From Oscillospiraceae bacterium (lineage in GTDB: Bacteria; Bacillota; Clostridia; Oscillospirales; Acutalibacteraceae), in assembly GCA_902792905.1 (NCBI GenBank), contig CADBBH010000004.1, positions 61,908-125,907 of the forward strand: DNA of 64,000 bases, in the 5' to 3' direction. Positions 1 through 64,000 of the stretch are shown here, piece after piece (positions within the stretch are counted from its first letter, which is position 1; each line of letters begins with the position of its first letter). The position numbers and the translations under genes are program-made. The notes under the pieces were generated by a model. The model saw only the letters and a list, made by a program, of their open reading frames with translations. It did not search any database and had not been told where the DNA came from.

Positions 1-206
1 TCGGCGAAAACAATCCGCAGTACAGAACAAGAGTTGCCAAGGCAATCAGCTTCCTCGGCACCGATATTGATGAGGAAAAGAACCACATCAGAGGCGAGGA
101 AATCGAGATTTCCGTTCCCGGCTCAAAAGTCAAGATGTTCGTCATCCCGACCAATGAAGAGCTCGTAATCGCGAGAGACACAAAAGAAATCGTTGACGCG
201 ATGTAA
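1..206 (+). CDS. ackA: Acetate kinase, 3' end (partial)
   Basis: Manual translation from nt 3: GENNPQYR...FLGTDIDEEKN...VIPTNEELVIARDT...TAA(204-206); GEN and PTNEELxIA are acetate kinase C-terminal motifs. Confidence 0.93.
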   Translation, partial: GENNPQYRTRVAKAISFLGTDIDEEKNHIRGEEIEISVPGSKVKMFVIPTNEELVIARDTKEIVDAM

Positions 207-220
207 TTCAAAATAAGTTT

Positions 221-246
221 TGCCCGCAGGGACTTCCCTGCGGGCA
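221..246. terminator. Bidirectional intrinsic terminator hairpin between convergent genes
   Basis: TGCCCGCAGG-GACTTC-CCTGCGGGCA stem-loop. Confidence 0.75.
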
Positions 247-250
247 TTAT

Positions 251-796
251 TTATAATTCCAGATACATATACACCGTTTCCTGCCAACCGCCGGAACGCG
301 ACCTGAATCCTCTGGGATTCCTGCCGAACTCGGTGAATCCAAACTTCTTATATAGCTGAACAGCACTTTCGTTGCCGGAAACGACATTGAGCTCAAGCTG
401 CACATATCCGGCTTTCTTTGCGCATTCTATGCAGGCTTCTGTCAATGCACTGCCTATTCCGAGTCCCCAGTATTTTTCATCAATGCTTATGCCGAATTCC
501 GCGCGATGTCTTGTTTTATAACGGTTTCCTATGCACTCTATTCCTGCCGTTCCGATCAGGATTTCGTCAATCACGGCAATTATTTCAATCTCATTTTCGC
601 TGACGGCTTTTTCTTTGAGATATTGTGCCTCATCATCGGCGGTCATTTTGATTTCATCGGGGCAAGACAGCAAAAAATCGGTCTGCTTATGCGTCAGAAT
701 AAAGTTTTCAAGCGCCGCCGCAGCGTCCTGCTCCGTTGCGTTTCGCAGAATACACTTTCTGCTGTCTTTAAGTATGATTTCTTTATAATATTTCAT
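251..796 (-). CDS. GNAT N-acetyltransferase
   Basis: YWGLGIGSAL acetyl-CoA motif, LELNV..NESAVQLYKKFGF. Confidence 0.9.
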   Translation of the reverse strand: MKYYKEIILKDSRKCILRNATEQDAAAALENFILTHKQTDFLLSCPDEIKMTADDEAQYLKEKAVSENEIEIIAVIDEILIGTAGIECIGNRYKTRHRAEFGISIDEKYWGLGIGSALTEACIECAKKAGYVQLELNVVSGNESAVQLYKKFGFTEFGRNPRGFRSRSGGWQETVYMYLEL

Positions 797-825
797 TAAT
801 ATACCGCCTTCGCTGTTCAGTGAAG

Positions 826-1266
826 CTAAAGGATTTTATGCATTTTTATACAATCGAAAGAACCGCTTTTAACAATACCGCTGTCTGTAACCTCATACCC
901 GAGCTTTTCATAAAAAGGAACGGCAACCGTGCGACTGTCGATAAGAATTTCTCCGAAGCCGCATTCGGCGGCCCATTTTTCCGCTTCGGAGACCGCAAGT
1001 CTGCCGAGTCCCTGTCCGCGGTATCCCGGCAGCACCACTACCCTGCCGAGAACTGCGCTCTGCGCGTCATTTGCATAGAAGCGGCAGGTGGCAACAGGAT
1101 ATCCGTCATCGAGAATCACTATGTATTTCGTGCCTTCGCGGTCGTGCTCATCAAATTCCTCTCTCAGAGGGATATGATGCTGGCGGTTCATCCCTTGTAT
1201 TCTCACGCAATAAGCACCAGCCCTCTGCCATTCAGCCTCGGCACGCATCACTTCGAAATCTTTCAT
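826..1266 (-). CDS. GNAT N-acetyltransferase (ElaA/YjcF-like)
   Basis: LGRVVVLPGYRGQGLG and AVPFYEKLGY motifs. Confidence 0.9.
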   Translation of the reverse strand: MKDFEVMRAEAEWQRAGAYCVRIQGMNRQHHIPLREEFDEHDREGTKYIVILDDGYPVATCRFYANDAQSAVLGRVVVLPGYRGQGLGRLAVSEAEKWAAECGFGEILIDSRTVAVPFYEKLGYEVTDSGIVKSGSFDCIKMHKIL

Positions 1267-1297
1267 TTTTTCTCCTTCTTTTCCCTTACAGTACGGA

Positions 1298-2188
1298 TTA
1301 AAGAATAATCAGCGCAAGCAGGCCCATAGCGAACATACCGCCAAGCAAAGCCAGAATCAGAGTCATAACTATACCGAGATTCATAAATATCATAGTGCCG
1401 GTCGCAACTTTTATCGGCATTGTGTTCTCCGCTTCGGAATTATTCTGCCAGCGATAATGAACATCTGCGCCGTCAATAAAAAAGCTGTCCAAGTCGAGAT
1501 TTTCACCCGATTCCGCTCTTTTGAATCCGCAATCCTCAAACGCCGCGGCAAAAGCCTGAGCCATTTCGGGGCTCTTCAGCGTGATAACACCCTCCTGACG
1601 CAGCTCTTTCGCGGGCTCCTCAACGCGCAGATGGCCACGCTTGAAGCCGGTGCTCCACCATGTTTCTTCATAAGGCGTCTCAAGACATTTTTTATAGTAA
1701 CCGTCGCCGACCTCATCGTGATACATAACCGTCTGAATCTTCAGCCAGTCCTCCTCATCGGCGCAGTTATAGTGCGTAGCGTATGAATCCTCTTCGCCGG
1801 TATGCTCTTTTGTGTAAACTCCGACCTCGGAACCATAGAACATCAGTCCGTACTGGCCCTTCCAGAACTGAACGAGCCAGTCAAGCCCTTCATACTCAAA
1901 ATGAACTCTGGCGTAGTCATATTCGAGCAAAACATATGGAGCAACAAGGTCGTAAATGCGTGTGTAACCGAACTGTTTCTGCCAGGAATTCGGGCTGTCG
2001 CAGTAATAATAATCCTGATCGGAATTATACTTATAACCGAGCACTGCGTTATCCTCAAGGAACTTATGCGCAGGGTCGTCAAGCTGCGGCGAGTTTTCGG
2101 TGAGATAGGCGAAAACGCACGGCGCATAAGAAAGGGCGAGAAGCAGCGCAAGGGCAAGTGCGGTAAGGCGTTTTGTGATTCTTTTCAT
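1298..2188 (-). CDS. Secreted, C-terminally membrane-anchored DUF4474-like protein
   Basis: Signal peptide; WQKQFGY..YD, WLVQFWKGQYG, GSEVGVY, WWSTGF motifs; C-terminal TM. Confidence 0.7.
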   Translation of the reverse strand: MKRITKRLTALALALLLALSYAPCVFAYLTENSPQLDDPAHKFLEDNAVLGYKYNSDQDYYYCDSPNSWQKQFGYTRIYDLVAPYVLLEYDYARVHFEYEGLDWLVQFWKGQYGLMFYGSEVGVYTKEHTGEEDSYATHYNCADEEDWLKIQTVMYHDEVGDGYYKKCLETPYEETWWSTGFKRGHLRVEEPAKELRQEGVITLKSPEMAQAFAAAFEDCGFKRAESGENLDLDSFFIDGADVHYRWQNNSEAENTMPIKVATGTMIFMNLGIVMTLILALLGGMFAMGLLALIIL

Positions 2189-2224
2189 ATTATTACCCCG
2201 TTTTTGGATATCATCATAATCTGA

Positions 2225-2253
2225 TAAAAAAGCCTCGTTCCGGAGAACGAGGC
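2225..2253 (-). terminator. Terminator after tRNA-Gly
   Basis: GCCTCGTTC-N4-GAACGAGGC stem followed by a T-run on the minus strand. Confidence 0.8.
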
Positions 2254-2257
2254 CGTT

Positions 2258-2333
2258 TGGAGCGGATGACGAGGCTCGAACTCGCTACCTCCACCTTGGC
2301 AAGGTGGCGCTCTACCAGATGAGCTACATCCGC
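2258..2333 (-). tRNA. tRNA-Gly(GCC)
   Basis: Reverse complement GCGGATGTAGCTCATCTGGTAGAGCGCCACCTTGCCAAGGTGGAGGTAGCGAGTTCGAGCCTCGTCATCCGCTCCA; full cloverleaf with encoded CCA. Confidence 0.97.
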
Positions 2334-2346
2334 AATTGCAAGGGAG

Positions 2347-2375
2347 ATTATAGCAGAGTATTCATGAATTGTCAA
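2347..2375 (-). promoter_or_regulatory. Consensus sigmaA promoter of tRNA-Gly
   Basis: TTGACA-N17-TATAAT on the minus strand. Confidence 0.9.
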
Positions 2376-2500
2376 GAACAAATTTCAATAAAAGAATATG
2401 CGGCGGGATTACCGGGACAGAGCATAAATCTCACAGTAACTTTTTACCGCAAAGTCAAAACGGCCGCCGGTTAAGGCGACCGCTTTTTGATTAATTGTCT

Positions 2501-3043
2501 TTATGCTGCTCTTTTCTTGGTGCAGACATATGCTGCAGCGGCTGCTACTGAAACAGCTGCAAAAGCAGCGATGCCGGCTACTGAAGATGAACCTGTGTCT
2601 GAAGGAGCTTCAGCTACTGTCTCTTCAACTACGGTCTCTCTGTTGCCTGCGTAGAGATCCTTGATCTTCTGCTTAAGGCTTGTGATAAGGCCTTTTACAT
2701 AAGAAAGGATGTCGCTTGCCAGCGTAAAGGAACCGATCTTGGCCTCGAGCTGATCAACAATACCGAGTACATCTGCAGCATTACCGCCGGTAAAACTCGC
2801 GATGAATTCCTTAATCTGATTGATTATACCCTGAATCTGAGCAAGAATATCATTTTCACCTGAGAAAACGCCGGTGATTTTGTCAAGAATACCTTTGATA
2901 GTGCCGATAAGGTCGAAACCTGTGGTGCTTTCATCAGCTGCTGCGGGATCGCTATTAACCGGAGCTGCCTCCTCGGCAAAAGCCATAGTGAAAGCGGAGA
3001 ACGCCATAATAAGAGCGAGAACAATTGCAAGTATCTTTTTCAT
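2501..3043 (-). CDS. Small surface protein (signal peptide, amphipathic helices, C-terminal anchor)
   Basis: MKKILAIVLAL signal; APSDTG followed by a hydrophobic stretch and KKRAA. Confidence 0.7.
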   Translation of the reverse strand: MKKILAIVLALIMAFSAFTMAFAEEAAPVNSDPAAADESTTGFDLIGTIKGILDKITGVFSGENDILAQIQGIINQIKEFIASFTGGNAADVLGIVDQLEAKIGSFTLASDILSYVKGLITSLKQKIKDLYAGNRETVVEETVAEAPSDTGSSSVAGIAAFAAVSVAAAAAYVCTKKRAA

Positions 3044-3185
3044 TTCGCATCAATCCTTTCATAATATTCCGGGCAGTGTTCCGTCTGCCTTTGGTGCAGT
3101 TATATTACCACTTAAGAAAAATAAAGTCAAGAGAAATATTACATAAATGTAATAATTATCAGACAAAACGCAAAATTTGCCTGAA

Positions 3186-4274
3186 TTATTCAAGATAATC
3201 CTTGAGTTTTTTGCTGCGGCTCGGATGACGGAGCTTGCGAAGCGCTTTCGCTTCAATCTGACGGATGCGTTCACGGGTCACGTTGAATTCCGCGCCGACT
3301 TCTTCAAGAGTATGCGGGTGCCCGCCCTCAAGACCGAAACGCAGACGGAGAACCTGAGCCTCTCTGGGCTGGAGAGTCTTGAGAACTTCGTCAAGCTGCT
3401 CTTTGAGAAGCATCATCGAAGCGGCGTCAGCCGGGGCGGGAGCATCGTCATCTGGAATGAAATCGCCGAGATGGGAATCCTCCTCCTCGCCTATCGGGGT
3501 TTCAAGCGAAACGGGTTCCTGGGCAACTCTCATAATATCCCTGACCTTGTCAACGGACATTCCGAGCTCCTTGGCAATTTCCTCCGCGGTCGGATCTCTG
3601 CCGTTCTTGTGAAGCAGCTGACTGCTGGTCTTCTTGACCTTGTTGATTGTTTCAACCATATGAACGGGAATTCTTATCGTTCTCGCCTGGTCGGCAATAG
3701 CTCTTGTGATAGCCTGTCTGATCCACCAGGTGGCGTAGGTAGAAAACTTGAAGCCCTTGGTATAATCGAATTTATCAACCGCCTTTATAAGGCCGAGATT
3801 GCCCTCCTGAATCAGATCGAGGAACTGCATACCTCTGCCGACATATCTCTTCGCGATTGAAACGACGAGACGAAGGTTTGCCTCCGCAAGACGCTGCTTT
3901 GCGCTCTTATCGTCGGAAGCAATTCTGATGGCAAGCTCAATTTCCTCTTCGGGTGTGAGAAGAGGAACCTTACCGATATCCTTGAGATAGACCTTTACGG
4001 GATCTTCGATATTGACATTTTTTTCGTCCACTACGCCCATTTCGGGAGTCTTCGGGGTATCAAGGTCAAAATCCTCAAAATCGCCGCTCGCCATATCATC
4101 GACTATCTCGATATTCTCGGCTTCGAGCGCTTCGTAGAGCTTATCAAGCGCCTCAACCTCTATATTGAGGTCGAGCATTGCTTCGTCAATCTGCTGAGCG
4201 GTAAGTTTGCCTGCCGCCTTGCCTTTTTCGATAAGTTTTTTGAAGGGGTTGTTGTTTTTTTCGTTGTTTTCCAT
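3186..4274 (-). CDS. rpoD: RNA polymerase primary sigma factor
   Basis: [71 protein letters not shown]. Confidence 0.99.
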
Positions 4275-4290
4275 TTTATTTGTCCTCCCG

Positions 4291-6045
4291 TTATTTCATA
4301 TTTTCGATAGCTTTCCGGAATTCATCGTCAGACATATTTCTGACATCCGAATCTCCGGGCGGCTGTGTTTTTTTTAGAACCGCAATGCAGTCGAGGCATT
4401 CCTTGAGGGTGTTTGCGAGATTCCCCGCTTTCATTGCGATGCGACCTATTGTGTCGAGCTCCTGAGGTGTGAAATTCTGAGTAAACATTGAAAGATCGGT
4501 TGAATAACCGCCTTCGATAAGCTCAATCAGATGTTTTACCACCCGCTTATTGAATTCGGTAATAAAATCATCCGGCGAGAATTCATCCTTCAGCTGCCTG
4601 TAAAAGTCGGGATTTCTCATCAGAGAGGCAATCAGCGTCTCTTCGGCTTTTGCCGCCTCAAGATTATCTTTCATTTCGGGATTGCTCTTATCCTCAAAAG
4701 TCTTTTTGGAAGCAGTGTCAAGTTCTTTTTTCCGCTCAGTCTGCCGCTTCCTGAACTGTCTGAACGATGCAGCCTTGACCTGAGTCATAATCGCGTCCTT
4801 GCTCACTCCGAATTCATCTGCGAGGCGGCCTGCATAAATCTCTCTTTCAATGGGATTTGAAGAGGCAAGTATCTCAGCCGCCGCGGCAAGGTATTTCACC
4901 CGGCCGTCATCGGTTGCGGTATTATGTTTTTCAAGCTCGGTTTTTAATTTGTATTCAATTTCGTTGTTTGCTCTGTTGAGCATAGCGAGGAAAGCTTCTT
5001 TGCCCGACTTTCGAACTATTTCGTCGGCATCCTTTCCGCCCTCCATCAGCACAACCTTGATTTTAAGGCCGGTTTTTCTGAGAATCGGAAGCGCCTTGTT
5101 TACCGCGTTTCTGCCGGCGCCGTCATTATCATAGCATACATACAACTCATCGGCATATCGCGAAAGCAGATTCGCCTGATCCGGAGTGAACGCCGTGCCC
5201 AGACATGCGATTGCGTGGGGAATACCTGCCTGATGAAGCGCTATGACATCCATATATCCCTCAACGAGAATCAGTCTTTTTTTTCCGCTTACTTCAGGCG
5301 CGTTCTTCGCAAAATTCAAAGCAAAAACTCCTTCGCCCTTCTTATAGACCGGCGTGTCTGAAGTGTTGATATATTTGGGCTTTGAATCATCCATAACCCT
5401 GCCGCCGAAGGCGACGACATTCCCTCTCAGATCAAGAATCGGAAACATGACTCGGTTTCTGAAGCTGTCATAACAGCCGCCTTTTTTACCCTTGACTGCG
5501 AGATTCGCGAGGATAAGCTCACTGTCTTTATATCCGAGCGAGTGAAGATGGTTCCTCAGTGAATCCCAGCTGTCAGGCGCATATCCGAGCCCGAAATGAG
5601 TTATGGTCTTCTGAGTCAGCCCTCTTTTGACAAAATAGTCAAGTGCCTTTTTGTTCTCAGGCTTATATAATTGAGAATTGAAAAATTTTGCCGCCTCTCT
5701 GTTTGCCGAGAGAACTCTCATTCTGAGCTTTGCGGCGCTGTCATCGAAGCCGTCGTCGGGGAGCGGCAGATTATACCTTGACGCAAGCGATTTGACCGCC
5801 TCGACATAGTCGAGATTCTCCATTCTCATTATGAAACTTATTACATCGCCCGCCGCCTGGCATCCGAAGCAGTAGAAGGATTTCGTTTCGGGAAAAACTG
5901 TGAATGACGGCGTTTTTTCACTGTGGAAAGGGCAGAGCCCCTTGAGATTTCTGCCTGTTCTGCGCAGGGACACATAAGAGGAAATAACTTCCTCAATATC
6001 CGCTCTGTCGTGCAGATTCTGAATATATTCTCTGCTGATGGCCGT
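4291..6045 (-). CDS. dnaG: DNA primase (probable start ACG at 6045; ORF track starts at internal GTG 5973)
   Basis: [15 protein letters not shown] zinc finger, Toprim VEGYMD/YDND/KDAD; in-frame upstream [23 protein letters not shown] is the typical DnaG N-terminus. Confidence 0.97.
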
Positions 6046-6079
6046 ATTTCCTCACTCCCTTCGCAATTGTTAAGAAATA

Positions 6080-7105
6080 TCAATCGTCATCGTCGTCGCC
6101 GCGTTTTTTGATGGCAACTCCGGCGAGAATTCCGGCAGCAGTGATAAATACTATTCCGCCGATTACCGCGATTCCGAATATCAGAGTCGGGTCAATCTGC
6201 TTCTTCTCTTCCTGAGGAGCGGGAGCGGTGACTATTTCACGGGTTTCATATTCTTCATAGGGATTAAGCTCCGAATAACCGGTTGGCTGAGATTCATCCG
6301 AAACATCGGTCTCTTTGCCGGAGGTGAAGAATTCCTCATATCCCGAAGGCAGCGGAGCAGTTGTGAATTCCGGCTTTGCCGGAGCTGCGGTTGTATCCGG
6401 ATTCTTATATGTGGTATAGGCAACACTGCTGTTATCCTTATAGCTGGATTCGTTTGAGCCGGTTGTTGTGCCTTTTTTGGTTGTTTCGGTTGTGTCTTCG
6501 GCCTTTGAGGTCGTCTGCGGTGCAGGCGCGGTGGTTTCGGAATATCTGCCGTTTGCGGTCAGAACCAGCGCTCCTGTATCGGCATTCTTCAGTTCGGGAA
6601 AAGCAACACCTGTCTTCGCTCTCGGAGAATATACGGCATAAGAACCGGAAGGATACTTCGCGACTCTGTCAACTGACGCCTTGCCGTCCGCGACGGTATC
6701 CTGCTCAAAGAGCACAAGCGAGGTTCTTGAAGCGCTCTTGACTATCGCCCATCTTCCGGTCGAAGGCGAATAAACAATATCGCCCTGCGCAGGAGTCTGC
6801 GGCGTCTTGAAATCGTAACCGGCCGAATTCATGACGGGACCGTTCGCTCCGGTCGCGATATTCAACCCGTACGCCTCTTTGTAGAACCTTGTAACAAGCT
6901 CAGCGCTCGAATAAGTTGAATTCTCCGCGCTGTAAAGAGAATCAACGCCGAGATAACTGGACACAACAAACGGTGTCTCGCTCCCGACAGCAATCTTCCT
7001 CCCGCCGCCGACATCGGTATTCCAGCTCGCCGAAACGCTGATAACGCTTGCGAAAATGAGGAACACCGCAAGCAGCGGTATCAATGCTTTGACTGTTTTT
7101 TTCAT
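6080..7105 (-). CDS. Membrane-anchored surface protein with degenerate CHAP-like domain and Thr/Pro-rich stalk
   Basis: Signal peptide MKKTVKALIPLL (ATG 7105); YSSAELVTRFY..PAQGDIV..GRWAIV..LFEQD; C-terminal TM + KKR. Confidence 0.6.
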   Translation of the reverse strand: MKKTVKALIPLLAVFLIFASVISVSASWNTDVGGGRKIAVGSETPFVVSSYLGVDSLYSAENSTYSSAELVTRFYKEAYGLNIATGANGPVMNSAGYDFKTPQTPAQGDIVYSPSTGRWAIVKSASRTSLVLFEQDTVADGKASVDRVAKYPSGSYAVYSPRAKTGVAFPELKNADTGALVLTANGRYSETTAPAPQTTSKAEDTTETTKKGTTTGSNESSYKDNSSVAYTTYKNPDTTAAPAKPEFTTAPLPSGYEEFFTSGKETDVSDESQPTGYSELNPYEEYETREIVTAPAPQEEKKQIDPTLIFGIAVIGGIVFITAAGILAGVAIKKRGDDDDD

Positions 7106-7115
7106 TTTGCACCTC

Positions 7116-8117
7116 TCAGATATTTGCCCATCCCTTCGGGACGAACATATCATTGAAAATCTTCACCGCATATCGGTCCGTCATACCCGCAACGAAATCG
7201 CATGCTGCGATTTCGGGGGATTCGGTCCTTGCAGTCTTGATATATAAATCCGGCATAAGCTCGGGATATTTTGAAAACTTATCATAGAGCATCGTAATCA
7301 TTTCCTGCGCCTTGCCCTCCTCGCTCTTGCAGGCGGGATTTGTATAAACTGCGTCAAACATAAAATTATGAAGCATATCGAAAACCATCTGAATCTGAGG
7401 CGAAAGGACAATATCATCCACGCTGTTCTCAATACAATCCCTGACCAGGGTATTTATTCTGACCGATTTTTTATAACCGAGCACATCGCGGATTTCAACG
7501 GGAATATCATCCTCGGTAAGAATCCCGGCAGCCTTGGCATCGTCAATATCGTGGTTGATATAGGCGATTCTGTCTGAAAGGCGGACTATTCTGCCCTCGA
7601 GAGTTTCAGCCGGCTCTCCGTTTGTGTGGCGGACTATTCCATTGCGGACTTCGTAAGTAAGATTAAGTCCCCTGCCGTTTTTTTCGATTTTGTCAACCAC
7701 TCTGAGACTCTGGTCATAATGCTTGAATCCGAATGGGCAGGCGGCGGCAAGTGCTCTCTCTCCCGCATGACCGAACGGAGTATGCCCAAGATCGTGGCCG
7801 AGCGCAATCGCGCAGGTAAGGTCTCGGTTTAGCTTGAGCGCATCGGCAATCGTGTCGGCAATCTGCGCCACCTCGAGAGTGTGAGTAAGGCGCGTGCGGT
7901 AGTAATCGCCCTCGGGAGATAGAAAGACCTGCGTTTTATGCTTGAGCCTGCGGAAAGAGCTGGAATGAATAATTCTGTCTCTGTCTCTCTGATATTCCGT
8001 TCGCATCGGGCATTCCTCTTCGGGAACGGCACGTCCTCTGGAGTTGAATGAAAACGATGCGCGGGGAGATAATATCAATTTTTCTCTTTCATATTTTTCT
8101 TCGCGGATGCAGTTCAT
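7116..8117 (-). CDS. dgt: dGTP triphosphohydrolase (HD family)
   Basis: RDRDRIIHS.SFRRLKHKTQVF, RTRLTHTLEV, HDLGHTPFGHAGE. Confidence 0.95.
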   Translation of the reverse strand: MNCIREEKYEREKLILSPRASFSFNSRGRAVPEEECPMRTEYQRDRDRIIHSSSFRRLKHKTQVFLSPEGDYYRTRLTHTLEVAQIADTIADALKLNRDLTCAIALGHDLGHTPFGHAGERALAAACPFGFKHYDQSLRVVDKIEKNGRGLNLTYEVRNGIVRHTNGEPAETLEGRIVRLSDRIAYINHDIDDAKAAGILTEDDIPVEIRDVLGYKKSVRINTLVRDCIENSVDDIVLSPQIQMVFDMLHNFMFDAVYTNPACKSEEGKAQEMITMLYDKFSKYPELMPDLYIKTARTESPEIAACDFVAGMTDRYAVKIFNDMFVPKGWANI

Positions 8118-8280
8118 TTTCTCACCCCTTCATAAACTAATACGCAGAAATCCGCGCTATTCCCTTTATTTAATTTGTAAACAATTTATGAACAAGTTCA
8201 AATGTTCTTTTATTTATATTATTGACAATTTGTATAAATAAATGATAATATATAAAATGGATAAATTTGGAGGTATACAA

Positions 8281-10455
8281 ATGGCAAAAACACTTGTACT
8301 GACCGAGAAACCGTCGGTTGCCAGAGATATTGCCCGGGTTCTGGGATGCAAAAGAAACGGCAACGGCTGCATAATCGGAGATAAATATACAATAACATGG
8401 GCGCTCGGACATTTAGTAACTCTCGCCGACCCGGAAGTTTACGGCGAAAAGTATAAAACCTGGAAAATGGAAGATCTGCCTATGCTGCCCGAAAAGATGA
8501 AGCTCGTTGTCATCGGACAGACCTCCAAGCAGTTCAAAGCAGTTAGCGCGCTTCTCAATTCGAACGAATATGATAAAGTTGTCATTGCAACCGACGCTGG
8601 GCGCGAGGGAGAACTCGTCGCGAGATGGATTCTCATAAAAGCAGGCTGCCGCAAGCCACTTCAACGGCTCTGGATTTCATCGCAGACCGATAAGGCGATA
8701 AAAGAGGGGTTTGCGTCTCTGAAGCCCGCATCTCAGTATGATGCGCTTTTCCGCTCCGCGCAGTCGAGAGCGCAGGCGGACTGGCTGGTCGGTCTCAATG
8801 TCACAAGAGCGCTGACTTGCAAGCATAATGCTCAGCTTTCAGCGGGAAGAGTGCAGACTCCTACACTCGCGATGATAGTAAAACGCGAGGATGAGATAAT
8901 GAAATTCCGTCCGAAAGATTATTTCACGGTCAAAGCGGATTTCGGAACATTCACTGCGCTATATAAGGATTCAAAGAATCAGGCACGCTTTTTTGATGCC
9001 GCGCAGGCTCAGGAGATTGCGAATGCGGTCAGAGGGCAGCGGGGAGTGCTGACGGAAGTAAAGAAACAGTACAAAATGAAAGCTCCTCCCGCAGCCTATG
9101 ATCTTACCGAGCTTCAAAGAGATGCGAACAAGAAATACGGCTATTCAGCTAAGCAGACGCTCTCGCTGATGCAGAGTCTCTATGAGACACATAAGCTCCT
9201 GACTTATCCGAGGACCGATTCGAGATATATCACAAAAGACGTAGTTGCTACTCTCCCCGAAAGATTAAAGGCCATTTCAATCGGTCAATATAAAGAGGCG
9301 GCGACTGCGATACTCAGGTCAAAACCCCTTCAGACTAAGTATATTGTAAACGATGCGAAAGTTTCGGACCATCACGCGATTATTCCGACCGAACAGTATG
9401 TTGATCTGAATAAACTTACGCGCGATGAAATTCATATTTACGACCTCGTCGTGCGCAGATTTCTCGCCGTTCTCAGCGCACCTTATGAATATGATGAGGT
9501 GCAACTCAAAATCACAATCGGCAAATACAATTTCTATGCAAAAGGCCAGAGCGTAAAATCGGCGGGATGGAAAGCACTCTATGATTCTTCGCTTTCCGAC
9601 GATTCCGACGATGACGCAGACCTTAAATCTCAGTCCCTTCCCACCCTCAATCAGGGAGCTTCTGTCACAGCAAAAGAAATCAGAATTGTCGCGGGAAAGA
9701 CAACTCCTCCGGCAAGATATACCGAAGCGACACTGCTGACTGCCATGGAAAACCCGTCCGGGCAGGTCGACGACGGAAAACTCCGCGACGCCCTCAAAAC
9801 CGCAGGCGGGCTCGGCACTCCGGCAACAAGGGCGGATATCATCGAAAAGCTATTTGACTCATTCTATGTTGAGCGCAGAGGCAGAGAGATTTTCCCGACT
9901 TCAAAAGGAAGACAATTAATTAGCATTGTACCGCCCGATCTGAAATCAGCGGAGCTGACAGCTCAGTGGGAACAGCGTCTGCAGATGATAGCAAAGGGCA
10001 GCGAAAGCGATAAGAAATTCGTTGATGAAATGAGAAAATATGCGACCTCTCTGGTATCGGAGGTCAAAAAGAGCGAGGCGGTTTACCGCCATGACAACAT
10101 CACCAGAGAAGTCTGCCCTGAATGCGGAAAGTATATGCTTGAGGTCAACGGCAAAAAGGGTAAAATGCTTATCTGCCAGGACAGGGAGTGCGGTTACCGC
10201 CGCAGTCTCACAATAATAACCAACGCGAGATGCCCCGAATGCCATAAGAAGCTTGAAATGCGCGGTGAAGGGGATAAAAAAACATTCTACTGCGTATGCG
10301 GCTACCGGGAAAAGCTCTCGGATTTCAATAAGAGAAAAGAGAGCGCAGGAGCCGGCAAGCGAGATGTTGAAAACTATATGAAACAGCAGAATAAACAGAA
10401 AACCAGTAGCAATCCGTTCGCGGACCTGCTCGCAAACTGGTCGGAGGACAGCTGA
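8281..10455 (+). CDS. topB: DNA topoisomerase III
   Basis: TEKPSVA, ATDAGREGE, SAGRVQTPTL, TYPRTDS, GLGTPATRA, C-terminal Zn ribbons; GGAGG RBS before ATG 8281. Confidence 0.96.
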   Translation: MAKTLVLTEKPSVARDIARVLGCKRNGNGCIIGDKYTITWALGHLVTLADPEVYGEKYKTWKMEDLPMLPEKMKLVVIGQTSKQFKAVSALLNSNEYDKVVIATDAGREGELVARWILIKAGCRKPLQRLWISSQTDKAIKEGFASLKPASQYDALFRSAQSRAQADWLVGLNVTRALTCKHNAQLSAGRVQTPTLAMIVKREDEIMKFRPKDYFTVKADFGTFTALYKDSKNQARFFDAAQAQEIANAVRGQRGVLTEVKKQYKMKAPPAAYDLTELQRDANKKYGYSAKQTLSLMQSLYETHKLLTYPRTDSRYITKDVVATLPERLKAISIGQYKEAATAILRSKPLQTKYIVNDAKVSDHHAIIPTEQYVDLNKLTRDEIHIYDLVVRRFLAVLSAPYEYDEVQLKITIGKYNFYAKGQSVKSAGWKALYDSSLSDDSDDDADLKSQSLPTLNQGASVTAKEIRIVAGKTTPPARYTEATLLTAMENPSGQVDDGKLRDALKTAGGLGTPATRADIIEKLFDSFYVERRGREIFPTSKGRQLISIVPPDLKSAELTAQWEQRLQMIAKGSESDKKFVDEMRKYATSLVSEVKKSEAVYRHDNITREVCPECGKYMLEVNGKKGKMLICQDRECGYRRSLTIITNARCPECHKKLEMRGEGDKKTFYCVCGYREKLSDFNKRKESAGAGKRDVENYMKQQNKQKTSSNPFADLLANWSEDS

Positions 10456-12080
10456 TGAAGAAAATCATCTGCGCCCTGCTGGCCGCGGCTATGCTCTTCT
10501 CCCTGACCTCGTGTCTCGGGAGGGGCACGGGCAAGAGCATCACTTATGCGATAGATGCATCGCCTTCCACTCTTGATCCGCAGTATGCCTCGGAAACAGG
10601 CGCTAAAATTATAATAAACAATGTGTTTGAAGGGCTTGTCCGCCTTGATTCCGATGGAAAGATAATTCCCGGAATCGCGGAAAAATGGGAGATTTCAAAA
10701 GACGGTCTCACCTATACATTCAAGCTCAGAGAGGGCACCGAATGGTATTGTCCCTCATCATTCAAGACTCAATACGGCGAGGAATTCTACAATAAATTCG
10801 TCGACGAAAAGGTGCGGGCCGCAGACTTTGTCTATGCATGCAGACGCACTGTGGATCCCGCTATTCAATCCCCATGCGCAGGCAGAATGATGGTAATTTC
10901 GGGCGCATCTGAAATATATTCTGAAAAGGCCGATATGAATACGCTCGGCGTCGCGGCCCCCGATGATACAACTTTGATTTTTCATTTGACAGAACCGTGC
11001 GAGGATTTTCTTTCACGCCTTACCGAAAGTGAATTCATGCCCTGCAACGAAGAATTCTTCAAGGCGATGAAAGGCAGATACGGTCTGACCAAGAATTCAC
11101 TTCTTTGCAACGGTCCGTTCTACCTCAGTTTCTGGAATCCGGAAAAAGACGGTCAGGTAACTATCAAAAGAAATAAATATTACGCGGGAAAGCAGACGGT
11201 CCAGCCCGTATCGGTTCAGATTTCATTTGACTCCGACGGCGAATCAATTTACAAAAAACTCGCCAACGGCTCGCTGACAGCTTCGCTTCTCGGTCCGATG
11301 AGCGACATACCCGAAGGTGTCTCCGTAGCGAAGGAAATTCCCGATACGGTAATCGGAATTGCGCTCAACTGCTCCGATCCTGTGCTCTCCAATGCAAATA
11401 TCCGCAAGGCGCTTTGCTCCGCGATTGATCTCTCCCTCTTTGATGAAAGTGAAAACTACAGTGAGGCGAACGGCTTCATTCCCGCCTGCTGCTACGCCGG
11501 TCCGCAGACATATCGGGACAGAATAGGCGAGCAGACACCCGTGATTAAACGCAGTTTCAAAAACGCGGCAAAACTCTGGAAGGCAGGTCTTGAAGAGCTT
11601 GAGATATCAACGGTTTCATTGACTATTCTCTGCCCTGACAGATTTGATTCCATGCTTCGAGAGCAGCTTCAGAGGTGGCAGAAAGCGCTCGGTATTTCTC
11701 TCGCAATAAGCGTTGAGAATAAAACAGATGCGGAGATTGACAGCGCGCTTAACTCAGGAAACTATCAGATGGCTGTTACAGTCATCACAGCCCCCGAGAG
11801 CAATGCGGTTGACTATCTTTCAAGATTCTCGGACGGTGGATTTTTCAGATATGACGATGCGAATCTGCAGGCGGTTATCAGGAATCTCAAGACCGCCGCG
11901 ACCGACGATGAACTGATAAACGGCTGCTTCACGGCAGAGGCAATTATTCTCAGGGAAGGCGTATTCTTTCCGCTGCTGTCCGGCTCATCGAAATTCGTCA
12001 CGAGCACTGACACAAGCGGAATTTCAATACTCGACTCCGAAGATACTGTATGTTTTATAAATGCAAGAAGGTTTGACTGA
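10455..12080 (+). CDS. Peptide ABC transporter substrate-binding lipoprotein (OppA family), with no adjacent permease
   Basis: Lipobox LTSC; TLDP, FEGLV, PGIAEKWEISKDGLTYTFKLR, NGPF. Confidence 0.88.
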   Translation: MKKIICALLAAAMLFSLTSCLGRGTGKSITYAIDASPSTLDPQYASETGAKIIINNVFEGLVRLDSDGKIIPGIAEKWEISKDGLTYTFKLREGTEWYCPSSFKTQYGEEFYNKFVDEKVRAADFVYACRRTVDPAIQSPCAGRMMVISGASEIYSEKADMNTLGVAAPDDTTLIFHLTEPCEDFLSRLTESEFMPCNEEFFKAMKGRYGLTKNSLLCNGPFYLSFWNPEKDGQVTIKRNKYYAGKQTVQPVSVQISFDSDGESIYKKLANGSLTASLLGPMSDIPEGVSVAKEIPDTVIGIALNCSDPVLSNANIRKALCSAIDLSLFDESENYSEANGFIPACCYAGPQTYRDRIGEQTPVIKRSFKNAAKLWKAGLEELEISTVSLTILCPDRFDSMLREQLQRWQKALGISLAISVENKTDAEIDSALNSGNYQMAVTVITAPESNAVDYLSRFSDGGFFRYDDANLQAVIRNLKTAATDDELINGCFTAEAIILREGVFFPLLSGSSKFVTSTDTSGISILDSEDTVCFINARRFD

Positions 12081-12081
12081 T

Positions 12082-13251
12082 ATGCCGAAATTCAAAACTG
12101 AAAAAGAGTTTAAGGAAATCGAAATCAAAGAGCCAAAAGACTACGGCAAAAGATATGCCGCAGTCTCGGTTGCTGCCGCAACCGCAATTGCCGCCGCTCC
12201 GATTATAGGCGGTGTGGTTGTCAACAGAAGGCGCAAAGCGCTCGACTACGGCGACGCTGTGAGCGTTCAGGGAGCGGAGCTTGTAACCGCGAGCGGAGAG
12301 AAGCTTCAGATTGCGGGCATCAACCTGAATGACTACGTCTTCGGATGCCGCGACGGCAATGATATTGTCGAGGGCGGAAGCCGCGGAGCTTTCAATTCCC
12401 TTAAAAAGAGATTCGGCGACTACGGCGCACGTGAAATATTCGGCAAAAGCTTTGAAAACGCAGTTATGCCCGCCGATGTCAAGGAACTCGCAAAGCTCGG
12501 CGTAAACTGCGTTCGCCTGCCTCTCAGAAGCTTTCTGCTCTTCAGAAATGAAAAGGTTACGAAAAAATCCGATCCCCTGCTTAAACGTCTTGACAAATTT
12601 GTCAATAAATGCGCCAAAGCGGGAATCTATGTGATTTTCACATGTGAAGATGCCCCGGGCCTCAACCCCGAAAACGGAGAATACAGCTTATTTGAACTGG
12701 GTAAGCACAGCTTTTCAAAAAGGAACGAATTTGTCAGAATGTGTTCCGAAATAAGTACGCACTATAAGGATAATCCGGCTCTCCTCGGCTATGAGATTCC
12801 TTTTGACAGTGCGATGGAAGATAAAAACGGCAAACGTGAAAACATCTATAAATCGCTTTGCATACGCACGGCAAAAGCCCTGCGCACACTCAATGACACC
12901 CGTCCTGTATTTATACATCCTGCATCGATGCCCGAAGACACCGCGGAATTTGCAGATCTCGGTATTGCACTTATGACTGACATTGATTCCCCCGATGTCA
13001 CGGCTTTTATATCAGCCGCACAGGGAAAACTCCCGTGCATCGTTATCTCGGAAGGCGGGAGAATCGCGGACAGCGCAGATACAGACGGCTTTGTCGGGGT
13101 CATAAGCGGATTCTATAAGGGCGGCAATCCCGATACGTGCCTTTACAGCAAGCCAAAGGATTTTATCGATGTAACGAGCGACAGTTACGACGAAATATGC
13201 GAAAAAGTTGCTTCGCCCTCAAAGACCGAGAACTATATGAAAATGAACTGA
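12082..13251 (+). CDS. GH5-like protein with degenerate catalytic motifs and N-terminal membrane anchor
   Basis: GINL, LAKLGVNCVRLP, LDKFVNKCAKAGIYVI, HYKDNPALLGYE; the expected NEP is replaced by PFD. Confidence 0.7.
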   Translation: MPKFKTEKEFKEIEIKEPKDYGKRYAAVSVAAATAIAAAPIIGGVVVNRRRKALDYGDAVSVQGAELVTASGEKLQIAGINLNDYVFGCRDGNDIVEGGSRGAFNSLKKRFGDYGAREIFGKSFENAVMPADVKELAKLGVNCVRLPLRSFLLFRNEKVTKKSDPLLKRLDKFVNKCAKAGIYVIFTCEDAPGLNPENGEYSLFELGKHSFSKRNEFVRMCSEISTHYKDNPALLGYEIPFDSAMEDKNGKRENIYKSLCIRTAKALRTLNDTRPVFIHPASMPEDTAEFADLGIALMTDIDSPDVTAFISAAQGKLPCIVISEGGRIADSADTDGFVGVISGFYKGGNPDTCLYSKPKDFIDVTSDSYDEICEKVASPSKTENYMKMN

Positions 13252-13252
13252 A

Positions 13253-13696
13253 ATGGAAAAGGTAATCGTAGTAGTAATAATAATAGTCCTCGCGCTGATG
13301 TTCCTCGGCAGGCAGAATGCCATTATGATAGGCGTTCTCGGCACTGTCGCGGTTGCCTCGGCGGGAATGACTCTTTTCTTTATTCTCTACCTTCTCAAGC
13401 TCCTGTTTTCAAAGAAGAAAAAAGGCACATTTTTGAGAATAGAGAGAAACGGGATGTTCAGATGGCACGCCGCAATCTATCTCGTAGATGGCGAGGAAAT
13501 TCCCTGCATTTTCCCCGATGACGGGGTAATGGACGATAAGATTTACCGCAAAGACAAGACTTATACGCTCTTTTACAACAAGCACTCGGGCAAGGTCTTT
13601 GACCGCATTTCAATCACCACCTGCGTCATAGGCATAATCTTTACCCTCGCTATTGATGCAGCGCTGGTATTTATGTATTTCTGGCTTTACAGGTGA
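13253..13696 (+). CDS. Membrane protein of unknown function
   Basis: Three hydrophobic segments; tightly coupled to neighbours. Confidence 0.7.
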   Translation: MEKVIVVVIIIVLALMFLGRQNAIMIGVLGTVAVASAGMTLFFILYLLKLLFSKKKKGTFLRIERNGMFRWHAAIYLVDGEEIPCIFPDDGVMDDKIYRKDKTYTLFYNKHSGKVFDRISITTCVIGIIFTLAIDAALVFMYFWLYR

Positions 13697-13700
13697 TATT

Positions 13701-13916
13701 ATGGGTTTATTCCGCCGCAAAAAGAAACATGTTCCGTTTTGGATAAGAAAAACTCATCTTTTCAGAAAGGACGAGTTCATCTGCTCAGAATGCGGATACA
13801 ATACCAAAAAAGCATATAAAACCTGTCCCTGCTGCAAAGCTCCTATGTCAAAGGAAATATTTGATCCTTCGTGGGTTGACGAGATTGAAATGCAGGATAT
13901 GATGTTTGACGACTGA
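13701..13916 (+). CDS. Small Zn-ribbon protein
   Basis: CSEC...CPCC; AGGTG RBS before ATG 13701. Confidence 0.65.
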   Translation: MGLFRRKKKHVPFWIRKTHLFRKDEFICSECGYNTKKAYKTCPCCKAPMSKEIFDPSWVDEIEMQDMMFDD

Positions 13917-13943
13917 TTAATTCAAATTTTCGGGAGAGAGAAA

Positions 13944-14600
13944 ATGTATATCACAGTAAACGGAGTCCGCCTTTTCTATGAACAAACCGGGAACGGCAGA
14001 CCGCTTGTAATGGTTCATTGCAACAGCATGAGTCATAAGATTTTCAAAAGCGCCGCGAAGGTACTCGGGCAGCATTTTACCGTATACTGCCCCGATTCGC
14101 GCGATCACGGAAAGAGTCAGAAGGTAAAAACGCTTCACTATGAGGATATGGCAGAGGATATGTATCGGTTCATAACTCAGCTTGGACTTGAAAAGCCCGT
14201 GTTTTACGGCTTTTCAGACGGCGGAATCATAGGACTTATACTCGCTTATCTTCATCCGGACCTGCTCTCGGCGCTGATTGTCAGCGGTGCGAGCCTGAAT
14301 CCGGACAGCACTAAGGATCTGCCGATGAAGTTCTTCAAACTCTGGAGTCACTTTGACAGAAGCGACAAAATGCGGATAATGATGCGCGAGCCGGATATCA
14401 CAGACGAGATGCTTAAGGGAATTACCGTTCCGACCTTTGTCACCGCAGGCGAAAAGGATGTGATAAAGCTTTCGCATACGGAACATATTGCAGAAACAAT
14501 TCCCGGCGCAAAACTTAAAATATTTCCCAAAGCCGGTCATTCGGGATACATTATGAGGAGCACAAAAATCGCAGATTATATACTGTCGGTTACAGAATAA
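13944..14600 (+). CDS. Alpha/beta hydrolase
   Basis: DSRDHGKS, nucleophile elbow GFSDGG, GEKD, AGH. Confidence 0.9.
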   Translation: MYITVNGVRLFYEQTGNGRPLVMVHCNSMSHKIFKSAAKVLGQHFTVYCPDSRDHGKSQKVKTLHYEDMAEDMYRFITQLGLEKPVFYGFSDGGIIGLILAYLHPDLLSALIVSGASLNPDSTKDLPMKFFKLWSHFDRSDKMRIMMREPDITDEMLKGITVPTFVTAGEKDVIKLSHTEHIAETIPGAKLKIFPKAGHSGYIMRSTKIADYILSVTE

Positions 14601-14610
14601 GGAAGAAAAA

Positions 14611-15453
14611 ATGCAGAGTGTTATTTCTTTTTTTACCACGATTTCGCTTTTATTCACGTATATTTTCGGGCTCGGAACGGTCAATGTTTCTGACGGTTAC
14701 AAGCTTGTGAAGGCGCAGAAACTGCGGCCGATTATTTCAATGTTTGCCGGTCAGGGTCTCTGCTTCGACGGCGAGTGTTTCTATACCTCCGGTTCGCTGA
14801 CTGCAATCAATCTCACTGGACTGGCAAAATTCGACCGGGATATGAATTGCCTGAAGCGTAAGAGCGGCCGAGTTCCGGATGAATTCCATAAGAAATACGG
14901 CAGCAACCATATCGGTGGAATAGACTATGCGAACGGATTCATCTATGCTCCGGTTGAGGGCGAGGGATACAAATATAATTTTATACTGCTCTTTGACTGT
15001 GAAACTCTTGATTATACCGGCACTTACTACGATATGACAAGCGAGCGTCTAACCGACGGCATCCCCTGGTGCGCCGTTGACAGAGAGGGCGGCTGCCTCT
15101 ATACTTCAATGTATGACCCGGTTGACGAGATTCTGCAATACGATCTAGACACAATGGAATTTATTCAGGCAATACCGCTTTCCGAGCAGCTGCACAGACT
15201 ACAGGGCGGCTCTGTTTATGAAGGACAGCTCTATCTTTCATACGACTGCACAGATCCGGGAACAACCGAGACGATTTACCGCGTGGACCCTGAAAGCGGT
15301 GAGGTAAATACCGAATTTGTGCGGGAACTGACGAATTACGACAACGAGGCCGAGGATGTCTGCGTTTATCCCCTGCCCGACGGCTCTCTCATACACACAC
15401 TCGATTACGATAAACTCATCCGGACCAATGTAATGCACTTTTCCAAAGGATAA
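14611..15453 (+). CDS. Exported beta-propeller-like hypothetical protein
   Basis: N-terminal hydrophobic segment; repeated QG/HIGGID/LQGG/EAED blade-like motifs. Confidence 0.6.
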   Translation: MQSVISFFTTISLLFTYIFGLGTVNVSDGYKLVKAQKLRPIISMFAGQGLCFDGECFYTSGSLTAINLTGLAKFDRDMNCLKRKSGRVPDEFHKKYGSNHIGGIDYANGFIYAPVEGEGYKYNFILLFDCETLDYTGTYYDMTSERLTDGIPWCAVDREGGCLYTSMYDPVDEILQYDLDTMEFIQAIPLSEQLHRLQGGSVYEGQLYLSYDCTDPGTTETIYRVDPESGEVNTEFVRELTNYDNEAEDVCVYPLPDGSLIHTLDYDKLIRTNVMHFSKG

Positions 15454-15555
15454 AAATTTAAGTCATAATCACCGGCAAGTCCGGCGGTTATGGCTTTTAA
15501 ACTGTTCTTTTTACGAAAACGCAATATCGCTCAACAACGGAAAGGAGCTGTAACC

Positions 15556-16617
15556 TTGTTTCATTACAGACCCGCAAAGGGATGGATAAACGACCCGAAC
15601 GGACTTGTATTCTTTCGTGGATATTATCATATTTTTTATCAGCATTCTCCGAATTATGAAACGCCCTGGCACGAGAGTATGCACTGGGGACACGCGAGGA
15701 CAAAGGATTTCATTAATTATGAGGAGCTTCCTATCGCGCTGTTTCCCGACAGAGATTGTGATAAGGACGGATGCTGGTCGGGAACTGCAATTGTAAAGGA
15801 TGACATTCTGTATCTGTTTTACGCCTGCGTGCGCGATGGCAGACAGGCAGTTGCTGTCGCTTATTCATCCGACGGAATAAACTTTGAAAAATACGAGGGG
15901 AATCCTGTCATTGCTTCATATCCCGCCGACGGATCTCCCGATTTCAGAGATCCCGCGGTCTGTTATGCAGACGGGAAATACCGCTGTGTTATGGCTTCGG
16001 GCAATACGGAAAAACACACCGCCGTTCTGCTGATGTATGAGAGCGAAGACCTGCTGAACTGGAATTACTGCGGAGTGATGCGCGAGTGGCAGAACGCAAA
16101 ATTTGCGGAATGCCCGTCGTTCCTTGAATTTGGGAATAAATATCTGCTCGCGGCGTCGGTATGCAGAGAGAACGGACACAGTTTCTCCCTCGCCGCAGGG
16201 ACTTTTGAAAGCGGGCGCTTCACCGCAATATACGAGAGCGAGATCGATAAAGGTCCAGATCAGTACGCGGGTCAGATTTTCCGCGACAATAAAGGCAGAG
16301 CCATACTGATTTCGTGGATACCCGGCTGGGACTACGCGGGATACAGAGAGAAGGACATCGGAGTTATGTCGGCTCCGCGTGAAATCACCTGCGAAGACGG
16401 CAAACTGCGCGCTTTTCCCGCCGAAGAGGTTAGAAAGTTTCTTAAAGAAGATGATAAAGCGCTGATAAGAACGAGCGACGGCTTCCGCATAAAGCGCAAG
16501 GGCCGCGAAGATGTCATATACAGGGGCGAAATCAAAAGTCTGCATTGCCTTCGCGATGAATATATTCTCGAAGTTTTTGTCAACGGCGGAGAAGAGGTTT
16601 ACACAGCTCTTCTCTAA
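15556..16617 (+). CDS. GH32 beta-fructofuranosidase/fructan hydrolase
   Basis: WINDPNG, WSGTA, FRDP, ECP, YAGQ; AAAGGAG RBS before TTG 15556. Confidence 0.93.
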   Translation: MFHYRPAKGWINDPNGLVFFRGYYHIFYQHSPNYETPWHESMHWGHARTKDFINYEELPIALFPDRDCDKDGCWSGTAIVKDDILYLFYACVRDGRQAVAVAYSSDGINFEKYEGNPVIASYPADGSPDFRDPAVCYADGKYRCVMASGNTEKHTAVLLMYESEDLLNWNYCGVMREWQNAKFAECPSFLEFGNKYLLAASVCRENGHSFSLAAGTFESGRFTAIYESEIDKGPDQYAGQIFRDNKGRAILISWIPGWDYAGYREKDIGVMSAPREITCEDGKLRAFPAEEVRKFLKEDDKALIRTSDGFRIKRKGREDVIYRGEIKSLHCLRDEYILEVFVNGGEEVYTALL

Positions 16618-16695
16618 GAGCGGCTGTCTTCTTCACATTTTTTTAAAGCAAAAACAACCCCGCAGAGCTTCTGTGCCCCGCGGGGATTAATAATG

Positions 16696-17784
16696 TTATC
16701 TAGAATAATTCTCGTAAAGATATGTGATATCGTTTGCATATTTCAGCATCGTGACAAGCTCGTCAAAATGCGAGAAAACATAGCTGAGATCCGCTATAAC
16801 AACCTTTGCAATGCCGATAAGCGACGGGAAAGGTCTTGAAGCCGGCTTCAATTTATATCCGTCTGTTTTTGCCGACACGGTGTATTCGAATTCAGCCGCG
16901 GCGGCGGCGTGGTCCGAGAGCGGACTGCCGTTATCATCCGTATAACTTATATATCTGTGAGAAACAGCTTTGAGTTCGACTGCGTCGCTGCTCCTGTAAA
17001 GTATATGCTCAACGCTGTCCCAGTTGCCCCAGTAATCGCCGCTGTAGGCAGAATAATCGGTGAAGCTGCCGGAGTTCACGGTATCGGTCCACACATCCGA
17101 CATACCGAGTCCCTCAATAAATATTTCATATAAGTCCGCGCCCTCGCCGTTTGTGAAATGGAAAGTGGAATTGAAATCGCCGGTTATTATCACGGCGCGG
17201 CCTTCGGAATGTTTATCAATATATTCTTTGACCTGAGTGAAATTTGAGTGCCTCGCCTGAACGGATTCCGCTCCGCCGAAAGCGTCGGCGTGAAGATTAT
17301 ACACATCAATATATACGCCTTCACAGAGCTCAACCGCCGTATACATAAACCCCTTCTGCGAGACTATATCGCCTTCCCAGAGCATGCCGCCCTTCATATT
17401 CCAGCTCTCGCGGTATACATCATAGAGCGGAGTTCTTGAAAAAACATTCAGTCCGTCTCCGGTAACGACGCTCTGACTGCCGAATGTTCTGTATTTTGCG
17501 CCGAGCCCCGAATAAAAATCGAAATCGTATCCGAAATCCTCCTGAACAGCGATTATATCATAATCATCCGCTTTGATTTTACTGCCGAGAAGCTTCTGAA
17601 TTCCGGCTTTTCCGGAAGACGGATTGAGAGAGGGAAGCCCGGCTATATTATAATTCAGAAAGCTGAGATTCCCGGTCTGCACCTGCGCGGAATCCTCCGC
17701 CGAGCCCACAACCTGAAACAGGAATGAAAACGCAATCATAATTGCAACAGCGGCAGATGCTGTTCTCATAAGTCTTTTTTTCAT
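16696..17784 (-). CDS. Secreted endonuclease/exonuclease/phosphatase family protein
   Basis: Signal peptide; YNIAGLP, VQEDF, YNLHAD, TGDFN, LSDH. Confidence 0.88.
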   Translation of the reverse strand: MKKRLMRTASAAVAIMIAFSFLFQVVGSAEDSAQVQTGNLSFLNYNIAGLPSLNPSSGKAGIQKLLGSKIKADDYDIIAVQEDFGYDFDFYSGLGAKYRTFGSQSVVTGDGLNVFSRTPLYDVYRESWNMKGGMLWEGDIVSQKGFMYTAVELCEGVYIDVYNLHADAFGGAESVQARHSNFTQVKEYIDKHSEGRAVIITGDFNSTFHFTNGEGADLYEIFIEGLGMSDVWTDTVNSGSFTDYSAYSGDYWGNWDSVEHILYRSSDAVELKAVSHRYISYTDDNGSPLSDHAAAAAEFEYTVSAKTDGYKLKPASRPFPSLIGIAKVVIADLSYVFSHFDELVTMLKYANDITYLYENYSR

Positions 17785-17949
17785 AACAAAAACTCCTTTT
17801 GAGGTCTGTTTGGATAATTATACCATATGTCTGCATGTGTTATCAATAAAAATATACACACATTCCCACGCAGAATCACTCGGTCTTACCTTTATGTACT
17901 TATTACTCTTTCGATTGTTCTTATCGAGAAATATATTGATGCAATACGG

Positions 17950-17978
17950 TTGACAATTTGAAAAGAAAAGTGTAAAAT
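17950..17978 (+). promoter_or_regulatory. sigmaA promoter
   Basis: TTGACA-N17-TAAAAT. Confidence 0.7.
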
Positions 17979-18119
17979 AATAATGTAAGAGGAAATAACG
18001 TTTTACAGGCAAAAGCCTGTGCGGAGTTACCTCTTTTTGCTTTATTAAGAGATAATAAATAACCAAAAACATAATTTCAGATTCACAACAACGGATTATT
18101 TACTTTATGAGGTGAGTAT

Positions 18120-20147
18120 ATGAAAAGGTTCAGTTCGGCAATTCTTGCCGCAGCCATACTTGTATGCTGCGCGTTTCCTGTCATTTCTTCAGGCACAAGC
18201 GAATTAAGCACCGACATCTCCGTTCCGGATACTGTGACTGGTTTTGAAAAAATCACCGGCGTTTTCGGAAATGTTTTCGGGCGTTTTCTGAGAATAATTA
18301 CATTTACAGATGAATCACGCATAAAGAAGGCGGAGCCACGCGATGCTGCGGGTGAAAAGAGCAGTGAAAATCTGTTTTCGGGCGAAGCGGAGCAGACACT
18401 TTCCGCCGAAACCTGGCGCCTGACAGAGCTGAATTTTGAAAGCGCAAAAAACTACGATGACCCGTTCAACGACGTAACTCTCGATATGCTCCTTTACGGA
18501 AACGGAAGACTCTATAAAATTCCCGCTTTCTGGGACGGTGAGAATACCTGGCGTGTCCGTTTCGTCTGCCCCGCCGAAGGAACCTGGCAGTGCAGAACGG
18601 TCTGCTCGGATGAAGAAAACCTTTCTTTACACGGCAGAACCGCGCAGGTGGAGTGCTCCGCATACAGCGGTAGTCTTGATATTTACAGGCACGGATTTGT
18701 CACCACAAGATACGGCGAAAAATATCTTACTTATGAAGACGGCACACCGTTCTATTATCTCGGTGATACTCACTGGCAGCTCGCGCAGGAGACACCGGAA
18801 ATGATTACGGCAATCTGCGAAAGAAGAGTTGAGCAGGGCTTTACGGTTTATCAAAGCCAGCCGATGGATAATCGATTCAATATGGCGGTTACCGAGAATC
18901 TCGGCGATGAATGCCTCGATGATTTGCGCTCCCTCGATGAAAAATTCACCATTATTGCAGACAGTGGCCTTACTCACGCTCATTCCCAGCTTTTCTGGCC
19001 TCTTACGGGAATGACAAGGCTGATTGAGAATCACGGCGGCTGGACAGAGCCGAAGATAGAGGGAATGCTCGGACTCAAAAAAGTTACTATGCCCGATCTC
19101 TGCGATGAAGCAAAGGTATACCTCGAAAAGGTTTGCCGCTACTGGGTCGCGCGTTTCGGGGCATATCCCGTTATCTGGACTCTCGGCCAGGAAATAGACA
19201 ACGACCCCTATCAGGATGAAAACTCAAAATGGAACGCGGTCAATAACCCTTATAAGTATGTTGCCGAATACCTGAATAAATACGACCCCTATGATCATCC
19301 CGTTACCGCGCATCAGGAGAGCTCAGGCAATACTGTCGCCTACGGAAACGGACTAGGAACGGGCGAAATAAATATGATATGGTATCCGGGCGCCCAACCC
19401 TCCGCATTCAGAAATGTCAAGGCGCACACGATGTATGCTCCTCAGTGGCATCCGACATTTTTAAGGCGTGACGACTATATGAGCGCCAGAGATTTCTGGT
19501 ATAACGGGCAAGGTAAACCCGCTGTCAATTATGAAGGACTTTACTGCTATCTCTGGACCAAGAATTACGGCGCGAGGGCGCAGGCCTGGGCCTCTTATCT
19601 GACAGGACTTTACGGCTGCTCCTGGGGCGGTCAGCCCACATGGGCATATCAGAACGGATATGACCGCGATACCACGAGTGACGACGGCGTGGATTATATC
19701 CGCCCCGAAGAGAAACAGGCGGCCGCCTGGCAGGATGCTCTCGAATACCCCTCCTCATACCAGGTTGGATATATGCGCTCTTTTATGGAGCAGACCGAAT
19801 GGTATAAACTGATTCCGCGCTTCAATAATCTCGCGTATTTTGTGCCGTGCTCCGATGTTTTTGCATACTGCGCGAGCAATAAAAGCAATACGGAAATGGT
19901 GCTGTATTTCTATTCTTTCACCGATGAAACCGTTGCTGAAAGAGTGAACACAAAAGATTGCGGCGGCATTATGACAGGAACGGTCGGCAGCCTTGTTCCT
20001 TTTGCGGAATACAGCTATAAGTGGTTCAATCCGATAACCGGCGAATATACCGGTGAAGGTACATTCAAGGCATCGTTGTTCGGAACCTGGTTTGCAGGTT
20101 TACGCCCCGATGATACCGATTATGTGCTGATAATCAAAAAAGTGTAA
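18120..20147 (+). CDS. Secreted DUF5060/DUF4038 (GH140 apiosidase-like) glycoside hydrolase
   Basis: PAFWDGENTWRVRF (DUF5060-like), DGTPFYYLGDTHW, RYWVARFGAYPVIWTLGQE, KPAVNYEGLY, WFNPITG. Confidence 0.8.
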   Translation: MKRFSSAILAAAILVCCAFPVISSGTSELSTDISVPDTVTGFEKITGVFGNVFGRFLRIITFTDESRIKKAEPRDAAGEKSSENLFSGEAEQTLSAETWRLTELNFESAKNYDDPFNDVTLDMLLYGNGRLYKIPAFWDGENTWRVRFVCPAEGTWQCRTVCSDEENLSLHGRTAQVECSAYSGSLDIYRHGFVTTRYGEKYLTYEDGTPFYYLGDTHWQLAQETPEMITAICERRVEQGFTVYQSQPMDNRFNMAVTENLGDECLDDLRSLDEKFTIIADSGLTHAHSQLFWPLTGMTRLIENHGGWTEPKIEGMLGLKKVTMPDLCDEAKVYLEKVCRYWVARFGAYPVIWTLGQEIDNDPYQDENSKWNAVNNPYKYVAEYLNKYDPYDHPVTAHQESSGNTVAYGNGLGTGEINMIWYPGAQPSAFRNVKAHTMYAPQWHPTFLRRDDYMSARDFWYNGQGKPAVNYEGLYCYLWTKNYGARAQAWASYLTGLYGCSWGGQPTWAYQNGYDRDTTSDDGVDYIRPEEKQAAAWQDALEYPSSYQVGYMRSFMEQTEWYKLIPRFNNLAYFVPCSDVFAYCASNKSNTEMVLYFYSFTDETVAERVNTKDCGGIMTGTVGSLVPFAEYSYKWFNPITGEYTGEGTFKASLFGTWFAGLRPDDTDYVLIIKKV

Positions 20148-20183
20148 GCAATACAGAATTATCGCCTGAAGAAAGGAGACTCT

Positions 20184-20879
20184 ATGAAAAGAATAATTGC
20201 TTTAGTTCTTGCATTATTATTGGCCTTTTCTCTCGTATCCTGCGGTAAAAGCGGCAATAACGCGGAAATCTCAGGTACGAAAACACAGACCCAAACAAAA
20301 GGCAATGAACCCGATTCATCCGAGAAAGCCCAATCTGCCGATACATCAGGCAAAAAGATACTGACTGTTTATTTCAGCTCGGCGAATACCGCCGATGTTG
20401 ATGCTGTTTCATCTGCTACGCCCTCGTTCAACGGGATGGGTTCAACAGAATATCTTGCCGTTTATATCAATGGCAAAGTCGGCGGTGATATAGCGAAAAT
20501 CACTCCCGTAAAAGATTATCCGACAAGCTATAACGGTACTCTTGATGCGGCGAAGGACGAGCGTGATAAAGACAAACGCCCCGAGTTCAAATCTCTTGAT
20601 GTGAATCCCGAGGATTACGATATCATTTTTGTCGGTTATCCCATGTGGTGGTACACTTTGCCGATGATAATGTACACCTTCTTTGATACCTATGATTTCA
20701 GTGGCAAGACTATCATACCCTTCAACACTCACGCAGGCAGCGGCGACGGCGGAACATACAGTGAAATCAAAGAGTTTGAGCCGGGCGCAACCGTTCCTGA
20801 CGGCCTCGCTGTAAGCGGTTCGGGGGCAGATAAAGCAGGTGGAGATATTGACAGCTGGCTTTCCGGTCTCGGCTTTTGA
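20184..20879 (+). CDS. Flavodoxin-like lipoprotein
   Basis: Lipobox LVSC; VYFS, IFVGYPMWW, GKTIIPFNTHAGSG. Confidence 0.9.
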   Translation: MKRIIALVLALLLAFSLVSCGKSGNNAEISGTKTQTQTKGNEPDSSEKAQSADTSGKKILTVYFSSANTADVDAVSSATPSFNGMGSTEYLAVYINGKVGGDIAKITPVKDYPTSYNGTLDAAKDERDKDKRPEFKSLDVNPEDYDIIFVGYPMWWYTLPMIMYTFFDTYDFSGKTIIPFNTHAGSGDGGTYSEIKEFEPGATVPDGLAVSGSGADKAGGDIDSWLSGLGF

Positions 20880-20896
20880 TTGTATAAGGACCGTAT

Positions 20897-21553
20897 ATGA
20901 ATTCTGTTAAGATCAAAAGAAGCATTGATATCGTTATGACGCTTGTCCTGTTTTTTCTCATGGCATATCAGGTGACGGGGGAAACGCTCCACGAATGGCT
21001 CGGTATAACAATGACAGCTCTTGTGATTTTCCATAATATTCTGAACCGCAGAAGATACCGTGCACACGGAAAAGGCAGATATAATGCATACAGAATTACC
21101 CTGACTGCAAATGATATTGCGCTGCTCCTGTGTTTCTTCGGCACGGCGCTCTGCGGAATTTCAATGAGCTCCCACGCAGTCCCGTTTTTAAGCGGATTCC
21201 TGCCGTCTTCTTTCGCGCGGACAGCTCATCTGGCGCTCTCTCACTGGTCATTTGCCCTGATGGGAATTCATATCGGGCTTCATCTGCCGCAGATTTCGGC
21301 ACGCGCGGGCAAAAAGATCAGATGCCTTTTGCTTGCCATACTTTGCATCTGCGCGACAGCGGGAGTTTATCTGCTGATAAAAGATAACTTCTTCGGTTAT
21401 ATGTTCCTGCAGATAAAATTCGCATTTTTTGATTTTGAAAAAAACTCTGCACTTGTAATTCTTGAGAATATGCTGAAACTGACTTCATTCGCTTTCATCG
21501 GCACGTCAGCGGCAATTCTTACAAAAAATCACAAACAAAACAATTCTGATTAA
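20897..21553 (+). CDS. DUF4405 cytochrome b-like membrane protein
   Basis: HEWLG, FHNILN, GISMS, H..SHW..MGIHIGLH conserved His residues. Confidence 0.8.
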   Translation: MNSVKIKRSIDIVMTLVLFFLMAYQVTGETLHEWLGITMTALVIFHNILNRRRYRAHGKGRYNAYRITLTANDIALLLCFFGTALCGISMSSHAVPFLSGFLPSSFARTAHLALSHWSFALMGIHIGLHLPQISARAGKKIRCLLLAILCICATAGVYLLIKDNFFGYMFLQIKFAFFDFEKNSALVILENMLKLTSFAFIGTSAAILTKNHKQNNSD

Positions 21554-21566
21554 AAGGAATGACAAT

Positions 21567-22316
21567 ATGAAAATAAAACAAACAGCCGGCAGAGATCAGC
21601 TCGGTGATTTTGCACCGCAGTTCGCCCATCTCAATGACGATGTGCTTTTCGGCGAAGTGTGGAACGAACCGGCTCTTGACATAAAAACAAAATGTATAGT
21701 AACCGTCGTATCGCTTATGGCAAGCGGAATTACCGACAGTTCGCTCAAGTATCATCTTGAAAACGCGAAGAAAAACGGCGTTTCAAAAGAGGAAATTGCC
21801 GCGGTTATCACACACTGCACCATGTATACGGGCTGGCCGAAAGGCTGGGCAGTCTTCCGCCTCGCGAAGGAGGTGTGGAGCGAAGAAATCCCCGCCGTTT
21901 CTGACAAAGAAAGATTTCAGAAAGAAATTATGTTTCCAATCGGCGAAAAGAATCCCTACGGCGAATACTTTACCGGCCAAAGCTATCTCGCCCCCGTTTC
22001 GACGGAGCAGGTGCCCGTTTACAACGTCACCTTTGAGCCGGGCTGCCGAAATAACTGGCATATTCACCACGCAAAAAGCGGCGGCGGGCAGATGCTTATC
22101 TGCATCGGCGGCAGAGGTTATTACAGAGAATGGGGCAAGGAACCTGTTGAAATGACCGAAGGCAGTGTTGTCAATATCCCCGCCGGAGTCAAGCACTGGC
22201 ACGGCGCGTCTCCCGGTTCCTGGTTCGCTCACCTCGCTATTGAAGTACAGGGCGAAGACGCCTCCACCGAATGGTGCGAACCTGTGTCCGACGAAGAATA
22301 CAATAAGCTTAAATAA
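21567..22316 (+). CDS. Carboxymuconolactone decarboxylase-cupin fusion protein
   Basis: NDDVLFGEVW, YTGWPKGW; NVTFEPGCRNNWHIH, KHWHGA. Confidence 0.9.
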   Translation: MKIKQTAGRDQLGDFAPQFAHLNDDVLFGEVWNEPALDIKTKCIVTVVSLMASGITDSSLKYHLENAKKNGVSKEEIAAVITHCTMYTGWPKGWAVFRLAKEVWSEEIPAVSDKERFQKEIMFPIGEKNPYGEYFTGQSYLAPVSTEQVPVYNVTFEPGCRNNWHIHHAKSGGGQMLICIGGRGYYREWGKEPVEMTEGSVVNIPAGVKHWHGASPGSWFAHLAIEVQGEDASTEWCEPVSDEEYNKLK

Positions 22317-22327
22317 AACAATTATTA

Positions 22328-22357
22328 ATGACCCGCAGGACTTTCCTGCGGGTCATT
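22328..22357. terminator. Bidirectional terminator
   Basis: ATGACCCGCAGGA-CTT-TCCTGCGGGTCAT between convergent genes. Confidence 0.8.
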
Positions 22358-22389
22358 TTGTGATAACGGTTATTTATACACAAGAATTG

Positions 22390-24771
22390 TTATACAACTG
22401 ATTTTTTCTTCTTTTTGCCGACTGAGGAAACAATTATACCCGAGACAAGCGCGCCCAGAGCAAGGCCGCCGACACCCACAAGAGCAAGCGTGCCGCCTGT
22501 GAAGTTTGAACCTGCAGTGCCTGCCGATGATGCGGCTGAGGTATCAACCTTGAAATAAACCATCACGCTCTTTGCGCTCTGATTCCAGCAGTAGAGCTTG
22601 TTGTTGAGGTTGAACGCCGCTTTCTCACCGAAGAAATGAATACCCGTTGTATAACCTTCGGGAACAGTGCTGCTGCCGACAACCGCTTTAAGCGAATCGG
22701 CAAGAATCGGGCTCATTGCCTCGTTCTTGACATAGTACAGCGCGAGCCACTGCGGGTTTACGCAGCCGTTCATATCGGCGCAGTTGCCTATATTCTTATA
22801 GTAGCTGTCGCCTTTTTTGCGGTTGGATTCAACTGCTTTGTAATATGCACTCTGATTCTTGACAACTATTTTGTCTCCCGCATCATTGGTAACGGTTATA
22901 TCCTTTTCGTCAACCATATAGTGCGGAATCGGCGTGAAGTCAACATTGTAATAAGCCTTCATATCGCGATATGAAAGATATGTTGTAACAGCAGCCAGGA
23001 CTATAACCGCAACGCCGAGACCGACTGCGAGGCCTTTGCAAACTGAGCTGTTTGCGGTTGCTGCCTGTGTTTCTAACGCGTCAATTTTATTTCCTTTGGC
23101 AATATCTTCATTGGTAAACAGGGTTTCAAGTTCACCGATTTCATCATCTGCCATACCTTTGGTAAGCGGTTTGATATCGTTTGAAAGACTGCCAGCCTGT
23201 TTGGTGCAGGAGGAAATATCATATTTCATTATGCCCAGCGAAATTGCAGAGCTTGCAAATGCAACAAATGTGGTTGAGGTTAAAACTATCATTGCGATAG
23301 TCCAGGGGCTGAACATACCGTTATCCTGATTCATTTTTGCGAGAGCGTCCGCGCGCATTGCGTCGCTTGTAAGAGCAACGCCGCCCTTTTTGTAAATGTT
23401 GCGGTCAACGCCGTCGTAAATCGAAATTTCATCGATTTCGTCACAGTCGATATCGGCATACCCCGCCTCGTCGGTCAGCGCAACAGCAAAAAGTTCTTTT
23501 AATGAAAGAAATTCAAGACCTGCGCGCTGTCCTTTTGAGAGCGAAGCAATCAGCGGATAAAGGACCGTTAAATCGGCGCTTATTTCGCTTTTTTCCTTCA
23601 TAAAGAAATCAAGCAGAGTGCCCTCTTCATATTCAACGGTGTCAAGATAATCATGTATGGCAATAAACTGCGAGTAAGTTGTTATTTCCCTGATTTGATT
23701 TCTTACGGCAATGTATTCGTTAAAGAATTCTGAGTATTCCTCTTTATTGTATTCAGGGTGAAGCTGTTCAAGCAGGAACTGACAGTGCGCTATTTCTTCG
23801 GAGGCTGCTTTTTCGTCGAACGCCTCAACTTTTGCAACATATCCGTCATATGAATCGAGACAGTCACGGAACGCATCCCACATAACAAGAAGTTTTTTCG
23901 CGTCGTCCTCATATTTTTTATCGAGGGCTTTCATCGCGTCTGTGTTTGCTCCGCCTGCCAGATCAAGCAGATCATTATAGGTTGTGCCTTCAAAGCGGTC
24001 AAGCCATGTATCTTCATTATCATCCGCCGCACGGGTAAGCAGGTTTTGTATCATAAGCGTTGCCTTGCCGTTTGACTGCGCAATGATTGTGAGAATGTCG
24101 GCGTGCTTGTTCTTTTCCTCTTCGGGCAGAGAATCGCGCACCTTGTTGTTTATTTCATAAAAAGAAGTCTTTTCCTTATCTTTGTCTGAAAGAGCGTCCC
24201 ACTCGGGCTTTGCCAGTTCATAAACCGTTTCATTCAGGAACAGTTCGCCGAGACCCGCGCCGCCGCAGTCGTCATCGGTCAGTTTGTTGAGAACATCATA
24301 AGCAAACTGCGCCCTTGCCTTGTTTTCGGGCTTGGAAGAATTGTAGTTAACACGATACTCTTTAATGGCGGCAAGAAAGCTTTCCACAAACGGAACAATC
24401 TGCTGACTCATCTGACCTTCCATCAGTTTGTCATACTCGGCAGTATCATAGCCGCCCTTCATATTCATGAGAGCAAGGTCTGTAATTGCGTCTTTACGGT
24501 CCGTTGTTGTCTTGTAGCCGAGATAGACTTTTTTGTTGCCCTTGGCGCCGATGTCGGTTGAGCCTGAGCCCTGATTGAGGTCAACGGGTTTGCCGTTATC
24601 TCCGCAGAGGATAGTAAAGCCTTCCTCTTCGGCTTTGTCGCAGTTACCTTCATAAACTTTCACTTCACTTATGTATTTGGGTGCGGAATCCGCAAATACC
24701 TGTGCCGGCAGCGTGCCTGCGATTAAAAACGCCACAATAATCGCGGTGACAATGGTTGTGATTCTTTTCAT
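22390..24771 (-). CDS. Anchored surface protein, paralog 1 (MABP-like beta-prism motifs, two internal hydrophobic segments)
   Basis: Signal peptide; YISEVKV..VDLNQG..VYLGYKTT..AITDL; internal hydrophobic pair; C-terminal TM + KKKKK. Confidence 0.75.
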   Translation of the reverse strand: MKRITTIVTAIIVAFLIAGTLPAQVFADSAPKYISEVKVYEGNCDKAEEEGFTILCGDNGKPVDLNQGSGSTDIGAKGNKKVYLGYKTTTDRKDAITDLALMNMKGGYDTAEYDKLMEGQMSQQIVPFVESFLAAIKEYRVNYNSSKPENKARAQFAYDVLNKLTDDDCGGAGLGELFLNETVYELAKPEWDALSDKDKEKTSFYEINNKVRDSLPEEEKNKHADILTIIAQSNGKATLMIQNLLTRAADDNEDTWLDRFEGTTYNDLLDLAGGANTDAMKALDKKYEDDAKKLLVMWDAFRDCLDSYDGYVAKVEAFDEKAASEEIAHCQFLLEQLHPEYNKEEYSEFFNEYIAVRNQIREITTYSQFIAIHDYLDTVEYEEGTLLDFFMKEKSEISADLTVLYPLIASLSKGQRAGLEFLSLKELFAVALTDEAGYADIDCDEIDEISIYDGVDRNIYKKGGVALTSDAMRADALAKMNQDNGMFSPWTIAMIVLTSTTFVAFASSAISLGIMKYDISSCTKQAGSLSNDIKPLTKGMADDEIGELETLFTNEDIAKGNKIDALETQAATANSSVCKGLAVGLGVAVIVLAAVTTYLSYRDMKAYYNVDFTPIPHYMVDEKDITVTNDAGDKIVVKNQSAYYKAVESNRKKGDSYYKNIGNCADMNGCVNPQWLALYYVKNEAMSPILADSLKAVVGSSTVPEGYTTGIHFFGEKAAFNLNNKLYCWNQSAKSVMVYFKVDTSAASSAGTAGSNFTGGTLALVGVGGLALGALVSGIIVSSVGKKKKKSVV

Positions 24772-24792
24772 TCGTTTTCACCTGCTTTTTTA

Positions 24793-27303
24793 TTAAACAG
24801 AGTTGTTTTTCCTTTTTCTGCCTTTGGCTGAAACGGCAATACCGGAAATAAGCGCGCCGAGAGCAAGACCGCCTGCGCCCGTAAGGGCAAGTGTGCCGCC
24901 GCTGAAGTTTGAACCTGCTGAGCTTGCCGATGAGGCAGCCGCCTTTTCAACTTTATAATATACCATAACGCTCTTTGCGCTCTGGTTCCAGCAGTAGAGC
25001 TTGTTATTCAAGTTGAAGGCGGCTTTTTCGCCGAGCATGTGAATTCCGGTGTCATAGCCCTGGGGAACTGTTGTGTCGCCGACAACAACCTTGAGCGAAG
25101 AAGCGAGAATCGGTGACAACGCTTCGTTCTTTGCCGCGTAGAGGGCCAGCCACTGGGGGTTTACGCAGCCGTTCATATCGGCGCAGGTATCGATTTTGTC
25201 ATAATAGCTGTCGCCTTTTTTGCGGTTGCTCTCAACGGCTTTGTAATAAGCGCTCTGGTTTTTTATAACTATTTTTTCCCCGTTCTCATTGGTTACGGTT
25301 ATATCCTTTTCCTCAACCATATAGTGGGGAATGGGGGTAAAATCAACATTGTAATGTGCCTTCATATCCCGGTAGGAAAGGTATGTGGTAACAACGGCGA
25401 GGGCAATCATCGCAACGGCAAAGCCGACGGACAGATATCCCGCCACATTGGTTTTGGGTGCCATTTTTTCAGCATACTCTTCCGAATAATCCTCTACCCA
25501 TTTGCCAAGATCTGAGGAACCGATTTCTCCTTTTTTCATGGATTTTGTCTTTTCTAAGAATGTTTTTTCAAAGTCGGGGTAGTTTTTCGCCAAAACAGCA
25601 AATTTGTGCCCGTTAACTTTTTCAGCAGTATCTTTAAACAGTTTGGTATATATGCCATCGGTAACTTTGTTAAGTGTATATACATCTAATTTCATGGTTG
25701 TATAAGCCGCCAGGGAAAGAAATGTTCCGAGAGCGGCAACGCCGGTAAGGGCCATCATCACAAGGGTTGATGTGCTGAACATATCGAAAAACGAGTCTTC
25801 GCTCTGCTCTGACATTCTCTTGAGAGCATCCGCGCGCAGGGCATCGCTTGTGAGGCCTACTCCGCCCTTCTTATAAATGCCGCGGTCAACATCCGCATAA
25901 ATTGAGGCCTTTTCAACCTTGCTCAGGTCTATTTCTTTATAGCCCTCGGCAGTTGTAAGCGCAACATTGAAGAGGTCAAGAAGTGAGAGAAATTCAAGAC
26001 CGGCTCTCTGGCCTTTTGAAAGGGAGGCGACAATAGGATAAAGCACGGTGATATCTTCCTCAACCTCTTCTTTTGTCATTGAGAAGAAATCCAGCATTGT
26101 GCCGTCAAGATACTCGGTTTCCTCCAGAATATCGTGAATGGCGGCATTCTGCACGCAGTTCATTAATTCGGCATTGAGAAGCTGCTGCTCGGCGTAATCA
26201 ATCAGGGTATCAGCCGCTTCTTCGGGATCTGTTTTTTCGTTCAGGTTTTCAACATTCTCATTGATCTGCTCCGCTTTTTCTTCATCAAATTTCTCAACAG
26301 TTTCCATATTCTTTTCATAATCCAGAAGCTGCTCGCGGAAAGCGTCCCACTTTTCGAGAATGTTTTTCGCGTCGTCCTCATATTTTTTATCGAGGGCTTT
26401 CATTGCGTCGGTGTTTTCTCCGCCGGCAAGATTAAGCAGATCTTTATATGTTGTGCCTTCAAAGCGCTCAAGCCAGGTATCGTCTTCGGTATCGGCGCCT
26501 CTGGTAAGCAGATTCTGCATAACGAGGGTGATTTTGCCGTTGGACTGAGCGACTATGGTGAGAATATCTGCGTGCTTGTTCTTATCTTCTTCGGAAAGGG
26601 AATCGCGCACCTTGTTGTTTACTTCATAAAAAGAAGTTTTTTCTTTATCTTTGTCGGAAAGGGAATCGCGCACCTTGTTGTTTACTTCATAAAAAGAAGT
26701 TTTTTCTTTATCTTTGTCGGAAAGGGCGTTCCACTGCGGCTTCGCCATTTCGTAAACAGTTTCGTTAAGGAACAAATCGCCGAGACCCGCTCCGGCGGTA
26801 TCATCATCGGTAAGTTTATTCAAAGCATCATGAACAAACTGCGCTCTTGCCTGATTTTCGGGATTGGAGGATTTATAATTCCGGCGGTATTCATTGATGG
26901 CGGCAAGGAAACTCTCAACAAACGGAACAATCTGCTGACTCATCTGGCCTTCCATCAGTTTGTCATACTCGGCAGTATCATAACCGCCCTTCATATTCAT
27001 GAGAGCGAGGTCGGTTATGGCATCATTTTTGTCGGTTGTGGTCTTGTAGCCGAGATATACCTTTTTATTGCCCTTCGCGCCGATTTCCTTTGAGCCGGAG
27101 CCCTGGTTGAGGTCAATCGGATTGCCTTTTTCGTCACAGAGGATTTTGAAGCCCTCAGACGCGGCTTTGTCGCAGTTGCCTTCATATACTTTAACAACGC
27201 TTATGTATTCTGGCAGGGAATCCGCGAATACCTGAGCGGGCAAGGTGCCTGCGATTGTGAGAGCAAGCACAAGGGCGATGAGAATCATTGATATTTTTTT
27301 CAT
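24793..27303 (-). CDS. Anchored surface protein, paralog 2
   Basis: Same architecture; near-identical N- and C-terminal domains to paralog 1. Confidence 0.75.
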   Translation of the reverse strand: MKKISMILIALVLALTIAGTLPAQVFADSLPEYISVVKVYEGNCDKAASEGFKILCDEKGNPIDLNQGSGSKEIGAKGNKKVYLGYKTTTDKNDAITDLALMNMKGGYDTAEYDKLMEGQMSQQIVPFVESFLAAINEYRRNYKSSNPENQARAQFVHDALNKLTDDDTAGAGLGDLFLNETVYEMAKPQWNALSDKDKEKTSFYEVNNKVRDSLSDKDKEKTSFYEVNNKVRDSLSEEDKNKHADILTIVAQSNGKITLVMQNLLTRGADTEDDTWLERFEGTTYKDLLNLAGGENTDAMKALDKKYEDDAKNILEKWDAFREQLLDYEKNMETVEKFDEEKAEQINENVENLNEKTDPEEAADTLIDYAEQQLLNAELMNCVQNAAIHDILEETEYLDGTMLDFFSMTKEEVEEDITVLYPIVASLSKGQRAGLEFLSLLDLFNVALTTAEGYKEIDLSKVEKASIYADVDRGIYKKGGVGLTSDALRADALKRMSEQSEDSFFDMFSTSTLVMMALTGVAALGTFLSLAAYTTMKLDVYTLNKVTDGIYTKLFKDTAEKVNGHKFAVLAKNYPDFEKTFLEKTKSMKKGEIGSSDLGKWVEDYSEEYAEKMAPKTNVAGYLSVGFAVAMIALAVVTTYLSYRDMKAHYNVDFTPIPHYMVEEKDITVTNENGEKIVIKNQSAYYKAVESNRKKGDSYYDKIDTCADMNGCVNPQWLALYAAKNEALSPILASSLKVVVGDTTVPQGYDTGIHMLGEKAAFNLNNKLYCWNQSAKSVMVYYKVEKAAASSASSAGSNFSGGTLALTGAGGLALGALISGIAVSAKGRKRKNNSV
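26591..26726. repeat. Perfect 63-bp in-frame tandem duplication
   Basis: Unit starts at 26591 and 26654, plus 10 bp at 26717; encodes LSDKDKEKTSFYEVNNKVRDS twice. Confidence 0.95.
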
Positions 27304-27357
27304 AATTATCTCCTTTTCTTCGGAAACAGATTTATATGGAAGATGCTTTATATGCGT

Positions 27358-29805
27358 TTAAGCCTCGGCCTTTTTGCTCTTTTTCTTATATGACGAGGAT
27401 ACGGCTAAGCCCGAAATCAGCGCGCCGATTGCGAGGCCGGCAGTGCCCGCGAGGGCAAGGTTTCCGGCTGTGAAGTTTGAGCCCGCGGAGCCTGCGGAAT
27501 TTGCGGATGAAGTGTCAAGCTTGTAATAAACCATCACGCTCTTTGCGCTCTGATTCCAGCAATAGAGCTTGTTATTGAGGTTGAACGCTGCTTTCTCACC
27601 GAAGAAATGAATGCCCGTTTCATATCCCTGAGGAACTGTTGAATCGCCTACAACAACCTTGAGCGAATTCGCGAGAATCGGGCTCATAGCCTCGTTCTTT
27701 GCCGCGTAGAGAGCGAGCCACTGCGGATTGACGCAGCCGTTCATATCGGCGCAGATGTCAATCTTATCATAGTAATCGTCGCCTTTTTTGCGGCTTGACT
27801 CAACAGCTTTGTAGTATGCGCTCTGATTCTTTATGACTATTTTTTCGTTATTCTCATTTGTTACGGTTATATCCTTTTCATCGACCATATAGTGAGGAAT
27901 CGGAGTGAAATCGACATCGTAGTAATCTTTCATTGCCTTGTAGTCGAGATAAATCAGGGTTGCCGAAACGGCTATCATCACAACCGTGAACACGGCGGCG
28001 CCCGCCCTCATATAACTGTATGTGCTTGACTGGCTTTCGAGCCTCTGCACATAAGAGGCATCGTATTTATCGAGCTGACTCTGGGCTTTATTAATCGCTT
28101 TGTTATAACTGTTGATATTCTTCTGCTGAGTTTCCGCCAACTGATTAAGACCTTTGTTCTGAAGAACAGTCAGTTTGTCCTTCATTGTGTTGACGGTTTT
28201 TGTGTTTCTCATGATATAATTCGACAGATTTGCGTAAGTCTGCTGATAGGCAGCCCTTGTTGCATCTACAGAATTCTTGACTGCCCACGCTGTAACAAAT
28301 GCTGCTGCGCCGACCAGTGTCACGCCCACGGCAACGGCGGACCAGATGTGAAGCGCATATGATTTTTCGGGAGTTTCTTCTTCAACCACCTTGCCGCGAA
28401 GCGCATCGCTTGTAAGAGCAACGCCGCCCTTTTTATAGATATCGCGGTCAACGCCGAGATATACGGAGTTTGCTTCCTGTGCTTCAAGAGTTGCCGCCTG
28501 ATAACCTTCTTCATCGGTTGAACCTATCATAACCAGGTTCTGAAGAGAAACGAATTCAAGGCCGGCTCTCTGGCCTTTTGTAAGAGAAGCCACGATGGGA
28601 TAAAGAACTGTTAAATCTTCCTCAATGTCTTCAGCGGGCTGAGTGAAGAAATCAAGCAGTGTACCGTCTGAGTAATCGATAGTTTCAAGATATTCCTTGC
28701 AGAATACATCGGCGGCGGCATTGGCAAGCTCTTCGGCAGAATACTGAATTTCAACACTTGCCTCGGCTGCTTTTTCGGCTTCCTCTTCGGTTGAGGTTTC
28801 AAAATCAAAGGCCTCAAAAGTTTCCTCCGCCCCGGAAACATCTTTTTTATTTGCTTTGTTAAGAATTTCGAGCGCCTTTTCATAGTTATCAAGATGCTCA
28901 CGGAAATCATCCCATTTTTCAAGGATTAATTTCGCGTCGTCATCATAATTTTTGGCAAGTTTTGCAATTTTGTCACTCGGACTTCCGCTGACGGAATCAA
29001 GCAAATCATCATATGTCAGGCTCTCAAAGCGGTCAATCCAGGTGTCTTCATTATCATCCGCAGCGCGGGTAAGAAGATTCTGCATCAGAAGAGTTGCGTT
29101 GCCGTTTGACTGCGCAATGATTGTGAGAATATCGGCGTGCTTGTTTTTCTCCTCTTCGGGCAGGGAATCGCGCACCTGATTGTTGACTTCGGAGATGCTT
29201 GTTTTTTCCTTTTCCGCATCCGAAAGAGCGTCATACTGCGGTTTTGCCAGTTCATAAACGGTTTTATTAAGGAACAAATCGCCGAGACCCGCGCCGCCGC
29301 AGTCGTCATCCGTAAGTTTATTGAGCATATCGTGGATATACTGCGCACGCGCTTTGTTGGCCTCATTACCTGAATTGTAATTTGCGCGGTATTCGTTTAT
29401 AGCCGCGAGGAAGGAATCAACAAACGGAGCAATCTGCTGACTCATCTGGCCTTCCATCAGTTTGTCATACTCGGCAACATCATAGCCGCCCTTCATATTC
29501 ATAAGAGCGAGGTCGGTGATTGCCGCGCTTCTGACTGTGGTGGTTTTATAGCCGAGATAAACCTTTTTGTTGCCTTTTGCGCCGATTGAGGTTGAACCTG
29601 AGCCCTGGTTTAAGTCAACGGGTTTGCCGTCATCGCCACAGAGAATTTTGAATCCCTCGGCTTCAGCGGTATCATAATTACCCTCATAGACTTTCACCGA
29701 GCTGATATACTCGGGCATTGAATCCGCAAACACCTGCGCGGGAAGGGTGCCTGCTATTGCAAGCGCAAGCACAAGAGCAATCAGAATATTTGATATATGC
29801 TTCAT
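27358..29805 (-). CDS. Anchored surface protein, paralog 3
   Basis: Same architecture; probable start MKHISNILIAL at 29805. Confidence 0.75.
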   Translation of the reverse strand: MKHISNILIALVLALAIAGTLPAQVFADSMPEYISSVKVYEGNYDTAEAEGFKILCGDDGKPVDLNQGSGSTSIGAKGNKKVYLGYKTTTVRSAAITDLALMNMKGGYDVAEYDKLMEGQMSQQIAPFVDSFLAAINEYRANYNSGNEANKARAQYIHDMLNKLTDDDCGGAGLGDLFLNKTVYELAKPQYDALSDAEKEKTSISEVNNQVRDSLPEEEKNKHADILTIIAQSNGNATLLMQNLLTRAADDNEDTWIDRFESLTYDDLLDSVSGSPSDKIAKLAKNYDDDAKLILEKWDDFREHLDNYEKALEILNKANKKDVSGAEETFEAFDFETSTEEEAEKAAEASVEIQYSAEELANAAADVFCKEYLETIDYSDGTLLDFFTQPAEDIEEDLTVLYPIVASLTKGQRAGLEFVSLQNLVMIGSTDEEGYQAATLEAQEANSVYLGVDRDIYKKGGVALTSDALRGKVVEEETPEKSYALHIWSAVAVGVTLVGAAAFVTAWAVKNSVDATRAAYQQTYANLSNYIMRNTKTVNTMKDKLTVLQNKGLNQLAETQQKNINSYNKAINKAQSQLDKYDASYVQRLESQSSTYSYMRAGAAVFTVVMIAVSATLIYLDYKAMKDYYDVDFTPIPHYMVDEKDITVTNENNEKIVIKNQSAYYKAVESSRKKGDDYYDKIDICADMNGCVNPQWLALYAAKNEAMSPILANSLKVVVGDSTVPQGYETGIHFFGEKAAFNLNNKLYCWNQSAKSVMVYYKLDTSSANSAGSAGSNFTAGNLALAGTAGLAIGALISGLAVSSSYKKKSKKAEA

Positions 29806-29853
29806 ATCATTTTCCTTCATTTCTTTAAAAAAACCATAGAGACTCATTATGCG

Positions 29854-32800
29854 TTAAGCAAATTCAAGGTTGCCGACAGTATAGGTGCTCTCGACAAAGC
29901 CGCCTGTGATTTCGCCCGAGGGCTTCACGCTGCCGTCACTGCGCTGAGCAAACATTGAAATGCGCACATCCTTACCGTGATGCGGTGTATAGCTTATCGC
30001 ATTCTCATTAAGGTTTGCCGGATTCGTATTGTTGGCTTGCATTACATATTCCCAGCGGACTGCATCCTGCGAATCGGAGGTGGCAGCTGCGGTTTCATTG
30101 TAAGGAACCCTGTCGCTCTCGGCAAAGGCAAGCTTTGTAAGATACCCTGTGAAGACTTCCTGGGGCAGACGCGTTTTTGCGTTGTGAGTTTTATTGTATT
30201 CCGCCGAATAATAGGGCGATGTGTAATACATATATATTTCGCTGCCGTACGAACCGTTGAAATCATAGTTGCCGACAGGGTGATAATAAACGCCGTCGTT
30301 TATAAGACCGTCGCTGTGATAAGGCTCGCCGCTCGTTATAAGGATATCGTAGATTATTTCTGATTCCTGAAGCTCGCGTGTTGCTTTCTTTGCTTTCGGA
30401 TTAACCGCACTCATACGATAACCGAGCAGAATGGTTTCTCCGCGGATGCCTTTATTCAGGTCTATATCAAGGCATTCAACGCAGCCCTGAGAAAGCAGAT
30501 CGCACATCGCTTCGCGCTTTGTAGCGCCGGTGCCGACATAGAATTTATTGAAGAATTCGCGGTTACCTGTATATTTGGTATGAATAAAGCAGGTGAGATC
30601 GGGATTGCCGTAAGGCACAGTGTGATCCTTGTCGGCACAGAGATTGGTTGCATAGCCCGGTATGATGGGCGTGGTATCAATCTTTATATCCTCAATCGGA
30701 AGACCGACGGAATCGCCGGTGTTTTTGGAATAATAAAGGTAATAATTCTTGCCGTCCATCACAATAGGCATCGTTGAAGAGGCGCAGGTATATTTGACAT
30801 TATTGCAGGTTATCTGATTCGGCGCAATCATATCATTCAACTGATAAAGAATAACACCCGTAATTGCATTGTTCGGGTCATCGGTTCTGGTAAGGCCGAT
30901 ATAAGCTGCAGGCTTGTTCTTCGGCGCATCGGTTTTGCCTTTGCCGTCCGATTGCCTGTTATACCAGGTATCGCTCTGATTTGAAACGGCAATGTTATAG
31001 ACAATCATTTCGTCCGAACAGCCGGACGCCGCGGCAAACATCGCGGTGCCCTCAACCATTGAATCCGCCGTATCGGAATCCTGATCGGGATTATCCTTTT
31101 TGAACTGAGCCCTTGAATAAGCGCCGACAGAAAGAGCGGATATGTATTTGGGCTTGTCGGTCACCTGACCTCTGAGATAAATATAGCAGGGGCGTGTTTC
31201 ACGCTGGAATTTGTCATCTTCATCCCAGGAGTCGGGATAGGAAAGATTGAACGCCTTCGTGGAATAGGGGTTTTTAATATCCACTACGGGTCTGAACTCG
31301 CCGGTGGCTTTGAGCTTGCTGTCGTGATATCTGCCATTGGGGTCGGGCGCAAGGGTATATGCTCCGCCCGTTTCCTTTCCGTTAAAGAAACTTATCGGAT
31401 GATCTGTGTCATAATGATAAACGCCGTTATCATAAGTACAGTTAATAGTATCTTCCGTAATGATTATATCGCTGAGCTTCAGCGGCTCTCTGCCGTTTAC
31501 GGGGCCGCAGAGATAGAGCGCGGTCGGCATGAACGGCATCTTCTTATATCCGAACGGAACGCCTTCGGCAAGCGTCTCGGTGCGGTATTTCACCATGCGC
31601 TTGACATATTCAACATCCTCTCTGTTCATAGCGCAGCCGCAGGCGTAATTCATGAAAACATTGCCGGGCATAACAAAGCGGTATATTTTATCAATCTCCC
31701 AGAACTGCTGCTGGAAATTGGTGGCGGCAATAAAGTTCTGCTGAACGCCGCCGAGCGCTTTGCTCATTGTGTAAGGCAGCGAATCGCTGTAACTGTCACC
31801 CTGATAAACCACCACATTCGTAAGCGCTCTCTTGGGATAATATGTCCAGGTATAAAGCAGCTTCATATGGAGATTTCCGATAGTGGCCTTCTTTCTGTTG
31901 CCGACCGTCCAGCACAGATCGGTCTGTGCGGTAGGCGTTTCGGTCTTTCTGTTTTGAAGCACCTTATCCCAAAGATCGCTGAAGTCAGCTTCAACATCGT
32001 CGAATGCCGTATCTCTCCAATCGGTGCCGCCTATGAATATAATACCCGAAAGGTATCTTTCTCCGCTGTTTCTCGCGTTCTCCGGCTTGAAATAGAGATA
32101 AGAACTCGGCATTTTATTGAGGTAATTATCCTTCTTCGTTGCGTAGAAGTTTATTCCCGCGCCGTCATCCCATAACTCATAATGCGTTTCAAAATTATAC
32201 GGCTGATCGTTGCCGAAATAGGAGACGGGAATCCACTCTGAATCTTTTGAACCGTATGTTTCAAGGTTGTTGGCGGTTACAAGATTATCCGCGGGAATCG
32301 GGTCGCCCGCCCTGCTGTCTCTCGTAAAGTAGAGCGCGTCACACAGCGGGATACCCTGCTTGCTGCCGGGGCCGGTATCCCAGCCGAGTACGTGTGAATA
32401 GGTGTATTCCACATCACCGTAGCGGATGGTGTTTGTCTGTGTGCTCTGACCCACATTCGGAGCGATGCGGATATCGGTTATCGCAGCTTTGGGGTCGTTT
32501 GTAAGCGAATAGCCGATGTAGGTGGCAAAATCCTGATTTTCGGAGAGGTCATGGTCAAACACATAGGTTTTGGTTTCTCTTTTAATCAGTTCGTTTCTTG
32601 CCGATTCGCCGTCGGATGCTACCGCCACCACTATATCTGCAATATAAGTGACATTATTTTTCGGCTCATCGGCATTGCCTTCATCCCCGCCGGTATTTTC
32701 ATCGGGATTATCCGGAGTTTCCGCCTGCTGTCCGTCGGAAGGAACAAAGTTTTTGATTGAAGTTTCGGTGTGATAATGCAGATAAGCGCCGTTTACTCTG

Positions 32801-34782
32801 TTTTTTTCGCAGAAAGCGTTGAAATCGCCGGGGCTGCGCTCGCCGAAATATTTAACGCTCTCATAGCCCTTCTGCACGGCGGCGTCGCCGTTGACCTGCA
32901 GGAAGATGCCGCCTTTTTCATCGGCAACAATCGGGCTGCCTACGCGCGGATCCTTGGTGATACCCATTACGACCCACTTCCACTGCTGTGAGCCGTTGAC
33001 ATCCTTTACACTGCCGGCGGCGTCTCTGACACATTCATAAAGAACATTGATTGCGCCGTTTTGGGTTTCACGGGTATCAACGATATAATCGGGCTTATCC
33101 GTCTGGAATTCCTTTTTCACGAGTTTTTTGAATTCCTGAATAAGGAAATTAACAATCAACATAGCGAGTAACACGGCGGTAAGGGCGCCCGTTATCATAG
33201 AGAAATACGGACCGATAACGGTGCTGACCCAGGAAATGACGGAAAATACGCCCATAAGCACGGAACTGATGACCGCCATCGCAACACAGGTGCCCGCCAT
33301 AAGGCCTGTTACAAATCCGCCGACCGCGGCAACAATCGCCACCACGCCGACCGCGGCGTAAACCGCGCCGAGCAGGAAACTCATCTGTGTGAATCCGGGA
33401 TAATACACTTCGTAAATATCATCCCACCAGAAGGTTGTACGGTCAATCGGATTTGAAGCGGCGGACTGTCTTGAGGATTCCGCGGTAACCGCAAAGCGGG
33501 AACGCTTTAAAAAGATATCGTCCCTGTTGTCGAAAATATAGAATGTTTCGGTATCGTCAATCTTTCCGAGCTCTTTTCTGACGCTTTCAATCATGCTGTC
33601 GATTTCATCATTATGAACATTCTCGGCAAGATTGAATATGGCGGAAATAAGACCGCCGGTATTGACTATTGATGCCTGGTTTTCGCCCATTGCGTCAATA
33701 ATCGGGTAAATCTGTTTAATATCTATATTATCCGAAGTCTGATGACCGAGTGAAAGGAACCAGTCACCGAGCTTCGTGTTTTCGTCAAAATTATATTCGT
33801 TCAGTTTCTCATAGCAGACGATATAGGTTACATCCATATCGTTTTCATCTGCGTTATCCATAGCTTCGGGGGCATCGTCGATATCGCCCTCGGTATCGAG
33901 ATTCAGATTTTCATAGTTTTCGCCCGCTCTCGCTCTGGCGTTTTCATAGAATGTGGTGAAGTCCTGAATCTGATGGAAAAGCTCTCTTGCTATATCCTGA
34001 TATTTTTTGTCGAGTTCCGCTTCCTCATCAGCGGTTATTCCCTGTTCATATCTCTGCCAGAGTGAACTGATGGGAATAAGCTTCGCCCAGTCTGTCGTAA
34101 CCTGCTGACCGCTCTCTTCATCATACTCATTGAGATACGGAGTAAGACCGATATTGATAAAACCGATAACGGCGTTGAGCGCCTGCACATTGGAACTGAC
34201 CAGCATCTTTGAGAAAAATGCCTGATCCGCTTTGCCCGCGATAATATAATCGCCGAGAAGCTCCGTGCCGTTGCTCTCTATTCTGAAGAGATTCAGCGCT
34301 TTGTAGGCATCCATCGCTCTCGGACTGCCCGCGATGTAGTTTTCGGCAAATGATTTCGCCGCATCGGCCATAGTCTGCGCCTTATCGGCGTTCTGAGACG
34401 CGATGTAGGCATTCATCTCGTTATAGTCATACTCGGTATAGCCGCTGTCCATCGCCATAAGCTTGATATCGCGGATTGCCATATCTTTGTTTGTGGTTGT
34501 TTTATAGGCAAGATACACATCTCTGCCGGTAGAGGTGCCGGGGTTTAATTCAACCTTGTCGGCGATTATATAATCCGCGCCGACTTCCTCCTGCGCGTCT
34601 TCTATGGTTTCATTCTCTCTGTTGATAACGGCAAGACGGATGTCCTCAACATAGAGAACAGGCTCGGTTGCTTTGGCAAAGAGCTGAGCAGGGGCGGTAA
34701 ATCCTATGCATACAGCAAGCGCTACGCACAAAGCACATACAAATATTCTGATGATTCTGTTATTCGTCATTGTCATTGTCAT
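29854..34782 (-). CDS. 1642-aa secreted protein, distant fourth paralog, with a long hydrophobic stretch and multiple MABP-like repeats
   Basis: Signal peptide; ELNPGT..VYLAYKTTTNKDMAIRDIKLMAMDSGY matches the paralogs; ~80-aa hydrophobic stretch; repeated DL(N/S)..Y(I/L)GY..AIT motifs; no C-terminal TM. Confidence 0.72.
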   Translation of the reverse strand: MTMTMTNNRIIRIFVCALCVALAVCIGFTAPAQLFAKATEPVLYVEDIRLAVINRENETIEDAQEEVGADYIIADKVELNPGTSTGRDVYLAYKTTTNKDMAIRDIKLMAMDSGYTEYDYNEMNAYIASQNADKAQTMADAAKSFAENYIAGSPRAMDAYKALNLFRIESNGTELLGDYIIAGKADQAFFSKMLVSSNVQALNAVIGFINIGLTPYLNEYDEESGQQVTTDWAKLIPISSLWQRYEQGITADEEAELDKKYQDIARELFHQIQDFTTFYENARARAGENYENLNLDTEGDIDDAPEAMDNADENDMDVTYIVCYEKLNEYNFDENTKLGDWFLSLGHQTSDNIDIKQIYPIIDAMGENQASIVNTGGLISAIFNLAENVHNDEIDSMIESVRKELGKIDDTETFYIFDNRDDIFLKRSRFAVTAESSRQSAASNPIDRTTFWWDDIYEVYYPGFTQMSFLLGAVYAAVGVVAIVAAVGGFVTGLMAGTCVAMAVISSVLMGVFSVISWVSTVIGPYFSMITGALTAVLLAMLIVNFLIQEFKKLVKKEFQTDKPDYIVDTRETQNGAINVLYECVRDAAGSVKDVNGSQQWKWVVMGITKDPRVGSPIVADEKGGIFLQVNGDAAVQKGYESVKYFGERSPGDFNAFCEKNRVNGAYLHYHTETSIKNFVPSDGQQAETPDNPDENTGGDEGNADEPKNNVTYIADIVVAVASDGESARNELIKRETKTYVFDHDLSENQDFATYIGYSLTNDPKAAITDIRIAPNVGQSTQTNTIRYGDVEYTYSHVLGWDTGPGSKQGIPLCDALYFTRDSRAGDPIPADNLVTANNLETYGSKDSEWIPVSYFGNDQPYNFETHYELWDDGAGINFYATKKDNYLNKMPSSYLYFKPENARNSGERYLSGIIFIGGTDWRDTAFDDVEADFSDLWDKVLQNRKTETPTAQTDLCWTVGNRKKATIGNLHMKLLYTWTYYPKRALTNVVVYQGDSYSDSLPYTMSKALGGVQQNFIAATNFQQQFWEIDKIYRFVMPGNVFMNYACGCAMNREDVEYVKRMVKYRTETLAEGVPFGYKKMPFMPTALYLCGPVNGREPLKLSDIIITEDTINCTYDNGVYHYDTDHPISFFNGKETGGAYTLAPDPNGRYHDSKLKATGEFRPVVDIKNPYSTKAFNLSYPDSWDEDDKFQRETRPCYIYLRGQVTDKPKYISALSVGAYSRAQFKKDNPDQDSDTADSMVEGTAMFAAASGCSDEMIVYNIAVSNQSDTWYNRQSDGKGKTDAPKNKPAAYIGLTRTDDPNNAITGVILYQLNDMIAPNQITCNNVKYTCASSTMPIVMDGKNYYLYYSKNTGDSVGLPIEDIKIDTTPIIPGYATNLCADKDHTVPYGNPDLTCFIHTKYTGNREFFNKFYVGTGATKREAMCDLLSQGCVECLDIDLNKGIRGETILLGYRMSAVNPKAKKATRELQESEIIYDILITSGEPYHSDGLINDGVYYHPVGNYDFNGSYGSEIYMYYTSPYYSAEYNKTHNAKTRLPQEVFTGYLTKLAFAESDRVPYNETAAATSDSQDAVRWEYVMQANNTNPANLNENAISYTPHHGKDVRISMFAQRSDGSVKPSGEITGGFVESTYTVGNLEFA

Positions 34783-37150
34783 TTACAGCTCCTTTCCTCT
34801 TTTTTGCAAAAACAGTTATCACAACCGCCAGCAGAACTCCCACGCCCGCAAGAGCTGCGGCTGCATATTTTGAGCCCTGGTTGAACAGAGATGCGGTTGC
34901 TACCATTTCTGCTTGTTCTGTGCCGGTCTTCTTGAATTTAAGCGTTCCCTTTTCGGGATGGAAGAATTTTGACTGATACTCGCTGACATTTTTAACCCCC
35001 GCAAATCCGGTACCGCCGTTGGAGGTGCTCAGCCATATTTCAGAACCTTTATATAATCCCGCGCAGTAAACATAAGCTTTTTTGCTGTCTTTTTCGAGCA
35101 CCAGGTTCTGATTGTTGCTCTTGCCTTTGTTACCTTTAATAATAAGCTTACCGCTTACGGTTATGTCGTACTTATCCTCAACATAAACGGCGCCCTTCTC
35201 TTTTGTTGAATTGCCCGTAATTGTGCCGCCGTTCAGAACAACTCCGTTGTCATTAATCTCCAGAGCGGAGCCGTTATGCTTGCTTTCGTTATTGCTGAAA
35301 ACGCAGTTTGTGAAAACTGTCGGATTTCTGTATTCGCTTTCATCATCGTCATTGACATAGACCGCGCCGCCTCTGTCATTTGATTTATTCTTTATGAAAT
35401 TACAGTTATCGGCGACAAATTCAAACTCCTTGTCGCTGCTCAGATCATCAATAAAAATTGCTCCGCCGCCGTCATTGGCGCTGTTGCTCTCAAATTTAAC
35501 ATCCGAAAGATGAACATATCCCGGCTTGCTTCGCAGATACAGGCCGCCGCCTTTATCCTCGCTCACACAGTTTTTGATTGTAACATTTTTAAAATTAACA
35601 TTGCCGGCTTTCTCAACATAAATTCCGCCGCCGTGGCAGTCATCGCTGCTGTCATTTGTCTTGCAGGAATCTATTGTGCAGTTTTTCAGAATTATATAGG
35701 CATTCTCTCCCGCCGAATAGATTCCGCCGCCGTGATAGTCGGTTACGCAGTTAAACAGCGTGCCGCCCATCATATAAAACTGACCGTATTTTTCAACAGC
35801 AATTCCGCCGCCGCAGTCCTTGCCGTTTCCGTCTGCAATGACGCCGCCCTTATGCTCCTTGTAGCCGGCAGAATTCGGGTTGGAGTCGGTGATTGTAAGT
35901 CTTGAATACTCGCCTATTCTGAAAATGCCGCCGTCTTTGCTCTTTTTGCCGTCGCGTTTAATGCAGTATCCGTTCAGGTCAACGAGTATGTTTTTCTTTG
36001 TGCCGGTATATAAGTACTGATTCGCTGTCCAGTCCGAACCAAGCGTGATTTCAACAAGCGATGCCTCGTCCGAAATGCCCCATGCGTATTTGTTATCTTT
36101 GGCATATCCCATCGCTTTGACCCACGCGTCGGCGGGTTTTTCATATTCTTCCCTTTTAACCAGCTTTCTATTTTCATAGACTTCCAGCAAAGTGTTCTTC
36201 ATTTCATTCACAAACATAACTTCGCCGTTTTCCGCAGAGGTCAGCCTGATGACTGTTTTGCTGTCGGATGATGCGAAAAAAGTCGTGGGCCTTTTACTGT
36301 TATATAACGAATAATTCTCGGTAATGACGCTGTTTGTGCCGGAAGCGTGGATGATGATTTTCTTCGTGAAGGTAAGCTCGCCGGCAATATTGATAACCTT
36401 TCCTCGCGAAATGAAAACATCGTGATCTCCGTTTTCGCTTATTACGGGAGCGCTGCACAAGCTCATTTCGGAAGCATTGTAAATACCGTTGCCGAGCCCG
36501 GTCACTTTGTTTCCGGTAACCGTGGCATTTGTATACTTCGTAACCGATTCAATGCCGGCCTTTTTAACAACCGTATTCTGCTCGATTATCAGAGAGCCCT
36601 CGCCGCCGTTATATATTCCGCCGCCGTTGCACGCTTCGTTATTCCTTATTATTCCGCCGCACAGAGTAAACGAACCGGTATTGTATATACCGCCGCCGCA
36701 GCCGTCTGCATCGCTCTGAGCCCTGTTGCCTTCGACAGTGCCGCCTTCAAAGATGAGCGTGCCGAAGTTGCAGATGCCGCCGCCGTTAACAGCCGCACCG
36801 CCTGTAATTGTGCCGGCATTATTCCCCGTAGAGTCAGTGACCGTCAGGCATGCACCGGACTCAATCCTGATAACACTGCCGTTTTCCGCACAAGCGCTGA
36901 GACCTCTGTTCAGTGTTTTCGCGTTCAGGTTGAGAATCGCGGTTACTCCTTCCGGAATAACAAGCTCTGCCGACAAGTCAATATCACCTGTCAGCTTGAT
37001 TTCACCGCCGTCATGCATTGCTTTTACAAGCGCCTCCTCTGTTTTAACAGATGTTACCTTGGCATAAACCGGGAGTACACTGTAAGGAACTGATCCGAAA
37101 ATAAATATCAGCGCAAGCAAAGCCGGAATTATTTTCTTTATTTCCCTCAT
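34760..37150 (-). CDS. Anchored right-handed beta-helix (pectin lyase-like/Pmp-type repeat) surface protein
   Basis: Signal peptide; many GGGIYN/GGAIF/FxxN repeats; C-terminal TM + KKRK. Confidence 0.8.
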   Translation of the reverse strand: MREIKKIIPALLALIFIFGSVPYSVLPVYAKVTSVKTEEALVKAMHDGGEIKLTGDIDLSAELVIPEGVTAILNLNAKTLNRGLSACAENGSVIRIESGACLTVTDSTGNNAGTITGGAAVNGGGICNFGTLIFEGGTVEGNRAQSDADGCGGGIYNTGSFTLCGGIIRNNEACNGGGIYNGGEGSLIIEQNTVVKKAGIESVTKYTNATVTGNKVTGLGNGIYNASEMSLCSAPVISENGDHDVFISRGKVINIAGELTFTKKIIIHASGTNSVITENYSLYNSKRPTTFFASSDSKTVIRLTSAENGEVMFVNEMKNTLLEVYENRKLVKREEYEKPADAWVKAMGYAKDNKYAWGISDEASLVEITLGSDWTANQYLYTGTKKNILVDLNGYCIKRDGKKSKDGGIFRIGEYSRLTITDSNPNSAGYKEHKGGVIADGNGKDCGGGIAVEKYGQFYMMGGTLFNCVTDYHGGGIYSAGENAYIILKNCTIDSCKTNDSSDDCHGGGIYVEKAGNVNFKNVTIKNCVSEDKGGGLYLRSKPGYVHLSDVKFESNSANDGGGAIFIDDLSSDKEFEFVADNCNFIKNKSNDRGGAVYVNDDDESEYRNPTVFTNCVFSNNESKHNGSALEINDNGVVLNGGTITGNSTKEKGAVYVEDKYDITVSGKLIIKGNKGKSNNQNLVLEKDSKKAYVYCAGLYKGSEIWLSTSNGGTGFAGVKNVSEYQSKFFHPEKGTLKFKKTGTEQAEMVATASLFNQGSKYAAAALAGVGVLLAVVITVFAKKRKGAVNDNDNDE

Positions 37151-37189
37151 ATTTTGCCCTCATTTCGTTTTTTCGCTTTTTACACCTTG

Positions 37190-37223
37190 AGTATAACATA
37201 TAGAAGGTAACAAAAAGGTGACA
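37190..37223 (-). promoter_or_regulatory. Extended -10 element with an 11-bp-period direct repeat upstream of the surface-protein operon
   Basis: Minus strand TGTCACCTT-TT-TGTTACCTT-CTATA-TGTTATACT. Confidence 0.5.
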
Positions 37224-37410
37224 TCTTTATTTAATTTTTAGTTATTATTAATTATAATTATGTGAACTTTTCATATTGTATTCGGCGCCTTATGCCCAAC
37301 TTCTTTGCTTCTTAATGCAGAATCAAACCGCCTATGCGCCTATAGGAATTGCCGTAAAACGCTAAAACCGCATTCAATTCACCAAAAAAAACACCCCGCA
37401 GCAATCCAGA

Positions 37411-37795
37411 CGGTTTTATTGCTTTGTTGGGTCGTATTAAACTGATTATAAATATCGGGGTAATTTAGCTGTCACCGACATCATACCGCTTGATTCCTCC
37501 GAAATCGTATTAAAAATTAAGAGGTGTGAGATTAAACTAATAATAAAAAGCACCGCAGAATCAATGAATCTGCGGCGTTTGGCGGAGATAAGGGGGATTG
37601 AACCCTTACCTCTTGAATGCCATTGGTTCTTTACGTGAACTATTTAATAATCATTGGAACCCTTATAATTATTGGATTTATGGCTTGTCAATCCACTCAA
37701 TAATCAACTGAAAAATGCAGAACAATTGCAGTAATACTGCAATTGTTTCAAACCAATTTTTTGCCCAGAAGTTCCGGCCCTGCGGGGTGATTTCT
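37411..37795. repeat. Degenerate direct repeat, copy 1 (att-like junction)
   Basis: CGGTTTTATTGCTTTGTTGGGTCGTATTAAACTGA...CATCATACCGCTTGATTC and the downstream ~210 bp match 55867-56250. Confidence 0.9.
37580..37623 (-). pseudogene. 3' half of tRNA-Ala(GGC), degenerate (att core)
   Basis: Reverse complement ATGGCATTCAAGAGGTAAGGGTTCAATCCCCCTTATCTCCGCCA; no 5' half. Confidence 0.75.
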
Positions 37796-37846
37796 AATGC
37801 ATGTTTGCAGTTTTCACAAGATTCTTTTTAAGAACAAATCGACCCG

Positions 37847-39253
37847 TCAGTCAAATTCGGAACCGTCGATTTCCTTAAGATCGACTCCGGCGGTTTCCTT
37901 AACTCTCAACGACAGTATGAAGAAGTCCGCAAGAAGTCCGGGTACGGTGAGGCACAGGGAAATAATGCCGATTGCCTGTTCGCTGAAAAGCTGCATGAAC
38001 AGGAACGACATGCCGAAGGAGAATCCGATGCCCAGACCCAGGGGAAGATATATTGCGGAAAGCATGGACGAACGGAGTTCGGTGGGAGTGGACTCGCCGG
38101 CCATAAGCGAAATAGTGTCGATGTTGGCCCAGAATGTTCCCACGCTGCCGCCGCAGAGGAAGCCGACTATCTGCGGAGGAAGTCCCTTTTCCGCGCCCAG
38201 CCAGAAACCGAGGAAGAGAACAACAGCCGAAGCGGACATGGCTATTGCCGAATATCTTCTTCCTTTTTTGTCGGAAATGAATCCGGGGATGAGCTGACTG
38301 ATGGCACAGCCTATGGGATAGAAGAAGAGAGCGGTAGTGATTTCATTCATGAGAATGCTCTCACTTGCCTTTTCAAAATCCGTAAAGAGTCCCTGAGCCA
38401 TTGCGTTTTTTACAAAGCCGAATGTCATTATGGACTGATAGTCGAGAGTAAAAATGAATCCGGTCTCGCAGAATACGAGGGCGAGAAACAGCCATTTTGT
38501 CTGCTTATGTCTGAATCCGAATTTCAGAGCGTTGATAATTCCTCCGCTGTTTGAATTGCCTTCTTCTTTCTCGGTGATTCCCTTAAGTTCATTTATTCTG
38601 GCGATGTTGAACGCGTCTGTTTCCTTTGCGAGGAAGACAGCTGCCGCGCTGACGGCGATTCCCAGAAGAGCAGGAACAAGGAATACATTTCTCCACTCGG
38701 ATGTGCTGTGCATCATTGTCTTTCTCAGCAGTGGGATAAGTGTAACGCCCAGCATGGCCACACATTTTATAGACGAGTAAATCTTAGCTCTGTGTTTGTC
38801 CGGAGCCGATTCCATAATGTAAACAACCTGCATATCGTGTGTGATGAAGAACTGGGTGAGAACGGTACCCGCGATATATCCGGCAAGATTATGAGTCAGA
38901 TAAACAATCATAAGGCCCATACACATACCGAAGGTATTGAGGATAAGGAAAGGCTTTCTGCCGAATCTGTCGGCAAGCGGCTTGTAGATTACTCCCAGCG
39001 CCATAAGCGGAAATGACAGAAGCGTTATTTTATTGAGGGTTTCCAGGGAAGCAATGTCCTTAGCGATATCCTGCTGCATGAAAGACGCTATCGCGGAAGC
39101 AACTTCATCGGTGATGTAAACTATACCGATTATGAAGAACAGATAAAAAAAGTAGCTTTTACCTTCTCTTTTATCAAGCTGTTTCTGTCTTTTTGCTATC
39201 TCTTTCTCAATCTTGGCGGGGTCCTTGGCTTTTTTCATATCACTCATCTCCAT
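37847..39253 (-). CDS. MFS transporter
   Basis: About 12 TM segments; LADRFGRKP and ISDKKGRR motif A, ESTPTELRS. Confidence 0.9.
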   Translation of the reverse strand: MEMSDMKKAKDPAKIEKEIAKRQKQLDKREGKSYFFYLFFIIGIVYITDEVASAIASFMQQDIAKDIASLETLNKITLLSFPLMALGVIYKPLADRFGRKPFLILNTFGMCMGLMIVYLTHNLAGYIAGTVLTQFFITHDMQVVYIMESAPDKHRAKIYSSIKCVAMLGVTLIPLLRKTMMHSTSEWRNVFLVPALLGIAVSAAAVFLAKETDAFNIARINELKGITEKEEGNSNSGGIINALKFGFRHKQTKWLFLALVFCETGFIFTLDYQSIMTFGFVKNAMAQGLFTDFEKASESILMNEITTALFFYPIGCAISQLIPGFISDKKGRRYSAIAMSASAVVLFLGFWLGAEKGLPPQIVGFLCGGSVGTFWANIDTISLMAGESTPTELRSSMLSAIYLPLGLGIGFSFGMSFLFMQLFSEQAIGIISLCLTVPGLLADFFILSLRVKETAGVDLKEIDGSEFD

Positions 39254-39448
39254 CCCGTTTTTGTCGATAAAATCATTATATCAGATATACTGCGAAGGTC
39301 AATACACTGAGACCAAATACTGCGCACTTTGATTGACAAGCGAACATATAATACACTCAAAATTATTTCAGTTAAAACTGCAATTGATTCCCGGCAAATT
39401 TTTCACCCCGCAGAGTCTGCCTGCGGGGTGGTAGTGATTTATACTGAA

Positions 39449-39829
39449 CTATTCGTATTCAACTTCTATTGCGTCGAATTTACATTTTGAGGCGCAGACG
39501 CCGCATCTGAAGCATTTTTCCCGGTCGATTTCAAAAGGCTCTTTTATCTTGCCTGCCGGAGCGCCGGCTTTGCAGACTCTGCTGCACAGAGAACAGCCCT
39601 TGCATTTTTCGGCAATTATCGTAACCTTCTTTATCGGTCTGTATCCTTCGGGCGCGCTTATCGCGCTGACCGGGCAGACGTGTGAACACTGGGAGCATTC
39701 CACGCATTTTGTTTCGTCAATCGCATAGAGCGAGGCGTCGTCATTCGCCGCGCTGATTGCTCCGAAAAGGCAGGTGAAGGCACATCCTCCGCAGCCTACG
39801 CAGACAGTTTCATCAATTCTGAAAGCCAT
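39449..39829 (-). CDS. Polyferredoxin with four [4Fe-4S] motifs
   Basis: CVGCGGC..C, CVECSQC..CP, CKGCSLC..C, CFRCGVC..C. Confidence 0.92.
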   Translation of the reverse strand: MAFRIDETVCVGCGGCAFTCLFGAISAANDDASLYAIDETKCVECSQCSHVCPVSAISAPEGYRPIKKVTIIAEKCKGCSLCSRVCKAGAPAGKIKEPFEIDREKCFRCGVCASKCKFDAIEVEYE

Positions 39830-39831
39830 AA

Positions 39832-40083
39832 TCAACCTCCCGATGCAGGTGAGAGAAGCCAGACTTCGTCTCCGTCATTGAGTTTCTTCTTTTTCTTGGT
39901 GCAGTGTTCGCCGTTGATAAACACGGATGCGTCGGTGAATGAGATGCTGCTCTTATGCTCGCCGACCGCAATTCTGTTGAGCTCTTCCAGCAGATCGGAG
40001 AGCTTTTCGGCATCTATTTCAATATCGGAAATATGAGTGTCTACTCTGTAAACTCCGAACAGTTTTACATTTACTTTTGCCAT
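39832..40083 (-). CDS. moaD: MoaD/ThiS sulfur carrier
   Basis: VKLFG..FING..LNDGDEV.LLSPASGG with C-terminal GG. Confidence 0.9.
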   Translation of the reverse strand: MAKVNVKLFGVYRVDTHISDIEIDAEKLSDLLEELNRIAVGEHKSSISFTDASVFINGEHCTKKKKKLNDGDEVWLLSPASGG

Positions 40084-40085
40084 AA

Positions 40086-42041
40086 TCACGCCTCCCCGTC
40101 TTTCTTGTATGCGGCGGCGACCGCCTTATCGTAAACCGCTTTTTCTATTCTGATTCCGAGAGTTTTAAGACGGTGCCAGGTGGGGATTCCGTCCTTCCAG
40201 CCTCTGGCGCGGTAGAATACCTTCTTCATCTGCTCGAGCGGGACCTTCGTCTTGGGATTGTTCGGATCCTGAAGCTCATCGGTAAGGCGCTTTGGTAATT
40301 TATCAGCTCCCGCCTTCTGGCCGAGGATTACATTTGACATACGCTCGGCATTCCAGCCGTAAGCGCCCCAGGTGAGAAACTTAGCCATATTTGATTTCAT
40401 ACCCGTCGCGAGTTTAACAGCAATAGCGTGCGGAAGCAGAGGAATATTTATCTGCGGAACCTTGGTGAAATGACTCAGAAGATTTACAACAGGACCTACA
40501 TACGGAAAAGCGGCAAGAATTATTTTAGTCAAAAACAGGTTCGGTTTTGCGATGAGGAAGCCCGGAAGAACCGCGTAGCTTGTAAACAGGCAGCTGCCCG
40601 CGCCCGAGATTGACTCCATCAGATTCTGGAACATGATACCGATGGCCGCCTTGCCGTGAGGCGTAAGGGAATTCACATCAAGGCCGAGGCCTTCGACGAC
40701 GACCATATAGCCGGCGTTCAGGTGGCACCCGCCTCTGTTTGCGGTCGCGTATCCGAGTCCCTGACCGACTGCGTGTCGCGGTTCATAGGCGGCGAGCTCC
40801 ATACCCTTGGCGTTTATGGCGAATTCCTTTCCGCCGTATTTATCGCTCATGCGCTTTGAACCGTCCGCAATATCATTGCCCTCGCCTCTGCGGTAGGCAA
40901 TGTCTTCAAACATCTGCGAAATATTATCCGTTTCGCCGAAATGGACTCCGAAATCGTGAATGCCTTTTTCGGCGAGTTCCATTGCGAACGCGATTGAACC
41001 CGCGCAGGAGATTGCATCCATACCGAGCTCATCGAGTTCAAAATTCCATTTCAGTATTTTCTCAATATCGTCATTGAGGATATTCGGTCCGAAAAGGCCG
41101 AGTGTTTCAAGCTCGGGACCTTTTACAACCTTACCGTTGACGACAACTTTTCTCGCGCATCTTATGACACAACCCGTACAGGCTCCGTTTGAAACAAGGT
41201 GATTCTCCGCGAGTTCCTCGCCCGAAACCTTCTCAAAGCCGTCAAATCTGCCGGCTGAGAAATTCTTAGTGGCCAGTATGGAGTGCGCCTGCATCGGAGC
41301 GATGAGCCCGGCACTGCCCAGCTTCGGAAGCTGTCTGCCCGTAAGCGGATGCGTTTTGAGAAGTTTGGTCCATTTGACGTTGAATTCGCGAAGCTTATCC
41401 TCTTTTGCAATCCCGGGAAGCATTGTACCTTTTGCGGTTACTGCCTTGAGATTCTTATCGCCGAATACAGCTCCGACACCGCCTCTGCCGGCGGTTCTTT
41501 CATTGCTGAAAACACAGGCATAGAGCACTTTATTTTCGCCCGCAGGACCTATAACCAGTCTGCCGGGGTAATCGCTCAGCTTCTCCTGCGCTTCGCCGGT
41601 GGTAAGTCCCCATATTTCCTCCGCGCTTTCAAATTCAACATTATCGCGCGTGATATGAACCGTTACGGGTTTTTCGCTTCTGCCGGTAAAGATAACCGCA
41701 TCATAGCCCGCCCTCTTTAGTGAGAGTCCGAAATCGCCCCCGCAGTTTGATGAGGTGACGATGTTCGTCAGCGGAGAAATCGTGGAAATATTGAATCTCG
41801 ATGTATTCGGGCATCCGCATCCGGTGAGAGGACCTGTGGTAACAACAAGCCAGTTATCCTCATCAAAAGCCTTCATTTCCGGCGTAATATGATGAAGAAG
41901 AATATCGGCCGCCATGATTTTGCCGCCGAGGGTACGCTCCCTGTCTTTGTCGCTCCAAGGAAACTCGCCGAAAGTCTGCTTTGTAAGGTCAACAAAGAGA
42001 ACTTTTCCCATATAACCGCAGTATTCAGTCAATTGAATCAC
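40086..42041 (-). CDS. aor: Tungsten-dependent aldehyde:ferredoxin oxidoreductase family enzyme
   Basis: GYMGKVLFVDL, SPLT, IGPAGEN, GRGGVGAVFGDKNLKA, CTGCVIRC, GPELET, DELGMDAIS, NRGGCH. Confidence 0.93.
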   Translation of the reverse strand: MIQLTEYCGYMGKVLFVDLTKQTFGEFPWSDKDRERTLGGKIMAADILLHHITPEMKAFDEDNWLVVTTGPLTGCGCPNTSRFNISTISPLTNIVTSSNCGGDFGLSLKRAGYDAVIFTGRSEKPVTVHITRDNVEFESAEEIWGLTTGEAQEKLSDYPGRLVIGPAGENKVLYACVFSNERTAGRGGVGAVFGDKNLKAVTAKGTMLPGIAKEDKLREFNVKWTKLLKTHPLTGRQLPKLGSAGLIAPMQAHSILATKNFSAGRFDGFEKVSGEELAENHLVSNGACTGCVIRCARKVVVNGKVVKGPELETLGLFGPNILNDDIEKILKWNFELDELGMDAISCAGSIAFAMELAEKGIHDFGVHFGETDNISQMFEDIAYRRGEGNDIADGSKRMSDKYGGKEFAINAKGMELAAYEPRHAVGQGLGYATANRGGCHLNAGYMVVVEGLGLDVNSLTPHGKAAIGIMFQNLMESISGAGSCLFTSYAVLPGFLIAKPNLFLTKIILAAFPYVGPVVNLLSHFTKVPQINIPLLPHAIAVKLATGMKSNMAKFLTWGAYGWNAERMSNVILGQKAGADKLPKRLTDELQDPNNPKTKVPLEQMKKVFYRARGWKDGIPTWHRLKTLGIRIEKAVYDKAVAAAYKKDGEA

Positions 42042-42672
42042 CTCTGATTTTCAGCGTATGAATTTCGTTGTTGTCATATATATAAAGCTTTCCGGCGTTT
42101 TGAACAATTCCGAGAAAGTAATCGACCGCAAGCTGGGCTTCGAGAGCTCCGATAATCGCGGCAGTAGTGCTCGGAGAACGGTTTTTGTTTTCCGTTTCAT
42201 TGAGGCAACCCGCCGCCTCCAGATCGGGCGTTTTGCCGGGAATATAAAGATATGCAGTGCCGAAAAAGCCGTTGATGCTGCCGTTGATACAAGGGATTCC
42301 CGACTTTTTGCAGAATTCATTTGCCTGCCTGCGGGTTGCGATGTTGTCAACGGCAACAATTAAGATATCGCAGTCTCCCGGTATGGTATTGTCAAATTTT
42401 CCGGCCTGATATTTAATCTCGACCTCGGGAGCGTATGCGCCGAGTCTTCCGGCAAGCAGGCGTGCTTTTTCTTCGCCCTTATCGGCGGGAGTATAGAAAA
42501 ACTGCCTGTTGAGATTTCGCTCCTCGACAGTGTCATAATCGATAAGCAACAATCTGCCGACACCTGCGCCGGCAAGGTGAACCGAGACGTTTGTGCCAAG
42601 GCCTCCGCAGCCAATTATAACCGCGCTTTTTCCCGATATATCAAAGCCCTGAATTTCGGATTTTATACTCAT
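42025..42672 (-). CDS. moeB: ThiF/MoeB-family adenylyltransferase (no Zn-binding Cys motifs)
   Basis: IIGCGGLG, DYDTVEERNLNRQ, VAVDNIATR. Confidence 0.85.
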   Translation of the reverse strand: MSIKSEIQGFDISGKSAVIIGCGGLGTNVSVHLAGAGVGRLLLIDYDTVEERNLNRQFFYTPADKGEEKARLLAGRLGAYAPEVEIKYQAGKFDNTIPGDCDILIVAVDNIATRRQANEFCKKSGIPCINGSINGFFGTAYLYIPGKTPDLEAAGCLNETENKNRSPSTTAAIIGALEAQLAVDYFLGIVQNAGKLYIYDNNEIHTLKIRGDSID

Positions 42673-43172
42673 TTCCCGTATTTCCCTCCGCAGGACTGCG
42701 TGTTTCCGCTGATTGTTTCAACGGCGTGCTCAAGTATCGGCAGCACAACTCCGATGCTCTCCCTGACTGCCTTCGGGCTGCCGGGAAGATTGATGATAAG
42801 AGTTTTCCCTCTTATGCCGCTGATTGCCCTTGAAAGCATTGCTCTGTCGGTTATTTCTAGGCTCTTCGCCCTGATGGCTTCGGATATGCCGGGCACTTCC
42901 TTTTCGATAACCTCTTTTGTAGCCTCGGGAGTTATGTCTCTCGGCGCAAATCCGGTTCCGCCCGTTGTAAAAATCACATCAGCTTTGCGGTTATCGGCAA
43001 GTTCTGTAATCGCGCCCATAATAAGTGTTTTTTCATCGGGAACAAGCAGATATTCATTCTTCTCCGAGAGTTCTTTCAGGCATTCGGCAATGGCCGGACC
43101 GCTTTTGTCCTCGCACTCTCCCCTGAAGCATCTGTCGCTGACAGTTATAATACCGAAAATCATTTTTATCAC
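42669..43172 (-). CDS. mog: Molybdopterin adenylyltransferase (Mog/MoaB)
   Basis: ITVSD, VPDE, TTGGTGFAPRDITPEA, INLPGSPKA. Confidence 0.93.
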   Translation of the reverse strand: MIKMIFGIITVSDRCFRGECEDKSGPAIAECLKELSEKNEYLLVPDEKTLIMGAITELADNRKADVIFTTGGTGFAPRDITPEATKEVIEKEVPGISEAIRAKSLEITDRAMLSRAISGIRGKTLIINLPGSPKAVRESIGVVLPILEHAVETISGNTQSCGGKYGK

Positions 43173-43263
43173 CCCATATTATATATATCATATATTTTGT
43201 TACAATTCAATAAAAATACTTTATTTATGTTAAATATTATGATATGATATAACAGATGATATG

Positions 43264-43376
43264 ATCCGAGCTTTCCGGGCTAAGTGGAAACATACGCTCT
43301 GTCAGCCGAAGCCGGAATTTTTAACGGCTTAAGGGTATCGCGGGAAACGGCGCTGCCTTCCGTGTTTGAAAAGGAG
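43264..43376 (+). ncRNA. Moco/Wco riboswitch-like leader
   Basis: TCCGAG..CTAAG-TGGAAACA..AGGGT..GGAAAC..GCCTTCCGT..GAAAAGGAG ending on the tupA RBS; resembles the Moco RNA motif. Confidence 0.8.
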
Positions 43377-43384
43377 AAAATATC

Positions 43385-44272
43385 ATGAAAAAAATAATTG
43401 CACTCGTTCTGGCACTTGTTCTCGTTGCCGGCCTTGCCGCTTGCGGCGCAAAGCCGGAGGTTGCTCCCGAATCAACCGCACCCGCATCGTCAACATCTTC
43501 AACAGCACCGGAAGCTCCGGCTCCCGAAAATCCCGTTATCCGCCTTTCAACCACCACCTCGGTCAATGACTCGGGCCTTCTGCCCTATCTGCTCCCGACC
43601 TTTGAAGCTGAGACCGGCTATAAGGTTGAGGTTCAGTCCGCAGGTACAGGCGCCGCTATCCAGAAGGCAATCGACGGCAACGCGGATGTGATTCTCGTTC
43701 ACGCGAAGGCTTCCGAAGAGGAATTCATTGACGGCGGCTACGGCGTTGAGAGACTTCCGTTTATGTATAATTATTTCGTCATCGTAGGTCCCAAAAACGA
43801 TCCCGCGGGCGTTAAAGGCAGCCCCGATGCGGCAGAGGCGTTCGACAGAATCGACGACACCGAAAGCAAATTCGTTTCAAGAGGCGACGAGAGCGGGACT
43901 CATAAGGCCGAACTCAAAATCTGGGGCGACGATGCTCCCGACGCCGCAGAAGACAGCTGGTATATCAGCGCGGGTCAGGGTATGGGCGCCTGCCTTACAA
44001 TGGCGAGCGAACAGCAGGCATACTGCCTGACCGATAAGGCGACCTTCCTCTCAATGCAGGATGAACTCAATCTCGAAATAGTTCTTGCCGAAGGCGAGGA
44101 TATGAAGAATACATATTCACTCATAGCGGTCAATCCCGAAAAGATTGACGGTCTCAACACCGAAGGCGCTCAGGCGTTCATTGACTGGATGCTCGGCGAC
44201 GAAGCGAGCGCTCTTATCGCAAAATACGGTGAGGAAGAATACGGCTCAGCTCTTTTCACTCTGCTTAAATAA
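43385..44272 (+). CDS. tupA: Tungstate ABC transporter substrate-binding lipoprotein
   Basis: Lipobox LAAC; RLSTTTSVNDSGLL (TTTS), FVSRGDESGTH, GQGMG. Confidence 0.93.
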   Translation: MKKIIALVLALVLVAGLAACGAKPEVAPESTAPASSTSSTAPEAPAPENPVIRLSTTTSVNDSGLLPYLLPTFEAETGYKVEVQSAGTGAAIQKAIDGNADVILVHAKASEEEFIDGGYGVERLPFMYNYFVIVGPKNDPAGVKGSPDAAEAFDRIDDTESKFVSRGDESGTHKAELKIWGDDAPDAAEDSWYISAGQGMGACLTMASEQQAYCLTDKATFLSMQDELNLEIVLAEGEDMKNTYSLIAVNPEKIDGLNTEGAQAFIDWMLGDEASALIAKYGEEEYGSALFTLLK

Positions 44273-44277
44273 TCAGG

Positions 44278-44964
44278 ATGGAAAGCTTCAGGCAGGCGTT
44301 TGAACTTCTTTTTCCGCCCGACAGAGAGCTTCTGCAGATAATCGGCGTCACGCTGAGAATGTCATTTTTCAGCACGCTGATTTCCTGCCTTATAGGCCTG
44401 CCTCTCGGTGCGCTTATCGGCTCGAAGTCATTCCGCGGAAAATCATTTATAAAAAAGCTGATACACACTCTTATGGGCTTGCCGCCTGTGGTGGCAGGCC
44501 TGATAGTGTATTCTCTCTTTACCCACTACGGTCTTCTGGGTAAACTCAATATGCTCTTTACCGTCAGAGTAATGGTCGTGGCTCAGGTAATGCTTATAAC
44601 GCCTGTCGTAATCGGGCTGACTTCTTCATTTATCGAAAGCGCTTCGAAACCTGTAATAGAAACTGCGCGCGGGCTCGGTTTTTCCGGGCTCAAAACCGCG
44701 CGTCTGTGTATAGGCGAAGGGCGCTCATCGCTTTTTTCCGTCGTACTGAATGCGTTCGGACGCTCGATTGCAGAAGTCGGCGCGGTCAGCATCGTCGGCG
44801 GTAATATTCAATGGAAAACAAGGGTTATGACAACAGCCATAATGCTTGAAACAAACAAAGGCAAATTCTCATTTGCGCTCGCTCTGGGCATCATTCTTCT
44901 GATTATCGCTTTCATTGTGAACGCGCTTGCCTCTTTTATCGTTAAGGAGGTCAAAGATGATTGA
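44278..44964 (+). CDS. tupB: Tungstate ABC transporter permease
   Basis: LMGLPPVVAGL, FGRSIAEVGA..VGGNI..TRVMTTAI. Confidence 0.92.
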   Translation: MESFRQAFELLFPPDRELLQIIGVTLRMSFFSTLISCLIGLPLGALIGSKSFRGKSFIKKLIHTLMGLPPVVAGLIVYSLFTHYGLLGKLNMLFTVRVMVVAQVMLITPVVIGLTSSFIESASKPVIETARGLGFSGLKTARLCIGEGRSSLFSVVLNAFGRSIAEVGAVSIVGGNIQWKTRVMTTAIMLETNKGKFSFALALGIILLIIAFIVNALASFIVKEVKDD

Positions 44965-45610
44965 GATAAATAATCTGAAAAAGCGCTACGGCGAAAGAAC
45001 AGTCCTGGATATACCGTCATTAAGCATAAATGACGGCGAAACGCTCGCTCTTGCCGGTGCGAACGGAAGCGGCAAAACTACGCTTCTTAAAATACTCGGC
45101 GGAACAGTAAAAGCAAGCGAAGGCAGTTTTTCCATTCCCGGAAGCATACTGTATATGCCCCAGAATTCTTACGCTTTCCGCGGAGATTTAATCAGAAACA
45201 TACTTATAAGCGGAGCGGACCGGAGCAAAGCGTTTGAACTGCTTGAAAAACTAGAGCTTTCTCATCTTGCGGATAAGAAAGCAAAATCGCTCTCCGGCGG
45301 TGAACTCCAGCGGCTGTCGCTCTGCCGTGTATTATCGGGAAAGTGCGATTTACTGCTTCTTGACGAACCGACCTCCGCCTGCGACGCAAACGGCGCAGAG
45401 CTCGTGATAAAAGCAATCAAAGACTATCAGAAAAGCTGCGGATGCACCGTGATTATGAGTACCCATTCACCTCTGCTGGCGCTGAACGCATCGGACAGAC
45501 TCATAATTCTCAACAGCGGAAAAATCGAGGCCGACGGCTCTCCCGAAGAAACGCTCGCAAATCCCGGGACTCAGTGGGCAAAAAGTTTTATTGCGGGGTG
45601 GAAGATATAA
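44957..45610 (+). CDS. tupC: Tungstate ABC transporter ATPase
   Basis: GANGSGKT, LSGGE, LLLDEPT; follows tupAB; AGGAGG RBS before ATG 44957. Confidence 0.88.
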   Translation: MIEINNLKKRYGERTVLDIPSLSINDGETLALAGANGSGKTTLLKILGGTVKASEGSFSIPGSILYMPQNSYAFRGDLIRNILISGADRSKAFELLEKLELSHLADKKAKSLSGGELQRLSLCRVLSGKCDLLLLDEPTSACDANGAELVIKAIKDYQKSCGCTVIMSTHSPLLALNASDRLIILNSGKIEADGSPEETLANPGTQWAKSFIAGWKI

Positions 45611-46806
45611 TGCTTAACGTGCTTATCAGGGAAGATGCCGTTTCACTTATAAAAGAAAAAACCGCCCGGCTCATACCGGAAACCGAAAGAGTGAATATCC
45701 GCGAAGCCGGCGGCAGAATAATATCAGAAAAAATCGTTTCACCCGAAAATGTTCCGTCCTTTGACAGAACAACGGTTGACGGTTATGCGGTAAACGCCGC
45801 CGACACTTTCGGCGCGGGCGATTCAATCCCCGCTCAACTGGAAATAGCCGGCGAAATTCTTATGGGAGAGAGCGCAGATTTTATATTGAAGCGAGGTCAG
45901 TGCGCAAAAATATCAACAGGCGGTATGCTCCCGCGCGGAGCTGATGCCGCGGTAATGGTTGAGCATACGGACAGCGACGGCGGACTCTGCCTTGTATATA
46001 AATCGGTTGCTCCCCGCGAAAACATCACTCGCACCGGCGATGACATCGCCGAAGGCGAAACCGTACTTGAAAAAGGGACGGTTATCTCGCCGGCGCATAT
46101 CGGAGTGCTTGCAGCACTCGGAATTACCGAAGTAAACGTATTCAAAAAGCCGGTTATCGCGGTTATTTCTACAGGCGATGAAATAGTTGCCGATAATCCC
46201 GGACCCGGGCAGATAAGAGATGTAAATACATTTCTCTTATCCGCCGCTTCAGAAGCGCTCGGATGCGATGTGATTGAATACGGAGCCGTATCCGATAAAA
46301 GACAAGAAATCGAAAACGCTGTCAAAGACTGCGTAAATAAAGCCGATGCCGTCATCATTTCGGGCGGATCATCGGCAGGGGCAAGAGATATGACCGTGGA
46401 TATAATCGACTCTCTCGGCGAGGCGTATTTTCACGGAATCGCAATGAAGCCCGGCAAGCCGACAATATTCGGAATGGTTAAGGGCAAACCCGTTTTCGGT
46501 CTTCCGGGACATCCCCTCGCGGCTTATTTTGTATTCCGGCTCATAGTCGGCGAATATATAAGGAGTATCTTGAACGTTCCCCCGGAAAAGCCTGCGGGAA
46601 GCGGAATACTTGCGGAAAACATTCCTTCAAATCACGGCAGGGAGGAATTCCTCTGTGTCAGGCTGAATGAAAAGAACGAAATCGTTCCGCTGCATACAAA
46701 ATCCGGTATAATATCCGTTCTGTCCAAGGCGCAGGGATTCATCAGAATTCCCAGAAACGCCGAAGGACTGAACAAAGGAACTATAATGGAAATATACGGT
46801 TTATGA
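45610..46806 (+). CDS. moeA: Molybdopterin metal insertase MoeA
   Basis: VDGYAV, ISTGGMLP.GADA, STGDE, SGGSSAG, MKPGKP, GLPGHP. Confidence 0.94.
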   Translation: MLNVLIREDAVSLIKEKTARLIPETERVNIREAGGRIISEKIVSPENVPSFDRTTVDGYAVNAADTFGAGDSIPAQLEIAGEILMGESADFILKRGQCAKISTGGMLPRGADAAVMVEHTDSDGGLCLVYKSVAPRENITRTGDDIAEGETVLEKGTVISPAHIGVLAALGITEVNVFKKPVIAVISTGDEIVADNPGPGQIRDVNTFLLSAASEALGCDVIEYGAVSDKRQEIENAVKDCVNKADAVIISGGSSAGARDMTVDIIDSLGEAYFHGIAMKPGKPTIFGMVKGKPVFGLPGHPLAAYFVFRLIVGEYIRSILNVPPEKPAGSGILAENIPSNHGREEFLCVRLNEKNEIVPLHTKSGIISVLSKAQGFIRIPRNAEGLNKGTIMEIYGL

Positions 46807-48680
46807 AACATAACTATCTCAACAACATTCCTCTCGACGAGGCAAAAAGAATATTTTACAATCATCTGAAAGAAGCGGGATTCGGCTGCAGAACCGAAAC
46901 CGTCAACGTCGGAGATGCCTGCGGCAGGATAATCAGAAATGCAGCATATGCTCACATCTGCTCCCCACACTATAACGCGAGCGCGATGGACGGAATTGCA
47001 GTCGATTCACGCATCACCTTCGGCGCAAGCGAAAAAACGCCCGTGACGCTCAAGCCCGGCGAATACACCGTCGTCGATACCGGCGATCCTTTGCCCGACA
47101 GATGCGATGCCGTGATTATGGTTGAAGATTTAATTGAGGCCGGAGAAGACAAACTGCAGATAATCTCCGCCGTTTATCCCTGGCAGAATGTGCGTCAGGT
47201 AGGCGAGGATATCTGCATGGGCGATATGATTGCCCCTTCGGGCACCGAGCTCACTCCGTCGCTCTGCGGCGCTCTTCTCGCGGGCGGCATAACGGAAATT
47301 GAAGTTATAAAAAAACCGCTTGTCGGAATTATCCCGACAGGCGATGAAATAGTTGCTCCCACAAGTAGCCCCCGGAAAGGCGATATAATCGAATTCAATT
47401 CAACCGTTTTCAAAGGAATGCTTGAGGGTTTCAATGCGGATTCAAAGGTCTATCCGATAACTCCCGATAAAAAGGAACTTATAAAAACTGCAGTCGAAAC
47501 AGCTCTTTCGGAATGCGATATTGTTCTCATATCCGCGGGCTCATCTGCGGGCAGGGACGACTATACAAGCGAAATCATTTCTTCTCTCGGCACCGTTCTC
47601 GTTCACGGAATTGCCATCAAACCCGGCAAACCCGCCGTTCTCGGCGAGGCGAAAAACAAGCCGGTAATCGGAATTCCCGGTTATCCCGTTTCGGCAATCG
47701 TAATTATGGATGAAATAGCCAGTGATATTGTTTCGATGTATTACGGCAGAGAGCGCACAAAGGGTGAAACGGTAAAAGCCGTACTCTCAAAAAAGATTGT
47801 TTCGTCGCTAAAATATACTGAGTATATCCGCGTTTCTCTCGGCAGAATCGGCGGAAAGATTTCAGCGTCACCTCTCGCGCGCGGAGCGGGAGTCATAACA
47901 AGCTTTACCAAGGCGGACGGTGTTCTCCTTGTTTCTCAGGACTGCGAGGGAATTGAAGCGGGCGAAGAGGTTGAAATACGTCTTAACAGACCGCTTTCCG
48001 AAATTGAAAACACGCTTATCATCACAGGAAGCCACGATCCGCTGATTGATGAAGCCGCTGATTTTTTGGCGAAAAAAGGCGAGGAATTCAGAATCTGCTC
48101 CACCCATGTCGGCAGCATGGGCGCAATCTATGCCGTTCGTGACGGACTCGCCCATATGGGCGGAATTCATCTGCTCGATACGCAGACAGGCGAATACAAT
48201 AAATCATACATTGAAAAATATATCCCTTCGGGCAGTGCTGTCGCCGTCAGAGGTGTGGGCAGAGTTCAGGGACTGATGGTTAAAAAAGGGAATCCGCTCG
48301 GAATAAAGGAATTTGCCGATATCAAAAATGCCCGCTATGTCAACCGCCAGCGCGGTGCGGGAACAAGAATACTCTGCGATTATCTGCTTGAAAAAAGCGG
48401 GATTTCTCCCGATGAGATAAACGGCTACAGCAATGAAGAATTCACTCATACCGCGGTTGCGGCGCTGATTGCCGCGGGCAACGCAGACGCGGGACTCGGA
48501 ATTTATTCCGCCGCGAAGATGTACGACCTCGATTTTATTCCGGTATGCAATGAAATATACGAATTTCTGATTGATAAAGAATACCTTGACAATCCTATGG
48601 TGCAAGCATTCCTCGAGGTTCTTTATTCCGACGAATTCAAATCCCGGCTCAATGAAATGGGCGGATATACGGAGGGCTGA
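46803..48680 (+). CDS. moeA: MoeA-PBP (substrate-binding domain) fusion
   Basis: AMDGIAV, PTGDE, IKPGKP, PGYPVS plus C-terminal GSHD, VGSMG, VNRQRGAGTR. Confidence 0.93.
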   Translation: MKHNYLNNIPLDEAKRIFYNHLKEAGFGCRTETVNVGDACGRIIRNAAYAHICSPHYNASAMDGIAVDSRITFGASEKTPVTLKPGEYTVVDTGDPLPDRCDAVIMVEDLIEAGEDKLQIISAVYPWQNVRQVGEDICMGDMIAPSGTELTPSLCGALLAGGITEIEVIKKPLVGIIPTGDEIVAPTSSPRKGDIIEFNSTVFKGMLEGFNADSKVYPITPDKKELIKTAVETALSECDIVLISAGSSAGRDDYTSEIISSLGTVLVHGIAIKPGKPAVLGEAKNKPVIGIPGYPVSAIVIMDEIASDIVSMYYGRERTKGETVKAVLSKKIVSSLKYTEYIRVSLGRIGGKISASPLARGAGVITSFTKADGVLLVSQDCEGIEAGEEVEIRLNRPLSEIENTLIITGSHDPLIDEAADFLAKKGEEFRICSTHVGSMGAIYAVRDGLAHMGGIHLLDTQTGEYNKSYIEKYIPSGSAVAVRGVGRVQGLMVKKGNPLGIKEFADIKNARYVNRQRGAGTRILCDYLLEKSGISPDEINGYSNEEFTHTAVAALIAAGNADAGLGIYSAAKMYDLDFIPVCNEIYEFLIDKEYLDNPMVQAFLEVLYSDEFKSRLNEMGGYTEG

Positions 48681-48681
48681 T

Positions 48682-49149
48682 ATGCTGACTCATATCAATA
48701 AAAACGGCGAAGCGGTAATGGTCGATATAGGCGAAAAGGCCGTAACCGAACGCACGGCGACCGCTTACGCGAGAATAAAGATGAATCCGGAAGCGCTTGA
48801 AGCTCTTCTCAGCTCCGACCTCAAAAAAGGCGACGGTCTTGCCGCCTCGAGAATTGCCGGAATTATGGGGGCAAAGAAGACGAGCGAACTGATACCGCTC
48901 TGCCACAATATTCCCATAGACAAGGTTACCGTTGATTTTGAGAAAGAGAGCGAATCGTCTCTGGGTATCTTTGTCAGGGCTAAATGCACCTATAAAACCG
49001 GCATAGAAATGGAAGCCGTAACAGGCGCGTCGATAGCGGCGCTGACAGTATATGACATGTGCAAGGCCATGGGCAGAGATATGGTGATTGAAGAAATCAA
49101 GCTGCTCGAAAAGACGGGCGGAAAGAGCGATTATCACGATGAAGGATAG
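48682..49149 (+). CDS. moaC: Cyclic pyranopterin monophosphate synthase
   Basis: LTH..MVD, KGD, LIPLCH, TGIEMEA, YDMCKA, KTGGKS. Confidence 0.96.
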   Translation: MLTHINKNGEAVMVDIGEKAVTERTATAYARIKMNPEALEALLSSDLKKGDGLAASRIAGIMGAKKTSELIPLCHNIPIDKVTVDFEKESESSLGIFVRAKCTYKTGIEMEAVTGASIAALTVYDMCKAMGRDMVIEEIKLLEKTGGKSDYHDEG

Positions 49150-50074
49150 TTTCGGCAGAGAAATTACATATCTGCGGGTCTCCGTAACTCAGCGTTGCAA
49201 TCTCAACTGTGTGTATTGCGGCAAGAGTGACTGCGCCAAAAAAGAGACCGAACTGTCACCGGATACGATTGAAAAACTGGTCCGAGCATTCGCAAAATGC
49301 GGGATAAATAAAATCAGAATCACGGGCGGAGAGCCGCTTGTGAGGAGCGATATCTGCGAAATTGCCGGAAGAATACGCACGGTTGAAGGTGTTGAAACAC
49401 TCGCCCTGACAACAAACGGCGTGTATCTCGCTCAATATGCCCGGGAACTTAAAAGCGCGGGGCTTGACAGCGTGAATATAAGTCTTGACAGCACTGACGG
49501 CAGCACCTATCGCCATCTCACCGGCGCCGATGTTCTGAAAAAAGTTCTTGAAGGAATTGACGCAGCGGAGAGAGCGGGCATCAGCCCGGTAAAAATTAAT
49601 ACAGTGCTTATGAAAGGCGTCAACAGCGATGGTGCGGACGATCTGGTCAATCTCGCCAAGGATAGAAGAATCGATGTCCGCTTCATTGAGCTTATGCCGT
49701 TTTCCGACAATGGCGAAGATTCGTCCCTTATTGTCACGGGTGATGAAATTCTCAGAGAATTCCCGTTTCTGAAACCGGTTGAATCGGAAGAAAGCACGGC
49801 AAAGTACTATTCGGCAGAGGGATTCAAGGGCAGAGTCGGGCTTATAAGTCCGATAACACACAAATTCTGTTCCTCCTGCAACAGAATAAGACTGCTCTCC
49901 GACGGCAGAGTAAAGCCCTGCCTCGGATATGAAACCGCTTATGATATTCTGCAGTTTATTGATGATGAAAACAAACTTCTTGAAGAGGTTAAGAATATAA
50001 TTCTCAAAAAACCCGCGGGCCACAGTTTCGGAAACGAAAATGCGGGTCACGGGCTCAACAGAACGGGAGGATAA
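49139..50074 (+). CDS. moaA: GTP 3',8-cyclase (radical SAM)
   Basis: YLRVSVTQRCNLNCVYC, TGGEPL, RFIELMP, FCSSCNRIRL..PCL, C-terminal GG. Confidence 0.96.
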   Translation: MKDSFGREITYLRVSVTQRCNLNCVYCGKSDCAKKETELSPDTIEKLVRAFAKCGINKIRITGGEPLVRSDICEIAGRIRTVEGVETLALTTNGVYLAQYARELKSAGLDSVNISLDSTDGSTYRHLTGADVLKKVLEGIDAAERAGISPVKINTVLMKGVNSDGADDLVNLAKDRRIDVRFIELMPFSDNGEDSSLIVTGDEILREFPFLKPVESEESTAKYYSAEGFKGRVGLISPITHKFCSSCNRIRLLSDGRVKPCLGYETAYDILQFIDDENKLLEEVKNIILKKPAGHSFGNENAGHGLNRTGG

Positions 50075-50075
50075 T

Positions 50076-50510
50076 ATGGCAAGAGTAGTTGCGATAAATA
50101 TCAGCGAAAAAAAGAAAACGCCCAAGAAATCGATTCCCGAGGGCAAACTCATAAAAGATTTCGGCTTTGAGGGAGATGCCCACGCCGGCAAATGGCACCG
50201 GCAGGTGAGTCTGCTCGCGAAAGAGAGCATTGAGAAAGCGCAGGGCATGCGCACAGACGGCCTTTGCCACGGGATGTTTGCTGAGAATATCACCACGGAG
50301 GGAATCGAGCTTTACACCCTGCCCGTCGGCACAAAGCTTAAAATCGGCAATGAGGCAGTAATCGAAGTGACACAGATTGGCAAAGAATGCCACGACGGCT
50401 GTGCAATAAGAGAACTCGTCGGCCAGTGCATTATGCCCAGAGAAGGTATTTTCGGCATTGTCCTCGAAGGCGGCACAGTCAAAGAAAACGACGAAATAAC
50501 CGTTATTTAG
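50076..50510 (+). CDS. MOSC-domain protein
   Basis: GDAHAGKWHRQVSLL, FAENITT, TQIGKECH..C..CIMPREGIF. Confidence 0.92.
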   Translation: MARVVAINISEKKKTPKKSIPEGKLIKDFGFEGDAHAGKWHRQVSLLAKESIEKAQGMRTDGLCHGMFAENITTEGIELYTLPVGTKLKIGNEAVIEVTQIGKECHDGCAIRELVGQCIMPREGIFGIVLEGGTVKENDEITVI

Positions 50511-50545
50511 TTAATAACCGATTTCTGCAGAAAGGAGTGAAACAA

Positions 50546-51559
50546 ATGAAAAGAGCCAAATCTGCAGGCAGTCTGTCTCTGCCTGTAAAAGCTCTGCTTC
50601 TTTTTTTACCGCTTGCAGCGGTGATTGTTTCACTGTTTTTCGGCAGATATCCCATTTCTTTAAGGGAAGTTGTATTCTCTCTTTTCGGGTCGCAGGATGT
50701 TGCTCTCACTTCGCGTGTCACCGTTCTGCAGCTTCGCCTTCCCAGAGCGATTGCCGCAGCTTTTGTCGGCGCTTCTCTCGCAGTATCGGGTGCGGCGTTT
50801 CAAAGTGTTTTTCGGAATCCGCTTGTCAATTCGGGCATTCTCGGAGTTTCAAACGGAGCAGGTTTCGGCGCGTGCATAGCAATAGTGTTCTTCGGCGGCG
50901 GTATTTTTACTTATATCCTGTCATTCGTGTTTGCGGTTGCCGCGGTGATTCTGAGCTATTTTGCAGGCAGAATATCACGAGTGACCACTTCTGTAACAAT
51001 GATTCTCGGCGGTGTGATTGTCGGTGCGTTTTTCAGTGCGCTCGTATCGATAATGAAATTTGTTGCCGACCCATACAGTCAGCTTCCGTCAATAACCTTT
51101 TGGTTTATGGGAAGCTTCGCTTCTGTGAATTACTCTCATCTTTACGCAACGATACCTATGGGTATCGGGATGCTTTTGATTTTTTTCTCGCGCTGGAAAC
51201 TTAATGTGCTTTCAATGGGAGAAAGAGAAGCGTCGTCTCTGGGAGTTGATGTGCGCAAAGTTCAGATTCTGATTATCGGCGGAGCTACTCTTTGCACAGC
51301 TGCGGCAGTGTGTATCAGCGGTACTATCGGATGGGTCGGACTTGTTATCCCCCATATCGGGCGCATGATAATAGGTAACAGCAATCAGAAACTCATCCCG
51401 GTCAGCATTTCTCTCGGCTCGGCATTTATGGTGATTATGGATTTGCTTTCCCGCACTCTTACCGGCTCCGAAATACCGATAGGTATTCTCTGCGCGCTTA
51501 TAGGGACGCCTTTCTTCGTTTATCTTCTCAAAAAGACGAAGGGAGGATTCAAAACATGA
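50546..51559 (+). CDS. FecCD/BtuC-type ABC permease
   Basis: LRLPRA, FRNPLV, GVSNGA, A.SLGV, GWVGLVIPH, EIPIG. Confidence 0.92.
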   Translation: MKRAKSAGSLSLPVKALLLFLPLAAVIVSLFFGRYPISLREVVFSLFGSQDVALTSRVTVLQLRLPRAIAAAFVGASLAVSGAAFQSVFRNPLVNSGILGVSNGAGFGACIAIVFFGGGIFTYILSFVFAVAAVILSYFAGRISRVTTSVTMILGGVIVGAFFSALVSIMKFVADPYSQLPSITFWFMGSFASVNYSHLYATIPMGIGMLLIFFSRWKLNVLSMGEREASSLGVDVRKVQILIIGGATLCTAAAVCISGTIGWVGLVIPHIGRMIIGNSNQKLIPVSISLGSAFMVIMDLLSRTLTGSEIPIGILCALIGTPFFVYLLKKTKGGFKT

Positions 51560-52374
51560 TTTTACAGATTGATAACCTTTCTTTTTCGTATGATAATACT
51601 CCTCTGATTTCCGGAGCGTCACTTTCAGCAGATAAAGGTGAAATAATTTGCCTACTCGGACCAAACGGCAGCGGAAAGACCACTCTTCTTGATTGCATAC
51701 TTGGATTTCACAGAAACTTTTCCGGAAGCATAAAGGTTTGCGAAAAAAACATTCTTACTCTTTCTCGTCCCGAGCTTGCAAAGCTCGTTTCCTATGTTCC
51801 TCAGGTGCACATACCCGCCTTTCCATACACGGTAAGGGAGGTAGTTCTTATGGGCAGAACGGCACAATCCGGAATTTTGGGTGCGCCTTGTGATGAAGAC
51901 TTCGAAATATGTGATTCTTCCATTGCCCGCATCGGCATAGAGAGTTTTGCGGACAAACCATATACCGCGCTGTCCGGAGGTGAGCGGAAACTGGTCCTCC
52001 TTGCGCGTGCGCTGGCGCAGAAAGCGCCCTTGATTGTGCTTGATGAACCGACAAGCTCCCTTGATTTCAAAAACGAGTTCCTGTTTCTCGAAATTCTTAC
52101 GGATCTCGTGTGCAATGACGGCATATCCGCAATTATGGCTACCCACGCCCTTCAGCACCCTCTGTATTTTGAATCGCAGGGTATTGAAACAAAGGCCGTT
52201 ATGCTCTGCAGGCAAGGTGAAATCCGCGTCGGCAGTCCGGGCGAGCTTATTACTCCCAAAACGCTTCTTGAAGTTTACGGCGTTCTTGCCTCAGTTCAGG
52301 AAATACAGGGTAAAGACGGCAAAACCGTCAGAACGATTGCCGTTTTGGGCAATGATATAAAACAAGGAGAATAA
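51556..52374 (+). CDS. FecE-type ABC ATPase
   Basis: GPNGSGKT, YVPQ, LSGGE, LDEPTS. Confidence 0.92.
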   Translation: MILQIDNLSFSYDNTPLISGASLSADKGEIICLLGPNGSGKTTLLDCILGFHRNFSGSIKVCEKNILTLSRPELAKLVSYVPQVHIPAFPYTVREVVLMGRTAQSGILGAPCDEDFEICDSSIARIGIESFADKPYTALSGGERKLVLLARALAQKAPLIVLDEPTSSLDFKNEFLFLEILTDLVCNDGISAIMATHALQHPLYFESQGIETKAVMLCRQGEIRVGSPGELITPKTLLEVYGVLASVQEIQGKDGKTVRTIAVLGNDIKQGE

Positions 52375-52376
52375 TT

Positions 52377-53453
52377 ATGAAACGATTTGCGGCGCTTGTC
52401 GTTTTGCCGATCCTGCTGTTTGTTTCTCTTTGCGGGTGCACTGAAAACATTACGCCGATAAAAGGCAACTTCACAGTTACGGACTCGGTAGGCAGGACCG
52501 TGTCTGTGCCGTCGGATCCGCAATCAATTTGCACTCTCTGCCCTTTTTCCGGTCCTGTAATTGTGATGCTCGGGCTCGGCAGCAAAATCACTTCATTTAC
52601 AAACAACACTGCGAGAAGCAAACTTCTGATGCAGATATGCCCTGCTCTTGAAAACGCCGCAGTAGTCAAAAACAGCGGTTCCGTCAATGCAGAGGAAATT
52701 ATCGCAAGAGATACCGATCTGATAATTATCAATTCCGGCGTTTATTACAGCGATACAGAGCGCAAAAAAATCGAAGCAATCGGGGCACCTTATATCGTAA
52801 TCGATTTTGACACCATAGATGACCAGATTAAGGCTGTCGAGATTCTCGGGAAAGCGCTTCGCAGAGAGCAAAAAGCGCAGGAATACATTACATATTTCAA
52901 ATCTGTAATTGAACGCGCCCAAAAAAGCGCCGTGGGCACTTCAAAAAGGCTATATCATTCGGTAAATGAAGCTGTACGCACGGATTACAAAGGCAGTTAC
53001 TGCGCCGACTGGATTGCTCTGACCGGAGTTGAAAATGTATCGGTTCAAAGCGACCGGCTCACTATAGAAGGCGATAAAGCATATACTACTCTCGAGCAGA
53101 TTTATGTATGGAATCCCGATATAATCATCTGCAATGAGGCGCAGGTAGATGATTACATTCTCAGCGATCCCAAGTGGAAAGGCCTCTCATGTGTTCAAAG
53201 CAAAGAGGTCTATCAGATTCCCATTGGCATAACAAGATGGGGGCACCCTTCAAGTTTTGAAACTCCTCTGGCGATTATGTGGCTGATGGAACTTCTTTAT
53301 CCTGAGAGCTTTGAGGCCGATATGAATAACGAAATTAAGTCATTTTACAAGAGGTTCTTCGATTTTAATGTAACAGATGAGTGGCTTGAAGCGATTGTTG
53401 AAGGTTCAGAAATGCGTGAGCCTAAAACAGGAAACAGGGAGGATGCAGCATGA
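52377..53453 (+). CDS. Class III (helical-backbone) ABC substrate-binding lipoprotein
   Basis: Lipobox LCGC; VTDSVGRTV.VP, NAEEI, EQIYVWNPDII, VYQIP.G..RW. Confidence 0.88.
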   Translation: MKRFAALVVLPILLFVSLCGCTENITPIKGNFTVTDSVGRTVSVPSDPQSICTLCPFSGPVIVMLGLGSKITSFTNNTARSKLLMQICPALENAAVVKNSGSVNAEEIIARDTDLIIINSGVYYSDTERKKIEAIGAPYIVIDFDTIDDQIKAVEILGKALRREQKAQEYITYFKSVIERAQKSAVGTSKRLYHSVNEAVRTDYKGSYCADWIALTGVENVSVQSDRLTIEGDKAYTTLEQIYVWNPDIIICNEAQVDDYILSDPKWKGLSCVQSKEVYQIPIGITRWGHPSSFETPLAIMWLMELLYPESFEADMNNEIKSFYKRFFDFNVTDEWLEAIVEGSEMREPKTGNREDAA

Positions 53454-54184
53454 AATTGTTTGTCTGCATAGATGATACCGATAATTATGACAGCATCGGG
53501 ACCGGCGAACTGCTTGAAAACATGATGGGCGAAGCGGCAATTAAAGGTCTCGCAAAAATCGGCTTCACTGTACGGTATCAGCTTTATATTCACGACGATA
53601 TTCCATACACTTCCCATAACAGTTCAATGTGTTGCACCGCCGAAGTCAAAGACCGTGAAGTCTTCACAGGATTCTGTGAAGATTATCTTGAAAACAATTC
53701 AGCCGAAGGTTCCGACCCGGGTCTGTGTATTCTGACCGACGCTTCTGAAATTGATTATACATCTCTCATTGAATTCGGAAAAAGCGCACAAAGCGAAGTA
53801 CTCACAAAAGAAGCCGCCTGTAAAATGGCAGAAAAATTCGGAAAAGATATTCACCTGAGCGAACACGGCGGAACAGGTTCGGGTATAATCGGGGCGCTCG
53901 CCGGCGCGGCGCTGCGTGCGGGAAAAGAAGAGGGCAGAATCAAGGGAAAACTTCAGCCGCTTTCCGGCAAGACCGATTGGACCGCATCGGAATTCGCCTC
54001 GGTATTCGGAGTTCAGCGCTTTGTCGATGAAGAGGGAAATGAAATAACGGATAATATATCAATAAGATTCGTTCATCCTACAAAACTGCTCTACAGTAAA
54101 GGACTCATAACCTCTGTTATTATAAACGAAGGCGGTCTGCTTATGCTGAAACCGAAAATAAAAAAGAACAGAGAAAAAAGATAA
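53450..54184 (+). CDS. TiaS-like (DUF1743-related) protein lacking tRNA-binding domains
   Basis: VCIDDTD..GTG, IPYTSHNSSMC, SDPGLC, GIIGALAG. Confidence 0.7.
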   Translation: MKLFVCIDDTDNYDSIGTGELLENMMGEAAIKGLAKIGFTVRYQLYIHDDIPYTSHNSSMCCTAEVKDREVFTGFCEDYLENNSAEGSDPGLCILTDASEIDYTSLIEFGKSAQSEVLTKEAACKMAEKFGKDIHLSEHGGTGSGIIGALAGAALRAGKEEGRIKGKLQPLSGKTDWTASEFASVFGVQRFVDEEGNEITDNISIRFVHPTKLLYSKGLITSVIINEGGLLMLKPKIKKNREKR

Positions 54185-54396
54185 TGACAAACTGGACAAT
54201 AAAAGACGGGAAATCAATTTTTACAGGCGGAAAAGATTCATACAAAGCCGCGGTCCAGACAGCGGAAAGCTGCCCTTCATTTTCGGAAGACTGTGAAGAC
54301 GAGCTTTTTTGCAGCGATGCCGTAAGCTGCTATAACTGCCGATATCGCAGATGGACAACAGAAAGCTTTGAATGCATAAAGAGGCGACAAAAATGA
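54184..54396 (+). CDS. Small Cys-rich protein
   Basis: C..F..DCEDE..C....CYNCRYRRWT...FEC; overlaps both neighbours. Confidence 0.75.
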   Translation: MTNWTIKDGKSIFTGGKDSYKAAVQTAESCPSFSEDCEDELFCSDAVSCYNCRYRRWTTESFECIKRRQK

Positions 54397-55238
54397 GATT
54401 TAATAAAAGTTTAATACACATATCGGCGCTTCTTGCCACTGTTTGCTTAATGCTGTGCCTGACGGTTTCCGCATTTGCGGAAGGCGGCAGCGGTGACGGA
54501 AGCGGCGGAGGGAAAGACAAGCCGCTGACTCTTGAATCCTCGAGTATAGCAAACGGGGCGCAAAATGTTCCGGTCAACCCGGAAATTGTGCTCGGCTTTT
54601 CAAAAAACGTTGTAAATATTTCTGTAAAAGAGAATAACAAAAACTGCTTCTCTATGATTGACAGCAAAGGCAATTCGGTTCCTGTTGATATTATTATGGG
54701 CGATGATCAGGTGAATCCCACCCAGGAAATAAAGCGCACGATAACCGTAAAGCCGGCAGTGTCACTTGACCCCGGGGAGACATATCTGCTGAAAATAAGC
54801 GGAGATGTCACAGCCAAGAGCGGAGCGAAAATCGGTAAGGATAATTATATCAGTTTTACCGTAGCAGGTGCGACAACAACCGTAACCTTCACAGTGACAG
54901 CTTCGGAAACTGTTACAAATACCGCTGTATCAACCCGCCCCTACTCTTCGACAAGACTTGTTTCTGAGAAAGCTGTTGCTGTCGCCGATACTTCAAGACT
55001 CCTTGAATCTTCTCCTTCCGATACGGAATCGGAAACCGAAACCGCTGTCTCCGAACAGGAAGAAACAACCACTGAAACAGAATCTGTAACATTTTCGCAG
55101 ACCGATGCGGGCCAAGCAAATGAAAGCGGGCAGACAAACGATATAAAGAAAATCTCGCCTTTACCCTTTATTCTGTCGGTTATGGGAATTGCTGCGATTA
55201 TTGCGGCGATTTTAATAATAAAAAATAAAAAGAAATAA
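54393..55238 (+). CDS. Anchored Ig-like (Big_5) protein with Gly-rich N-terminal motif
   Basis: Signal AFA|EGGSGDGSGGGKDKPL; NGAQNVPVNPEIVLGFS..LDPGETYLLKI; Thr/Ser/Glu stalk; TM + KKK. Confidence 0.8.
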   Translation: MRFNKSLIHISALLATVCLMLCLTVSAFAEGGSGDGSGGGKDKPLTLESSSIANGAQNVPVNPEIVLGFSKNVVNISVKENNKNCFSMIDSKGNSVPVDIIMGDDQVNPTQEIKRTITVKPAVSLDPGETYLLKISGDVTAKSGAKIGKDNYISFTVAGATTTVTFTVTASETVTNTAVSTRPYSSTRLVSEKAVAVADTSRLLESSPSDTESETETAVSEQEETTTETESVTFSQTDAGQANESGQTNDIKKISPLPFILSVMGIAAIIAAILIIKNKKK

Positions 55239-55255
55239 AGAAAGGAAGAAAAACC

Positions 55256-55810
55256 ATGAAAAAAACAACATCAATTCTCAGCATCGTTCTTACTCTTCTT
55301 ATGCTGCTGAATGTAACTTCTTTTGCAGCAGGAGGCAACGGCTCGGGCGGAGGCAACGGCGAAAATCCTCTCTCGGTTGTTTCGGTAACGGCAGGAGGCA
55401 AGAATTTAAGCGAGGCCCCCATCGGTCCCGAAGGCGAAATCACAATTATTTTTGACCGCGGCATGACAGATAACCAGGCGGCAAATTTCGAGCAGATCTG
55501 TTTTACGGACAAAGAGAATAATAAGGTAGAAGGCGTAACCCTCAAGTTCTCTGATTTCCAGAAAAATGACGACGGCAACACTTATACCGTTCTGACTTAT
55601 TCAGGCCTTAAAAACGGAGAATACAATCTGAAGCTCGGCAAAGATCTTAAAGCAAACAATGGCAAAACGCTCGGCGAAGATGCCGTATTTGCCTGCACGG
55701 TTGAAGGCGCTCCCGAAGAGGAGACCAATATCCTTCAGACAATTCTTGCGTTTGTTATGAATATCATCAACACCGTAATCAACTTCATAAAAGGTCTTTT
55801 TGCCCAGTAA
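55256..55810 (+). CDS. Secreted Ig-like (Big_5) protein with Gly-rich N-terminal motif
   Basis: Signal SFA|AGGNGSGGGNGENPL; ITIIFDRG..YNLKLGKDLKANNGKTLG; C-terminal amphipathic helix. Confidence 0.75.
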   Translation: MKKTTSILSIVLTLLMLLNVTSFAAGGNGSGGGNGENPLSVVSVTAGGKNLSEAPIGPEGEITIIFDRGMTDNQAANFEQICFTDKENNKVEGVTLKFSDFQKNDDGNTYTVLTYSGLKNGEYNLKLGKDLKANNGKTLGEDAVFACTVEGAPEEETNILQTILAFVMNIINTVINFIKGLFAQ

Positions 55811-55848
55811 TCCGACTAATTTAACTGTTGTTTAATTAGTCAAGATTC

Positions 55849-55875
55849 ACCGCCCGTTAACCCGGGCGGTTTTAT
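55849..55875 (+). terminator. Terminator at the end of the tup/moa operon
   Basis: ACCGCCCG-TTAACC-CGGGCGGT followed by TTT. Confidence 0.8.
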
Positions 55876-56250
55876 TGCTTTGTTGGGTCGTATTAAACTG
55901 ATTTATAAATATCGGGGTAATTCAGCTGTCACCGACATCATACCGCTTGATTCATGCAAAATTATATTAAATATCAAACATTCTCAACAACCGTATAAAA
56001 AAAGTAAAGACCCGTCAGACTCAAGTCTGACGGGCTTTGTGGTGGAGATGAGGGGAATCGAACCCCTTACCTCTTGAATGCCATCGGCTCTTTATGTGAA
56101 CTGTTTAATAATCCTTAGAACCTTTGTAATTATTGGATTTATAGCTTGTCAATCCACTCAATAAACGACTGAAAACCGCAGAATAATTGCAGTAATACTG
56201 CAATTGATTCTGCAACATTTTTTACCCTGCAGCTCCTGCCCTGCAGGGTA
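55867..56250. repeat. Degenerate direct repeat, copy 2 (att-like junction)
   Basis: Matches 37411-37795 on both sides of the tRNA fragment. Confidence 0.9.
56040..56084 (-). pseudogene. 3' half of tRNA-Ala(GGC) (att core)
   Basis: Reverse complement ATGGCATTCAAGAGGTAAGGGGTTCGATTCCCCTCATCTCCACCA: anticodon loop GGC, T-arm and CCA present; 5' half absent. Confidence 0.85.
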
Positions 56251-56431
56251 TCTTTTCTATTATAATCTCCTTGCTTTTATCTTTAAACTTCATCATTACC
56301 TTTATTAATCTCCCGAAACAGCTTATTATATTCCTTTTGCAGAGTTTGTATGCGCGAGTCGTATTTTCCTTTTTGGCTTGCGGTCTCTTTATCGGCGGCA
56401 AGTTTAACCGAAAGACTTTCGCAGGTTTTGG

Positions 56432-56611
56432 AAGGCAACCGATATCTATGAAATGATATCGGGTACAACGGGAATACTCGGCTGCGCAGACGGAGCAATG
56501 GTTCTCACCAAAGAAAACCGCACCGACAACAACGCCGAACTCTCGATTGTCGGCAGAGATATGCCGGACCAGAAACTGCTGCTTGTGAGAAACACCGAAA
56601 GAGGCGGATGA
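56432..56611 (+). pseudogene. Fragment of an AAA_25/RepA-like helicase typical of clostridial mobile elements
   Basis: Manual translation KATDIYEMISGTTGILGCADGAMVLTKENRTDNNAELSIVGRDMPDQKLLLVRN; no N-terminus. Confidence 0.65.
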
Positions 56612-57062
56612 TTATTCAATCTACACTTTCAACGGCGGCGAAGTTACCCTGGAATCGCTCCGCGCCCTGCCCGGCGAGATGCAAAAAGCGATTCTTGACT
56701 ATCTGCGAGCCTGCCCTCTTTATGAAACAGTCACTGCCGGAGGCAGAGATTATACCCTCGTTCACGCGGGATTTGATAATTTTGAAAAAAGCCGTCCGCT
56801 TTCCGATTACACCGCCGATGAGCTTCTCTTGGCCTGGCCCGAAATAACCGATGAATATTTCGATGATGTTCACACCGTATTCGGCCACACCCCGACAAAA
56901 TGTTTCGGCGAAGAATATGACGGGAAAATTCTCCGCACAAAAACCTGGACCTGCATCGACTGCGGCGCAGCTTACGACAATGAACCGGTTTTACTTAGCT
57001 TTCACTTATACAGACACGCGAAAGTGAAAAAGGTTGGAAAAATTTACGGTTTTTCAATTTGA
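56612..57062 (+). pseudogene. C-terminal fragment of a Ser/Thr protein phosphatase-like metallophosphoesterase
   Basis: NGGEVTL..LVHAG..VFGHTPT..IDCGA; N-terminal DxH/GD/GNH motifs missing. Confidence 0.7.
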
Positions 57063-57193
57063 AAAGCATAGCTTTTGCAGTGAGAAACGGAGTATCTGTT
57101 TAGTGAATTATGCACAAAATAGTGATTGATTTTCGGCATTGATTGACAAAACGCGAGAATATTTTAATTTTGCTTAAATTCTCAATTATTTCA

Positions 57194-57222
57194 TTGACTT
57201 TCAGTATAGTTTTGCATATAAT
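57194..57222 (+). promoter_or_regulatory. sigmaA promoter of the ABC-DUF1854-darA operon
   Basis: TTGACT-N17-TATAAT. Confidence 0.75.
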
Positions 57223-57275
57223 GTGCGCGAAAAAAATAAACCGCTAAATAATGTGTACGTCTCCACAGGAACGGG

Positions 57276-59534
57276 GTGACATTTATGAAAATCAGTTCCA
57301 ACAAACCGCTTCCCGAAAAATTCAGCAAAAAGTATAATGAATTATTTGACAATGAGCAGCCTCTGTTTATTGTCACAGGAGATCTGACTCTTGACGGCGC
57401 CTACGGTGAGAGCGCTCTGTGCTTCACCGCGGACTGCATTTACGCCTTTGATGACAGCTATCCCGAGGGATATGAGAGGGTCATGTATGAGGATGTAAAA
57501 GAAGCGAAGGTCAAGAGAATGTACGGCAACGCGACATTTGACGCGTATTTGAATGACGGCTCAAGGAAAAAGCTCATACGCTTCACTTTCGCCGCCGCCA
57601 ATGTTGCCGACGCGGGCGCGGATTTCATAAACGGAATTCTCGACGGCGCTGACCCTGCCGAGCTGCTTGACGCCGTTGAAGGATCATTTTTGAAGCAGCG
57701 CTCATTCTGCCCCAAATGCGGAAGAAAGCTCCCCTCTCCCGACGCTGAATGTATTAACTGCAAGGGCAAGGGAAGGATGATCACCAAATTCGCATCTTAT
57801 GCCGCGCCGTTCAAAAAAGGGCTTATTGTCAGTATGCTTCTCTCGGTTTTCACCACCGGGATGTCGCTCATACCTCCGTATATCACCGGATACATGGTGG
57901 ATAAGGTGCTCCCTTCGCGCGAAATGTCAATGCTGATAAGGATGATCCTTATTCTTCTTGCCGTTTACATCCTTCAATACACCGTATCGGCTTTCAGATC
58001 TTATATTCTGAGAATTACGGGCGACAAGATCATTATCGGGATGAAAAAGGATATTTACGCCAAGGCGCAATATCTGCCGATGAGCTTCTATGACAAGACT
58101 TCAACAGGCTCTGTTATAAACAGGGTGAATTCAGACACCTCCGTGATTCAGAATTTTGTTCTCAGGATCACGCAGGACGCCGTGGTGCAGTTTTTTACGC
58201 TGGTCGGCATACTGATAATAATGATATGCCTTAACTGGAAGCTGACTTTATTTTCTCTGCTTCCGATTCCGTTGGTTGTTATCATAGGCAGATTCTTCGG
58301 GAAAAAGATAGGCCCGAGATATATGCGGCTTTGGAGAAGAGGCTCTGCGATAAACACCCTGCTGACGGATACGATACCCGGAATAAGAGTCATCAAGGCA
58401 TTTACAAATGAAAAATCAGCCGTTGACAAATATGACGCATACAATGACGAGTGGCTTAGGGAGGATAATCAGGTCGCGAAGATCTCAAGCATATTCCCCG
58501 CATTCATGACCTTCCTTGTCACTTGCGGCTCGCTTATAATCTGGTTTTCGGGAGGCTCCTTTGTGATTTCCGGCGCCAAAGGCTTCTCGACGGGTCTGCT
58601 TGTCAGCTTTGTTTCTTACGCGAGCATGTTTTACAATCCCGTAAACTTCTTTGCGAATTTCTCAGATACATATCAGAATACTCTCGCTTCCGCCGAGAAA
58701 ATTCTCGATATACTTGACGCAGAGCCCGAGCACAATTTCGGCAAAGGAAATATTCCCGACAGGATCAAGGGAAAAATCGAATTCAAAAATGTCAATTTCT
58801 CATTTGACCGCTCAAAAAAGGTGCTCAGCAACATAAATCTCACCATAGAGCAGGGAGATATAGTGGGGATCGTCGGAACGACGGGCTCCGGAAAATCAAC
58901 ACTTATCAATCTGCTTATGAGATATTATGACGAATACGAGGGCGATATTTTTATAGACGGCAAAAACATAAAGGATATCGACATCGGCTATTACAGGAAT
59001 CAGATAGGCTTCGTTCAGCAGGAGCCGCTGATGTTCAGAGACACCGTATTCAACAATATTGCCTACGGCAGCAGCAACCCCCATGTTGAGCAGATACTCG
59101 CCGCCGCGGATATAGCCAACGCGCACGGCTTCATATCAAGGCTTCCCGACGGATATGATACGCTTGTGGGCGAGCGCGGAATAGGCCTTTCGGGCGGAGA
59201 AAAGCAGAGGCTCTCCATCGCAAGAGCGGTTATGAAAAACCCCTCGATCCTGATATTTGACGAAGCGACCGCCGCGGTGGATTCCGAGACGGAGCATCTT
59301 ATCCAGGAGGCTATAGAGAGGCTTATACGCGGCAGGACCACGCTTATGATAGCCCACAGGCTTTCCACCCTGCGCAATGCCAATAAGATAGTGGTCGTGG
59401 ATAAGGGAGAGATCATAGAATGCGGAACTCCCGATGAGCTCATGGCTTTGAAGGGCAAATATTACAAGCTTATTCAGATCCAGTCCATGGGAGAGCAGCT
59501 TCGCAGGAAAAAGGAAGAAGAGAATTTTGAATGA
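57276..59534 (+). CDS. ABC exporter (permease + ATPase) with N-terminal extension and Zn ribbon
   Basis: CPKC..CINC; about 6 TM segments; GTTGSGKS, LSGGEKQR, FDEAT, IAHRLST. Confidence 0.92.
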   Translation: MTFMKISSNKPLPEKFSKKYNELFDNEQPLFIVTGDLTLDGAYGESALCFTADCIYAFDDSYPEGYERVMYEDVKEAKVKRMYGNATFDAYLNDGSRKKLIRFTFAAANVADAGADFINGILDGADPAELLDAVEGSFLKQRSFCPKCGRKLPSPDAECINCKGKGRMITKFASYAAPFKKGLIVSMLLSVFTTGMSLIPPYITGYMVDKVLPSREMSMLIRMILILLAVYILQYTVSAFRSYILRITGDKIIIGMKKDIYAKAQYLPMSFYDKTSTGSVINRVNSDTSVIQNFVLRITQDAVVQFFTLVGILIIMICLNWKLTLFSLLPIPLVVIIGRFFGKKIGPRYMRLWRRGSAINTLLTDTIPGIRVIKAFTNEKSAVDKYDAYNDEWLREDNQVAKISSIFPAFMTFLVTCGSLIIWFSGGSFVISGAKGFSTGLLVSFVSYASMFYNPVNFFANFSDTYQNTLASAEKILDILDAEPEHNFGKGNIPDRIKGKIEFKNVNFSFDRSKKVLSNINLTIEQGDIVGIVGTTGSGKSTLINLLMRYYDEYEGDIFIDGKNIKDIDIGYYRNQIGFVQQEPLMFRDTVFNNIAYGSSNPHVEQILAAADIANAHGFISRLPDGYDTLVGERGIGLSGGEKQRLSIARAVMKNPSILIFDEATAAVDSETEHLIQEAIERLIRGRTTLMIAHRLSTLRNANKIVVVDKGEIIECGTPDELMALKGKYYKLIQIQSMGEQLRRKKEEENFE

Positions 59535-59549
59535 GGAGCGTGAATCAAA

Positions 59550-60038
59550 ATGATAACATACATTGACGGACCGGAAGTAAAAATAACCGAAAATGACGGT
59601 ATCTTTGTGGATGTTGAATTTTTCCATTCAAAAGAAAAATTGACGGGTCTTGAGCCGCGAAGGCTCTTTCCGAGATCGGGAATAGACAGATATGTGGCGC
59701 TTCTGGACGGCGAAGGCAACCAGGTGGCGGTGATAAGAAAAATGGAAAATCTTCCCGAAGAATCCAGAAACGCTCTTACCAAGGCCCTTGATGAATATTA
59801 TATGATCCCGAAAATACTCAGATTTATCAAAATGACGGAAAAATTTAAAATCTGGATGTGGACAGCCGAGACAGACAGAGGTATAATAACCTTTGAGATA
59901 AGAAACCACATAGCGTCGGTTAAACCTCTGTATGACGGAAGGGTGCTTATCAGAGACGCGAACGATAACAGATACGAAATCCCCGATTACAGAAAGCTCG
60001 ACAAAAAGAGCAAAGCAATGCTGATGCCGAAACTTTGA
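59550..60038 (+). CDS. DUF1854-like protein
   Basis: PRRLFP, YY..PKI, W..ETDRG, D...NRYEIPD; usual partner of this ABC subfamily. Confidence 0.8.
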   Translation: MITYIDGPEVKITENDGIFVDVEFFHSKEKLTGLEPRRLFPRSGIDRYVALLDGEGNQVAVIRKMENLPEESRNALTKALDEYYMIPKILRFIKMTEKFKIWMWTAETDRGIITFEIRNHIASVKPLYDGRVLIRDANDNRYEIPDYRKLDKKSKAMLMPKL

Positions 60039-60054
60039 GAAGGAGACCTGATAA

Positions 60055-60381
60055 ATGAAACTGATTATTGCAATAGTGAATAATGACGACAGCGCCGTGG
60101 TAGCCTCAGCGCTCACAAAGGAGAATTTCACGGTAACGAAGCTTTCGACTACGGGCGGTTTCCTTATGGTGGGCAACACTACGCTTCTCATAGGCACCGA
60201 GGATGAAAGGGTAGATACAGCCAAGCAGATAGTGGCCAAATATTCGAGGACGAGGACCCACGAGGCGGTAACGACCGAATCCTTCGGAAGAGGCTTTGCC
60301 GAGGGCGCGCTCGCAAACGATGTTTCCGTAGGCGGAGCGACGGTATTTGTTCTTTCGGTTGACTCAATGGAAAAATATTGA
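60055..60381 (+). CDS. darA: c-di-AMP receptor DarA/PstA (PII-like)
   Basis: MKLIIAIV..D, TKLSTTGGFL..GNTTLLIG, VGGATVFV. Confidence 0.92.
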   Translation: MKLIIAIVNNDDSAVVASALTKENFTVTKLSTTGGFLMVGNTTLLIGTEDERVDTAKQIVAKYSRTRTHEAVTTESFGRGFAEGALANDVSVGGATVFVLSVDSMEKY

Positions 60382-60495
60382 CAGAAACGATTTAATAAAT
60401 CGCAGTTGAAATTCCGGTGCTTTTATTGCGCCGGAATTCTTTATTGACAGGATTTTTTATATAATAACCTTTCAATTCTTTACTCCATTTATGAT

Positions 60496-60753
60496 ATGTG
60501 TATATCAAAGCCGAAAAGAATAATGGGAGACTCGGAGTATTCTCAAGCAGAAAGACAAGCCTTCTTATCTGAGGATCAAACAGTTTCCAATTTCGTCAAG
60601 CCGTTTGGAGATGGCTTAATAATGATATGTGATAACGAAGAAGTATGGCGTCCGGTAAACTCCAGAGACCTGATAATTCAGTTGGCAAAAAATAGGCTGG
60701 ATAAACAGTTAGACAGATTAATTGAGCATATAAACAGCAGACAAGCTGAATAA
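60496..60753 (+). CDS. Hypothetical protein
   Basis: 85-aa ORF followed by a hairpin terminator at about 60768-60800. Confidence 0.45.
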   Translation: MCISKPKRIMGDSEYSQAERQAFLSEDQTVSNFVKPFGDGLIMICDNEEVWRPVNSRDLIIQLAKNRLDKQLDRLIEHINSRQAE

Positions 60754-61130
60754 TTGTATAATGTAAAAAGGCAGCGGTTCTCATTTGAGGGCCGCTGCTT
60801 ACATTCTTTGTAGTAATAACTGTATTTTTTGAAGAAAACCATATCATTTTGCTGGTTTAACGTTACAAAAAATTAAAAATATTAAATAATTGCCACGTTA
60901 ACTTGGTTTTTTGAATAGTGTAAAAATAGTGAAATTTTAGTAAAAAGTATCTGCCTTTACGATAAAGTATTTTTTTAGGAGTGGCTGTTTTGGGTAAATA
61001 TTCATCGATACCGTATCGGGGTTTTTGTACCGTTTTCCACTCAGTTTTTTTGAAATTATCATTTCATCATCAGGGTAATTTCCATCGGATGAAGGTACAT
61101 TTTTTAAATTAAAAGCTCATTGATTTATCA

Positions 61131-61316
61131 ATGTTGGTTAAGAACATTTTTAATGATGGAGAACTGTCTCCGGAAAGCAATGTGCAAAAAATGCACATTG
61201 CTAATTCGGATAAACCAGTAGATTTTTATAGCCTTGATATGATTATTTCCGTTGGTTACCGTGTGAAGTCTCAGCGCGGTATTCAGTTCAGAATCTGGGC
61301 GGCAAACATAAAATAA
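61131..61316 (+). pseudogene. rhuM: Internal fragment of a RhuM-family protein
   Basis: KNIFNDGEL..SNVQKMH..DKPV.FYSLDMIISVGYRVKSQRG.QFR.WA, then a stop. Confidence 0.8.
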
Positions 61317-61443
61317 TAGCAAAAAAGACCACAGGAAGTGAAACCTGTGGCCTTCTTTGCACTCAAGGATTATACCTTCAGCTAAGCCGATACCTGAAAG
61401 CAGACTCCCCACCGTGATTGGTGGGGAGCTGTTAAGAAATCAA

Positions 61444-61899
61444 TTAGCCTTCGATAGCGATGTACTTCTTTTCAGGAAGCTGCGGTTTTGCTTCCTTCTT
61501 CGGAATCTGCAGCGTCAGAACACCGTGCTCCAGCTTGGCCTTGATATCCTCTTCCGTGATTTCCTCGCCGACATAGAAACTGCGGCTCATGCTGCCGGCA
61601 TAGCGCTCCTGGCGGATGATCTTACCGGACTTCTTGTCCTTCTCATCCTTGTCAAGGCCTTTCGCCGCCGTGATGTTCAGATACCCGTTCTCCAGGCTGA
61701 GCTGAATTTCATCCTTGTGGAAGCCGGGAAGCTCAATATCAACTTCATAGCTGTCATCGTGCTCCCGCACATCCGTCTTCATCAGCTTTTTGGCATTGTG
61801 ACCGTAAAGCGGTTTCTCCATCCGGGCAAATTCACGATCCATGTCATCGAACCAATGATCCATCAAATCCTCACCAAAAATACTAGGCATGTACAACAT
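61444..61899 (-). CDS. Hsp20/alpha-crystallin small heat shock protein
   Basis: MKTDVRE, ELPGF.KDEI, RQERYAGSMSRSF, AKLEHGVLTL.IPK, IAIE. Confidence 0.95.
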   Translation of the reverse strand: MLYMPSIFGEDLMDHWFDDMDREFARMEKPLYGHNAKKLMKTDVREHDDSYEVDIELPGFHKDEIQLSLENGYLNITAAKGLDKDEKDKKSGKIIRQERYAGSMSRSFYVGEEITEEDIKAKLEHGVLTLQIPKKEAKPQLPEKKYIAIEG

Positions 61900-62023
61900 A
61901 AGTCAAACCTCCTTTTATTTTCGGTCCTGGATGCTGTTCAGGGCTGTTGCTGTGATATATGCCGCAAGGGAGATGAGGAAACCCGGAACCTTAGTTCCGG
62001 ATCTTTTTCCCTCTTGCAATTAT

Positions 62024-62065
62024 GTTATACCACCTTTTTTAGCACTTGTCAAGTGAGAGTGCTAA
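62024..62065 (-). promoter_or_regulatory. CIRCE (HrcA operator) overlapping the sigmaA -35 of hsp20
   Basis: TTAGCACTC-N9-AAGTGCTAA (62039-62065, one mismatch to consensus); TTGACA-N17-TATAAC. Confidence 0.9.
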
Positions 62066-62077
62066 TTTTTTTGTGAA

Positions 62078-62315
62078 TTATTTGTTAACACCAATACAGT
62101 TATTCTGTTCTCTGAGTAGCTGTGTAAACTCATATCCGTTCATCCGCGGCATCATTATATCTACCACCGCGAGATCTATGTAATTCCTGTCCATAACTTC
62201 GAGTGCTTTTATCCCGTCTTCCGCGGGGAAAATATTGTAACCTGCCTCTGTCAAAACCGCGGTCAACAGTCGGCGGATGTTATTATCATCATCAACGACA
62301 AGTATATTTAAACAT
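62078..62315 (-). pseudogene. Frameshifted and truncated response regulator receiver domain
   Basis: ATG at 62315 is out of frame with ILVVDDDNNIRRLL..DIMMPRMNG; the frame ends before the conserved Thr/Lys. Confidence 0.85.
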
Positions 62316-62394
62316 TTTACGGTCTCCTGTTACCTGTTAATCATTATTATCGGATAAATATAAAAAATATAAAGTAATGTGCAGCAAACAGATA

Positions 62395-63366
62395 TTAGAT
62401 TTCAAGGTAAGTTTTTATTTCATCAAGCTGAGCCTGACAATCGTTATAGCCAAGCCAATATAGTTCACCGAGTTTTTCAAGGTCCCTCTCAATCATAATA
62501 ATTCCAGGCTTTCTCGATGGGCAAAACTGTTTAAGTTGACCGTCGGACTGTAATTTTTCAATCTCATCACACTGCCGGTTGTAGTTTATATCGCTGTTGG
62601 CAATCTTTTCAGCAAATTCAGGGTATCTGCCGTAAACTTTGAGTGATCCCTGAATGCGTCTGCTCGGATTCCTGAAAGACTTTTCCCGTGTTCTTATGAC
62701 CATAATTTTGCGATATCCCTGCTCAATTGCCCATTCATAGGGAATTTTACATGAACAGCCGCCGTCAAAATACGGAACTCCGTCAATTATATATGCCGGC
62801 GAAACAAACGGCAAAGTGGCAGAGGCGCGTATGCCCGCGATTACATCGTCACACACGCCTTTTTCAAAATATGCCGTTTCTCCGTTAAGAGCGTTTGTCG
62901 CTACTGCCACAAATCTCTGCTCAGGTCTGTAAAACCTTATAGTATCAAGAGTTTCGTGGATTATTCCTCTGTCCTCGGTAAGAAAGCCCACATCAAGCAG
63001 GCTGCGGCTGTTTTCCAACGCTTTTTTACCTATGTATCTGCTGTCGGCACGATAGTTAAGGTTTATTCTTGCCGATCTTCCGATTTGTCCCGAAACATAA
63101 TTTGCCCCGCCCAGTGCGCCGGCAGACACACCAATAACACACGAAAGATTTATATCGGCAAGCATCAAAGCATCAAGAAAGCCCTGAGTGTACAGTCCCC
63201 TGAAAGCTCCGCCTTCAAGTACAAGACAGCCTTCGGTCAGCTTATCCGAAGCCCGGCCGGAAGGTATTTTGCTGATACCGGAATAGGATTTTTCAAAAAG
63301 ATTCTTACTGTCTTCCAATATCTTTTTCCTAGCCTTAATTATATTCTTAACATTATCTCTGTCCAT
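62395..63366 (-). CDS. Patatin-family protein
   Basis: LEGGAFRG, GVSAG, DGG. Confidence 0.92.
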   Translation of the reverse strand: MDRDNVKNIIKARKKILEDSKNLFEKSYSGISKIPSGRASDKLTEGCLVLEGGAFRGLYTQGFLDALMLADINLSCVIGVSAGALGGANYVSGQIGRSARINLNYRADSRYIGKKALENSRSLLDVGFLTEDRGIIHETLDTIRFYRPEQRFVAVATNALNGETAYFEKGVCDDVIAGIRASATLPFVSPAYIIDGVPYFDGGCSCKIPYEWAIEQGYRKIMVIRTREKSFRNPSRRIQGSLKVYGRYPEFAEKIANSDINYNRQCDEIEKLQSDGQLKQFCPSRKPGIIMIERDLEKLGELYWLGYNDCQAQLDEIKTYLEI

Positions 63367-63505
63367 AAGCTGCCTCTTGAATTAATTTGATGAAGATGTT
63401 ACTCGAGTGAAGAAAATATTATATCACACGCGCGCGAGATTTTTCAATAAAATTATAAAAGTCAGGCGGCAATCCGTGAGAATTGCCGCCGCAGATTTAT
63501 GAGAC

Positions 63506-63877
63506 TTACTGCATTTTGTGTGCTACAAAATTCTGAATGGCGATTACATCCTTACCGTTTCTGAAGCTGTAACCCATTGCCGTGCCGCCTGTGGTCCTCA
63601 GTATCAGGTCGGTGTCGATATCGAGATATCCGCTTGTCTCAATAGTCATCTCACTGATGTGAGTGTAGGGAATAGTGGTGAGAACCTTCTGTTTTCCGGT
63701 AATACCCTGAACATCAATCGATACGATTCTGATATCGGTAAAGATAATCAGATCGCGGATTCCTTTGTAACAGCCGATTATCTGCTCATTCTGAAAAAGA
63801 GGAGCAAATTCCTTGGGCAACTCCGTAGCTGTTACGGGTATGCTTTTAACTCTGTCCTTTAAAATTCCTGCTGCCAT
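63506..63877 (-). CDS. Bacterial PH-domain protein (bPH_1)
   Basis: IRD..IFTD.R...DVQGITGK..IPY..ETSG.LD.D. Confidence 0.88.
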   Translation of the reverse strand: MAAGILKDRVKSIPVTATELPKEFAPLFQNEQIIGCYKGIRDLIIFTDIRIVSIDVQGITGKQKVLTTIPYTHISEMTIETSGYLDIDTDLILRTTGGTAMGYSFRNGKDVIAIQNFVAHKMQ

Positions 63878-64000
63878 AAATTATTCCTCCTGAAATTTGA
63901 TTTGAAATAATTATATAACAGTAATATGTGCCGTTCAATAAAAAACTTCTAAGTCGGCTTTTGCTGTCCGTATTTTCACTCAACAAATGTTATTTTTGAC

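Follow-up and report, generated by a model that had tools for sequence, protein, structure and literature searches.

Within the analysed window, a DNA stretch of 64,000 nucleotides, positions 22390-37150 of the minus strand hold five long co-oriented open reading frames that constitute one predicted operon, transcribed in the order g5, g4, g3, g2 and g1 (Table 1). The g5 and g4 genes overlap, and the other intergenic gaps within the operon are 6, 54 and 21 nt, so that the ORF calls bear out the five closely spaced genes proposed in the initial annotation, which was made from the sequence alone. A hydrophobic N-terminal segment, with the cleavage site read by eye, is present on all five proteins. 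None of the five reaches the cut-off of any Pfam model, and the POMP repeat, detected on g5, is the sole NCBIfam model that scores above its cut-off.

Table 1 Features of the g5-g1 locus (positions in the window)
Feature	Position	Strand	Basis
Terminator-like hairpin, 14-bp stem, closing the predicted operon after g1	22327..22357	.	
g1, hairpin paralog, 793 aa, modelled whole	22390..24771	-	
g1 C-terminal signal in three parts: [GA]SxF..G motif, TM helix and Lys cluster	22402..22515	-	
g1 C-terminal two predicted MABP blades, residues 642-744; DMN, PxGY and NLN motifs	22540..22848	-	
g1 hydrophobic helix H2, residues 576-601	22969..23046	-	
g1 paralog-specific loop H1-H2, residues 515-575	23047..23229	-	
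g1 hydrophobic helix H1, residues 491-514	23230..23301	-	
g1 acidic helical body, residues 105-485	23317..24459	-	model; no clear structural match
g1 N-terminal predicted MABP blade, residues 32-104; DLN motif 1	24460..24678	-	
g2, hairpin paralog, 836 aa	24793..27303	-	
g3, hairpin paralog; probable start 29805	27358..29847	-	
g4, large subunit, 1642 aa: predicted split MABP, helical body, loopless hydrophobic zone, extra MABP-like repeats; unanchored copy	29854..34782	-	
g4 C-terminal array of MABP-like repeats, residues about 710-1642 (~930 extra residues)	29857..32655	-	sequence
g4 continuous hydrophobic zone, residues 463-552, ~90 residues; modelled as 3-4 helices, low confidence	33127..33396	-	
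g5, right-handed beta-helix (POMP-repeat) protein, predicted secreted, 796 aa; C-terminal [GA]SxF..G-TM-basic tail	34760..37150	-	sequence

The proposed division into one anchored beta-helix protein, g5, and four homologs also stands. The g1-g3 proteins share 59-62% pairwise identity; BLAST identity of g4 to them is only 22-30%, and its homology to g1-g3 was recognized by profile-profile comparison (613 columns, probability 100, E 3.7e-66). Both motif units that had been quoted for the homologs are found in them. The g3 gene is missing from a related strain, as judged from a contig joint at 27255-29846 in run X3. In run X20, a guessed RNA run with a small share, a few short contigs map to g3 and g4 and provide no evidence of expression.

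The AlphaFold2 model of g1 (pLDDT 90.8) contains a three-blade beta-prism of the plu1415/MVB12 topology. In the VIA structural search, the prism matched 2qp2_A (Z 12.8, rmsd 2.8, 142 aligned residues), 8b6v_A (Z 12.8) and 3tow_A (Z 11.3, 141 of 152 residues); the three MABP matches, with rmsd of 2.5-3.1 over 137-142 aligned residues, span residues from about 30 to 744 of the model. The prism is thus predicted to be split, with one N-terminal and two C-terminal blades placed around about 500 residues. The PxGY motif, an MABP signature (PMC2881412), lies at g1 residues 704-707 and is conserved among the 144 paralogs (P in 138, G in 121, Y in 121), as are the Asn residues of the three DLN-type motifs along the prism axis, at positions 66, 668 and 723 (140, 133 and 83 of 144, respectively), the third motif being the least conserved. 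In g4, the profile matches the Mpf2Ba1 prism at the sequence level (E 4e-4); the first additional module of its repeat array appears clear from the sequence and the later ones weaker. Taken together, the model with its structural matches (Z 11-13), the g4 profile match and the motif conservation support the MABP beta-prism of the initial annotation. The comparison of AlphaFold models with known folds that it had suggested returned the MABP prism and no clear match to an alpha-PFT fold. Complementation of the split prism by a blade from the accessory beta-helix proteins was considered and rejected because these proteins carry no MABP blade above the threshold.

The acidic helical body that is inserted into the prism has a net charge of -0.113 per residue, at about the 5th percentile among 144 secreted-like ORFs of the genome, and includes a paralog-variable stretch at about residues 311-370. 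Assignment of this part to the Hbl/Nhe/YaxAB toxins, as originally made, lacks support because the body has no clear match in the PDB. The helical part of g4 (residues 105-575), modelled alone (pLDDT 76), gave a top score of Z 5.2 in the structural search and matched PaxB at only Z 3.1 (rmsd 6.3, 96 aligned residues). A MakA match appeared only at E 2.1, the match of whole g1 to IpaB (Z 9.4) reflects a generic coiled coil only, and no ClyA-family chain appears among the 50 best VIA rows obtained with whole g1, which by itself does not exclude that family. Foldseek against the PDB and viral models returned nothing at E <= 0.001, and comparison of the g1-family profile with PDB sequences yielded nothing significant, WRB/Get1 being a weak match at E 0.17. 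A Pfam scan of 59 diverse members at E <= 0.003 resulted in no assignment apart from three sub-cut-off DUF matches, and in no toxin domain, while relatives in the ESM Atlas fall only into unnamed clusters. The helical protein at locus L090 was also considered as a possible Vip3-like protein, for which the PDB gave no support.

The central hydrophobic pair described for all four homologs is present in g1-type paralogs, whereas in g4 it is replaced by the single continuous zone. In g1, H1 and H2 are modelled as one antiparallel hairpin (helices 489-539 and 554-608), to which AlphaFold2 gives the extended form of an integral membrane protein, with no evident burial of the kind seen in a soluble toxin monomer. 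The hydrophobicity of H2 is sufficient for translocon insertion and, on an insertion-energy scale, its summed energy is below the median for the multipass proteins of this genome; the combined share of Leu, Ile and Phe is 0.27 and 0.32 in H1/H2 compared to 0.42 in the multipass helices of the same genome. The flanks follow the positive-inside pattern, with basic residues after H1 in 96 of 144 paralogs and before H2 in 107 of 144. The loop that separates the two helices is 1-162 aa long across the paralogs and shows about 7% identity between paralogs with 50-70% core identity. For 17 close pairs, dN/dS is 0.41 in the loop and 0.10-0.19 in the core; the loop is under purifying selection between orthologs, and positive selection on it was not found (dN/dS 0.41; pN/pS 0.31 without two within-genome paralog pairs). 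Apparent mosaics between paralogs were also detected, and the loops have the character of polymorphic cassettes.

Because the N- and C-terminal parts of the prism fold together, both should be located on the same side, with any membrane crossings between them paired. This parity and the positive-inside flanks fit exactly the main alternative to membrane attack, which we rate as somewhat unlikely, namely, that g1-type proteins are polytopic proteins of the producer membrane, in which H1, H2 and the tail would be three TM segments, the prism would lie on the outer leaflet, the body would be an extracellular adhesin or sensor, the loop a cytoplasmic output and a neighbouring PrsW-type protease a site-1 protease in signalling. 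The insertion energy of H2 and the extended hairpin are in line with such an arrangement, as are the weak profile match to WRB/Get1, a TM-coiled coil-TM protein, and the frequent proximity of histidine kinase/regulator and SpoIIE-type genes. However, the loops are not each accompanied by a cognate partner in the cytoplasm, they nearly vanish in some members and in g4, and the PDB neighbours of the MABP domain are membrane-targeting or pore-forming proteins. Furthermore, if the hairpin already resided in the producer membrane, there would be no need for the third anchor, whose motif recurs on the unrelated g5.

Of the 144 paralogs, 143 retain this motif-bearing anchor, and the same [GA]SxF..G-TM-Lys tail is common to g5 and the paralogs, although g5 is unrelated to them. 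The tripartite tail is also found on LRR, GLUG and other unrelated proteins, several per genome, and none of the NCBIfam CTERM models covers the tail set, the best being LPXTG (9 of 40 members at E <= 0.1). The initial annotation correctly placed a TM segment and basic tail at the ends of g1-g3 and none on g4, but 'unanchored' is not a general property of the large subunit since a C-terminal anchor was scored in 4 of 79 g4-family proteins; the conserved C-terminal tail of g4, considered as an anchor substitute, proved uninformative, being kept also by three anchored g4 proteins.

At other loci, the system is often adjoined by a pair of genes, for a PrsW-type protease and an unnamed multi-TM partner, that lie outside the window. 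The neighbouring protease scores 58.8 bits against PF13367 (cut-off 23.5), possesses the EExxK, EN and two His motifs, with E71, E72, K75, E108, N109, H136, H172 and N176 invariant in 10 of 10 proteases, and falls far below the NCBIfam PrsW equivalog cut-off. The pair is present in 6 of the 7 system-bearing genomes of the family compared to 8 of 293 others; no copy was detected in G721, in G599 or in the genome to which the window belongs, itself 84% complete. The tail model reaches E <= 1e-7 in 11 of 300 genomes, 10 of which carry the pair, but 8 of these 10 had contributed to the model; the independent positives for both tail and pair are G595 and G709, G599 has the tail without the pair, and four genomes have the pair without the tail. 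In a prospective test, none of the three newly found pair loci had a tail-bearing neighbour. At the class level, the system and PrsW are too sparse for an assessment of co-occurrence (2 of 294 genomes and 4 of 295, respectively, the one genome in common being G188, which was already counted). The resemblance of the anchor to a sorting signal and the frequent adjacency of the PrsW-type protease make the term 'cell-tethered' uncertain.

The survey of other neighbourhoods proposed in the initial annotation showed that the genes co-occur at other loci too. The g5 gene overlaps g4 in 26 of 27 loci, so that g5 is a near-obligate upstream partner, and P0153 is a naturally fused g5-g4 protein; some g5 copies carry ricin-type lectin domains, and g5 gave no significant match to PDB sequences. 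Paralog arrays reach nine members, and the paralogs abut, with no small genes in between; in agreement with the first reading of the window, the arrays contain neither an enzymatic motif nor a cognate immunity gene. The protein family is a large one, comprising 1148 clusters at 50% identity (E <= 0.001). The distribution of the system is patchy, with 7 of 300 genomes of the taxonomic family and 2 of 24 congeners encoding it. One homolog comes from Atopobiaceae, Eubacterium xylanophilum ATCC 35991 (L024) is a cultured carrier, and no relative was found in viral contigs or plasmids. We found no description of the family in a literature search that covered few subscription journals.

Anchor plus hydrophobic hairpin is a generic fusogen layout. 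Together with the polymorphic surface stretch at residues 311-370 and the fixed partner gene, this layout would suit a membrane-fusion or exchange machine with the tail remaining in the membrane of the producer or of a vesicle, the hairpin in an apposed one and the variable parts providing partner specificity. Such a machine would loosely resemble TraA/TraB, TraA being a CTERM protein that is cleaved by an intramembrane protease of the glutamic type (PMC11980579). We regard this possibility as improbable: the viral models gave no fusogen match, the peptidoglycan wall of these Clostridia keeps a membrane-anchored protein away from other cells, and several unrelated loops per genome are ill-suited to a single identity tag. 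Polymorphic cassettes with apparent paralog mosaics would also suit an antibacterial polymorphic toxin set, and the PrsW pair, which tracks the system in the family genomes, might then provide an Abi/CPBP-type protease for generic self-immunity and not a sorting enzyme. PrsW has been linked to polymorphic toxins (PMC3482391), and some antibacterial pore-formers of Bacteroidales carry MABP-like domains (bioRxiv 2025.01.06.631476). Nevertheless, loop-specific immunity genes are lacking, no Pfam toxin domain was detected in the 59 diverse members, and the pair was not found in some of the system-bearing genomes, so that we consider an antibacterial set very improbable. Polymorphic toxin systems have a variable toxin domain at the C-terminus and a cognate immunity gene downstream, whereas here the variable part is internal and the paralogs follow one another directly.

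Among characterized proteins, the closest parallels are the MABP-containing MACPF pore-formers (Plu-MACPF/Mpf1Aa1, 2QP2; Mpf2Ba1, 8B6V; MPEG1/Perforin-2), which share the MABP prism, the DLN-type triad and PxGY; bacterial MABPs are known to occur with pore-formers (PMC2881412), and MPEG1 is likewise an MABP pore-former with a C-terminal TM anchor after the prism, from which it is possibly cleaved (PMC6753088, PMC10344926). In contrast to these proteins, the prism here is split around an all-helical insert with no MACPF sheet, and the system consists of several genes, with paralog arrays and a beta-helix partner. The bent, four-stranded MACPF sheet with TMH1 and TMH2 was not recovered: the insert is helical in a confident model, the 2QP2 and 8B6V matches cover only the prism (residues 357-509 and 337-484), and no Pfam MACPF match was obtained on the five proteins. 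A different clostridial combination of MABP with beta-helix repeats in a surface context is the CLOL250_02048-type cell-wall protein (PMC2881412), which is one polypeptide with an N-terminal MABP; a helical insert or hairpin is not mentioned in the main text of that paper. The tail resembles MYXO-CTERM/MrtX and JDVT-CTERM/MrtJ in its motif, TM segment and basic cluster and in the nearby glutamic-type protease gene (bioRxiv 2023.06.07.544157), but it has no invariant Cys, the protease is of the PrsW family (PF13367) with a multi-TM partner, and the linkage is incomplete.

In ClyA-family toxins, several homologous secreted helical subunits are encoded per operon, one of them with a long hydrophobic zone. 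Hbl, Nhe, YaxAB/PaxAB and MakABE are alike in subunit organization and hydrophobic hairpin; their long helical-bundle fold gave no clear match, and the beta-prism, the anchor, the long variable loop between the hydrophobic helices and a subunit number of 1 to 9 set the present system apart. Type III translocators of the IpaB/YopB class possess two hydrophobic helices, with both termini outside and the loop in the target cytoplasm; here, by contrast, the signal is of the Sec type and the loci examined contain no injectisome genes.

In our view, this conserved gut and rumen gene set likely assembles on a foreign membrane, across which it would push the paralog-specific loop. The form that we tentatively favour, at a little short of an even chance, is an alpha-pore or translocon of several subunits, tethered and possibly shed, that is directed against non-kin, probably eukaryotic, membranes. 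The MABP fold, the antiparallel hairpin with its paucity of Leu, Ile and Phe, the retention of a third anchor, the abutting paralog arrays, the acidic body, the variable loops and the patchy distribution argue for such a device; the unmatched helical body, the extended hairpin, the positive-inside flanks, the insertion-competent H2, the failure to find the pair in some system genomes and the outcome at the three new pair loci argue against it, and unaided passage of polar loops of up to 162 aa through a target bilayer is hard to imagine. We infer a eukaryotic target, most likely a gut eukaryote, for example a grazing ciliate, because the arrays are without cognate immunity genes. Under the pore or translocon scheme, the subunits would be exported via their signal-like N-termini, displayed on the cell surface through the common tail and probably freed by proteolytic cleavage. 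The split halves fold into one beta-prism in the model, which, by analogy with Mpf2Ba1, three DLN-type motifs may lock by clasping a Mg or Ca ion. The g5 protein would present g4 and aid target recognition; g4 would bind first, via its several prisms and loopless hydrophobic zone, and nucleate assembly; g1-type paralogs would then join and insert their hairpins, so that their differing loops come to lie at the cytoplasmic face of the target membrane, where these might act as non-enzymatic effectors or pore tuners. Conceivably, the PrsW-type protease and its multi-TM partner shed or quality-control the pro-forms. The most elaborate version, which we deem rather unlikely as a whole, is a new class of needle-less modular translocon that combines a metal-clasped split MABP, a new helical fold, GSxF-CTERM display, PrsW shedding, g4 nucleation on a lectin/beta-helix partner and delivery of effector loops into a eukaryotic grazer; it would represent a weapon that rumen Clostridia dedicate to protozoa, and a counterpart of MPEG1 built from alpha-helices.

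Apart from the prism, this large family is without Pfam, NCBIfam or PDB assignment, and the splitting of a prism around a membrane-inserting module, the unmatched helical fold and the location of the polymorphism inside the protein instead of at its end are all unusual. New here are also the tail common to g5 and the paralogs and the PrsW-type pair often found alongside, which make up a candidate new protein-sorting system. If the proteins reside in the producer membrane, they would still represent a new receptor class. In ruminants, grazing by ciliates is one of the main ways in which bacterial protein is turned over; if membrane attack is true, the system would provide a testable mechanism by which rumen bacteria resist it.

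The five co-oriented open reading frames claimed in the initial annotation are present on the minus strand and encode, in transcription order, a beta-helix protein (g5, 796 aa), a large subunit (g4, 1642 aa) and three hairpin paralogs, g3, g2 and g1 (829, 836 and 793 aa), with mutual identity of 59-62%. The start of g4 is overlapped by g5, the remaining intergenic gaps are 6-54 nt, a 14-bp hairpin lies 3' of g1, and the GC content of the region is that of the rest of the window. All five proteins contain an N-terminal hydrophobic segment; g1-g3 end in an anchor helix that g4 lacks, as initially annotated, and the only other hydrophobic segment of g5 is its anchor. The central hydrophobic pair attributed to all four homologs holds for g1-g3, in the form of two internal helices (H1 and H2), whereas g4 has a single 90-residue hydrophobic zone. 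Profile comparison confirmed that g4 is a homolog of g1-g3 (613 profile columns, E = 3.7e-66). None of g1-g4 is named by any family model; family-model search detected POMP repeats in g5. A tandem duplication in g2 is absent from a contig of sequencing run X3. Upstream of g5, a tRNA-Ala remnant lies inside a stretch repeated ~18.5 kb away (90-98% identity), and between the two copies lie aldehyde oxidoreductase and molybdopterin genes, which suggests an integration scar.

The genes co-occur elsewhere, as g5 is immediately upstream of g4, overlapping it, in 26 of the 27 loci with upstream sequence, and protein P0153 is a natural fusion of the two. The g1 search yielded 661 homologs among 7989 scored candidates, the profile search 1148 clusters at 50% identity (440 at E <= 1e-30), and 79 and 105 homologs were found for g4 and g5, respectively. 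Named genome records with the system are mostly from rumen or herbivore-gut Ruminococcaceae, Eubacterium, Ruminococcus, Lachnospiraceae and other Clostridia, and one g4 cluster includes a member of the Atopobiaceae. The presence of the system is patchy: full-length genes occur in 2 of 24 congeners; the system was detected in 7 of 300 family genomes, for each of which three candidates were scored, and at class level in 2 of 294 genomes, once as a fragment. Five sequencing runs, all bovine gut metagenomes and drawn from two studies, contained half or more of the words sampled, and one of them may be the source of the window DNA. Tandem arrays of paralogs comprise up to nine genes (genome G680), and copy number varies within the species, g3 being absent from a related strain. 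Two g5-g4 pairs and six intact g1-type genes are present in the window's genome (2.07 Mb, 84% complete), besides further pieces; one g1-type gene is split in two, and two fragments at contig ends both stop at one repeated stretch, so that assembly error at a repeat is likely. Loci L049-L062 constitute a second subtype: g5 is shorter (~490 aa), g4 is followed by a conserved gene for a secreted 435-aa protein, and the array is preceded by an anchored 430-aa MABP-only gene; Pfam matches neither of the two added genes.

Coordinates of the system genes and associated features
Feature	Sequence	Position
System genes g5 to g1, minus strand	window	37150 to 22390
21-residue (63-nt) tandem duplication in g2	window	~26590-26716
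tRNA-Ala 3'-end remnant	window	37584-37624
Repeated stretch, two copies	window	37411-37745; ~55867-56206
Split g1-type gene; two fragments at contig ends	own genome	C8:75276-77626; C4:1-639; C21:6924-8702
PrsW-type protease and 220-aa multi-TM genes beside tailed surface proteins	L085	8292-10757
Same	L086	8020-10470
Same	L089	8334-10761
Same	L090	4384-9792
Same	L091	9300-11472
PrsW gene directly 5' of, and overlapping, MABP-containing gene	L095	9382-14352
Same	L216	5985-8996
His_kinase (PF06580)/response-regulator pair	L014	13928-16014
Same	own genome	C8:86057-88140
Same	L157, L163, L177, L185, L214	
1089-aa lipoprotein gene outside the system	L201 (own genome C4)	5973-9242 (131972-135241)

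The AlphaFold2 model of g1, built from a 144-sequence alignment (mean pLDDT 90.8, pTM 0.81), had no match in a Foldseek search. In an exhaustive VIA search with this model, three MABP prisms ranked top, in agreement with the MABP beta-prism originally proposed: Plu-MACPF (2qp2_A; Z 12.8, rmsd 2.8, 142 aligned), Mpf2Ba1 (8b6v_A; Z 12.8) and MVB12B (3tow_A; Z 11.3, 141/152 aligned). The aligned range extends from residue 30 to 744-749 yet covers only ~140 residues, so that the prism is predicted to be split, with one N-terminal and two C-terminal blades around a ~500-residue insert. Independently, a sequence match to the Mpf2Ba1 prism (E = 4e-4) was obtained with the g4 profile, and the remainder of g4, with no catalytic motif evident, contains further MABP-like modules, at least one of them clear and about three less so, as judged from sequence. 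By the tests run, the predicted domain is a true MABP domain. Conserved in the g1 family are PxGY and three DLN-type motifs, the third being the least conserved; because in Mpf2Ba1 DLN-type motifs coordinate Mg at the axis of the prism (PMC10344926), a metal clasp joining the two ends of the split prism can reasonably be inferred. A lipoprotein outside the system combines a helical region with an MABP-like repeat (residues 756-812) and weakly matches the Mpf2Ba1 prism.

The helical part of g4, homologous to the g1 body, was folded alone (pLDDT 76), and a structural search of 48,161 chains returned one chain at Z >= 5, with PaxB at Z 3.1 and colicin A at Z 3.0. The earlier assignment to the Hbl/Nhe/YaxAB type was thus not borne out: with nothing clearly matched, the scores of this model give no ground for membership and do not prove a new fold. 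H1 and H2 are predicted to lie on two arms of one long antiparallel hairpin and, because both prism halves share one side, the loop between them would be on the opposite side of whichever membrane they cross. All 144 members have a net acidic body, and the outer flanks of the helices are mostly acidic as well (87 and 73 members); over the 12 residues that follow H1 in 96 members, and the 12 that precede H2 in 107, the net charge is basic, a bias indicating that the loop faces a cytoplasm. The helices are rich in small residues, poorer in Leu, Ile and Phe than multipass helices of the same genome, and hydrophobic enough for translocon insertion on a scale taken from general knowledge; their sequence, not decisive alone, appears compatible with either the producer's or a foreign membrane. 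Loops range from 1 to 162 residues (144 members) and are ~7% identical between proteins with 50-70% core identity; among 217 pairs with core identity above 75%, loop identity is below 30% in 98 and above 60% in 86. Over 17 close pairs, dN/dS is 0.41 in the loop versus 0.10-0.19 in core regions, and the loops therefore behave as maintained, paralog-specific cassettes.

The otherwise unrelated g5 and g1 families share a tail, [GA]SxF..G before a TM helix and a Lys cluster, which in the window's genome is found in 9 of 92 C-anchored candidates, all nine being members of the system. In the flanks examined, a PrsW-family gene whose catalytic motifs are intact follows an unnamed 220-aa multi-TM gene in 5 of 25 genome loci, in 5 of 14 further stretches and in at least four metagenome loci. 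The multi-TM gene occurs in 6 of 7 system carriers versus 8 of 293 others among the same 300 family genomes (Fisher p = 2e-8, an overstated value because related genomes are not independent observations and four of the six carriers contributed to the profile). Five genomes that lack the system have the pair next to unrelated surface proteins (GLUG, LRR and helical) with the same tail, in the form xS[IL]F..G-TM-basic. Tail and pair resemble CTERM signals cut by glutamic-type proteases (bioRxiv 2023.06.07.544157; PMC11980579) and are a candidate for a new CTERM sorting system. Neither the window's genome (84% complete) nor G721 or G599 yielded the pair, although G599 has eight tail matches; four pair-bearing genomes have no strong tail, and a tail-bearing neighbor was found at none of three new pair loci. 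In genome G178, the protease gene is directly 5' of the gene for an MABP-containing lipoprotein. A dedicated sorting role for the pair is conceivable rather than probable. The PrsW gene directly precedes and overlaps the gene for a g4-like protein without g5 (L095) and that for an MABP lipoprotein (L216), a hint that the protease tracks MABP proteins as well as the tail. Between the 96% identical loci L001 and L002, the array is followed by the pair in L002 and, in L001, by a 215-aa gene that in L002 is upstream of g5. His_kinase/response-regulator pairs and SpoIIE-HATPase genes (L013, L051, L083, L093) recur beside the system or the PrsW pair and are possible regulators.

What the data establish is the set of genes and their homology, the split prism as predicted, the hairpin and the behavior of its loop, the shared tail and the linkage; any activity has to be deduced from these. 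We tentatively favor a multi-subunit alpha-pore or translocon that is tethered and may be shed, because bacterial MABPs accompany pore-formers (PMC2881412), MPEG1 is an anchored MABP pore-former possibly cleaved free (PMC6753088), and a hairpin already seated in the producer membrane would make a third anchor redundant. That the g1-type proteins are instead receptors in the producer's own membrane is somewhat less likely; this explanation accounts just as well for the extended hairpin and for the bias in charge and does not require long polar loops to be moved. In the pore or translocon, g4, with many prisms and no loop, would be the nucleating subunit; some g5 copies contain ricin-type lectin domains. 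As initially reported, no immunity gene is evident, and because the arrays lack per-loop immunity genes, the targets may be eukaryotes such as grazing ciliates rather than kin bacteria. Membrane fusion fits less well and is improbable, and an antibacterial toxin is slightly more so.

The system is not a MACPF protein, its membership in the ClyA family lacks support, and it does not have the organization of polymorphic toxins. No description of it was found in the titles and abstract openings of work on MABP, CTERM/PrsW sorting and rumen-protozoa predation, with most subscription journals outside this coverage. We rate the system, its function being putative, as categorically new in architecture.
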